From a bacterium (lineage in GTDB: Bacteria > Patescibacteriota > Minisyncoccia > Phycocordibacterales > UBA6899), in assembly GCA_043744555.1 (NCBI GenBank), contig JAYTUL010000001.1, positions 1 to 40,243 of the forward strand: a stretch of 40,243 nucleotides of DNA, read 5' to 3'. This document shows, one piece after another, positions 1 to 40,243 of this stretch (positions are counted from its first letter, which is position 1; the number at the start of each line of letters is the position of its first letter). The notes beneath the pieces were generated by a model. The model was given only the letters and a program-made list of their open reading frames with translations, did not search any database and was not told where the DNA came from. The translations under genes were made by a program, and so were the position numbers.

Positions 1-92
1 CAAAGAATTGTGCATGCTATTCTCCTTGCTTCTTCTGCAGAGTACAGAAAGGGGTTGCCTGAAATGCTGTTTTAAGACCTATTTGGTACTAT

Positions 93-1907
93 ATGCCGAT
101 TTGCCTGATTTTCCATATAATAGGAGTGTGCAAATTATCTCTACTATATCCTTGGCGTCACAGCCTTTCGCTGCTTCTGGTGGCCTTTTGCATTGTTTTA
201 ACCCCATATCTGTACCTTTATCGAGCGCTTGGTCAAACCCCTGTAATGCCTACCGGAGCTTTTAATGTTGCCGATTATTATTACGAAAGAATGGAAGAGG
301 TGGACGATGGACACACATTCCTCGGTAATCCATATTTCATTGAACACAAAGATGATATGCCGCCGGCATTCTTCTTGGCTGATTGGTTTGCGGCGATTTC
401 GCTTGTTTTAGGCATGTCGCTTATGAACACTGCACTCTTAGATTTTTTCATATGGTCGTATATATTTCTGCTTTTGGTATATTCACTATTCCGCGTGCTC
501 GACCTGCCCGGCAGGTGGAGCTTTGCCGGGTCGGTCATCGCTTTTTTGTCGGTGTATATGCACATGATACGTCCCGTATCGATGCAGGTGATATATCCTT
601 TTTTTCTACTATTTTTGATCGCTTTTGTTTTGTGGCTTAAAGAACCCACCAGTCGAAGAAGAATTTATTTCGCCGCCCTGTCTGCCGCAATGACAGCATA
701 CATCTATACCTACGCATGGCAGATAGTTATTGTAGTGCTCATCCTCACCCCGCTAGCATTTTGGCTCACAAATAGGCGAGAATACTTGAGGTCGTTTTTG
801 CGAATGTTCGGTATCTTTGTTTTGGCATCCCTGCCACTTATGCTCTTCACTTGGATTCAGGTCCATACACCCTTTTACTTTGAAACTATAGAGCGCATCG
901 GACTGGTCAATACTCATCTACCCGCGAGTGCAGTCGTGTCTTCGTGCATATGGATACCGGCTATGTTTCTACTTTGGTACATCCTTTCACGGGTAAACAC
1001 CGCGGTGACGTTAAAAGAGCAACAAGGAGCAGTCTTTCTTTTCTTTGTGCTGACTGGTACGGCAATGGTAGCAGTAACGTTGTCGAACATTATTACCGGT
1101 AAAGATCTCGAACTCCCGCAGCATATTGAGCGCTTCACTATTCTCTGGCTTTCATTCGCATCAGTTTATTCTCTGTATTTTTTTGCGAATAAGGCAACAT
1201 CCCACAAGCTCACTCATGGGTATTTTTTTGCCGGCATTCTCCTAGTGGGCTTAATTTTTTATGGAAATGTACGATATCTCATCACCTACGGTCCAGTCGA
1301 CGCATTCGCCCCAGTAGACAAAGTAAGTGAGATAAACATTCAAGAGCTTGCAAAACCCCTTGCGTGGCTTAATGAGAATGTTAAGGATCAGTCAGTGATC
1401 TGGGCAGATCCCAATGGACAGATTAATCGATACATCACAATGATGACAAAGCATTATGTGCTTTTTTATGCAGGCGGTCCGCTTCATATTCTTTCTAATA
1501 AAGAGTCTGAAGAGCGTTATTTGACGGCACATTATTTCTCGTTATCTGAAATAGATCTTGAAAACGATTACTGGGCATATGGGGGGGTGGGGAATGCCGT
1601 GCACCAGTGGAAAACCCACAACCGTGAGGTGAAAGTGTGCAGGATGCTTCACCTCGATCGCCTCGGCCATGAATGTGGCGAATTAACCGACCGTGTTTCG
1701 TGGAAGGGCAAGTTTTATTTTGAGGAACTATATGCGAAGTATCAAAATGATGTGCAACCGAATATTATTGAGAAACTCCGAAAGTATCATGTAGTATATA
1801 TTATTCGCGATAATGAAACGGATTCTCCAACTTTTCAACCCGAACTGATCCCCGGCACAAGCCTCGTCTACTCAGATGGAAGGTTTTTCATCTATTCGCT
1901 CAAATAA
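93..1907 (+). CDS. Large polytopic membrane protein with GT-C-like architecture (putative extracytoplasmic glycosyltransferase/polymerase); paralog of 11247..13022
   Basis: 604-aa ORF. First in-frame ATG lies after a TGA at 60-62. Many hydrophobic segments over the first ~400 aa, then a ~200-aa soluble C-terminal domain. The first-loop motif ADYYYERMEEVDDGHTFLGNPYFIEHK aligns with DNEDYYLSRIHEIADGHLLVGSPYLFEYK of the minus-strand 591-aa ORF. Function is inferred from architecture only. Confidence 0.6.
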   Translation: MPICLIFHIIGVCKLSLLYPWRHSLSLLLVAFCIVLTPYLYLYRALGQTPVMPTGAFNVADYYYERMEEVDDGHTFLGNPYFIEHKDDMPPAFFLADWFAAISLVLGMSLMNTALLDFFIWSYIFLLLVYSLFRVLDLPGRWSFAGSVIAFLSVYMHMIRPVSMQVIYPFFLLFLIAFVLWLKEPTSRRRIYFAALSAAMTAYIYTYAWQIVIVVLILTPLAFWLTNRREYLRSFLRMFGIFVLASLPLMLFTWIQVHTPFYFETIERIGLVNTHLPASAVVSSCIWIPAMFLLWYILSRVNTAVTLKEQQGAVFLFFVLTGTAMVAVTLSNIITGKDLELPQHIERFTILWLSFASVYSLYFFANKATSHKLTHGYFFAGILLVGLIFYGNVRYLITYGPVDAFAPVDKVSEINIQELAKPLAWLNENVKDQSVIWADPNGQINRYITMMTKHYVLFYAGGPLHILSNKESEERYLTAHYFSLSEIDLENDYWAYGGVGNAVHQWKTHNREVKVCRMLHLDRLGHECGELTDRVSWKGKFYFEELYAKYQNDVQPNIIEKLRKYHVVYIIRDNETDSPTFQPELIPGTSLVYSDGRFFIYSLK

Positions 1908-2039
1908 GATAAATAAAGCTTCTTGCCAATAACCCGTTAAATTTATAGTGTGGACATACACTTACGGGACAACAGCCCTTACTTTTTATGAAAGAAACAA
2001 TTAAAAAAATTGGCATAAGCTCTCATCCGGCCGTACGCA

Positions 2040-2686
2040 TTGGCAAAAATACTACGACTTGGAATAAAATCACCACTGTTTCGGTTGCTGAGTTTCAGAA
2101 AAGAACCCCATATGATTAAGCTTATCCGCACGATCAAGCGTGAATCAGGATTTATGATGTGGCCCGATGAAATGGCGATGCTCTACTCCGCAGCTAATTC
2201 TATGAGCAAAAAAGAAGGGGATTTCGCAGAGGCAGGAGTTTCGTCTGCAGGATCAGCGAAGCTCTTATTTGAGCTCAAGGGAGATAAGGCGATACATCTT
2301 TTCGATACGTTTGAGGGACTCCCCGACCCTACAGGAAATGACGCACACTTGGCAAAAGGTCAATATAAGTGCGCACTCCCCGCAGTGAAGCAATATTTAA
2401 GCTCGTACAATAATGTGTATTTCTATCAGGGAATATTTCCCGGAACATCAAAACCGGTTGAAGAAAAAACTTTTTCTTTTGCGCACCTCGATGTTGATCT
2501 TTATCGGAGTACCTTAGATGGTATAAAATTCTTTTAGCCGCGTCTCACAGAGGGGGTATGCTCATATCTCATGATTATTCAATAGTTCATGGTGTAAGAA
2601 AGGCGTTCGATGAATATTTTGCTGATAAACAAGAAGCAGTTATCGAGTTGCCCACAAGCCAGTGTCTCGTTATAAAAAGCAGCTGA
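2040..2686 (+). pseudogene. TylF/MycF-like SAM-dependent O-methyltransferase, disrupted by an in-frame TAG and a 1-nt deletion
   Basis: Frame-0 ORF reads ...FAHLDVDLYRSTLDGIKFF then TAG (2535-2537) then PRLTEG. After the G5 run at 2552-2556 the homologous sequence continues in another frame (ATG at 2558): MLISHDYSIVHGVRKAFDEYFADKQEAVIELPTSQCLVIKSS, with a stop at 2684-2686. The family consensus (...LDVDLY.ST...L.F.YPRL..GG.I..DDY....GV..A..E...) is colinear only if TAG was a Tyr codon and one G is restored. 2040 is a TTG; an ATG occurs at 2112. Another ATG at 1988 in a different frame may mark a third lesion. Confidence 0.7.
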
Positions 2687-2700
2687 CTTTGCAACAAAAA

Positions 2701-2727
2701 TCCGCAGCTACATTTCGTAGCTGCGGA
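2701..2727 (-). terminator. Intrinsic terminator hairpin for the minus-strand Nudix-like/SemiSWEET operon
   Basis: Perfect 11-bp inverted repeat tccgcagctac / gtagctgcgga with the 5-nt loop atttc. On the minus strand it is followed by tttttgttgc (complement of 2691-2700). It sits 5 nt after the SemiSWEET stop. Confidence 0.65.
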
Positions 2728-2731
2728 GGTC

Positions 2732-3004
2732 TTAGTGAAAGAAGACGATGTATTCGACTACGATCGTAGCTGAGAATACAGTGCCAAAGGAATTTGCAAT
2801 CAGCACGAACCAGTCTTTCTTTTTGTATCCATACAGGACCCAACCGATCGATTGGGCAGAGAGGAGTACGTACATCGGCAGTGAAATCTCTCGCACGCTC
2901 TGTGACTTCCAAATGCTCCATATCTGGTCGGGGAGCCCGATGAACATGTAGAGCAAGCAGAGTGTAAGTGTCACGACCCCCAAACGATTCGCCCTGAAGT
3001 ACAT
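2732..3004 (-). CDS. SemiSWEET / PQ-loop family small sugar transporter (3 TM)
   Basis: 90 aa from the ATG at 3004; the track start at 3043 is a TTG. Three hydrophobic helices. GLPDQIWSIWKSQSVREISLPMYVLL...GWVLYGY...DWFVLIANSFGT matches the bacterial SemiSWEET pattern LPQ..K..K.KS...IS..M......G..LW..YG....DWPI..AN. Confidence 0.7.
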   Translation of the reverse strand: MYFRANRLGVVTLTLCLLYMFIGLPDQIWSIWKSQSVREISLPMYVLLSAQSIGWVLYGYKKKDWFVLIANSFGTVFSATIVVEYIVFFH

Positions 3005-3039
3005 AAGCGCGTTTTTGGTCGTGTTCTGGGACACATCGT

Positions 3040-3567
3040 TCAATTTTCTACTCCACCCGCGAAATGCGCGACCAACCAGTCGATCATCTTCACATGTTCG
3101 GGGACAAGCGGCGTGGGGATGGTGTCGAGTGGGAAGAATTTTCCACCCTCGGCTACTCTTCCTTGTTCCTCAGTCAGCTCGATGAGATAGAGAAACTGGT
3201 TGGTGTGTCCACGCAGTCCTTCAATGTTATCCCAATGCATCACAAACGTTTTCGGGATGTCGATGGACTTGGCGCAGGCTTCGCCGATCTCACGCATGAG
3301 CCCAATTGCAACCATTTCTCGAAAGGTTTTTCCTGGCAGACAGATCACCCCGGGCATGTGCCACATGTTCGCGTAGAAGGGGTCATTTGCGGGACGCTGA
3401 TTGAGGAAGATTTCCTTTCTTCCACCCACGGTGCGTACGATCGCAAGCTCCGTCGAGTTCACATAGAAGTTGTGAATCCAGGCGAAGAAGGCTTGTGCGG
3501 GGAGCGGAAACTCGGATTTCTCCATGAGCTCTGCCAAGAGTACCGACTCTGTGACGGTAAGTGACAT
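3040..3567 (-). CDS. Nudix-fold protein with a partly degenerate Nudix box
   Basis: 175-aa ORF with an ATG at 3567, preceded by AAGGAG 7 nt upstream. MWHMPGVICLPGKTFREMVAIGLMREIGEA resembles GX5EX7REUXEEXGU but has a one-residue shorter first spacer and E-to-A at the second Glu of the EE pair. Confidence 0.55.
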   Translation of the reverse strand: MSLTVTESVLLAELMEKSEFPLPAQAFFAWIHNFYVNSTELAIVRTVGGRKEIFLNQRPANDPFYANMWHMPGVICLPGKTFREMVAIGLMREIGEACAKSIDIPKTFVMHWDNIEGLRGHTNQFLYLIELTEEQGRVAEGGKFFPLDTIPTPLVPEHVKMIDWLVAHFAGGVEN

Positions 3568-3609
3568 TTTGCATCTCCTTGAGTTTTAAATAACTGCTGA
3601 ACCTTTATT

Positions 3610-3638
3610 ATAGTAACAATTTTTTATAAACTTGTCAA
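3610..3638 (-). promoter_or_regulatory. Sigma70-like promoter for the Nudix-like/SemiSWEET operon
   Basis: The minus strand reads TTGACA (3638-3633), a 17-nt spacer ending in TGT, then TACTAT (3615-3610), so it has an extended -10. It lies ~40 nt upstream of the AAGGAG/ATG of the 3567 gene. Confidence 0.45.
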
Positions 3639-3656
3639 TATCTATCTGTATTACCC

Positions 3657-4613
3657 ATGCGATATTATGTATTGAACATGAGGGCTTTTATCACTGGAAT
3701 AACGGGTTTTGTTGGTGCGGGTTTAGCTCGGCATCTGCTCCAGAACGGTTACGAAGTGCACGGCATTGTTCGGGGCACCTCAAACCTTTGGCGACTTGAA
3801 GATATAAAGTCCGACCTTCATCTTCACGAAGGGGACTTGCTCAACAAAGAGTCCGTCGAAAATATTCTTAAGGAAGTGAAACCAGAGGTTGTTTTTCACT
3901 TGGCTGTTTATGGAGCATATCCGACACAAAATGATGCCGAGCTGATTTTGAGCACATCCATACTCTCGACGCTCCACTTAATGCAGGTCGCAAAAGAAGT
4001 TGGAGTTAAAATGTTTGTGAACACTGGAAGTTCCTCCGAGTACGGTACTAAGGATCATCCTATGCGCGAGGATGAGCGTATTGATCCGAATAGCTATTAT
4101 GCTGTAGGTAAGGCGGCGGCGACGCACCTGTGTCAGCATTTTGCAAAGGCAGAAGGGCTTCCGGTGGTAACGATGCGACTTTTCTCCGTGTATGGCCCCT
4201 ATGAAGAGCCTGGCAGGCTCGCCCCGACCCTCATACAAAATGCCCTTTCGGGGAATGACATACAACTCACCGATGCGAAAGTGGCACGTGATTTCATTTA
4301 TTTGTATGATGTTGCAGAAGTGCTCCGGCTGGCGGGAGAGAAACCTGAACTTTCCGGGGAGGTGCTCAATCTTGGTAGTGGGGTGCAAAGCACACTCGGT
4401 GAGTTTGCTGACAAGGTTATCGCACAGACGAAGAGCTCGTCACAGAAGATCCTCGGTAATTATGAAAAGCGGAGTTTTGATACGTACACATGGGTCGCAG
4501 ATATGAGTAAAACAAAGTCACTTTTGGGCTTTACTCCACGTTATAGCTTGGATACGGGTCTCGCAGAAAACATCGAATGGTTTAAACAGCATGCCGATCA
4601 CTACAAAAAATAA
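3657..4613 (+). CDS. NAD-dependent epimerase/dehydratase family protein (extended SDR, NDP-sugar reductase/epimerase type); paralog of 36459..37388
   Basis: ITGITGFVGAGL Rossmann motif, NTGSSSEYG, YAVGKAAATH (YxxxK). The alternative ATG at 3678 (MRAFITG...) is equally plausible. Confidence 0.85.
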   Translation: MRYYVLNMRAFITGITGFVGAGLARHLLQNGYEVHGIVRGTSNLWRLEDIKSDLHLHEGDLLNKESVENILKEVKPEVVFHLAVYGAYPTQNDAELILSTSILSTLHLMQVAKEVGVKMFVNTGSSSEYGTKDHPMREDERIDPNSYYAVGKAAATHLCQHFAKAEGLPVVTMRLFSVYGPYEEPGRLAPTLIQNALSGNDIQLTDAKVARDFIYLYDVAEVLRLAGEKPELSGEVLNLGSGVQSTLGEFADKVIAQTKSSSQKILGNYEKRSFDTYTWVADMSKTKSLLGFTPRYSLDTGLAENIEWFKQHADHYKK

Positions 4614-5418
4614 AAAACACTCCATGATACAAACCGGCGAAGAGGTTCGCCGGCTTGTCGTTGAGATGTCTCACAGAAGTAAGTCGGGCGAAACCGGCTC
4701 CTCGCTTTCCATAAGTGATATTTTGGCGGTGCTTTATTTTAAAGTCCTTAAAATCGACCCCAAGAAACCAAATGACTCGAAGCGCGACAGGTTTGTGCTT
4801 TCTAAGGGGCACGGCGCTGCAGCGCTTTATGCCACTCTCGCCTTGCGTGGATATTTTCCTGTTAAAAAACTTTTAGGTCATCGTGTAAATAATGGCGTAT
4901 TTCACGGACATCCCTCACGCGGCTCTGCGCCAGGGGTTGAAGTTTCGACCGGATCTTTGGGTCACGGACTCTCGATAGCAGCCGGTATAGCAGTTGCGCT
5001 TCGCGAAACCAAAAGTAAAGTCTATGTACTCATAGGAGACGGAGAGTGTAATGAAGGCTCGATTTGGGAAGCAGCGCTTTTTGTTGGCAACGCTAATATA
5101 TCTAACATCATTGCGATAATAGATGATAACAAGTTTCAGGGATTCAGTGCGACAAAAGAAACAAATCGATTTAGTCTGGGTGCGCAATGGAAAGCATTTG
5201 GATGGATAGTGCTATACGCAGACGGACATGACCCCAAAGATATTGAAAAAAAGCTGATCGAAGCACGAAATATGAATAAGCCGACTGTGGTAATTGCCGA
5301 TACTATCTCAGGAAAGAGCATCGCACATATTGAAGACACACTCGGCGCACACTACTATGTCCCCACACAGGTTGATGTCGACCATGCCAATAAGAAGACC
5401 AATAAAAAGAAAAAATGA
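4591..5418 (+). CDS. Transketolase, N-terminal (ThDP-binding) subunit
   Basis: LSKGHGAAALYA, STGSLGHGLSIAAG and the ThDP motif GDGECNEGSIWEAA. The first family motif reads KSGETGSSLS, not the usual SGH.G. Alternative start at ATG 4624. TGA/ATG overlap with the next gene. Confidence 0.9.
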   Translation: MPITTKNKKHSMIQTGEEVRRLVVEMSHRSKSGETGSSLSISDILAVLYFKVLKIDPKKPNDSKRDRFVLSKGHGAAALYATLALRGYFPVKKLLGHRVNNGVFHGHPSRGSAPGVEVSTGSLGHGLSIAAGIAVALRETKSKVYVLIGDGECNEGSIWEAALFVGNANISNIIAIIDDNKFQGFSATKETNRFSLGAQWKAFGWIVLYADGHDPKDIEKKLIEARNMNKPTVVIADTISGKSIAHIEDTLGAHYYVPTQVDVDHANKKTNKKKK

Positions 5419-6353
5419 GACGTGATTTTGTAAAACAAATTCTGATCGAAATGGAAAACAATAAGGATATTGTTTTCCTAACCGCAGATCTCGGCTTTAA
5501 TGCATTGGAAGAGATAAAGAAACGCTTACCCGAGCGGTTCATCAATGTGGGTATCGCAGAACAGCACATGATCGGAATGGCAGCGGGACTCGCGCTTGAG
5601 GGTAAAAAGGTAATCGCGTATTCTATCGCATCCTTCGCGTCGATGCGCCCATATGAACAGATCCGCACGGATGTCTGTTACCATAATCTTGATGTAATCA
5701 TAATCGGCACTGGTGGGGGTGTGAATTACCCCACACACGGTGTGACCCATCATACACTTGAGGATGTGGCAATCATGAACGTCCTTCCTAATATGAAAGT
5801 GCTATCACCTGCCTATTCTTGGGAAGCGGTTGAGGCCACAAAGGCATTGATAAAAGAAGGAGGTCCCGCATATATGCGCCTCGGCAAAAGCCCTGGAATT
5901 GATTATTCTCAACCACACTTTAAGTTCGCCCTTGGGCGTGGATTTGTGGTGCGTAAAGGAGGACAAATACTCCTGATCGCGACCGGAAATATTCTCGATA
6001 TTGTCGATAGGGCGAGAGCGATAATAGAAAAAGATCTTGGTATGAGTGTCACTGTCCTCAGTATTCCCTCGATCAAGCCGCTCGACGAGAAACTCATCAT
6101 CAAACACGCAAAAATTGCTGAGGGTATTTTCACCATAGAAGAACACAGCGTGATTGGCGGACTCGGTTCACTTGTAGCCTCACTTTTGTGGAAGAATGGT
6201 GTTCCGAAGAAAAAATTTCACTCACTCGGCTTTCCTGATGTATACCAGAAAGCTGTCGGTGATCGCGAGCACCTGCTTGAACTCGTAGGCATTGAAGCAA
6301 ATGCAATGGCAAATAACATAGCCAAGATAATGAGGGTGGTAATTAGTAAATAA
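5415..6353 (+). CDS. Transketolase, C-terminal (pyrimidine-binding/C-terminal domain) subunit
   Basis: FINVGIAEQHMIGMAAGLA and GVTHHTLEDVAIMNVLPNMKVLSPA. ATGA overlap with the N-terminal subunit gene. Confidence 0.9.
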   Translation: MRRDFVKQILIEMENNKDIVFLTADLGFNALEEIKKRLPERFINVGIAEQHMIGMAAGLALEGKKVIAYSIASFASMRPYEQIRTDVCYHNLDVIIIGTGGGVNYPTHGVTHHTLEDVAIMNVLPNMKVLSPAYSWEAVEATKALIKEGGPAYMRLGKSPGIDYSQPHFKFALGRGFVVRKGGQILLIATGNILDIVDRARAIIEKDLGMSVTVLSIPSIKPLDEKLIIKHAKIAEGIFTIEEHSVIGGLGSLVASLLWKNGVPKKKFHSLGFPDVYQKAVGDREHLLELVGIEANAMANNIAKIMRVVISK

Positions 6354-6371
6354 TTGCTATAATCTACTAAC

Positions 6372-7106
6372 ATGAAAGCAGTCATTCTTGCTGGAGGGAA
6401 CGGTACAAGGCTTCAGCCACTTACCCTTGCCACCAATAAGCACCTCCTCTCTCTTTACGATCGCCCAGTCATCTATCACGCCATCGAAAAGATGGTGGAG
6501 GCGGGGATATATAAGATCATCATTGTTACCTCGGCCCAGCATATTGAAGATTTCGTAAAACTCCTCGGCTCTGGGCACAACTTCAAGCGCCCCGATGGAA
6601 AACAGATCCAAATAGTCTACGGTATACAAAACGATCCAAATGGAGTTGCTTTTGGTCTGTATATTGCTAAGGATTATGTAGGACAAGATGACTGTATTCT
6701 CTACCTCGGCGATAATATTATTGAAGACGATATTTCAGATCATGTTAAGAGTTTTAACGGTGGAGCACGTATATTTCTTAAAGAAGTGAAAGACCCCGAA
6801 CGCTTCGGTGTCGCCGTGCTTGATGAAAGTAGAAAAGTTATTGCAATAGAAGAAAAGCCAAAAAACCCAAAATCAAATCTTGCCGTAGTGGGCCTGTACA
6901 TCTTCGACAATAGCGTTTTTGAGAAGATGCTCGATCAGTCTCCTTCCGAACGAGGGGAGTACGAGATAACCTACCTTAATAATAAATATATTGATGAAGG
7001 AAAGCTCGAATCCGTCATACTTCAAAAGGAGTGGTTCGATATCGGTACAATAGACAGCCTCCATAACGCCTCAGTGTATATGCGCAATAAAAATGACAAA
7101 CGATAA
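6372..7106 (+). CDS. Sugar-1-phosphate nucleotidyltransferase (short-form glucose-1-phosphate thymidylyl/uridylyltransferase-like)
   Basis: MKAVILAGGNGTRLQPLT..NKHLL start, ERFGVAVLDE, IEEKPKNPKSNLAVVGLYIF, WFDIGT. Confidence 0.85.
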   Translation: MKAVILAGGNGTRLQPLTLATNKHLLSLYDRPVIYHAIEKMVEAGIYKIIIVTSAQHIEDFVKLLGSGHNFKRPDGKQIQIVYGIQNDPNGVAFGLYIAKDYVGQDDCILYLGDNIIEDDISDHVKSFNGGARIFLKEVKDPERFGVAVLDESRKVIAIEEKPKNPKSNLAVVGLYIFDNSVFEKMLDQSPSERGEYEITYLNNKYIDEGKLESVILQKEWFDIGTIDSLHNASVYMRNKNDKR

Positions 7107-8082
7107 CTTTAAAGAAGAACCCAAATATGACAAGGTAATTCTCGTGACCGGCGGCGCGGGGTTTATAGGCAGCAATTTTTTGAATACGATGGTTCCACGC
7201 TATCCGAATTATTTCTTTGTGAATGTTGACAGTCTCACATACGCCGCTAATCTTGAAAACGTTACCGTCTCTCTTCTCCCCAACTATTGTTTCGTGCAGG
7301 CTGATATTCGAGACACCGATGCTCTTCAAAAAGTATTTGCCCTCCACGCCCCGACCGATATCATTCATTTTGCAGCAGAGAGCCATGTCGATAATTCGAT
7401 CGCCGGTCCAAGGATTTTCGTAGAGACAAATATTATCGGCACACACAATCTACTCGACTTGGCCCGCAGGCACAATATCAAGCGATTTCACCACATCTCA
7501 ACCGATGAGGTGTATGGCTCACTCGTGACGAGCGATACTCCTGTCGATGAAACTGCCCCTTTACAGCCCAACAGCCCTTACAGTGCATCCAAAACTGCTT
7601 CGGACCTCCTTGTTCGCTCGTACAACAAAACATATGGCCTTGATACGGTTATCACCCGCGCTACCAACAACTATGGTCCCAACCAACATCTCGAAAAGCT
7701 GATCCCTCTTTTTATCACCAATCTTCTTGAGGGAAAGAAAGTCCCGCTGTATGGAAGTGGGCGGAATGTGCGTGATTGGATATATGTCGGAGATCATGTC
7801 GAGGGTATCGATGTTGTATTCCACAATGGTGAATCGGGAAATGTTTATAATATCGGCGGAGGAGTAGAGCTTGAAAATATTGAGATCGTGACAAGACTAC
7901 TCGAACTCGTCGGCGTCGGCAACGAAATGATCGAATACGTAGCAGATCGGCCCGCACATGATTTCCGCTATGCGCTCAATTCAGGAAAAATCACAAATGA
8001 ACTCGGATGGAAACCCAAGATGAGTCTCGAAAAGGGTCTCGCACAAACATTCATGTTTTATAAAACAAAAAATGATGCTTAG
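7093..8082 (+). CDS. rfbB: dTDP-glucose 4,6-dehydratase
   Basis: VTGGAGFIGSNF, HFAAESHVDNS, ISTDEVYG, YSASKTASDLLVRSY, TNNYGPNQHLEKLIPLF, GRNVRDWIYVGDH. 14-nt overlap with the upstream gene. Confidence 0.9.
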   Translation: MTNDNFKEEPKYDKVILVTGGAGFIGSNFLNTMVPRYPNYFFVNVDSLTYAANLENVTVSLLPNYCFVQADIRDTDALQKVFALHAPTDIIHFAAESHVDNSIAGPRIFVETNIIGTHNLLDLARRHNIKRFHHISTDEVYGSLVTSDTPVDETAPLQPNSPYSASKTASDLLVRSYNKTYGLDTVITRATNNYGPNQHLEKLIPLFITNLLEGKKVPLYGSGRNVRDWIYVGDHVEGIDVVFHNGESGNVYNIGGGVELENIEIVTRLLELVGVGNEMIEYVADRPAHDFRYALNSGKITNELGWKPKMSLEKGLAQTFMFYKTKNDA

Positions 8083-8094
8083 GCATCATTTTTT
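8067..8094. terminator. Palindromic hairpin at the convergent gene ends (possible bidirectional terminator)
   Basis: aaaaaatgatgc / ttag / gcatcatttttt. Both stop codons lie in the loop: TAG at 8080-8082 on plus, TAA at 8081-8079 on minus. The core stem is only 6 bp and is flanked by A6/T6 tracts. Confidence 0.4.
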
Positions 8095-9041
8095 GCAGTC
8101 TTTTCCGGCTTGTTGAGAATTTCTTTAATGACGAATTTGGGACGGTTTTTTACCTCCTCAAATATTCTCCCAAGATATTCTCCTATGATGCTGAGGCTTA
8201 CAAGTTGCACACTGCTGAAAAAGAGTATTAAGACAACGATGGTGCTCGTTCCTCGTGGAGCATTGGGTGTGTGAAAGTATAGATACACATACACCAATAT
8301 CGCCAGAAGTGAAGTAAAGGAAACAATAAGCGCAAGATAAAACACAAGCTCGAGCGGTTCATATGAAAAGGAAAATATCCCCTTACGTGCCCAGCGTACG
8401 TTCTTTAGTAGGTTGTTGGTTGTCACACCAAACATTCGTTCGGGGCGGTGATAAGGTATGCCTGTTTGCTTGAAGCCGACCCACGCGCGCATTCCTCGGA
8501 TAAACATATCGCGCTCTGGCATTGAAACGAGAATGTCGACCACCTTTTTGTCCATTAGCGAGAAGTCACCCGCATCACGCGGGATCTTTATATAAGAAAG
8601 TTTGCTAAATATCCGATAGAAAAGATTGTATCCAATTCGTAGCGACAATGCAGCGTCGCGTTTCACTCGGATGCCGTAGACAACCTCGAATCCCTCTGAC
8701 CATTTTTGCGCAAACTCCTTGATGATTTCAGGTGGGTCCTGCAGGTCGCCATCAAGTAGTACCACAGCATCGCCTGTCGCGATGGTCATGCCGCTCATGA
8801 ATGCATTCTGTGAGCTAAAATTTCGTGAATGAGTTATGGCGGTAACATGCTTATCGTTCTCTACTAGAACACGCAGTACCTCTTGGGTATTGTCCGGGCT
8901 TCCGTCGTTTACAAAAATGATTTCGTACGCGCAACCTATCTCAGCAAATACCTTTGTCAGGCGCTCGTGCATTATGGGGATAGCCTGCTCATCTCTGTAG
9001 CATGCTATGATCGCCGAGATCTTCTTTTTGTGTATGATCAT
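8079..9041 (-). CDS. Family 2 glycosyltransferase, polyprenyl-phosphate sugar synthase type (GtrB/ArnC/DPM1-like)
   Basis: From the ATG at 9041: MIIHKKKISAIIACYRDE..., FVNDGSPDNT, LLDGDLQDPPE, and two C-terminal hydrophobic helices. The longer track ORF (to 9224) overlaps the divergent gene and adds non-homologous sequence. Confidence 0.85.
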   Translation of the reverse strand: MIIHKKKISAIIACYRDEQAIPIMHERLTKVFAEIGCAYEIIFVNDGSPDNTQEVLRVLVENDKHVTAITHSRNFSSQNAFMSGMTIATGDAVVLLDGDLQDPPEIIKEFAQKWSEGFEVVYGIRVKRDAALSLRIGYNLFYRIFSKLSYIKIPRDAGDFSLMDKKVVDILVSMPERDMFIRGMRAWVGFKQTGIPYHRPERMFGVTTNNLLKNVRWARKGIFSFSYEPLELVFYLALIVSFTSLLAILVYVYLYFHTPNAPRGTSTIVVLILFFSSVQLVSLSIIGEYLGRIFEEVKNRPKFVIKEILNKPEKTAKNDA

Positions 9042-9144
9042 AAGAGTAAAGTCTTTCTCTGCACTCAAACTATAGCATAAGAAATTGGAGGGGGGAATAT
9101 TATTTAATTGTATAAATACATTGTATTTGTTATGCTTTTCGAAC

Positions 9145-9780
9145 ATGGTGAGTATTCTAGAAAGCAAGATCGTCAAAAAAATAGCCAATATTCCACTTGT
9201 GTGGAATCTTGCACAAAACATCATTGGTGCAAATCAGTGGAAGGCTTGGATGTATCCATCTGTCTTCGAGAAAAAAGAAGGAACGCTTCTGGATTTCGGT
9301 TGCTCGAGCGGAAACGAAACAGCCGCATTCCTTGAATTTGACTATTGTGGGATCGATCTAGACGCACAAGCGATCAGGGGAGCGCAAGAAAAATTTCGGC
9401 GTTACCCTAACGTAAAGTTTTTTGCACTGGACATAATTAAAGATGGATTTAAAGAAGATTTTTTTGACCACATTCTTTTTGCAGGTACTGGACACCACCT
9501 CACTGATGATGACCTGCAAAAAATACTCGATATTTTGATGACTAATCTTAAGCCAGGTGGAAAGCTGCATTTTTTTGATCCGATCAGTCAGCCAGAAAAG
9601 GATGGATGGTTAACGCGCTTCATCATTCGTTCCGATCAGGGTAAATTTACTCGCACGGAAACGACTTATAAAAGTTTTTTCGATAAATCAAAATATAAAG
9701 TCGTAGAGTGGAAGATGTTTCCTAACCCATATCGGTTTGTTAAATTTCCAGATTTTCTTTACGTTGAGCTAACCAAGTAG
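9145..9780 (+). CDS. Class I SAM-dependent methyltransferase (1 of 3 in tandem)
   Basis: LLDFGCSSGNETAAF (motif I), ILFAGTGHHL, LKPGGKLHFFDP. ATG at 9145 is preferred over the TTG at 9085. Confidence 0.75.
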   Translation: MVSILESKIVKKIANIPLVWNLAQNIIGANQWKAWMYPSVFEKKEGTLLDFGCSSGNETAAFLEFDYCGIDLDAQAIRGAQEKFRRYPNVKFFALDIIKDGFKEDFFDHILFAGTGHHLTDDDLQKILDILMTNLKPGGKLHFFDPISQPEKDGWLTRFIIRSDQGKFTRTETTYKSFFDKSKYKVVEWKMFPNPYRFVKFPDFLYVELTK

Positions 9781-9784
9781 AAGT

Positions 9785-10513
9785 ATGTCCATTGCGAAAA
9801 AAAATATCACTGAGTTCAATGATGACGTCAAAGCAAATGACGGTTATCTATATACTACAAATCCGCCACTCTCTTCTGTTTTGGCAAATAAGCGGATCTC
9901 AGACGAAGTAAATAAGTACATATCTGAAAGCAATACACTTGTCGATATTGGTTGCGGTGACGGGGTGTATACAGGCGAAATAAAGAAGCAGTTTCCACAC
10001 CTTGAGATAGAGGGATTTGATCCTGCACAAGATGCGATAGTCTCTGCACAGAAAAAATACCCAGATATAAAATTTAAAGTTGTGAATATTTTGCAGGAAA
10101 ATATTGAAGAGGCAAGCGGTAAATTTGACATAGGGATAATAAGAGGTGTTTTGCATCATCTTTCGGATCAGGAGCTGGCTATAAAGAATTCGCTTAAGAT
10201 TGCAGGTACAGTGGTGATAGTAGAGCCCAATGGTAACAATCCGATATTAAAAGTTATTGAACAATTATCTTCCTACCATCGAAAGCACGAGGAGCAGTCC
10301 TTCACCTACTGGCAGTTAAAGGATTGGTGTGAAAATGCGGGAGGTGTTGTAGTTTCACACAAATACATCGGCTTTATTCCATTCTTTTTTCCAGAATCCC
10401 TCACAAAGGCAATCTACTTTATTCAGCCTTTTTTTGAAAAAATCCCATTAATTCGTGAATTTTTTAGCGCCCAGATTGTTATAGTATGCAAAAATAGATC
10501 CGGTAGATCGTAA
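9785..10513 (+). CDS. Class I SAM-dependent methyltransferase (2 of 3 in tandem)
   Basis: LVDIGCGDGVYTGEI, FDIGIIRGVLHHL, VVIVEPNGNNP. Confidence 0.85.
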   Translation: MSIAKKNITEFNDDVKANDGYLYTTNPPLSSVLANKRISDEVNKYISESNTLVDIGCGDGVYTGEIKKQFPHLEIEGFDPAQDAIVSAQKKYPDIKFKVVNILQENIEEASGKFDIGIIRGVLHHLSDQELAIKNSLKIAGTVVIVEPNGNNPILKVIEQLSSYHRKHEEQSFTYWQLKDWCENAGGVVVSHKYIGFIPFFFPESLTKAIYFIQPFFEKIPLIREFFSAQIVIVCKNRSGRS

Positions 10514-10519
10514 CTTTTT

Positions 10520-11230
10520 ATGGCAAGCATTAAAGATGATAGGGGGTACAACCAGGGCTTTAGTCTTGTGAAAAGCACCGAAGTTCGCATGCGACGGAGG
10601 GCTGATTTGATATTGTCAGAAATGCAGAGTGCGGAAGGTAAGTCGGTGCTTGAGATAGGTTGTGGTACTGGTGAGGTTGCATTCTGGATGGCAGAAAAAA
10701 CAGTAGCCAATGTTCTCGGCACTGATCTGTGTGTCCCGTTTGTTGATAAGGCTAAAGAAAAATTTCAATTAGCCAATTTACGTTACGCCGTGCTTGATTT
10801 TAACAAAGTAGACCAGTTTAAGGGTGAGAAATTTGACTATATCGTCGGCAACGGTATCCTACATCATCTCTACCACCATCTTGATGAAGCACTTTCAAAC
10901 ATGAAGAATCTCCTTAGGGAGGGTGGTAAGCTTATTTTTCTTGAACCGAATTATCATAACCCCTATGTGTATCTGGTCTTCACTCATCCAAAGTTTCGCA
11001 AAATGGCGAACCTTGAGCCAGATGAAATGGCTTTCTCTAAAAGTTTTATAAAGAAAAAATTAAAAAGTGTTGGGTACCATAATATAGAAGTCGATTACAA
11101 AGATTTCCTCCTGCCTGGAATTCCTAATTTTTTAATTAAGCCCTCGATCGTTGCGGGGAATATCATTGAGAAAATTCCTATCGCAAAAAGTGTTTCACAG
11201 TCTATTTTTATACGGGCTGTGAGTGGCTAA
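10520..11230 (+). CDS. Class I SAM-dependent methyltransferase (3 of 3 in tandem)
   Basis: VLEIGCGTGEVAFWMA, FDYIVGNGILHHL, LREGGKLIFLEPNYHNP. It shares the HHL and EPN..NP motifs with the preceding gene. Confidence 0.85.
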   Translation: MASIKDDRGYNQGFSLVKSTEVRMRRRADLILSEMQSAEGKSVLEIGCGTGEVAFWMAEKTVANVLGTDLCVPFVDKAKEKFQLANLRYAVLDFNKVDQFKGEKFDYIVGNGILHHLYHHLDEALSNMKNLLREGGKLIFLEPNYHNPYVYLVFTHPKFRKMANLEPDEMAFSKSFIKKKLKSVGYHNIEVDYKDFLLPGIPNFLIKPSIVAGNIIEKIPIAKSVSQSIFIRAVSG

Positions 11231-11246
11231 TATTTTTCAAATTTTA

Positions 11247-13022
11247 TCACTTAAATTTGTAGATTGTAGTCGATCCAGATATGTAGACTTGATGAAGATC
11301 CGGCAGCGATTTTTGTGCTTGACTATTCAGATAACCCCGTGAAATAACATAGTCTATACGATAGTTCTTGAGTTCCTTTTCGAAATCAGTTTCCATGAAC
11401 ACCATGTATTTTTTTGTCAGATCAGGGGTCATTGCCTGTATGCGCCCGCTCTTACGAGAATCCAATAGTTCGAGCCAGTCTTTAAACAAATATGCTCTTA
11501 CCAACGTCTCATTGTCAGTGAGGAATTTTGAGGCAGTAGATGTGGAAACTCCGCGTAGTCTCATCTCGACGAACATGCTGTGAAGAACACGATCCATGGG
11601 GATAGACCCCGAAAGGTTACCGGTTGAGTAGACATTGCAACTGGTGAAAGCTGGAATAATCCCACTTAACTGCTGATTCTGATCTTCAGATACAAGTACA
11701 ACACAGTCCTTTTCTGCATGTGTGTTCAACCATGAAAACACAGGCGCATAATTTTGTAGTGACTTGAAATCATTCATTGCATAGACATATGTCCCTGCAT
11801 TTACAGATCCAAACAAAAGACAAGTAAAGATGGTGATACCCACAATACTTCTCCATATATGCGGAAAGTGCGGTCGGAGTAAGATAAAGCTTGAAATAAA
11901 TAGAGAGACGATGGCAAGCGGAATCGAATATTGCACAAAATGGTACGGCCAGACGGCAAGCCCAGTTATGATTTGCTGATTAAGCGCGACAACGCTTCCA
12001 AAAAGAAGAGACATCATGAACCAAATACTCAAATATTTTTGAGGTTCTTTGGTTATGTAAATTCCACGACGACGAGTGTAGAGAATGAGGAGGAAAAAGA
12101 GCGTGGTCGCTGCAAGCAGCACCTTGTTAAGTAGAGGTGTGTGCAACAGTAAAAGCCCGTTCCTCCCGGCTAGACCGCCTCCGCTTCCTGTAAGTGAGGG
12201 CACAATCTGTAGCCAATACAGTGTATCCAGTCCAATCGCCAGAAGGAGTATGCTCGCAAGCTTTTTGGCTGCAGTAAGCTGCCTGTGCCACACTGAAAAA
12301 AGTATCAATATTCCAACAATCGAGCACGCGATACCGAACGTAAAAATGTATCCCACTGAAAGAGCGAGAACGATACCCGCACATATTGGGTAGCCCCAAG
12401 ATTTTTTATGCAAGCTCTGCCAAACCAAAGGAAGAAAAGTAAAAAGTATCAATGCCCCCGTTATTGGATTTACCGGTCGTACCCAGGGAGATAGAAAAAG
12501 TCTATCCGTGCCATGCATGAGTCTCGAAAATAAAGTATGATAGTCAATGAGATCGTAGCCTATGGTCACAAAAAGTCCTGCCGCTACAGCCCCCCAAATA
12601 TTTTTTACTGAGCTTTCGTGTTCGGACACGATACGAACAAAACTATAAACTAAAAGAAAAAGCACAACAGGGAATAAGAACTTTGCAAAAACGACTGCAT
12701 TCGGTATCGATAAATGAAAAATGTGAGCAATGAATATATAAAAATACTCACCCACTGGAGGTACTAAGGGTAAAGCATTCTTATATTCAAACAAATAAGG
12801 AGAGCCTACTAGGAGATGCCCATCAGCGATCTCGTGGATACGCGAAAGATAGTAGTCTTCATTATCAGAATACATAAATGGTATGCCTTGATATGAGTCT
12901 TCAAGTGCGTGCCAAGCCAAGAGATGGGGTGCTACTGACAATAACCCAACTATCAAAGCAAAGATCAATCCAACGTAATTTTCTTTGCACCAAAGTAGAG
13001 CAGCAAATAATAATCTTTTCAT
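11247..13022 (-). CDS. Large polytopic membrane protein with GT-C-like architecture; paralog of 93..1907
   Basis: 591-aa ORF, ATG at 13022. Multi-TM N-terminal ~400 aa plus a soluble C-terminal domain. Shares the loop-1 motif and the C-terminal pattern (NYRIDYVISRG...IYKFK vs KYHVVYIIRD...IYSLK) with the first ORF. Confidence 0.6.
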   Translation of the reverse strand: MKRLLFAALLWCKENYVGLIFALIVGLLSVAPHLLAWHALEDSYQGIPFMYSDNEDYYLSRIHEIADGHLLVGSPYLFEYKNALPLVPPVGEYFYIFIAHIFHLSIPNAVVFAKFLFPVVLFLLVYSFVRIVSEHESSVKNIWGAVAAGLFVTIGYDLIDYHTLFSRLMHGTDRLFLSPWVRPVNPITGALILFTFLPLVWQSLHKKSWGYPICAGIVLALSVGYIFTFGIACSIVGILILFSVWHRQLTAAKKLASILLLAIGLDTLYWLQIVPSLTGSGGGLAGRNGLLLLHTPLLNKVLLAATTLFFLLILYTRRRGIYITKEPQKYLSIWFMMSLLFGSVVALNQQIITGLAVWPYHFVQYSIPLAIVSLFISSFILLRPHFPHIWRSIVGITIFTCLLFGSVNAGTYVYAMNDFKSLQNYAPVFSWLNTHAEKDCVVLVSEDQNQQLSGIIPAFTSCNVYSTGNLSGSIPMDRVLHSMFVEMRLRGVSTSTASKFLTDNETLVRAYLFKDWLELLDSRKSGRIQAMTPDLTKKYMVFMETDFEKELKNYRIDYVISRGYLNSQAQKSLPDLHQVYISGSTTIYKFK

Positions 13023-13079
13023 TTATTGATTATTACAGAAACCCGCAAGTAATGAAATAAAATCACAGAATGAATTGAA

Positions 13080-13700
13080 TTAGCGATAAACGTTTTCTGC
13101 GAGCTCAAAACATTTTTTGTAGTAGACTTCCTGCCCGTAACCGAACTCACGATCTGGGGGCATGTCGTCTTTAGAGAACCACCGTACACCTGAGGCTTCT
13201 TGTCCGCCCAACGAGGTTTGTCCGAATTCCATGTGCGTGTCACTCAACTTCACCAGATAGATCATCGACACAGCATGTCGTTTTTGCGGCTCAACACCAA
13301 AGTCTGGTAACACCGTGCCGTCACTTTTCGGTCGCATGAATTGATGAAAAAGTACCGGTCTGTCCCATTGAGTGAGCAACTCTATGTTGCTCCCAATGTC
13401 GGTTTTGAAGTGTCGTCGCATTGCACTCTCTACACTCTCTTCGAGGAGTATTCTTCCTCCCACCGAACAGAGTTTCCCCTTAAATGGACCGGTGTTGCGG
13501 ACGATAGTCATCAGTTCTATCTTTCCGACTTTCTTTCGCACAGCGATACCGTCAACACATGTCACAACTCCTAGTTCCACAAAAAGATCATAAAGCGAGC
13601 GTTTGAGATGTTTTCCTTCAAACTGATCTGGGCGAGACATAAGCTCCCTTGCGAGTTCGTCGGTACTGAATTCTTGTAGCTCTTTTTTGCTTATGGTCAT
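13080..13700 (-). CDS. Nudix-fold protein with a degenerate Nudix box
   Basis: 206 aa. GGRILLEESVESAMRRHFKTDIG fits GX5EX7 but has RRHFKT where REUXEE is expected. Confidence 0.5.
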   Translation of the reverse strand: MTISKKELQEFSTDELARELMSRPDQFEGKHLKRSLYDLFVELGVVTCVDGIAVRKKVGKIELMTIVRNTGPFKGKLCSVGGRILLEESVESAMRRHFKTDIGSNIELLTQWDRPVLFHQFMRPKSDGTVLPDFGVEPQKRHAVSMIYLVKLSDTHMEFGQTSLGGQEASGVRWFSKDDMPPDREFGYGQEVYYKKCFELAENVYR

Positions 13701-13852
13701 ATGAATATTCTGGCATTATCTAGGGTGAGTGTAAAGCTGATTCCGTTTTCGATATGGAAAATGGGTGGGATGTCTTTCGACTTCACTTTTTTGAGTATGA
13801 TACGTTTCAATTCAAGGCGAATCGCCCTTGTGATCGCGCTCAGTGTTGGCAC
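13697..13852 (-). CDS. Possible small unannotated ORF (51 codons from GTG) translationally coupled to the Nudix-like gene, or the tail of a frameshifted gene
   Basis: The minus-strand frame reads (V/M)PTLSAITRAIRLELKRIILKKVKSKDIPPIFHIENGISFTLTLDNARIFI. Its TGA overlaps the ATG of the 13700 gene (ATGA). It falls below the 60-aa cut-off of the ORF track. There is no ATG start. Confidence 0.3.
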   Translation of the reverse strand: MPTLSAITRAIRLELKRIILKKVKSKDIPPIFHIENGISFTLTLDNARIFI

Positions 13853-14004
13853 GCTCTCGATGGCAACACATATCCTTGGAATTGGGGTCAGCTTTTATTA
13901 TGCAACATTTTCCTAATAAAAGTGTTGTATTTATGATACGGACGAGGTCAAAGATAGCTTCTTCTATTTGAGGGTCTTCCGTGATATATTCACCAAACTG
14001 AACT

Positions 14005-15678
14005 ATGGAAAAAATGGAAACAGCCAAGAATGAAAAGATCGTTATGATAGGATTTGGCTGGGTAGGGCAGGCTAATGCTCTCGCGCTCGTGCAAATGGGC
14101 TATAACGTCTACTGCTACGACGTTTTACCTCCCAAGCATCATTACAGTGGTGGTGACTACAAGCACTTGTATGAAAAGGTGACAGTGCTTAGTACCCCGC
14201 TTGAGATGGACGGAGAACACACTGCATATATGGTATGTGTAGGTGACCGTGTGGATGATAACGGCAGGCAAGATGTTGCCTTCATTCGTCAAGCACTCGA
14301 GTCTATAAAAGCTGCAAAAGGTACGATCATTCTCCGCTCTACGATTGTCCCCAAGACCCTCGCGTCCCTTGTCTTCGATTATTACATTCCAGAATTTCTT
14401 CACGAAAAGTTTGCGATACAGGAATGCATCAAGCCTTTTTATTTTGTATTAGGAAGCGGTACGCGCAAGCAAGATGCATGGCTGCCGTCTGTCATCGGTG
14501 TGTGGCAAGAACGCGCACAGAATGTATTTACCGGCACTTACAGTGAGGCTTCGCATATCAAATATTTCTCAAACATGTGGAATGCCGTCCGCATCGCTTT
14601 TGTGAATGAGATAGGCGATCTTGTCGCAGATGCAGCACATTCGAGTACTCCGACTGAAGATGCAGAACGCGTTATCAACTTCCTCTTTGAAGGAAAGAGC
14701 TACTTGCGATATGGACGCGGATTCGGTGGACATTGCTTGCCGAAGGATATGCGCGCATTCTTGGCTGAATATTCAGGAGAGCGTAATACTGCGATCCTAA
14801 CGGGCACATATGACTCGAACACCATCCACGAAGATAGGCTTAAGCGGGCCGCCACACAACTCCCCGAATGGTATTCAGCATGGGACTACGAGAGTATCGC
14901 TCTACATCAGCGCAAAGCGATCGAAATAATGTTCAAGAATCTCTATCAGAGCGCTCCTGTATCTTTTGTGCGTCACTTACTTAAGCCGGCAATTATACTT
15001 GGTGAGCGTTTTGTTGCCGCCCGCACTAGCGAGGAGGCACGAAGAGTTTGGGAAGAGAAGGCAAAACAAAATGCCAGATACTATGTAAATCAAAAAACTC
15101 CAAGCGGGGAGCTCGTCGATGAGTCAGAGCTACAAAAGACCGGCAAAGAAGACTACGAAAAGCATATTTTAAAGGAGCCCGCACTTAGAGATTTACACAA
15201 AAATTTACAGGCTCACGTTGTGCTTGATATTGGTTCCGGAATCGGAAGAATGAGCGAGTTTTTTGCGAACGATTTCGCTACTGTGCACGGCATCGACATA
15301 TCACCGACAATGGTTGATATCGCAAAGCGTCGACTCTCAGGTCTATTGAACGCTACGTTTACGGTAAACGATGGAGAAAAAATTCCCTTTGAGCCCGCCA
15401 CTTTTGATCTTATTTTTTCTTATCTCGTTTTCCAGCACATCGATGACATAGGAGCCATAGAAAGATATTTTTCGGAAATATATCGCACCCTAAAGCCATG
15501 CGGTATTGCCAAGATACAATTACGCACAGGTCCAGGAGTAAGGCGCTGGGTGTGGTCGTATGGCCTGTCGTTTAACAGGGAGGAGGCTAAGAGGTTGGGT
15601 GAACGTGCTGGCTTTAGGGTCATTAGTGCTGAGATAGAAGGAGGGAAAAACCTATGGTTGACGCTTGCGCGACCTTAA
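14005..15678 (+). CDS. Fusion protein: UDP-glucose/GDP-mannose dehydrogenase-family N-terminal and central domains joined to a class I SAM methyltransferase domain
   Basis: IVMIGFGWVGQANALAL (NAD fold) and GFGGHCLPKDMRAF (catalytic Cys motif) near residue 245. Then a linker and VLDIGSGIGRMSEFF...FDLIFSYLVFQHI...LKPCGIAKIQL. A single ORF with no internal stop. Confidence 0.8.
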   Translation: MEKMETAKNEKIVMIGFGWVGQANALALVQMGYNVYCYDVLPPKHHYSGGDYKHLYEKVTVLSTPLEMDGEHTAYMVCVGDRVDDNGRQDVAFIRQALESIKAAKGTIILRSTIVPKTLASLVFDYYIPEFLHEKFAIQECIKPFYFVLGSGTRKQDAWLPSVIGVWQERAQNVFTGTYSEASHIKYFSNMWNAVRIAFVNEIGDLVADAAHSSTPTEDAERVINFLFEGKSYLRYGRGFGGHCLPKDMRAFLAEYSGERNTAILTGTYDSNTIHEDRLKRAATQLPEWYSAWDYESIALHQRKAIEIMFKNLYQSAPVSFVRHLLKPAIILGERFVAARTSEEARRVWEEKAKQNARYYVNQKTPSGELVDESELQKTGKEDYEKHILKEPALRDLHKNLQAHVVLDIGSGIGRMSEFFANDFATVHGIDISPTMVDIAKRRLSGLLNATFTVNDGEKIPFEPATFDLIFSYLVFQHIDDIGAIERYFSEIYRTLKPCGIAKIQLRTGPGVRRWVWSYGLSFNREEAKRLGERAGFRVISAEIEGGKNLWLTLARP

Positions 15679-15692
15679 TTACAATATATTTT

Positions 15693-15740
15693 ATGACATC
15701 AACTAGCAAAAAAATTCTTATAACTGGCGGGGCGACCTAA
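15693..15740 (+). pseudogene. 15-codon remnant of the 5' end of an SDR gene (MTSTSKKILITGGAT-stop)
   Basis: atg aca tca act agc aaa aaa att ctt ata act ggc ggg gcg acc taa. It mimics the N-terminus MNNTTNNKKILITGGAGFIG of the intact gene 130 nt downstream but differs at synonymous positions. Confidence 0.4.
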
Positions 15741-15870
15741 ATTTTAACGACTGAGTGGAGTATAAAATTGAAAGCGACTTTGGTTTCTTGCGAGCGAAGC
15801 GAACTAGAAAGCAAGAAGTACTCACGTAGTGTACTCTGTTGAGAACACTACGAAACAATTAATTTCATTT

Positions 15871-16881
15871 ATGAATAATACAACAAACAACAAAAAAATA
15901 TTAATTACTGGTGGTGCGGGCTTCATCGGATACCATCTGACTAAGCGCCTTGCCGCACAAGGGCACACTATCGTCATAGCTGATAATTTCTTCCGCAGTG
16001 AGCATGATTCCGACCTTAAGGATGTTTTGGAAAATCCGAACGTGTCACTCTATCAAGCTGACCTCACGAAACCTGAGGCATGGGCAGGAGTAGGAGATGG
16101 CTACGATGAGGTCTATCACCTTGTCGGTATCAACGGGACGGAACTTTTCTATCAAATACCGCACGAAGTTCTGCGCATTGGTATTGCAACGACAATGAAC
16201 GTGCTGGATTGGTTTCGCACGGTCAACAATAAGCCGAATGCAAAGATCCTCTATACCTCTTCTAATGAGGCTTATGGGGGCGCACTTGAAGCGTTTGTCC
16301 AACTTCCCATACCCACTCCAGAAAATGTGCCACTGGTCATTGCAGACCCCTATAACGCACGCTGGTCTTACGCAGGTCAGAAGCTAATTGGAGAGCTCTT
16401 CTTTATTCATTATTCGAACGCATATAACTTCCGCATGTCTATCGTGCGCCCTCACAATTTTTATGGTCCACGTGAGGGATATAAGCATGTGATCCCTGAG
16501 GTGATAGAGCGTATCAAGGAACGCGTCGACCCATTCCCAATATTTGGTGCAGATGACACACGTTCCTTTTGCTATATCGACGATGCCATCGAGGCAATAC
16601 AGAGAGTGATGGAATCTGAAAAGACAGACGGCGGTACATATCATATCGGTACACACGAAGAAACCGTGATAAAGGATCTCATTGAAATTATTTTTGACAT
16701 CATGGAGTGGCGACCAAAAGAGCTCGATATTAAAAATTCTCAGGAAGGGTCAGTGAAACGCAGACTACCTGATGTTTCAAAGATCCATCGCGATCTTGGC
16801 TGGAAGGCGAAGGTCGGACTTGAGGAGGGACTCCGCCCGATGATTGAGTGGTATATTAAGAATCCAAAGCCAACAAAATAA
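15871..16881 (+). CDS. NAD-dependent epimerase/dehydratase family protein (extended SDR; UDP-glucuronate decarboxylase/4-ketoreductase-like)
   Basis: From the ATG at 15871 (the track start 15829 is a GTG): KKILITGGAGFIGYHL, TSSNEAYG, YAGQKLIGE (YxxxK), VRPHNFYGP. Confidence 0.85.
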   Translation: MNNTTNNKKILITGGAGFIGYHLTKRLAAQGHTIVIADNFFRSEHDSDLKDVLENPNVSLYQADLTKPEAWAGVGDGYDEVYHLVGINGTELFYQIPHEVLRIGIATTMNVLDWFRTVNNKPNAKILYTSSNEAYGGALEAFVQLPIPTPENVPLVIADPYNARWSYAGQKLIGELFFIHYSNAYNFRMSIVRPHNFYGPREGYKHVIPEVIERIKERVDPFPIFGADDTRSFCYIDDAIEAIQRVMESEKTDGGTYHIGTHEETVIKDLIEIIFDIMEWRPKELDIKNSQEGSVKRRLPDVSKIHRDLGWKAKVGLEEGLRPMIEWYIKNPKPTK

Positions 16882-16908
16882 AATACCGCCTTGGCGGTAT
16901 TTTATTTT
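16875..16908. terminator. Bidirectional intrinsic terminator between convergent genes
   Basis: Perfect 34-nt palindrome aaaataaaataccgcc tt ggcggtattttatttt. It has a GC core stem (taccgc/gcggta) flanked by A/T tracts on both sides. It lies between the stops at 16881 (+) and 16930 (-). Confidence 0.7.
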
Positions 16909-16929
16909 GCTCTCCATCTCCTCGCCTGC

Positions 16930-18027
16930 TTACTTGTTGTCTTTGTAGAAAGATATTATTTCTCTGCAAACACGAAGTATGTCCTTGTCGGTGAGTGTAA
17001 ATGCCGACGGTAGCCAAAGTGAAATAGGGGACATCCTCGTGCTTTCTGGGAAATTTTTGTCGGAGCGTTTGTATGCGAGTTGTCGGTGGATGGGATACCA
17101 ATATTTGCGAGAGTCTATGTCAAGCGAGCGAAGATGCGCCTCGAGCTGATCACGCTTGGCGGTGGAGATATCGGTCCATTGCGGGATTCCTCCTGCTTGA
17201 AGCGGAAATATATGAATGTCGCCAACGCCTGTGAGGTGCTTCTGATACAATTCATAATTGCGTTCCATGCGCTTTGTGCGCTCTTTGAGGTGTGTAAGTT
17301 GTCCTAATCCGACCGCAGACTGTAGATCAGTGATACGGAGGTTGTAGCCTATCGTAGAGTGCACGTCATCACCGCCAGTTCCTCGTGCCGGTCTGCCCTG
17401 ATTCTTGAGCGGTTTCAAAGCCTCATATATTTTTTTGTCGTTCGTAACGATCATTCCACCCTGACCGGTTGATATAGTTTTGTTTGGCGAAAACGAGAAG
17501 CAGCCTGCACTGCCCCATGTGCCGAGGTATTTCCCTTTATATACAGACATGAGCGCTTCTGCGGCGTCTTCAATGACGACAAGTTTGTACTTCTTTGCGA
17601 TGCGTATTATTTTTTCCATATCGCAAGCTCTGCCGGTCACATGCACGGGTACGACAGCTTTTGTTTTTTTAGTTATGGCATTTTCTGTTGCACTTGGTGA
17701 TAGGGTAAGCGTGCTCGGATCGACGTCGACAAGGATCGGAGTGGCTCCGAGCATGTCAACGGCGTTGACGGTGGCAATAAATGTGATATCAGGAACGATC
17801 ACTTCGTCGCCGCGCTTAACTCCTGCGGCTTTAAGTGCGAGAAAGATGCCAATGGTGCAGTTATTTGTTGCCACTGCGTATTTTACGCCGAGCAATTTTG
17901 CGATCTCAGCTTCGAAGCGCAGAGTCAGAGGGCCTTCGTTGATGAAGTTCGCATCAAGAGCTGATGCTACGAATTTGTAGTCCTCTTTCTCGATTTGTGG
18001 CTGCCACCAAGGGATTCTTTTTTCCAT
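16930..18027 (-). CDS. DegT/DnrJ/EryC1/StrS-family PLP-dependent NDP-sugar aminotransferase
   Basis: MEKRIPWWQPQI..., NNCTIGIFLALKA, CFSFSPNKTISTGQGGMIVTN (PLP lysine), GYNLRITDLQSAVGLGQL. ATG at 18027; a GTG at 18033 is also possible. Confidence 0.9.
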   Translation of the reverse strand: MEKRIPWWQPQIEKEDYKFVASALDANFINEGPLTLRFEAEIAKLLGVKYAVATNNCTIGIFLALKAAGVKRGDEVIVPDITFIATVNAVDMLGATPILVDVDPSTLTLSPSATENAITKKTKAVVPVHVTGRACDMEKIIRIAKKYKLVVIEDAAEALMSVYKGKYLGTWGSAGCFSFSPNKTISTGQGGMIVTNDKKIYEALKPLKNQGRPARGTGGDDVHSTIGYNLRITDLQSAVGLGQLTHLKERTKRMERNYELYQKHLTGVGDIHIFPLQAGGIPQWTDISTAKRDQLEAHLRSLDIDSRKYWYPIHRQLAYKRSDKNFPESTRMSPISLWLPSAFTLTDKDILRVCREIISFYKDNK

Positions 18028-18038
18028 ATTCACTCTGA

Positions 18039-19286
18039 TTATTTGCTAATGATCTTGGGGGTAGGAAGTGGCATGATGAACTTACCTTTGTAACCCAGCT
18101 TGCGATATATCTTCATAAGTTCTTCGCCAATGTGCCACGAGAGTACCAACGCATATTCAGGCTGCTCTTTGAATATCTTTGCTTCGTCAAATACTGGAAT
18201 GTGCGTACCGGGGGTATAAAGCCCGATCTTCGGAGATCCTGCCTTTTCACCTGCATAAGAAACGAGGTGAGTGTTGATCTTTGAAAAACCAAGTAGTGTA
18301 TTTGAGCGTGCGGCACTCGATATGCCCGCAATTGTGCCACCCTCATTCTTCACTTTTAATAGTAGTGTCAATAGTGCATTTTTTGCCGAAATGACGCGTT
18401 CGCCAAAGGCGCGCAAAGACTTCGTGTCATAAAGGCCGAGCTTCTCTTCCTCGCGGATAATCTCGCGTACGCGTTCTGATGGTTTGTGATCTCCGATCTT
18501 CATAAATACCCGAATCGATCCTCCAGCGGCAGAGATACGGTACGCGTCAACGACGCTCATGCCCGCACTTTTTGCGAGATAAAGCAGTGGCTTCATTGCG
18601 TAGAAACGCAGATGTTCGTGGTAGATAGTATCAAATTCTAGATTTTCGACGATATCAGCGAGATATTGCGATTCTGAGACAAAAACACTGTCTTTGTCCA
18701 TGAGTGTCTTTATGGAACGGATCAACCCCGGTGTGTCGTTGATATGGGCGAACACGTTTGTTGCAGTAACAACCTTCGCTTTGCCGTGCTTGGCGACTAT
18801 TTTTTTTGCACTAGTGAGGTTAAAGAATTCTTCGTACGTTTTTATCTTGTTCTTGTTCGCAACTCGGGCAGCACCTGTTGGCTCGACTCCCACTACTCGC
18901 ATTCCTCTTTTCTTGAAGGAGTTAAGTAGCGTTCCGTCATTTGAGCCAATATCGACGATCAGGTCATTATTAGAATACTGATTTTCAGCTTTCATTGTTT
19001 CAGCGAGTGATTCAAAGTTTCTAATGAGCATATTGGTGAGGCCAGTGCGGTATGGGTATGTGGTGGGAAAAACAAGTTTAGGGTCCACGATATAATCAAT
19101 CTGAAGAAGTTGGCATTTCTCACAGCGCACAAGACGAAGCGGATAAGTAACCTCAGCTTCGTGAAGTGTTTTTTCCGTAAGGTAATTCTGCACGATAGGC
19201 TGATGTCCCAGATCGAGGATAGGAACAAGCTTCTTGTTTTCGCAGATCTGGCATTTTTTGATGGCTCCTGTGTCACTTTTTTTCAT
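18039..19286 (-). CDS. NDP-hexose C-methyltransferase (TylCIII/TcaB9-like, SAM-dependent)
   Basis: N-terminal Cys pairs CQICENKK...VRCEKCQLLQ (zinc ribbon), YPYRTG, VDIGSNDGTLL, TNVFAHINDT, DTIYHEHLRFY, and the C-terminal GEKAGSPKIGLYTPGTHIPV. This three-domain pattern is typical of sugar C3-methyltransferases. Confidence 0.8.
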   Translation of the reverse strand: MKKSDTGAIKKCQICENKKLVPILDLGHQPIVQNYLTEKTLHEAEVTYPLRLVRCEKCQLLQIDYIVDPKLVFPTTYPYRTGLTNMLIRNFESLAETMKAENQYSNNDLIVDIGSNDGTLLNSFKKRGMRVVGVEPTGAARVANKNKIKTYEEFFNLTSAKKIVAKHGKAKVVTATNVFAHINDTPGLIRSIKTLMDKDSVFVSESQYLADIVENLEFDTIYHEHLRFYAMKPLLYLAKSAGMSVVDAYRISAAGGSIRVFMKIGDHKPSERVREIIREEEKLGLYDTKSLRAFGERVISAKNALLTLLLKVKNEGGTIAGISSAARSNTLLGFSKINTHLVSYAGEKAGSPKIGLYTPGTHIPVFDEAKIFKEQPEYALVLSWHIGEELMKIYRKLGYKGKFIMPLPTPKIISK

Positions 19287-19310
19287 GTTTATTAATTATC
19301 TTAATGGGTG

Positions 19311-19338
19311 TTGAATATGTAAAATATTTAAGTATTAT
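19311..19338 (+). promoter_or_regulatory. Candidate sigma70-like promoter for the acetyltransferase/GT4 genes
   Basis: TTGAAT (19311-19316), a 16-nt spacer, then TATTAT (19333-19338), ~90 nt upstream of the ATG at 19429. Pattern match only. Confidence 0.3.
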
Positions 19339-19428
19339 ACTATGACAGTAAAAGATGGATACTTGACTAAGACTGCTCGATATACCAATATTGAGTGAGA
19401 TGATTAACGGTGGGATGAGCAAATACAC

Positions 19429-20010
19429 ATGAATAAAGACACTTTCCAATTCAATTCTCCCCAGTACGACTACTCTCTCTTGGCATGCGCAGGGGAAGAT
19501 GTTTTTGTCAGCGCCAATTCTGAGATAAGACGTCCGCAATTAGTGAGACTTGGATCCCACATTGCGATCGATTCAGGTTTCTATCTCACCACCGCACTTG
19601 ATATCGGTAATTACGTACATATCGGGCCTTATGTTGCTGTGATTGGGGGCAAAGAAGGTTCACTCAAGCTTGGACACTTTACCAATATCGCTGTCGGATC
19701 GCGCCTTGTGTGCGTCTCAGACCTTTTCACTGGTGAAGGCTTGATAACTGCACCCGGGATTCCAAAAGAATTTACCTCGCTTAAGATAGCACCAATCGTG
19801 ATTGAGGATTTTGTGAATATTGGAGCAGGGGCCACCATTCTGCCAGGTGTTAGGCTCCGAGAAGGATCTGTGATAGGCGCAGGAGCGGTGGTGACGAAAG
19901 ATACAGAGCCATGGAAGATATATGTCGGTAATCCAGCACGGGCGGTCAAAGATAGACCAAAAGCACAGATGCTCGCTTATGCAGAAAAGCTCGGCTATCC
20001 CTTTCCTTAG
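19429..20010 (+). CDS. Left-handed beta-helix (hexapeptide repeat) acetyl/acyltransferase, NDP-amino-sugar N-acetyltransferase-like
   Basis: Repeated [LIV]-G-x4 hexapeptides: IGNYVHIGPYVAVIGG, NIAVGSRLV, VNIGAGATILPGVRLREGSVIGAGAVV, then YVGNPAR. Confidence 0.85.
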   Translation: MNKDTFQFNSPQYDYSLLACAGEDVFVSANSEIRRPQLVRLGSHIAIDSGFYLTTALDIGNYVHIGPYVAVIGGKEGSLKLGHFTNIAVGSRLVCVSDLFTGEGLITAPGIPKEFTSLKIAPIVIEDFVNIGAGATILPGVRLREGSVIGAGAVVTKDTEPWKIYVGNPARAVKDRPKAQMLAYAEKLGYPFP

Positions 20011-20128
20011 GCGTATGCACCTTAACTTGGGGGCATTTTTTATAACCCAATATTGATTGACAAGGTGACATTACTAAGCACTGTGATTCTCGTGTTTGGC
20101 AGTATATAATTGTGAGCAAATACCCATT

Positions 20129-21322
20129 ATGAAAATATATTTTATCACGTCAAAGTTAAATTTTAGAAAGGCAGGTGGCTCAGTCGAGGAAATTGATTAC
20201 ATTATTCGCAATTTGATCAACCTTGGGCATCAGGTAACTGTTGTGACGGCATTTTCAAAAAACAACGACATCCCCGATCCATTGCCATATCCATTAAAAG
20301 AAGAGTTCTTCACGTCGAGAGGGCTGGTGGGGATGCAAGTTGAAGTTTTCAATGTACTTAAGAAGTATTCAAAGGAGGCAGATTTTTTTCTTATCGACGC
20401 GCATAATTTTATGTATGGCGCTGGCATGTATCGTTTACTCCGGGGCAGGGTGCCCGTTGGCGGATTTGTAAATCAATTTTTGACTTGTTGGCAACCATAT
20501 ATATCAAGTTTTTTTCCACAGACCAAAGAGGGGATATTCACTAAAACTAAAAAGAAAGTGCGTTGGCTTATTGAAAAGCATATCGGCTTGAGATTTGCAA
20601 ACAGAGTTGATATATTCGCGTATGTTAGTCCAACTTTGCGTAAGACGTATGAAGATTTTGGTATGCGCAAAAGCGAGCGAGACTTTGTTATTGGAGATCC
20701 TATCGACATGAAGCTGCTTATGGAAGCAGCAGGCGTGTCCCAAACCGCTTATCGTGATCGCACTCCCCACCCTGGACCGATACTGCTATTCTTTTCCAGC
20801 CGAATCTCCCCGGGAAAAGGTTTTGATATGTTTCTTCAAGGATTCTCGCGGGTACAAAATAAAGACGATTTTAGGGTCATTCTGGGTGGCACAGGTCCAG
20901 AAGCTGTCTTTGCCGCACAAATGGTAAAGGATCTTGAGCTTGAGAAGTATGTGACATTACCTGGCTGGGTAAGCAAAGAACAGCTATTTGCTTATTATCG
21001 AGAAGCAGATATTTTCATTCAAGCTGATTGGTGGGTTGCCGGAACTTCCATCTCCCTGCTCTATGCGCTCGCATTTGGACTACCATCCATTCTTCCTGGA
21101 GGTGGAGGGTTACAGTGGAATGCGGGGGGCGGAGCACTCTACTTCCCATATCGTGATCCGGATGCTCTCGCGCGAAGGATAGAGGAACTTGGGGCTGATC
21201 CTGAATTACGTGCCAAAATATCAGCAAGTTGTTATGAGCGATTGGCTATGCCCGATATGGACTACCCCGCACTCATTGCCGAGTTCGCCGGTAAACTCGA
21301 AGCAATAAAAAGCAAAAACTAG
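20129..21322 (+). CDS. GT-B fold glycosyltransferase, family 4-like, with an atypical EX7E region
   Basis: From the ATG at 20129 (the track start 20096 is a TTG): MKIYFITSKLN..GGSVE, LLFFSSRISPGKGFDMFL, LGGTGPE, READIFIQ. The expected E-x7-E reads AGTSISLLY. Confidence 0.75.
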   Translation: MKIYFITSKLNFRKAGGSVEEIDYIIRNLINLGHQVTVVTAFSKNNDIPDPLPYPLKEEFFTSRGLVGMQVEVFNVLKKYSKEADFFLIDAHNFMYGAGMYRLLRGRVPVGGFVNQFLTCWQPYISSFFPQTKEGIFTKTKKKVRWLIEKHIGLRFANRVDIFAYVSPTLRKTYEDFGMRKSERDFVIGDPIDMKLLMEAAGVSQTAYRDRTPHPGPILLFFSSRISPGKGFDMFLQGFSRVQNKDDFRVILGGTGPEAVFAAQMVKDLELEKYVTLPGWVSKEQLFAYYREADIFIQADWWVAGTSISLLYALAFGLPSILPGGGGLQWNAGGGALYFPYRDPDALARRIEELGADPELRAKISASCYERLAMPDMDYPALIAEFAGKLEAIKSKN

Positions 21323-22830
21323 GGAATTCGCTTGAACGATTTTGCGATAACGACTAGGGTTTGATATGGCCCCTTATTAAGAACTCTCCCGAAAAAAACT
21401 ATAGTCGATCCATAAATTATCCCTGACAGACAAACAAGCAGTAGGAATCCTGTCGTTGAGTTTGCAAAAGGATACTGCAAGAAATACAGCGCGAACGGTA
21501 GGGGGACAATTATGCCCAAACCTACGATACTTACGCTCTCCAAGATACGTTTCCAGCTCGGAGCTATAAGTTTGTGTACCAATGTTAGCGCGAAGGTGTT
21601 TGTAATGAGCGAAGAAAGTAATAGTGCCCATGCCGCACCAATTATCCCAAACGGAGGTACAAGAAGGAGCAATAGGAGTGTGAATCCTCCCGAATAAACG
21701 ATATTCAAATTGAAATGCAGGCGTGGTTTATTGAGTGCATTAAATATTGGACGTGCAAGGCTTGAGATGATCGCATCAAGTGTGGCTGGGATGACGATGA
21801 TTTTTAGGATAAAACCCATATCTAGCCAACGTGATCCGAGTAATATGCTCACAATATGCTCTCCCGCGACGAGTATTGCTGCAAGAAAAGGAAGTGATAT
21901 CACTACAAGTAGGTCGGTGCTTTTATAAAACCCCTCACGAACATATGCTAGAGAATCGTGTATGGCCGCAAACGTCGAAAAGCCCACCTTTCCTATGATG
22001 CTTGCCACGATTGATGATGGCGCTTGTGCCAAACCCTTAGCTTTTGTATATAGACCAATGTTGCTGGCACCCGCAAAACGCCCAATGAGGACGTTCTCTG
22101 CCGTTAATGCGATCTGATGCAAAATTTCTTGTCCATAGAGCCAAGAACCATAACTCAAGAGCGGCTTGAGCTTTGAAAATCTCATGTCTATGTGTGGACG
22201 GTAATCATTTAATACATAAGTCGAGAGAGCTGCAAACAATAATGCAGTAGTATTTCCTGCAAATAAAGCCCAATATGAATGGAAAGTCAGTGCCCCTGCG
22301 ACAGATATAATACTCGTTGTGCTTTGAATGATAAAATCTCTTATGAAAAACTTCTTAAAGTCTAAATTTCTGGAAAAATAGATCTGTCCAATATTACTAA
22401 ATCCATTAAATATGAGCGGAAGTGCGCTTAACTGAAAAAGAAGGATATTTTCTTCAGCATTAAAAAATTTTACCACAAGAGGTGCAGAAAAAAAAACAAG
22501 AATTGCAATTGCAAATCCGCGCAGTATCTGGAAAGTCCAAACACTATTTAGAAATGGTTTTTCTTTTCCTGACTTGAGAGGAATAAGGGCAGTTTCAAAA
22601 GCTATGGCAGTAAATGAGTCGGCTAAAGCCGGGTAGATTCCCGCGAGGGTTATAATTCCAAAGTCTGCGGGTGTTAAGAGTCTTGCGGTTATGAAAAAGG
22701 TGCCAAAGGCAAACATTTTCTGACTTACCATATTGATGAGGTACCAATGCCCCCCAGCAAGAGATCTTCGCAACGTTTCTTTATTATCTATTGTTTTAAC
22801 TGCAAGTATTTCATCATCTTTTTCATCCAT
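21319..22830 (-). CDS. MOP-superfamily oligosaccharide flippase (Wzx-like polysaccharide biosynthesis protein)
   Basis: 503 aa with about 12-14 hydrophobic helices. The N-terminal LINMVSQKMFAFGTFFITARLLTPADFGI pattern is typical of the Polysacc_synt family. Its stop shares CTAG with the convergent GT4 gene. Confidence 0.8.
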   Translation of the reverse strand: MDEKDDEILAVKTIDNKETLRRSLAGGHWYLINMVSQKMFAFGTFFITARLLTPADFGIITLAGIYPALADSFTAIAFETALIPLKSGKEKPFLNSVWTFQILRGFAIAILVFFSAPLVVKFFNAEENILLFQLSALPLIFNGFSNIGQIYFSRNLDFKKFFIRDFIIQSTTSIISVAGALTFHSYWALFAGNTTALLFAALSTYVLNDYRPHIDMRFSKLKPLLSYGSWLYGQEILHQIALTAENVLIGRFAGASNIGLYTKAKGLAQAPSSIVASIIGKVGFSTFAAIHDSLAYVREGFYKSTDLLVVISLPFLAAILVAGEHIVSILLGSRWLDMGFILKIIVIPATLDAIISSLARPIFNALNKPRLHFNLNIVYSGGFTLLLLLLVPPFGIIGAAWALLLSSLITNTFALTLVHKLIAPSWKRILESVSIVGLGIIVPLPFALYFLQYPFANSTTGFLLLVCLSGIIYGSTIVFFGRVLNKGPYQTLVVIAKSFKRIP

Positions 22831-22835
22831 AACAT

Positions 22836-24344
22836 TTATTTTTTCTGTAATCCGATCTTTTGCGCTAGGAGATGTGAGATCTTGAGAATGCCGTCATTAT
22901 CCATCACTTCTTGCAAGGATCTGGCGTAAACCCAGAGTTCGAGATAATCAAGCGGAATAGAATCTTCGTAAAGAGCGGTGTAATAATTTAAAAGAGAATT
23001 TTCGTCGTGTTTCCATGTCTCAAGCTGCTCTTTTACCAAATATGGCAACTCTTCGAATCCGTAACAACGTTTTACACCAGGTACGTCGTTGTAGTATACA
23101 TCGCCAAATGTAATGATCGGTTTTTTGAAGAGTATGCTTTCCCAGCCCCCTGTCCCTGTAATGGTTAGAGTGAGAGCTGTTTTCTGAACAAGGTCAAGTC
23201 CTCGTATTCGTGGGTTTATCAGTCGTATATTTGGAACTTTTAGCAGTTCTTTGTAATAAGCTCGCGTACGCGAGCCAACCATCGGAGGGTGGTCTTTAAC
23301 ATATAGCATCATGTCGATAGGGAGCGACCGCGCGATCGCCTTTATCAGGGGTATTTGATCTGCATAGTATGGTGCATAGAGCATGGTAGCCATTTCTGGA
23401 TCATAGTGAAGAGGGAAGTATGCAAAACGCTGTTTAGGGTCCACTGGGCTGTAGAGATCTGTGTATCCCCTTATTCCGCGTACTTTTTTCTTGATCTTGT
23501 CCCATACGAGCCACCAAATAAATGCATCGGTATAGTCGTGATTATGGAGCTTTTTGAAATCTTTGATCAGCGTTTTGATGTGCCATCCAATACTCCAAAA
23601 GAGATGTGCGGGCTTCAAAAAAAAGAGATGTGTCGCTCGGCTTGTCTGATCTCTGTGTGTCGGATCAGCTGCTCTTTCAAAGATTGAAGGCGCATTTCGA
23701 AAGTCCTCTAATATTTGTTTTGCCTCTGATGTTTTTTGAGATATTTCACCTGCTTGGAGTTCGTCAAAGCGTTTTTTAACCCATGTGAATCTCTTGTGTG
23801 TTTCGGTGAGAACAACTCTATTGTTGACTCTCGCAACGTCTATCATGATCGTTTGAATTCCACGTTTTTGAGCTATTCGATAGAGGATGTCGCTGCCGAC
23901 CGATCCGATGACTGAAAAGAAAAGTACATCAGGCTTTTCACGATCAAGAAAAGCGATGATCTCTTTCGCGGTGATTTGAAGACGCTGAAGCATTTCTTTA
24001 TGAGAAAGAAGCGCTTTGTTGTGCGGATATTCTCGGATAAGCTGACTACTCATTACTACGCGATCAATGTATAGGTATGGCCAAAGGTTCGGTATTCCGT
24101 ACTCCTTTTCTATCGAACGAAGATAATCAAAGTCTATCTTCTCATCATTAAGTTTTTTATGAATGTCCTCTTCGAGTAAGAGTCCTGTGTACACTACATC
24201 TTTTTGTTTTTTGAGAAATTCTAAGCTGTCGCGCATACTTACAAAGGCGCAGAATTGTACGTCATCGTAGTGTTTATTGATATGGAATGCCATTGAGTGA
24301 CCCAAGAGAACAAAACGGCGTTGTAGAAAAAAGCAGACTTTCAT
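22836..24344 (-). CDS. Capsule-polysaccharide-biosynthesis-like protein (KpsS/KpsC 'Capsule_synth'-like glycosyltransferase)
   Basis: 502 aa, soluble. FAYFPLHYDPEMATMLYAPYYADQ...YVKDHPPM...TITGTGGWESILFKKPIITFG resembles the Capsule_synth pattern. This is recognition by memory only. Confidence 0.5.
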   Translation of the reverse strand: MKVCFFLQRRFVLLGHSMAFHINKHYDDVQFCAFVSMRDSLEFLKKQKDVVYTGLLLEEDIHKKLNDEKIDFDYLRSIEKEYGIPNLWPYLYIDRVVMSSQLIREYPHNKALLSHKEMLQRLQITAKEIIAFLDREKPDVLFFSVIGSVGSDILYRIAQKRGIQTIMIDVARVNNRVVLTETHKRFTWVKKRFDELQAGEISQKTSEAKQILEDFRNAPSIFERAADPTHRDQTSRATHLFFLKPAHLFWSIGWHIKTLIKDFKKLHNHDYTDAFIWWLVWDKIKKKVRGIRGYTDLYSPVDPKQRFAYFPLHYDPEMATMLYAPYYADQIPLIKAIARSLPIDMMLYVKDHPPMVGSRTRAYYKELLKVPNIRLINPRIRGLDLVQKTALTLTITGTGGWESILFKKPIITFGDVYYNDVPGVKRCYGFEELPYLVKEQLETWKHDENSLLNYYTALYEDSIPLDYLELWVYARSLQEVMDNDGILKISHLLAQKIGLQKK

Positions 24345-24426
24345 GGAAATATTATTATTATCTTAAGGTTACGATAGCACAGGGTGGTGTTTCATAAAAG
24401 TGGGCAGGAATGGTAATATTTACCTT

Positions 24427-25185
24427 ATGTATAACCAAAGAAAAGAAAAAATTGTTGCAATTATTGAGGCGCGCATGACATCAAGCCGATTACCCGGAAA
24501 GGTGCTTATGCCGATCGCAGGTATGCCTGCGCTCGAAATGTTGATCACGCGCCTAAAACGAAGTAAATACATAGATGCTATCTGTGTCGCCACGACGACA
24601 AACAAGGAGGATGATCCCGTTATTGCTTTGGCTCAAAAATTAAATGCAGGAACCTTCCGAGGAAGTGAAAGTGATGTCCTTGGCAGAGTCTTGGGTGCAG
24701 CTGAGTCCATGCAAGCCGATCTCTTGGTAGAGATCACGGGTGATTGTCCGTTTGAAGATCCTCTGCTTATTGACCAGGGAATTGAAGAATTTTTCGCACA
24801 TGACGTTGATGTTTCCACAAACCTGATGAAAGAAACATTCGCAATCGGATTTGATGTACAAGTTTATCCGGTCAAAGTCTTAGCTGAAGTAGATAAGCTC
24901 ACTCAAGAACCGATTGATCGTACGCATGTTTCTTATTACATATATCAACATCCGGAGAAATATCGTGTATATAATTTTGAAGCGGACCCAGAACATTACG
25001 GACCGGAGCATCGTTTAACTCTGGATGAAAAGGCTGATTATGAGGCGCTTTGCACTATTGCAGATGCTTTGTATCCTCAAAACCCTGATTTTTCGGCGAA
25101 GGATATCACGTTGTATCTTCGAGCGCACCCTGAAGTAGTTGCTATCAACCAAAATGTGCGTCAAAAAGAATATCATGAACTCTAA
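24427..25185 (+). CDS. Cytidylyltransferase-family protein (SpsF/acylneuraminate cytidylyltransferase-like)
   Basis: From the ATG at 24427 (the track start 24400 is a GTG): KIVAIIEARMTSSRLPGKVLMPIAGMP...ICVATT..EDD. Confidence 0.8.
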   Translation: MYNQRKEKIVAIIEARMTSSRLPGKVLMPIAGMPALEMLITRLKRSKYIDAICVATTTNKEDDPVIALAQKLNAGTFRGSESDVLGRVLGAAESMQADLLVEITGDCPFEDPLLIDQGIEEFFAHDVDVSTNLMKETFAIGFDVQVYPVKVLAEVDKLTQEPIDRTHVSYYIYQHPEKYRVYNFEADPEHYGPEHRLTLDEKADYEALCTIADALYPQNPDFSAKDITLYLRAHPEVVAINQNVRQKEYHEL

Positions 25186-26167
25186 TTCTAGAAAAAGATC
25201 ATATACTGCAGTTATTTTTGGGGTAGGTCGAATGGGTGCTGGTTTTGATGATCCTCGATCTAAACACATTCTTTCTCATGCTCACGCTCTTACAATGCAT
25301 TCGCGCTTCACACTTTCTGGTGTGACCGATATTGATCGTGCGCAGGGAGAAAAAGAAGCCCTGAGGTGGAAAACCGAGTTCTTCGCAGACGCAAGCGAGA
25401 TGTTGGAAAAAAATAAGCCTGATGTTGTCATTATTGCAACACCCTCTTATGCACATGCCGAACTCCTGCAAAAAGTTGCCACAACAAATCCCAAGCTCAT
25501 AATTTGTGAAAAGCCAGTAATTAGCAGTGCAGAAGAAGGAGTACAACTTCGTAAGTATTTTGCAAAAAAAAATACCCAGATCTTGATCAATTTTCCAAGG
25601 CGTTTTGATCCTGTGATACAAAAAGAGAGGGATCTGCTCATCAAGGGAAAATATGGTCGGGTCATTTCAGCGAATGCAATATACTCAAATGGGATCTTGA
25701 ATAATGGCTCGCACATCATGGACTTGGCAAGGTTTTTTTTCGGTGAAGTGGTTTCGCTAAAAGCACTTGACGGTGTTGCCGATCATGGAAACGATGATCC
25801 AAGTATTGCAGGTTACGCAACGTTTAAGCGATGTCCGCAGTTTTCTCTAATGACGGGTGATGAACGAGAATATTCAGTATCTGAGTTTGAGATATTTGCC
25901 GAACGTAAGCGTTTGCGGTTCACAGATTTTTTTCTCACGCTGAGAACCCAGAATATCATTGCTGATCCTGTTTTTAAGGGTTTTCGTGGATTGGGGCAGC
26001 AAAAAGAAATCAAGACACAATATTCAAACTCATTAATGAATATGCTCGACCATGCGGTATCCGTGATCGAGGGCAAAGAAACCCCCCGCTCCACACTTGA
26101 AGAAGGCATCAGGACACAAGAAGCATGCCTTACATTATTAAGATCATTTCGCAAAAGCCATGAGTAA
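25175..26167 (+). CDS. Gfo/Idh/MocA-family NAD(P)-dependent oxidoreductase (WbpB-like sugar dehydrogenase candidate)
   Basis: From the ATG at 25175 (the track start 25139 is a TTG): AVIFGVGRMG, DVVIIATPSYAHAELL, LIICEKP, INFPRRFDP. Confidence 0.85.
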   Translation: MNSNSRKRSYTAVIFGVGRMGAGFDDPRSKHILSHAHALTMHSRFTLSGVTDIDRAQGEKEALRWKTEFFADASEMLEKNKPDVVIIATPSYAHAELLQKVATTNPKLIICEKPVISSAEEGVQLRKYFAKKNTQILINFPRRFDPVIQKERDLLIKGKYGRVISANAIYSNGILNNGSHIMDLARFFFGEVVSLKALDGVADHGNDDPSIAGYATFKRCPQFSLMTGDEREYSVSEFEIFAERKRLRFTDFFLTLRTQNIIADPVFKGFRGLGQQKEIKTQYSNSLMNMLDHAVSVIEGKETPRSTLEEGIRTQEACLTLLRSFRKSHE

Positions 26168-27491
26168 ACTTGCAATAAACGGAGGTGAGCCGATACGAAG
26201 TAAAGAAAAACTTTTCCCAGCATATAATACGATCGGTAAAGAAGAAAAAGAAGCGGTTCTACGTGTCCTTGATTCCGGAGTCCTCTCGAAATATTTTGGA
26301 AGTTGGGATCCTAGTATGCCGGCAGAAAAGCAAGATTTCTACGGAGGACCTGAAGTGCGCAAGCTTGAGCAAGAATGGGCAAAAAAATTTGGTGTTAAAC
26401 ATGCTGTCGCGATGAACTCTGCAGCCTCAGGCCTTATCGCGGCGATCGGAGCGATCGGTATAGAACCGGGGGATGAGGTCATTGTCTCGCCGTATACCAT
26501 GGTCATTTCTGCGACTGCTCCCTTGTTTTATGGGGCAATACCAGTCTTTGCGGATGTGGAACCTGAATATTTTTGTTTGGACCCAAGATCGGTTGAAGCC
26601 AAGATTACACCTCGTACCAAAGCGATCATTGTGGTCGATATTTTAGGACAGCCGTACAATGCTGATGCGATCAATGCGATCGCAAAAAAGCACGGCATTG
26701 CGGTGATCGAAGATGCTGCTCAAGCACCAGGGGCGATGCATAAAGGACGTTACGCAGGAACTCTGGGGGACATAGGGGTCTATTCTCTCAATTACCATAA
26801 GCACATCCATTCAGGAGAGGGAACACTTGTGGTGACGAACGATGATCGACTGGCTGAACGTCTGCAACTTATTCGTAATCACGCCGAAGCCGTTGTTCCT
26901 GACAAGGGGATCACTGATCTCGTTAATATGGTCGGCTATAATTTTCGCCTCACGGAAATTCAGGCCGCCATCGCATGTGCACAGCTCGCAAAGCTTGATG
27001 ATCTCATTACTGAGAGACAGAAAAATTGCGCATACCTTGCAGAACGCTTAGGAAAGATCCCTGGAATTATACCAGTCGCTATCAGGGCTGAGAGCACACA
27101 TGCATACTATGTGCAGCCATTTTTGTTCGATGCCGATGTTATGGGTTGCAAGCGTGATAAGTTTATTGAGGCGATAAGGGCAGAGTTGCCGGCGACCTCC
27201 CTTCGTGAAAGCGACGGGCCTCTTATCGTGGGAGGTTACGCAAGACCACTTTACTTACTTCCAGTTTTTCAGCAACAGGTCGCTTTCGGCTCTAAGGGGT
27301 ACCCTTTCCGTTCAGAATTTTATAAAGGCAAAACTCAGTATGAAAAAGGCACCTGTCCTGTCGCGGAAAATCTTTATCAGGAAAAACTTTTTTATCATGA
27401 AATGATGCGCCCCGGCATGAGTAAGAGTGATCTTGATGATGTGGTGGCGGCATTTCAAAAAGTTTATGAGTATCGCGATGAACTTCGTTAG
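26160..27491 (+). CDS. DegT/StsC-family PLP-dependent aminotransferase (long form)
   Basis: LAINGGEPIR, AMNSAASGLIAAIGA, DILGQP, VYSLNYHKHIHSGEGTLVVTND (PLP lysine), GYNFRLTEIQAAIACAQL. Confidence 0.9.
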   Translation: MSKLAINGGEPIRSKEKLFPAYNTIGKEEKEAVLRVLDSGVLSKYFGSWDPSMPAEKQDFYGGPEVRKLEQEWAKKFGVKHAVAMNSAASGLIAAIGAIGIEPGDEVIVSPYTMVISATAPLFYGAIPVFADVEPEYFCLDPRSVEAKITPRTKAIIVVDILGQPYNADAINAIAKKHGIAVIEDAAQAPGAMHKGRYAGTLGDIGVYSLNYHKHIHSGEGTLVVTNDDRLAERLQLIRNHAEAVVPDKGITDLVNMVGYNFRLTEIQAAIACAQLAKLDDLITERQKNCAYLAERLGKIPGIIPVAIRAESTHAYYVQPFLFDADVMGCKRDKFIEAIRAELPATSLRESDGPLIVGGYARPLYLLPVFQQQVAFGSKGYPFRSEFYKGKTQYEKGTCPVAENLYQEKLFYHEMMRPGMSKSDLDDVVAAFQKVYEYRDELR

Positions 27492-27493
27492 TC

Positions 27494-28420
27494 ATGCGAG
27501 CGTCACAAAAAAAACAAAAACCCGAAGTGCTGGTAGTTGCCTATGAAGCCGGGGGGAGTGAGGTCATTGCTGCCTATATCAAAAAGCATAAAGATCAAAA
27601 AATATTCCATATTTATGCGGGTGGCCCTGCTGCGAGAATATTTCGGCGTGAACACTTACATCCTAAACGCATAGAAGACACGCAAGAGAGCGTCGTCGGG
27701 ATAGTAGAAAGACATCGTAACGTAGAGTTTGTGCTTACGGGTACAGGCGTGGAGACGAAAATTGAATTTCGTGCGATAAAAGAATCAAAACGTCGTGGAT
27801 TAAAGACGTTCGCTTATCTTGATTCGTGGGTAAATTATCGGGAACGTTTCCGTTATCCGCATAAAAAATGGAAAGAAGACCTTCCTGATGAATTATGGGT
27901 GGGAGATAAATATGCTCTTTTGCTTGCCCGACGCTTATTTCATAGCTCCATGCGAATTCGTTATGTGAAGAATGAGTATTTTGGCGGCATCGTCGAAAGA
28001 TTCAATAAAAGTGTATCTCAATTTGACACAGCAAAACAACTTTTGTTTTTAAGTCTGGGTCTGACTCCTGGCGTGCAAGAAATATTCGGTGAGCTATTAT
28101 ATCATTTGTCCCGCACAAAAAACCCGCCCACTGTACGTGTGCGTTTCCATCCCTTTGATCAAAGGGATCGTTACGACAAATTGATCAAGCAGTACCGTGG
28201 GAAAGTGCGGGTGATAAAATCTAAAGAAAAAGATATCGTTAGTGACCTACTCTATGCGAGAGTGGTCGTCGGCACTGAAACAGTAGCAATGGTCGCGGCG
28301 GTTCTGGCTGGAAGAAGAACTATCAGTATCAGAACCCCAGGGAAAAAACCCGAACTTCCATTTCCCAAGATCATTCATGTGCATTCTGCGAAAGAAGCGG
28401 TAAACTCAATCGAAACATGA
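27494..28420 (+). CDS. Hypothetical protein, possibly a GT-B/PseG-SpsG-like fold
   Basis: 308-aa ORF tightly packed in the operon. The C-terminal LLYARVVVGTETVAMVAAVLAGRRTISI resembles the GT-B C-terminal helix region. No catalytic motif recognised. Confidence 0.4.
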   Translation: MRASQKKQKPEVLVVAYEAGGSEVIAAYIKKHKDQKIFHIYAGGPAARIFRREHLHPKRIEDTQESVVGIVERHRNVEFVLTGTGVETKIEFRAIKESKRRGLKTFAYLDSWVNYRERFRYPHKKWKEDLPDELWVGDKYALLLARRLFHSSMRIRYVKNEYFGGIVERFNKSVSQFDTAKQLLFLSLGLTPGVQEIFGELLYHLSRTKNPPTVRVRFHPFDQRDRYDKLIKQYRGKVRVIKSKEKDIVSDLLYARVVVGTETVAMVAAVLAGRRTISIRTPGKKPELPFPKIIHVHSAKEAVNSIET

Positions 28421-29262
28421 AACAGATGAACATAAATGACCTACCGCTTTATTCTGCCTGGCCTGCTAGGCTATTGGGACTAACTCCATTTACCTTTAAG
28501 GAGCGCACGAGAACAAAAGTACTAAAAGAATATGATCAAGAAAAATTTAGTGCTTTACTGGAATATTTTCATTCCTCTTCTTCTAAGCTTAACGCGGAGA
28601 AAATGAGAGAATTTGAGTGGGGTGATCTCGGTGCCGAAACATGTTATTCACGCGGACAAAAGCTTTATGTTGATAGTGCAGGTAAAATACTTGAACTTGA
28701 AAGAAAACTTTTTATTAGCGCCTTTAAGGCTCTCATGCCGAGATGTGATACTGTCGTTGAGCTGGGTGCTGGATACGGCCACAATCTAGCACTATTAGAG
28801 CACGTATATCCCGATAAAGAATTCATTGGCGGTGAGTTTTCTCCCAATGGAGTGTCACTCGGACGGCAGATTTTAAGTCAGCGTAAAATTACAATGACAC
28901 AGTTCGACTATTTTGATTCAGAATGGCAGCTATTCAATAAATTAAGAGGCAAAAGAATTTTAGTTTTTACTTATCATAGTGTAGAAATGTTGAAAGAAGC
29001 TCGTTTATTTTTTGAAAAGCTTGAAGTCTACAAAAACGATATTGTTGATATTTTACTTTTTGAGCCCCTCTATGAGGTAGAAAACAGCAATACGATGCTT
29101 GGGTTATTGCGGAAGAAATATATAGATGCCAATGATTACAATAGAGATCTCGATAGTGTAATAAGTAAAACCTCGGGTCTAACTGTCATTGAGCATGAAG
29201 ATGACTATTTCGGCTCAAACCCGCTCTTTGCTCAGGCGAAACTTCATTTACGCTTTAGATAG
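28417..29262 (+). CDS. Class I SAM-dependent methyltransferase-like protein
   Basis: VVELGAGYGHNLALL (motif I) followed by FIGGEFSP, and later ILVFTYHSVE. ATGA overlap with the upstream gene. Confidence 0.6.
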   Translation: MKQMNINDLPLYSAWPARLLGLTPFTFKERTRTKVLKEYDQEKFSALLEYFHSSSSKLNAEKMREFEWGDLGAETCYSRGQKLYVDSAGKILELERKLFISAFKALMPRCDTVVELGAGYGHNLALLEHVYPDKEFIGGEFSPNGVSLGRQILSQRKITMTQFDYFDSEWQLFNKLRGKRILVFTYHSVEMLKEARLFFEKLEVYKNDIVDILLFEPLYEVENSNTMLGLLRKKYIDANDYNRDLDSVISKTSGLTVIEHEDDYFGSNPLFAQAKLHLRFR

Positions 29263-29274
29263 AATTTTAATTGC

Positions 29275-30339
29275 ATGAGACTTAAAGAATACGAAGGAAA
29301 AGAATTATTTCGAAAGCATGGCATCGCTACGCCAGTAAGTTTACTCATGAAAGAAAAGGATGTAACAATTCCCTCAACCTTCCCAGTCATGCTTAAATCT
29401 CAGGTGCTGGTAGGTGATCGAAAAAAGAAAGGCGGAATTCTGAAAGTAGTTACTAAGAATGAATTTTTGCATGTCATCCAGGAACTTTTTTCCCTCCCAA
29501 TTGATGGTGAATTACCTAATGTAATACTTGTTGAAGAGTTGGTTAACTATGTTGCAGAATATTATGTAAGTTTTTCGTATTCGAGTGAATTTCGTACTCC
29601 GGTATTGGTACTGAATACAGTTGGCGGAAGCGGTGTAGCCAGTGGCGTGATAATTCCTATAAATGTTTTGCTCGGATGCACAGAGGGATTTGCTAAAAAT
29701 GCGCTTCTTAGGGCTAATATAAAACCGACTGAAGCCATTATTCAGGTGGTCATGAATCTCTGGAGAGCATTTACTGAAGAACATCTCGTGCTTGCCGAGA
29801 TCAATCCACTTTTTGTTCTTAAAGATGAGAGTGTGGTTGCGGGCGATGCAAAGGTTATCCGTGATGATGCATTGCTTGAAAATGTACCTAAGCCATTTGT
29901 GAGTCTTGGCGGTGATATAGCAATTATCGCCTCTGGCGGCGGTGCGTCGATGTTAAATATCGACATCCTCATGCGTGCGGGGGGGAAACCTGCGAATTAT
30001 GTGGAATATTCAGGTAACCCGCCAGCTTCTGTTGTAGAAGAGCTCACAAAACGAGTACTTTCTCAGCCGGGGATTCGTGGGCTGTGGGTCGTGGGTGGTA
30101 CGGCAAATTTTACTGATATATATGAGACAATATCAGGATTTGTTTCGGGTTTGCGTAATCTGTCCAAGAAGCCCGAATACCCCATCGTAATAAGAAGGGA
30201 CGGACCACGACAAAAAGAGGCAAGGGCTATGCTTGAAGATGTTGCCCGAAACGAGGGATACAATATACATGTGTTTGGACCTGAAATATCGATGGCAGAA
30301 TCAGCTCGGATTTTAATAGACCTTATGAAACAAGCATGA
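29275..30339 (+). CDS. Succinyl-CoA synthetase beta / citryl-CoA synthetase / ACL-beta-like ATP-grasp subunit
   Basis: MRLKEYEGKELFRKHGI, KSQVLVGDRKKKGG, AEINPL, AGDAKV, IIASGGGASMLNIDIL..GGKPANYVEYSG, VVGGTANFTD. At 354 aa it is shorter than a typical SucC. Confidence 0.85.
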   Translation: MRLKEYEGKELFRKHGIATPVSLLMKEKDVTIPSTFPVMLKSQVLVGDRKKKGGILKVVTKNEFLHVIQELFSLPIDGELPNVILVEELVNYVAEYYVSFSYSSEFRTPVLVLNTVGGSGVASGVIIPINVLLGCTEGFAKNALLRANIKPTEAIIQVVMNLWRAFTEEHLVLAEINPLFVLKDESVVAGDAKVIRDDALLENVPKPFVSLGGDIAIIASGGGASMLNIDILMRAGGKPANYVEYSGNPPASVVEELTKRVLSQPGIRGLWVVGGTANFTDIYETISGFVSGLRNLSKKPEYPIVIRRDGPRQKEARAMLEDVARNEGYNIHVFGPEISMAESARILIDLMKQA

Positions 30340-31241
30340 GTATTCTTGTCGACAAAAATACCGTAGTGCTTGTGCAGGGTATTACCGGCAAAGAAGGTGC
30401 TCGCGCTGCAAAAGAAATGGCTTCGTATGGTACCCGCGTGTGTGCAGGCATAACCCCAGGTAAGGGGGGTCAGGTGACCCCTGAGGGTGTGCCTATCTTC
30501 AATACTGTCGCAGAAGCCATGATCCAGTTTCCAGAGATAAACACCTCGCTCATTGCAGTCCCCGGAAAGTTTGTAGGTGCTGCAGCGGAGGAGTCTATCA
30601 ACGCACAAATACCGCTTATAAACATTTTGAGCGAAAGAGTTCCAATGCTTCATGTCGCGCGCATCATTGCCCTCGCGCGCCAAAATTCAATTACTGTTGT
30701 CGGACCTTCGTCAGTAGGGATCATATCTCCAAGCAAGGGGAAGGTTGGAAGCATAGGCTCATCGGGGCTTGCCGAGAAGATTTTTGTTTTAGGACCAGTG
30801 GGGGTGATATCGAAGAGTGGTGGGATGACGGCTGAGATTTCACGAATTTTGACTGAAGGCGGTTTTGGGCAGAGCACGGCAATAGGCATAGGAGGAGACC
30901 CGCTTATTGGCTCTGATTTCTGTGATATCGCCATACTGCTTGAGGATGATGCAGAAACAAAGTTTATCGTAATATTTGGAGAAATAGGAGGTACTTATGA
31001 GGAGAAGCTCGCCGAGGCAATTGCATCAAAAAAGATCACAAAGCCTGTGGTCGCACTCATTGCTGGAATATTTGCTGAAACGCTTCCACTCGGAACAACA
31101 CTTGGTCATGCGGGTGCTATCGTAGAGGGAGGCAAGGGCAAAGCAAGTGCAAAAATTACAGCACTCAAGAATGCAGGAGCATATATCGCAGAGACTCCCG
31201 AAGAGATTGTTGTTATACTGAAAAAACTAGTGAGTAGTTAA
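30336..31241 (+). CDS. Succinyl-CoA synthetase alpha / citryl-CoA synthetase / ACL-alpha-like CoA-binding subunit
   Basis: Colinear with SucD as I remember it: MSILVDKNT..VQGITGKEG, GITPGKGG, GPSSVGIISP, ISKSGGMTAEI, GFGQSTAIGIGGDP, FGEIGG, and the phosphohistidine loop LGHAGAIVEGGKGKA. Confidence 0.9.
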   Translation: MSILVDKNTVVLVQGITGKEGARAAKEMASYGTRVCAGITPGKGGQVTPEGVPIFNTVAEAMIQFPEINTSLIAVPGKFVGAAAEESINAQIPLINILSERVPMLHVARIIALARQNSITVVGPSSVGIISPSKGKVGSIGSSGLAEKIFVLGPVGVISKSGGMTAEISRILTEGGFGQSTAIGIGGDPLIGSDFCDIAILLEDDAETKFIVIFGEIGGTYEEKLAEAIASKKITKPVVALIAGIFAETLPLGTTLGHAGAIVEGGKGKASAKITALKNAGAYIAETPEEIVVILKKLVSS

Positions 31242-31253
31242 AGTAAATCAAAA

Positions 31254-31967
31254 ATGAAATTCGACACAAAAATAAGCAAGACAGTGGAAGGCGAACATCA
31301 AATCTATGGTCACCCTATTTCTGAGCTGATGCAAAAGCACACCTTCACTGAAGCTGTTCATCTTTTATATACAGGAAAGTTACCTTCCGATGGTGAACGC
31401 ATGCTTCTAGACACAATGCTTGTTTCTGCGACAGAGCATGGAGTCGAAGCCCCATCGCTTTATGTTCCTCGAATTAGTGCTGCCTCAGGAAATTCTGTAC
31501 ACACTGCTATTGCTGCGGGGATCCTTGCAATAGGCGAGAATCATGGGGGAGCAGGAGAAGCAGCAGCACGCCTTTTTGCTCGACATGAAGATCCAGAATT
31601 TTTAGTAAGTGAATATCTAAAGGCCAAGAAGCATATGCCTGGGTTCGGGCATCGAGTTTACAAAGACGAAGACCCTCGTGCAACTATTGTTTACAACCAA
31701 GCAAAAGAAGCGGGTGTGTCACTCGCATCCTTTGAAAAGGCTTACGCCATAGAATCAGAGCTCGAAAAGCAAAAAGGGGAAAAACTCCCTTTAAATATTG
31801 ATGGGGCGTTCGCAGCGGGCGTACTTTCGCTTGGCATGGACGCTCGCGCAGGCAAAGCCCTTTTTGTGCTTGCTCGTGTATCAGGAATGGGAGCCCACGC
31901 GATAGAAGAATTGAATCAGGGAAACGGCTACCTAAGGCTTGCCTCAGAAGATAAAAAATTTAATTGA
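31254..31967 (+). CDS. Short citrate-synthase-like protein (citryl-CoA lyase / ACLY CSH-module-like)
   Basis: Only 237 aa. It keeps GFGHRVYKDEDPRA and LPLNIDGAFAAG, the motifs of the catalytic half of citrate synthase, and lacks the N-terminal ~150 aa of true citrate synthases. Confidence 0.75.
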   Translation: MKFDTKISKTVEGEHQIYGHPISELMQKHTFTEAVHLLYTGKLPSDGERMLLDTMLVSATEHGVEAPSLYVPRISAASGNSVHTAIAAGILAIGENHGGAGEAAARLFARHEDPEFLVSEYLKAKKHMPGFGHRVYKDEDPRATIVYNQAKEAGVSLASFEKAYAIESELEKQKGEKLPLNIDGAFAAGVLSLGMDARAGKALFVLARVSGMGAHAIEELNQGNGYLRLASEDKKFN

Positions 31968-32013
31968 ATGATCCGCTTGCTACCTAAACGCATCCTAGAG
32001 TATTATCATATTT

Positions 32014-32571
32014 ATGATTTTGAAGGAACCAATTAAAGGAAATAGATTATATTTGCGTTCAATGGACGAAAAGGATGCGTCGCCCGACTATGTCAGCTGG
32101 CTCAATGACACTGAAGTAAACAAATTTCTTGATACTAAAAGTTCAAGCATCGATGAGCAGGCAAGGTACATAAATATCAAAAATGCTCAGGCGGACTCAC
32201 TTTTACTTGGAATATTTACAAATGAAAACAAGAGACATGTTGGTACTATTAAACTCGAGCCAATAGATGTGCAAAACGGACAAGCAACTATTGCTGTAAT
32301 GTTGGGGGACAAATCGGCTTGGGGTAAGGGTCTTGGCGGAGAAGCAATGAGACTGTTGATTGACTACGGTAAAAAAAAATTATTTATAAAAAAAATAAAT
32401 TTAGGAGTAAGATCTGAAAATATCACAGCGATCAAATCTTATGAAAAGTTGGGCTTCATAGAAATTAAAAGGACCCCTCAATTAATGCCTCACGGATCAA
32501 ATTCGTATGAAAATGTGTTGATGGCCTTGGATGTTAGCAATAATTCTGAAATATATGAGACGATGCAGTAA
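32014..32571 (+). CDS. GNAT-family N-acyltransferase (RimJ/RimL-like)
   Basis: LYLRSMDEKDA..YVSWLND.EV..FL, IAVMLGDKSAWGKGLGGEAMRLLIDYG (acyl-CoA pyrophosphate loop), SENITAIKSYEKLGF. Confidence 0.8.
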   Translation: MILKEPIKGNRLYLRSMDEKDASPDYVSWLNDTEVNKFLDTKSSSIDEQARYINIKNAQADSLLLGIFTNENKRHVGTIKLEPIDVQNGQATIAVMLGDKSAWGKGLGGEAMRLLIDYGKKKLFIKKINLGVRSENITAIKSYEKLGFIEIKRTPQLMPHGSNSYENVLMALDVSNNSEIYETMQ

Positions 32572-33703
32572 ATGTGTAACACCTGAAACTCAGGATATGA
32601 TTAGTTTTGACAAGGATGGGGTGTGCGCAACATGTCGAAATGTTGAGTATAAGCAAGAAAAGATCGATTGGGTTGAACGAGAAAAGATGCTTGGGGAAAT
32701 TCTTGATAAACACCGCGGTAAAGGAGTTTACGACTGCATTATTCCATTCAGCGGAGGGAAAGACAGTACCTTTGCAGCTTATATCTTGGCTACAAAATAT
32801 AAACTCAAGCCCCTCATTGTAAACTTCGACCACGGCTTCTATCGTCCCAAAACACTTGCTAATGTTGAAAGGACTGTAAAAAAGCTGGGTATCGGGTATC
32901 TCAAGTTTAAGCCTGACTGGCAGGTTGTTAAAAAATTAATGCGCGTCTCACTTGAGCGAAAGGGTGACATCATGTGGCACTCGCATTGTGGAATTTTTGC
33001 TTACCCCATGCACATCGCTATAAAATTTAATATTCCACTTATAATTTGGGGTGAGCCAAACTCAGAGTACAGTAGTGTATATAGTTATGAAGATGATGAA
33101 CAAGTTGACGAGCAACGCTTTAATCGTCTTGTAAATTTGGGTATCAATGCTGAAGATATGCTCGGGATGCTTGATGGGTCAGTGACCGCAAATGATCTTT
33201 TTCCATACACCTACCCTAATGCAAAAGATCTTAAAGCGATCGGCTATCGCTCATTTTGCCTCGGGACATACATTCCATGGGATACAAGAAAGCAATCAGA
33301 GCTAATTCACGAGAAGATCGGTTGGGATGGAGATCATGTGGAAGGAATTCCGTTTGAGCGATATTGGTATGAAAAAGTCGAAGATGCATTCCAGGGTATC
33401 CAAGATTATCTGAAATGGGTCAAGCGAGGCTTTTCGCGCATGACACATTTGGCGTCCATCGACATTCGCAATGGTCGAATGACCAGAGAAGAGGGTCTTA
33501 AGTATGTTGAAAAGTATGAAGGTTACCGCCCAGCCAGTCTTGATGTCTTTCTTCAGGCCATGGATATGACAGAGGAGAAATTCAATGAGATCGCACTTCG
33601 CCATGTGGTCGCGCCTCATGTGCCGCCTGATCTAAGTAAAGTTCCGCGGGGACAAGAGCTCTGGGACCAACAATTATGGACGATTAATAACGATATTGAC
33701 TGA
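32555..33703 (+). CDS. N-acetyl sugar amidotransferase (WbpG/PseA/WbuX-like PP-loop enzyme)
   Basis: MRRCSKCVTPETQDMISFDKDGVCATC (zinc ribbon) and IIPFSGGKDSTFAAY (PP-loop SGGxDS). ATG at 32555 is preferred; 32531 is also an ATG. Confidence 0.85.
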   Translation: MRRCSKCVTPETQDMISFDKDGVCATCRNVEYKQEKIDWVEREKMLGEILDKHRGKGVYDCIIPFSGGKDSTFAAYILATKYKLKPLIVNFDHGFYRPKTLANVERTVKKLGIGYLKFKPDWQVVKKLMRVSLERKGDIMWHSHCGIFAYPMHIAIKFNIPLIIWGEPNSEYSSVYSYEDDEQVDEQRFNRLVNLGINAEDMLGMLDGSVTANDLFPYTYPNAKDLKAIGYRSFCLGTYIPWDTRKQSELIHEKIGWDGDHVEGIPFERYWYEKVEDAFQGIQDYLKWVKRGFSRMTHLASIDIRNGRMTREEGLKYVEKYEGYRPASLDVFLQAMDMTEEKFNEIALRHVVAPHVPPDLSKVPRGQELWDQQLWTINNDID

Positions 33704-33707
33704 AGTT

Positions 33708-34328
33708 ATGATAGTTGTGGTTGATTACGGACTTGGTAATTTATTTTCTGTCGCAAAGGCTTTTGAAATGATTGGAGCCGAGGTCAAGATCTCTGCTGAT
33801 CTCGAAGATATCAAGAGGGCCGAGCGACTCATCCTTCCCGGAATAGGTGCATTCGGCGACGGGATAGAAAATTTACGAAAAGGGGACATGATCCCCGTAC
33901 TATATGAGCAGGTAGTCATGAATAAAAAACCATTTTTAGGGATATGCTTGGGTATGCAGCTATTAGCTGACGTGGGATTTGAATATGGTAAATATGCCGG
34001 ATTGTCATGGGTCTCTGGAAAAGTAGAAAAACTTGAGGTCGGGTCCGATCTTAAAATCCCTCATGTCGGATGGAATGATGTCATTCTGCAAAAAGAAAGT
34101 CCATTATTTGAAGGAATCAAGAATGGATCGGATTTTTATTTTGTACATAGTTATCAACTGGTCTGTGATAACGCTTCGGATGTTTTGGCCAGTACTTTTT
34201 ATGGTGGGCAAATTACTGCCGCGGTACAGAAAGATAACATATTTGCAACTCAGTTTCATCCAGAAAAGAGCCAAGAAGTTGGGTTAAAATTGCTGGAGAA
34301 CTTCGTTAATTGGAAACCAGTATGTTAA
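33708..34328 (+). CDS. Glutamine amidotransferase, imidazole-glycerol-phosphate synthase HisH paralog (WbuY-like)
   Basis: From the ATG at 33708 (the track start 33696 is a TTG): MIVVVDYGLGNLFSV, LILPGIGAFG, GICLGMQLL (nucleophile Cys), HSY, FHPEKS. Confidence 0.9.
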   Translation: MIVVVDYGLGNLFSVAKAFEMIGAEVKISADLEDIKRAERLILPGIGAFGDGIENLRKGDMIPVLYEQVVMNKKPFLGICLGMQLLADVGFEYGKYAGLSWVSGKVEKLEVGSDLKIPHVGWNDVILQKESPLFEGIKNGSDFYFVHSYQLVCDNASDVLASTFYGGQITAAVQKDNIFATQFHPEKSQEVGLKLLENFVNWKPVC

Positions 34329-35080
34329 AAACGCGATTAATACCAACACTACTGCTCAAGGATGGTCGTATGATCAAAACAAAACAGTTTGATGAGTATC
34401 AAGATGTTGGCAATCCGCGAACAGTTGCTAAAGTCTACGATGCGCAGAGAGCCGATGAGCTCATATTTTTAGATATTACTGCGACCACAGAAAATAGACA
34501 CTTTCTTGCGGATACAGTCACAGCTGTTGCGGAAGAGTGTTTTATGCCTCTAACGGCAGGGGGAGGGATAAGAACAGTGGCTGATGCACGAGAATTGCTT
34601 CAGAGGGGTGCAGATAAGATCGCGATTAATACGGCAGCGATAAAAGACCCCCAGTTCATAACAGAATTAGCCAAGAAGTTCGGACGCTCAACGGTCATTG
34701 TTTCAATTGATTATAAAAAAAATACTCTCGGGGAAAATGAAGTATTTGTTGAACGTGGACAGAAATCGACTGGGCGAGATCCAATCGAATGGGCAAAAGA
34801 AGTCGAGCGAATGGGAGCAGGCGAGATTTTGCTCACTTCTATTGAGCGTGAAGGCATGATGGTTGGGTATGATCTTGAGCTAATAAGAAAAGTTTCAGAC
34901 AGTGTCAATATACCAGTCATCGCTTCAGGAGGAGTAGGTTCAATTGACGACTTTGTAAGAGGAATACACGAAGGACATGCCACAGCCGTTGCTGCAGCGA
35001 GTATATTTCATTTTACCGATCAAAGCATTTTTAAGGTACATTCGCATATGAGAGAAGCTGGCTTGTCTGTAAGGCGTTAG
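34322..35080 (+). CDS. Cyclase-like subunit, HisF paralog (WbuZ-like)
   Basis: From the ATG at 34322 (the track start 34310 is a TTG): [77 protein letters not shown]. Confidence 0.9.
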
Positions 35081-35219
35081 ATATTAAAAACCATATAACA
35101 CCGCTGTACAGGGCAGTTGATTATTGTTAGACTTCGATTTAAGCTGCACACTTATGTGCGCGAACTTTGTAACAAAATGCAACTATTGTATATAAATCAG
35201 TGTTCAATAATATATACCT

Positions 35220-36284
35220 ATGACTAATTCTCAGCCTCTTATTAATGTACTGGTTACTGGTGGTTGCGGTTTTATCGGATCCAATTTTATTCGACAACTT
35301 TATCATACTCACCCGAATTATCGCATTTATAATTTGGATGCTCTTACCTATGCGGGCAATTCAGAAAATCTTACTGATATTGAAAAGCTTGAAGTGGGTC
35401 GAAATGAAAACGAACGTCGCTATGTCTTCGTTCGCGGCGATGTCGCCGACAGAGAACTATTAAGGGTGCTTTTTGAGGAGCATGGATTTACATATATTTT
35501 TCATTTTGCTGCGGAAACGCACGTTGATCGCTCTTATTCTAATCTCGTAGATTTTATACGCACAAATGTTGATGGCACTATTATGCTCGCAACTATGGCT
35601 ATGAAATTTGGCGGTAAAATGGTGCATATATCGACAGATGAAGTTTACGGTTCTATTCCAGAAGAAGTAGGATTCGTAGATGAAGATGCTGCATTTCATC
35701 CCTCAAACCCATATGCAAGTTCAAAAGCAGCAGCAGATATGCTTCTTCAGTCATTTATGCGAACTTACAATGCCCCGATCAATATTGTTCGCGCAACAAA
35801 TAATTATGGTTGTTTTCAGTACCCAGAGAAACTCCTTCCGCTCGCAATGACAAATTTGTTAGAAGATGTGCAAATACCTATACATGGCGCCGGAACTCAC
35901 TTGCGACAATGGATACACGTCGAAGATTTTGCCCGAGCAATTGATCTTGTATCTCTAAATGCCCCAACAGGAGCAATTTATAATGTAGCTGGTGAGCATG
36001 CTTCGAATCTCGAAGCGTTATCAATAATTGCAACTTATCTTGGAAAAAATATTGATGAATATAAATACCACACTCCCGATAGACCGGGTGCAGATTATCG
36101 TTATGCCATTGATTCGTCAAAACTTGAAAGAGAACTTGGATGGAAAAGGCAACATGATTTTCGCTTGAGCATCCTCTCTGTTGTCGATTGGTATATCGCC
36201 AATCGTCCTTGGTGGGAAAAGATCAGAATGAAAAAAGAATTTACTGATAATTACAAGAAACAGTCGCAAGCAAAATACAGTTGA
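35220..36284 (+). CDS. rfbB: dTDP-glucose 4,6-dehydratase (second copy, divergent paralog)
   Basis: VLVTGGCGFIGSNF, HFAAETHVDRS, ISTDEVYG, YASSKAAADMLLQSF, TNNYGCFQYPEKLLPL, HLRQWIHVEDF. Confidence 0.85.
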   Translation: MTNSQPLINVLVTGGCGFIGSNFIRQLYHTHPNYRIYNLDALTYAGNSENLTDIEKLEVGRNENERRYVFVRGDVADRELLRVLFEEHGFTYIFHFAAETHVDRSYSNLVDFIRTNVDGTIMLATMAMKFGGKMVHISTDEVYGSIPEEVGFVDEDAAFHPSNPYASSKAAADMLLQSFMRTYNAPINIVRATNNYGCFQYPEKLLPLAMTNLLEDVQIPIHGAGTHLRQWIHVEDFARAIDLVSLNAPTGAIYNVAGEHASNLEALSIIATYLGKNIDEYKYHTPDRPGADYRYAIDSSKLERELGWKRQHDFRLSILSVVDWYIANRPWWEKIRMKKEFTDNYKKQSQAKYS

Positions 36285-36420
36285 TAGATGTTTGATCGGT
36301 ATTATAAAAACGATTCTACTCGGGATTGATAGAACAACTCGTATGGTAAGGGAATTTTAATCCTTATCAAAGTTAAAGTAGCAAGCTCAGATCTCAGTTA
36401 TCAATGAAACATGAAATAAT

Positions 36421-36451
36421 TCTTGGTAGCAATTGTCTATTGCAATCAAGA
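36421..36451. terminator. Imperfect hairpin, probable terminator for the minus-strand SDR gene and possibly bidirectional
   Basis: tcttggtagcaat tgtct attgcaatcaaga forms 13 positions with one mismatch and one G-U. It is followed on minus by ttatttcat and on plus by attgttttt. It lies 8 nt from the stop at 36459. Confidence 0.45.
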
Positions 36452-36458
36452 ATTGTTT

Positions 36459-37388
36459 TTACTGAGAGTTTTTTTTGTACCAGGCGATTGTCTTCTGTAG
36501 CCCCTCTCTAAGCCCAGTCTTTGGTTGCCAGTCGAGTAAATTCTTTGCTTTCATGTTATTGGATTGCCAAAGGTCACCATCATATGCAAGACCCTTCTCA
36601 GAACCCCAAGAGATAGCACTTGTTGAGTCGCATAGTTTTAATGCATCCTTCCCTAATTCTTTTAGAGTTGTACCTTTGCCGCTTCCGATATTTATAATTT
36701 CGCCGCTTAATTGATCTGCACGATCCCCTGCTTTTATAAATGCCTCGGCGATATCGCTCACATATGTGAAGTCACGAGTAACAAGAGGAGAAGAAAGAGA
36801 GATTGGTTGATTTAAGAGTGCATGCTCAACAATAACGTGCATTAAGCGTCCTTTCGGTATTTCTGGTCCGTATGGGGTAAATAGACGAAGCGTTACCACT
36901 GGAGCACCCCTACCTCCTTCCTGCTCACATAAAAGCGTTGCAGTAAGCTTAGTGATGCTATATGAATCTTGCGGACCAAGTGGAGCATGTTCATCGACCG
37001 GAGTAGCACTAGACGCATACTCAGTGAAAGATCCCGTATTCACCATTGGAACGTTTTCTGATTTTGCATACCTGACGAGTGCCATAGTTGCAATGACGTT
37101 AGTCGCCAGTAGTTCTTGAATAGCAGGCTCGTCTCCTCGTCTGTGAATACACGCAGCAAGATGATAAATGCGGTCGGGGCGAACTGACAGAAGCAATTCT
37201 TCCAGTTTGGGAATGTTGCTTATATCGATATTGTGAAAGATAGGTTTATTAAGAACTTCCGACAATATAACTGGAATTTTATCGTATCGACTGGTGAGAT
37301 GTACCTCGTTGTTACCCTGCGCTAGAAGCATTAATGCTAAATGGCTACCAATGAAACCTGTACCACCTGTTATTAGGATGCGGGACAT
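36459..37388 (-). CDS. NAD-dependent epimerase/dehydratase family protein (extended SDR); paralog of 3657..4613
   Basis: ILITGGTGFIGSHL, VNTGSFTEY, YSITKLTATLL (YxxxK), VVTLRLFTPYGP, TRDFTYVSDIAE, LSGEIINIGSG. The same motif series occurs in the 3657 gene. Confidence 0.85.
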   Translation of the reverse strand: MSRILITGGTGFIGSHLALMLLAQGNNEVHLTSRYDKIPVILSEVLNKPIFHNIDISNIPKLEELLLSVRPDRIYHLAACIHRRGDEPAIQELLATNVIATMALVRYAKSENVPMVNTGSFTEYASSATPVDEHAPLGPQDSYSITKLTATLLCEQEGGRGAPVVTLRLFTPYGPEIPKGRLMHVIVEHALLNQPISLSSPLVTRDFTYVSDIAEAFIKAGDRADQLSGEIINIGSGKGTTLKELGKDALKLCDSTSAISWGSEKGLAYDGDLWQSNNMKAKNLLDWQPKTGLREGLQKTIAWYKKNSQ

Positions 37389-37528
37389 AAAATAATTATA
37401 TGATTTTTACCCCTCGCTTGCAACTTGTCGACTTGTATCGCAAGGTTCTATGTTGTATCGTATTTTAAATGGTTGCTACATATAAACTCGAGAGAAGGTT
37501 ATCATGGTCATAATAAGTTAGATTTACC

Positions 37529-38638
37529 ATGAAACATATACCTTACGGACATCAGAACATTGATACAAATGACATTGAAAGTGTCGTCACAACTCTACAC
37601 TCCGAGTGGCTTACTCAAGGACCGAAAATAAAAGAGTTTGAAAACGCTCTCGCTAAAGCTACGGGGGCAAAGTATGCGGTACTTGTTTCAAACGGCACTG
37701 CGGCGCTCCACCTCGCGTATCTTGTCGCGGGAATCGGCAAGGGGGATGAGGTGATCACTACACCGAACACATTCGTAGCGACAACGAACATGCTTCTTGA
37801 GGTTGGTGCGAAACCGGTGTTTTGCGACATACGAGAAGATACCTACAACATAGATGAAACCAAGATTGAGAAGTTAATCACAAAAAAGACTAAGGCCATC
37901 GTACCCGTACATTTCGCCGGAAACCCAGCTTCAATGGATAAGATTTATGCTCTAGCTAAAAAACATAAACTTTTGGTTATCGAAGACGGCGCACAGGCGC
38001 TCGGGGCTTTTTATGGAAAAAAGAGAACAGGCGGAGACCGCGGTGATATGGTGACGTTTAGTTTTCATCCAGTCAAATCAATTACGACAGGGGAGGGTGG
38101 AGCAATTGTCACTAATAATAAAAAATACTACGAACATCTTCTTTTGTTGCGCAGCCATGGCGTCACCAAGGACAGGAATGGATTTCATACTATGGCTGAA
38201 CGGGGATACAATTATCGACTATCTGATATTAACGCTGCACTTGGACTTTCTCAAATTGCGCGTCTTGATCAATTTATAGAAAAGCGAAGACAAGTGGTGG
38301 GGTGGTATCGAGAAGCACTTAAAGGCGTTGAAGACATAATTCTTCCCGAAGAGACCGAAGGGGCAACGAGCGCACACCATCTCTATGTCATACGCACTCG
38401 ATCAGCCAAAAAACGCATCCCCCTCTATAATTATTTACGCAAAAATGGTATTGGCACAATGTTCCACTACACCCCTGTCTACAGTCATCCTTATTATAGA
38501 AAGAATGGGTACGCGAAAATTCACTTTCCAGTGACAGACATGTACCACAAAACGGCCTTCTCTATCCCACTTTTTGTAGATTTATCACAGGCAGATGTCA
38601 AATATATTGCTGGGATAATCAAAAAATTCTTCGTTTAA
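37529..38638 (+). CDS. DegT-family aminotransferase, PseC-like (UDP-4-keto-6-deoxy-sugar 4-aminotransferase type)
   Basis: MKHIPYGHQNIDTNDIESVVTTLHSEWLTQGPKIKEFE is a typical PseC-type N-terminus. TFSFHPVKSITTGEGGAIVTN carries the PLP lysine. GYNYRLSDINAALGLSQ. Confidence 0.85.
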   Translation: MKHIPYGHQNIDTNDIESVVTTLHSEWLTQGPKIKEFENALAKATGAKYAVLVSNGTAALHLAYLVAGIGKGDEVITTPNTFVATTNMLLEVGAKPVFCDIREDTYNIDETKIEKLITKKTKAIVPVHFAGNPASMDKIYALAKKHKLLVIEDGAQALGAFYGKKRTGGDRGDMVTFSFHPVKSITTGEGGAIVTNNKKYYEHLLLLRSHGVTKDRNGFHTMAERGYNYRLSDINAALGLSQIARLDQFIEKRRQVVGWYREALKGVEDIILPEETEGATSAHHLYVIRTRSAKKRIPLYNYLRKNGIGTMFHYTPVYSHPYYRKNGYAKIHFPVTDMYHKTAFSIPLFVDLSQADVKYIAGIIKKFFV

Positions 38639-38645
38639 TGGCATT

Positions 38646-39674
38646 ATGAAAAATAAAGAGACTCGTCATTTGTCCGTAAATAAAAATACTCCAATTCTTG
38701 TGATTGGATTTGGATCTATTGGACAGCGTCACTTCCGTAATCTTAAGCTATTAGGATATAAGGATATTGGAGTGAATGATGTCAACCCGAAAAAACTGGT
38801 AAATGTTGATGCTGAGTTCGTGCCCAAGTTAACTGATAAGGTTTTTTGTCGCTTCCCGGTTGTGTTTGTTTGTAATCCGTCTGATTTACATATGACAACA
38901 GCCTTAAGGGCAGCAAAAATGGGCTGTCATCTCTTCATCGAAAAGCCACTGGCACTTGAGATGCGTTTGATCAAGAAGTTTGATGCTTTTATAAAAAAAA
39001 ATAAGCTTCACGTTATGATCGGCTGTAATTACCGCTTTAATGAAGGCTTTAAATTACTACAAAAAAAATTACAACAAAAAATATTAGGAAAGCCGCTCTG
39101 GGTTAATGTTGCTGTAGGTTATGATCTGCGCACTGCACGTCCTGGTACTTCATATAAACAGACTTATGCCGCATCGCTTGCTCAGGGTGGAGGTGTGCTT
39201 ATTGATTCGGGTGCGCATGTCATTGACTACCTGCTTTCATTATTTGGAGAACCGAGTGTTGCGTATGTAAATCGTAAAAACCTTTTACTAGACATGGATG
39301 CTGAAGATTTTGCTGTTATTGAATTAGAGCTTCCCAACAATGTGTTTGCTATGATCGAGCTTGATTACTTTAGTAACCCACCTCATAATTTCATTGAAAT
39401 CAGGTGTGAAAAAGGATTAATTCGTTGGGATGTCGTAAAGAGTGAGGTTGTGTGGATAACCTCACATGGTACAAAAAAGGTAAAAAAATTATATCATGGA
39501 ATGGATGCGACTTTGAGGCGCAACGATATGTTCATTAAGGAAGTTATATATTTTATGGAAGTTCTAAGTGGTAAAAAATCCCCCGTGTCTGACCTGTCTC
39601 ATGCCCGTAAGGTCGTGGATATATTGAGCAAACTTTCATCATCGGCAAAATATCATAAACTTAATAAAATATAA
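38646..39674 (+). CDS. Gfo/Idh/MocA-family oxidoreductase (second copy)
   Basis: ILVIGFGSIGQRH, VFVCNPSDLHMTTAL, LFIEKPLA, IGCNYRFN. Confidence 0.8.
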   Translation: MKNKETRHLSVNKNTPILVIGFGSIGQRHFRNLKLLGYKDIGVNDVNPKKLVNVDAEFVPKLTDKVFCRFPVVFVCNPSDLHMTTALRAAKMGCHLFIEKPLALEMRLIKKFDAFIKKNKLHVMIGCNYRFNEGFKLLQKKLQQKILGKPLWVNVAVGYDLRTARPGTSYKQTYAASLAQGGGVLIDSGAHVIDYLLSLFGEPSVAYVNRKNLLLDMDAEDFAVIELELPNNVFAMIELDYFSNPPHNFIEIRCEKGLIRWDVVKSEVVWITSHGTKKVKKLYHGMDATLRRNDMFIKEVIYFMEVLSGKKSPVSDLSHARKVVDILSKLSSSAKYHKLNKI

Positions 39675-39688
39675 TAATTTATAAAAAA

Positions 39689-40243
39689 ATGAAAAAACCA
39701 TCGGTACTTAAATCACAAAAGCTATGGAATGAAGCAAAGAAACTTATCCCCGGAGGTTCACAGCTCTTAAGTAAGCGCGCGGAAATGTTGCTTCCAGAAC
39801 AATGGCCAGCTTATTTTTCAAGATCAAAAGGTGTCGAGGTGATCGATCTTGATGGCAATAAATTTATTGATATGGAGCGCATGTCTGTTGGCGCATGCAC
39901 ACTCGGCTATACCGACCCAGATGTAAACAGAGCGGTAAAGAGAGTTATTGATCAGGGGACTATGACAACCCTCAATGCCCCTGAAGAAGTAGAGCTTGCA
40001 AAGTTACTTATCAAAATCCATCCTTGGGCTAATATGGTGCGTTATGCTCGAACCGGAGGGGAAGCGATGTCTGTGGCAATACGTATTGCCCGAGCGCATT
40101 CAGGTAAAGACAAAGTCGCCTTTTGTGGCTATCATGGCTGGCACGATTGGTATCTTTCAACGAACATTGCTTCAAAAAAAAATCTCGACGATATCCACCT
40201 CCCAGGACTTTCACCAAAAGGAATTCCAAAAGGATTAGCCGGT
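39689..40243 (+). CDS. Class-III (glutamate-1-semialdehyde aminomutase-like) PLP aminotransferase, 3'-truncated by the window end
   Basis: Not in the ORF track because it has no stop codon. ATG at 39689, open for 185 codons to the last base: MKKPSVLKSQKLWNEAKKLIPGGSQLLSKRA...VIDLDGNKFIDM...YARTGGEAMSVAIRIARAHSGKDKVAFCGYHGWHDWY. Confidence 0.8.
   Translation, partial: MKKPSVLKSQKLWNEAKKLIPGGSQLLSKRAEMLLPEQWPAYFSRSKGVEVIDLDGNKFIDMERMSVGACTLGYTDPDVNRAVKRVIDQGTMTTLNAPEEVELAKLLIKIHPWANMVRYARTGGEAMSVAIRIARAHSGKDKVAFCGYHGWHDWYLSTNIASKKNLDDIHLPGLSPKGIPKGLAG

Follow-up and report, generated by a model that had tools for sequence, protein, structure and literature searches.

The window, a stretch of 40,243 nucleotides from a Patescibacteriota bacterium (contig JAYTUL010000001.1), contains at 29275-31967 a trio of genes that most likely specify an unfused, two-step ATP-citrate lyase (ACL), which would make acetyl-CoA for the neighbouring sugar N-acetyltransferases. 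Judging from the protein sequences, citrate, ATP and CoA would be converted into acetyl-CoA and oxaloacetate, and this reaction probably feeds amino-sugar N-acetylation. The citryl-CoA synthetase (CCS) and citryl-CoA lyase (CCL) enzymes themselves are of a known kind. In the literature searched, we have found no coupling of CCS/CCL to glycan or GNAT genes, which agrees with an earlier note on this DNA, in which no described glycan pathway was known to contain this kind of module. In that literature the CPR/DPANN CCS/CCL homologues were treated solely as rTCA-related genes, this being the interpretation of one preprint.

The three proteins of the trio

The three ORFs were present on the forward strand where the earlier note had placed an ATP-citrate-lyase-like trio, and all the motifs it quoted were found in their translations. 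The first gene (29275-30339) encodes a SucC-like large subunit of 354 amino acids, a ligase of the CCS/ACL type. In the profile search it matched the ATP-grasp domain already recognised (Pfam ATP-grasp_2, 75 bits) and, in addition, an ACL-type citrate-binding domain (Citrate_bind PF16114, 83 bits for a cutoff of 26.8). Its best PDB match was the large subunit of the Hydrogenobacter CCS (6hxq_B, 9e-44). The EYSG, ANFT and RR motifs of the protein aligned with G309, N346/T348 and R379 of human ACLY, which we take to be citrate contacts. The roles of these four residues in ACLY were reportedly described by Sun et al. 2010. The window protein keeps all four positions. Among the CPR large subunits, the residues aligned to G309, T348 and R379 were conserved in 43/43 proteins and that aligned to N346 in 36/43, with Ser in the other 7/43; position 380 is Asp, not Gly/Asn. 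At the same sites, SCS has GGI(T/V) in place of ANFT and V in place of R379. In an NJ tree of the C-terminal domain (distance method only, few references), the CPR, ACL and CCS proteins grouped together, with ACL as the sister of the CPR domain, and the SCS-beta of E. coli and T. aquaticus fell outside.

The second gene (30336-31241) overlaps the first by 4 nt (ATGA) and encodes a small subunit of 301 amino acids. It is SucD-like, as had been proposed, and by its matches looks like a generic SucD: Pfam CoA_binding, Ligase_CoA and Succ_CoA_lig were detected, and its LGHAGA phosphohistidine loop (LGHAGAIVEGG) aligned to that of SCS-alpha (MGHAGAII in 2yv2). In the PDB, it matched SCS-alpha (2yv2, 1e-73) and the CCS small subunit (6hxq_A, 3e-52). 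A housekeeping SucCD identity for the ligase was considered and rejected. The NCBIfam models for SucC and SucD gave 140.8 bits vs a cutoff of 375.55 (beta) and 274.9 vs 336 (alpha), respectively, and the substrate site shows ANFT/RR, not GGI(T/V)/R-V. The MtkA-type model was also far under its cutoff (73.7 vs 604 bits for the large subunit). The ligase shares superfamily and two-subunit architecture with SucCD and the malate-CoA ligase MtkAB, but its substrate-site motifs differ, and no TCA neighbours were recognised at the trio.

The third gene (31254-31967) encodes a protein of only 237 amino acids with a truncated citrate-synthase fold, matching only the C-terminal part of Pfam Citrate_synt (profile positions 168-351 of 357). 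Its size and motifs had been read as those of citryl-CoA lyase, and this was borne out. The best NCBIfam model was citryl-CoA lyase NF004869 (208.6 bits vs a cutoff of 212, i.e., 3 below), ranks 2-4 were also CCL models, and the best citrate synthase model reached 106 bits. The PDB search returned the CCL 6hxp_A (1e-44), with the alignment extending over residues 7-238 of 6hxp. The catalytic triad H97 (HGGA), H133 (GHRVY) and D183 (NIDGA) was invariant in 18 homologues, as were R142, R208 and R228. In a small NJ tree the Hydrogenobacter CCL was nested in the CPR clade, with GltA, PrpC and the B. subtilis CS outside.

When aligned to human ACLY, the large subunit, the small subunit and the lyase covered residues 273-412, 550-798 and 848-1032, respectively, so the trio genes stand in the order of the ACLY domains, as the earlier note had stated. 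In the comparison with ACL (bacterial AclAB, e.g., Chlorobium 6hxj, and eukaryotic ACLY), the EYSG, ANFT and RR motifs of ACL and the trio are identical in type. Unlike ACL, the trio is unfused, with separate genes for the small subunit and the lyase; in some loci the two are separated by insertions. The large-small-lyase order was kept in 42/42 non-redundant related loci that yielded the complete set of three full-length genes; because of this constancy, the arrangement is not due to chance.

The Hydrogenobacter thermophilus CcsAB and Ccl (6hxq, 6hxp) are likewise three separate polypeptides of the same domain content. They were the best PDB matches of the large subunit and the lyase and have the catalytic triad and citrate-site residues in common with the trio. 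The likeness is uneven: the large subunit of the trio is shorter (354 vs 429 amino acids), and its C-terminal domain is slightly nearer to ACL-beta (88 bits) than to the Hydrogenobacter CCS (82). The small subunit is nearer to archaeal/bacterial SucD (251 bits) than to CcsB (181), and the lyase matched free CCL (156 bits) far better than the C-terminal module of ACL (69). In Hydrogenobacter, an autotroph, these enzymes belong to the reductive TCA cycle; in CPR bacteria, the trio is found among amino-sugar and acetyltransferase genes.

The surrounding sugar genes

All the genes described below lie on the forward strand. Upstream of the trio are a CTP_transf_3 cytidylyltransferase of the CMP-sugar-acid activating type (24427-25185; Pfam, 90 bits; syntenic in the related loci L002, L004 and L096), a GFO/IDH/MocA oxidoreductase (25175-26167; Pfam) and a DegT-family sugar aminotransferase of 443 amino acids (26160-27491; Pfam DegT_DnrJ_EryC1, 290 bits), which gave 213 bits with the PseC model, under the cutoff of 423. 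They are followed by an uncharacterised GT-B-fold protein (27494-28420) with no sequence match in Pfam, NCBIfam or PDB. Its AlphaFold2 model (pLDDT 94.7) had WecB, NeuC and MnaA as top Foldseek hits (TM 0.67-0.73, E 3e-10), and on this predicted fold it is a candidate for an NDP-sugar 2-epimerase/hydrolase step, like UDP-GlcNAc 2-epimerases. The GFO-DegT-GT-B block is conserved in L002, L004, L094, L095 and L096. The gene just before the trio (28417-29262) encodes a putative methyltransferase, weakly matched by Methyltransf_31 (E 9e-4, under cutoff) and by the NCBIfam Pse-associated methylase (E 0.009); relatives have a PseB-type dehydratase in its place.

A GNAT N-acetyltransferase (32014-32571; Acetyltransf_3, 74 bits) begins 46 nt past the trio. 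It is weakly PseH-like (NCBIfam PseH, 42.9 bits, under the cutoff of 93.1) and is the presumed consumer of the acetyl-CoA made by the trio. Its homologues adjoin the trio in L001 and lie within it, between the small subunit and the lyase, in L006 and L022. Next come a WbuX-type N-acetyl sugar amidotransferase for acetamidino formation (32555-33703, with the ORF opening at 32531 and the earlier note's start at 32555; TIGR03573, 357 bits, cutoff 203), its HisH-like glutaminase partner, WbuY-type by position (33708-34328; Pfam GATase; HisH 242.9 bits), and the HisF-like glycosyl-amidation-associated protein WbuZ (34322-35080; TIGR03572, 305.8 bits, cutoff 299.7). Further downstream we have found an NDP-hexose 4,6-dehydratase-like SDR (35220-36284; dTDP-glucose 4,6-dehydratase, 360.5 bits vs a cutoff of 365.1), a PseC-type aminotransferase (37529-38638; TIGR03588, 436.7 bits, cutoff 423.5), a second GFO/IDH/MocA oxidoreductase (38646-39674; Pfam; syntenic in L001 and L096) and an Aminotran_3-family aminotransferase that runs off the end of the window (39689-40243; tblastn and translation). 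In the closest relative, L096, the locus continues with CTP_transf_3, DUF218, GNAT, aminotransferase and NeuB genes.

In common with Pse/Leg acetamidino clusters (PseB/C/H/G/I/F; WbuXYZ/PseA-type), the window has WbuX, WbuZ and a PseC equivalog, all three above cutoff, together with CTP_transf_3 and a GNAT that is PseH-like but below cutoff. The NeuC-like GT-B protein is a further candidate member. A PseB equivalog was not detected in the window, nor was NeuB in the 40 kb; close relatives have such genes: PseB in L001, a PseB-type SDR (Pfam) in L096, and NeuB/PseI-like genes (NeuB in L004 and L096). Comparable Pse/Leg-type clusters in L094 and L095 have no CCS/CCL module in the stretches fetched. 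We know of no described Pse/Leg cluster with such a module, and none was found in the literature searched.

The intergenic distances reported earlier for the same-strand run (-11, -8, +2, -4, +12, -4, +12, +46, -17, +4 and -7 nt) were reproduced with the internal ATG starts 25175, 32555, 33708 and 34322, on which these figures depend. The tight packing was recovered, and the run, described as one of 12 genes, extends to a 13th, the SDR gene. Promoter- and terminator-like matches in the window were not commoner than in shuffles, and the gap between the lyase and the GNAT holds one weak promoter-like match. We infer that the trio is co-transcribed with the sugar genes. No evident citrate transporter or oxaloacetate sink was seen in the window. 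The earlier claim that no other central-carbon gene is visible needs some qualification: a split transketolase pair, formally of a central-carbon family, is present at 4591-6353, here amid sugar-nucleotide genes.

Recurrence of the trio in CPR/Patescibacteria

Across MAGs of the ultra-small CPR/Patescibacteria bacteria the trio is a conserved module, found in 77 non-redundant loci. We have surveyed the 43 non-redundant loci with at least five flanking genes. A GNAT, GlmS, YvcK, GlmU-like or glycan gene was present within five genes of the trio in 38 of them, supporting the tie to amino-sugar and GNAT genes; a GNAT lay within this distance in only ~20/43. The scored links were absent in 5/43 loci, of which L061, L063 and L064 still carry glycosyltransferase-type genes nearby.

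The linkage is position-specific. GNATs made up 20/124 (16%) of the genes adjoining or inside the trio and 4/267 (1.5%) of those at least four genes away (OR 12.6, p 1e-7, Fisher; such p-values treat loci as independent and, the loci being related by descent, overstate independence). GlmS and YvcK were confined to within five genes of the trio, with 0/149 farther out. Linkage to GNAT, GlmS and YvcK is found on every deep branch in the tree of the trio, and the trio-linked GNATs fall into at least five unrelated clusters. Small RimI-like GNATs among them may serve protein rather than sugar acetylation.

The commonest setting of the trio is beside the UDP-GlcNAc genes GlmS, YvcK and GlmU-like. 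In L008, GlmS (812 bits) precedes the trio, which is followed by a GNAT, YvcK (331 bits, over cutoff) and an archaeal-type GlmU-like gene (254 bits, under the cutoff of 292). Pseudaminic-acid-type clusters also recur, and the trio entered nonulosonic-acid clusters like that of the window ~5 separate times. Other neighbours were sporadic: an MBOAT O-acyltransferase one to three genes away in L003, L016 and L063 (MBOAT-like in the last), an MFS transporter after the lyase in L001/L005 only, and a malic-enzyme-like gene in L085 only.

Proposed function and alternative explanations

The SucC-like and SucD-like subunits would together form a citryl-CoA synthetase. ATP would phosphorylate the His of the GHAGA loop in the small subunit, the phosphoryl group would move to citrate in the ACL-type site, and attack by CoA would give citryl-CoA. 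The short citrate-synthase-fold protein would then split citryl-CoA into acetyl-CoA and oxaloacetate. Adjacent acetyltransferases, here the PseH-like GNAT, would use the acetyl-CoA in a pathway leading to a pseudaminic-acid-like, acetamidino-forming sugar, and the CoA freed would be recycled. The citrate presumably comes from the host or the environment. Homology and the four aligned residues point to citrate as the substrate, and the direction would be that of cleavage.

In principle, the ACL reaction can run either way, and it is near equilibrium. The trio could be a central-carbon set, either a relic or a shared, syntrophic part of the rTCA cycle or a citrate synthase running in reverse with ATP yield (acetyl-CoA + oxaloacetate + ADP + Pi to citrate + ATP), its co-location with sugar genes being hitch-hiking. 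The closest characterised relatives do work in the rTCA cycle, the lone preprint takes the same view of the CPR/DPANN homologues, and the five loci without scored links would fit. However, the neighbours that were labelled or checked with Pfam in the 77 loci, where many genes are unlabelled, included no recognisable TCA/rTCA gene (2-oxoglutarate:ferredoxin oxidoreductase, fumarate reductase, etc.); L085 has a single malic-enzyme-like gene. To our knowledge, a TCA cycle is generally absent from CPR bacteria. Together with the position-specific linkage across the trio tree, this makes a central-carbon role unlikely. The same chemistry on a citrate analogue (2-methylcitrate or citramalate), giving propionyl-CoA or acetyl-CoA plus another oxo-acid, we consider rather improbable. 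The substrate call rests on few aligned residues, with the Ser variants at N346 and the Asp at position 380 among them, and methylcitrate synthases belong to the citrate-synthase-fold enzymes. Against this, the window protein retains the four contact positions, the lyase clade includes the biochemically characterised Hydrogenobacter CCL, and GlmS/GlmU contexts need acetyl.

The earlier note had also considered that the ligase makes a dicarboxylic acyl-CoA. In such a scheme, malate, succinate or citrate would be activated and the non-acetyl acyl group handed straight to the GNAT, yielding an unusual N-acyl amino sugar. The closeness of the GNAT would suit this, SCS-family ligases generally activate various acids, and a Burkholderiaceae NulO cluster (L094) has, at a comparable place, an AMP-binding ligase next to a GNAT. 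Yet the lyase would be superfluous, although it is always present with its triad intact, the substrate-site residues are of ACL/CCS and not SCS type, and the trio pairs with at least five unrelated GNAT clusters and with GlmS/GlmU-like genes, for which acetyl is the group needed; we hold this very unlikely. Least probable of all is that oxaloacetate is the useful product, going to aspartate or to PEP for NeuB-type synthases and MurA, with acetyl-CoA as by-product. NeuB and MurB genes do occur near the trio in several loci, but no gene for PEP carboxykinase, aspartate aminotransferase or the like was recognised near the trio, as far as the genes there were labelled or checked with Pfam, and the tightest partner by position is the GNAT, an acetyl-CoA user.

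Acetyl-CoA supply, one of the options raised earlier, is favoured because the lyase is always kept with an intact triad, because the ACL/CCS-type citrate site is conserved, and because the trio pairs with at least five unrelated GNAT clusters and with GlmS/YvcK/GlmU-like genes, the latter calling for acetyl. The idea of a pathway-dedicated acyl-CoA generator is supported as regards the tie to sugar genes; the terms "private" and "dedicated" are overstated, since the trio is lineage-wide in CPR and mostly stands beside UDP-GlcNAc genes. In the stretches fetched for L094 and L095, this sugar sub-cluster is present but the trio is not, which suggests that the trio is a supply add-on and not part of the sugar chemistry. 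Eukaryotic ACLY likewise supplies acetyl-CoA for acetylation outside the TCA cycle. In these CPR bacteria, the net effect would be to turn citrate, ATP and an amino sugar into an N-acetyl sugar, oxaloacetate, ADP and Pi, with CoA acting only catalytically.

Domain identity and conserved sites of the citrate-cleavage-like trio

The three ORFs described in the earlier note were recovered at the same positions in our ORF list, encoding a large subunit of 354 aa (29275-30339), a small subunit of 301 aa (30336-31241, starting within an ATGA overlap) and a lyase-like protein of 237 aa (31254-31967, after a 12-nt gap). The junction distances reported there for the surrounding operon were also reproduced when internal ATG starts were used. 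The large subunit combined an ATP-grasp_2 domain with the Citrate_bind domain specific to ATP-citrate lyase (ACL; 83 bits, cutoff 26.8), the small subunit carried CoA_binding and Ligase_CoA domains with a GHAGA phosphohistidine loop, and the lyase matched the C-terminal part of Citrate_synt alone (profile positions 168-351 of 357). The proteins aligned to residues 273-412, 550-798 and 848-1032 of human ACLY, so that the genes stand in the order of the ACLY domains, as had been proposed.

The top NCBIfam matches of the lyase were four citryl-CoA lyase (CCL) models, the best of them scoring 208.6 bits (cutoff 212); the highest score of any citrate synthase model was 106 bits. The large subunit scored far below the SucC cutoff (140.8 vs. 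375.55 bits) and the small subunit below that of SucD (274.9 vs. 336 bits). Among solved structures, the best match of the large subunit was the citryl-CoA synthetase (CCS) large subunit of Hydrogenobacter thermophilus (6hxq_B, 9e-44; succinyl-CoA synthetase [SCS] beta, 6e-31) and that of the lyase was the CCL of the same organism (6hxp_A, 1e-44; citrate synthases, 6e-24). The small subunit behaved as a generic SucD-type alpha subunit (2yv2, 1e-73, vs. 3e-52 for the CCS small subunit). The GC content over the trio was 0.467 (30001-32000), with values of 0.405-0.425 in the flanking operon genes (28001-30000, 31001-33000 and 32001-34000).

The catalytic His and Asp residues of the lyase, the possible absence of which had been raised in the earlier note, are in place: H97 (HGGA), H133 (GFGHRVY) and D183 (NIDGA), together with three Arg residues, were invariant in 18 homologues that are 46-100% identical to the window protein. 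In the large subunit, the EYSG, ANFT and RR motifs aligned onto human ACLY G309, N346/T348 and R379, which Sun et al. 2010 reportedly identified as citrate contacts. The G309, T348 and R379 positions were kept in all 43 large subunits from CPR (Patescibacteria), and that of N346 in 36 of them, with Ser in the other seven. SCS-beta proteins have GGI(T/V) where the CPR proteins have ANFT, and Val at the R379 position. The literature retrieved mentions the ACLY citrate-site residues in inhibitor docking only.

Neighbor-joining (distance) trees were built with few references, namely E. coli GltA, PrpC and SucC plus PDB fragments. The characterised Hydrogenobacter CCL nested among the CPR lyases, and the citrate and methylcitrate synthases lay outside this clade. 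The C-terminal domain of the CPR large subunits was monophyletic and sister to ACL (Chlorobium, human), followed by Hydrogenobacter CCS, with SCS-beta outside. Thus, in these trees, the two specificity-bearing proteins branch outside the housekeeping clades; a position inside those clades, which the earlier note had listed among the grounds against its proposal, was not seen.

The sugar pathway around the trio

The entire 40 kb is a glycan island with SDR dehydratases/epimerases, sugar nucleotidyltransferases, DegT aminotransferases, glycosyltransferases, many methyltransferases and a flippase. The earlier statement that it contains no other central-carbon gene held except for one family, a split transketolase pair (4591-6353), in which 4591-5418 encodes the N-terminal TPP domain and 5415-6353 the Pyr and C domains. 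This pair is flanked by an SDR epimerase on one side and a sugar nucleotidyltransferase/4,6-dehydratase pair on the other, and may perform a two-carbon branch-transfer step in sugar modification. The island also encodes a 557-aa protein (14005-15678) in which the N-terminal and central domains of a UDP-glucose/GDP-mannose dehydrogenase are fused to a C-terminal SAM methyltransferase domain, and two long ORFs without a Pfam family (93-1907, + strand, 604 aa; 11247-13022, - strand, 591 aa).

Around the trio lie genes for a CTP_transf_3 cytidylyltransferase, a GFO oxidoreductase, a 443-aa DegT aminotransferase and a methyltransferase candidate with a weak match. A PseH-like GNAT follows the trio and precedes WbuX (357 bits, cutoff 203), a HisH-like protein and WbuZ (306 bits, cutoff 300), a set that forms acetamidino groups. 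Further genes encode a 4,6-dehydratase-like SDR, a PseC equivalog (437 bits, cutoff 423.5) and a second GFO protein; an Aminotran_3 gene is cut by the window end. A promoter and terminator scan of 24000-36500 gave matches no commoner than in shuffled sequences and was uninformative on co-transcription either way; the lyase-GNAT gap held one weak promoter-like match (9/12).

A 308-aa protein (27494-28420) had no match in Pfam, NCBIfam or PDB sequence searches and only 42 database homologues, so its fold was found only through structure prediction and Foldseek. The model (pLDDT 94.7) has a GT-B fold, with UDP-GlcNAc 2-epimerases (WecB/NeuC) as the closest structures (TM 0.67-0.73). Nonulosonic acid pathways use a 2-epimerase/hydrolase step of the NeuC kind. 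The gene always followed a GFO gene and a DegT aminotransferase gene of ~440 aa in NeuB-type clusters, including those of the non-CPR loci L094 (a Burkholderiaceae MAG) and L095.

NeuB itself is absent from the 40 kb. In L096, the comparison locus closest to the window (lyase 89% identical), the stretch past the point where the window ends holds CTP_transf_3, DUF218, GNAT, aminotransferase and NeuB genes, and by analogy the NeuB of the window cluster probably lies just past its right end. Two other comparison loci have related genes, with a PseB equivalog (427 bits, cutoff 408) just ahead of the GNAT and trio in L001, and a NeuB/PseI-like gene, below both cutoffs, directly after the lyase in L004. 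Together, the window genes and the PseB and NeuB genes of its relatives suggest that the trio locus is a nonulosonic acid cluster of a pseudaminic-acid-like type, with acetamidino modification. Such chemistry requires several acetyl-CoA-dependent N-acetylations per sugar. Since the fetched stretches of L094 and L095 contain the GFO-DegT-GT-B sub-block in NeuB clusters without the trio, the trio is probably an add-on and not part of the sugar chemistry proper. In the related cluster of L094, an AMP-binding acyl-activating ligase and a GNAT (1541-3445) occupy the place where CPR loci have the trio and a GNAT.

Distribution of the trio and its neighbouring genes

Lyase homologues down to 46% identity came almost all from CPR MAGs, including Wildermuth-, Yanofsky-, Andersen-, Lloyd-, Portnoy- and Colwellbacteria, Minisyncoccia and Paceibacterota, and several carry the NCBI or JGI name "citryl-CoA lyase". 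We have gathered 7 genome loci, 80 metagenome loci and several long contigs; removing loci with lyases at least 95% identical left 77. Genes were called by our own heuristic, which gives priority to ORFs with family hits, and were labelled using seed proteins of known family and a local GNAT profile, with Pfam/NCBIfam spot checks. The order large subunit, small subunit, lyase on one strand was found in all 42 non-redundant loci from which the three genes were recovered full length.

Neighbours were counted, on the same gene calls, wherever a non-redundant locus had five or more flanking genes (43 loci). Within five genes of the trio, we found a GNAT in 19 loci (directly adjacent in 15), GlmS in 15, a CofD/YvcK-family gene in 17, a GlmU-like nucleotidyltransferase in 6, and at least one nonulosonic, amino-sugar or envelope gene (NeuB, DegT, GFO, CTP_transf_3, Wzy_C, MurB, SDR) in 15; 38 loci had some scored link. 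The five others include L063, with GT2, PMT-family glycosyltransferase and MBOAT-like genes, and L061 and L064, with genes that look glycosyltransferase-like by sequence alone. Of the 124 genes that adjoin the trio or lie within it, 20 encode GNATs, vs. 4 of 267 at least four genes away (odds ratio 12.6, Fisher p 1e-7, shared ancestry ignored). GlmS and YvcK genes occurred only within five positions of the trio (0/149 beyond, shared ancestry again ignored). In the neighbor-joining tree of the concatenated trio, GlmS/YvcK/GNAT contexts were present in every deep branch and nonulosonic/amino-sugar contexts in about five separate places.

The arrangements varied by locus, with GlmS directly upstream, divergent downstream, or in an upstream GlmS-GlmU-YvcK-HAD series. 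The locus L008 has the order GlmS (equivalog, 812 bits), trio, GNAT, YvcK (331 bits, cutoff 196) and an archaeal-type bifunctional GlmU-like protein (254 bits, cutoff 292); YvcK is a UDP-GlcNAc-binding protein. The trio-adjacent GNATs formed at least five mutually unrelated BLAST clusters, and all those checked were confirmed by Pfam. In two loci, the small-subunit and lyase genes are separated by one for a GNAT of ~180 aa (Acetyltransf_3, related to the window GNAT; L006:1713-2258, L022:3502-4041), which places an acetyltransferase physically inside the module. In L003 (6523-8013), L016 and L063, an MBOAT O-acyltransferase gene is found at a distance of one to three genes from the trio; in L003 and L016 a conserved gene precedes it (369 aa and no Pfam hit in L003).

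Other genes recur near the trio. A HAD-superfamily hydrolase (177-226 aa), which might be a phosphatase or mutase for an amino-sugar phosphate, adjoins YvcK and is close to the trio or its GNAT in contexts of the UDP-GlcNAc type (L069:9715-10335 and seven other loci, e.g. L030, L037 and L070). A protein of 117-138 aa, which by sequence resembles a four-helix-bundle family widespread in CPR, the "23S rRNA intervening sequence protein" family, is encoded either between the small-subunit and lyase genes or immediately after the latter (L067:8803-9186, L015, L050, L068, L074 and L092). Upstream of the trio, L076 (1448-3330), L056 (3310-5109) and L077 carry genes for a DmpF-like acylating acetaldehyde dehydrogenase, a DmpG-like aldolase, a TPP enzyme of ~600 aa and an SDR; the DmpF/DmpG-like proteins would be a second potential acetyl-CoA-forming pair in a sugar context.

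A search near the trio for an oxaloacetate sink or citrate importer returned two candidates, neither of them general. One is a gene two genes downstream of the lyase, malic-enzyme-like by sequence alone and found in L085 only (3983-5125), which could serve oxaloacetate disposal. The other, found directly after the lyase in L001 (10693-11874) and L005 only, encodes an MFS_1, UNC-93-like transporter that could be a carboxylate importer of this sub-lineage; this gene overlaps the stop codon of the lyase gene, and another multi-pass membrane protein is encoded after it.

Proposed role in sugar acetylation

From the observed architecture, clade and gene order, the conservation of active and substrate sites, and the way linkage to acetyltransferase and amino-sugar genes depends on position, we consider it probable that the trio splits citrate to acetyl-CoA for the neighbouring acetyltransferases, a reading based entirely on comparative genomics. 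The large and small subunits would convert citrate, ATP and CoA to citryl-CoA through the phosphohistidine, and the lyase would cleave this to acetyl-CoA and oxaloacetate. As nearby acetyltransferases would use the acetyl-CoA and give back CoA, a small CoA pool would suffice for citrate and ATP to power N-acetylation. More tentatively, CPR episymbionts may run an "acetyl economy" on scavenged citrate, with the unfused CCS/CCL trio as the main or only acetyl-CoA route and a small CoA pool cycled directly with envelope acetyltransferases (GlmU-like proteins, GNATs, MBOAT and nonulosonic-acid N-acetyltransferases).

A role of the trio in central carbon metabolism or the rTCA cycle, or its operation in reverse, with an accidental co-location, is how the only relevant preprint (2022) reads the CPR/DPANN homologues; the neighbourhoods of the trio contradict this, and we regard it as improbable. 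Slightly less probable still is that the substrate is a citrate analogue. The earlier note had offered, as its second option, that the ligase makes a non-acetyl acyl donor for the GNAT. This would leave an always-present, catalytically intact lyase without a role, and is at odds with the diversity of the partner GNATs and with the GlmS/GlmU contexts, making it very unlikely; that oxaloacetate is the useful product seems the most doubtful of all. We have rejected a condensation of acetyl-CoA with a keto-sugar by the lyase-like protein, giving a branched sugar: nothing spoke for it, the site residues are like those of citryl-CoA enzymes, and plain UDP-GlcNAc genes also adjoin the module.

CPR have tiny genomes, usually without a TCA cycle and lipid synthesis, and still require acetyl-CoA for peptidoglycan precursors and surface glycans. 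The CCS/CCL enzyme family is known, and genes of this clade have already been noted in CPR. The 2022 preprint grouped CPR and DPANN sequences with CCS/CCL and discussed a syntrophic rTCA cycle, a 2025 paper listed aclAB as enriched in Saccharimonadia MAGs, and a survey of carbon-fixation pathways used CCS/CCL as rTCA markers. The literature searched, including a direct search for the combination, yielded no link of CCS/CCL genes to glycan, GNAT or GlmS contexts. What would be new is that reduced-genome bacteria, as comparative genomics suggests, use a known citrate-cleaving system anabolically, to supply acetyl-CoA for the acetylation of envelope sugars.

To the question of how CPR obtain basic building blocks, acetyl groups among them, a conserved citrate-cleaving module beside GlmS/GlmU-like and sugar N-acetyltransferase genes offers a testable answer. 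If the proposed role is true, this would be the first nonulosonic-acid cluster with its own acetyl-CoA supply, as far as our literature search shows. The CCS/CCL homologues counted as rTCA or carbon-fixation markers in metagenomic surveys of CPR/DPANN would be reinterpreted, and caution is warranted in reading the CPR genes as carbon-fixation markers. Citrate, probably from the host or the environment, would provide the acetyl groups of CPR. On the more tentative "acetyl economy" reading, the module would be a prokaryotic counterpart of the role of eukaryotic ACLY, and the cells could acetylate their wall and surface glycans only with a TCA intermediate that the host leaks or that is taken from it; cultivation could make use of such a concrete metabolic dependency.
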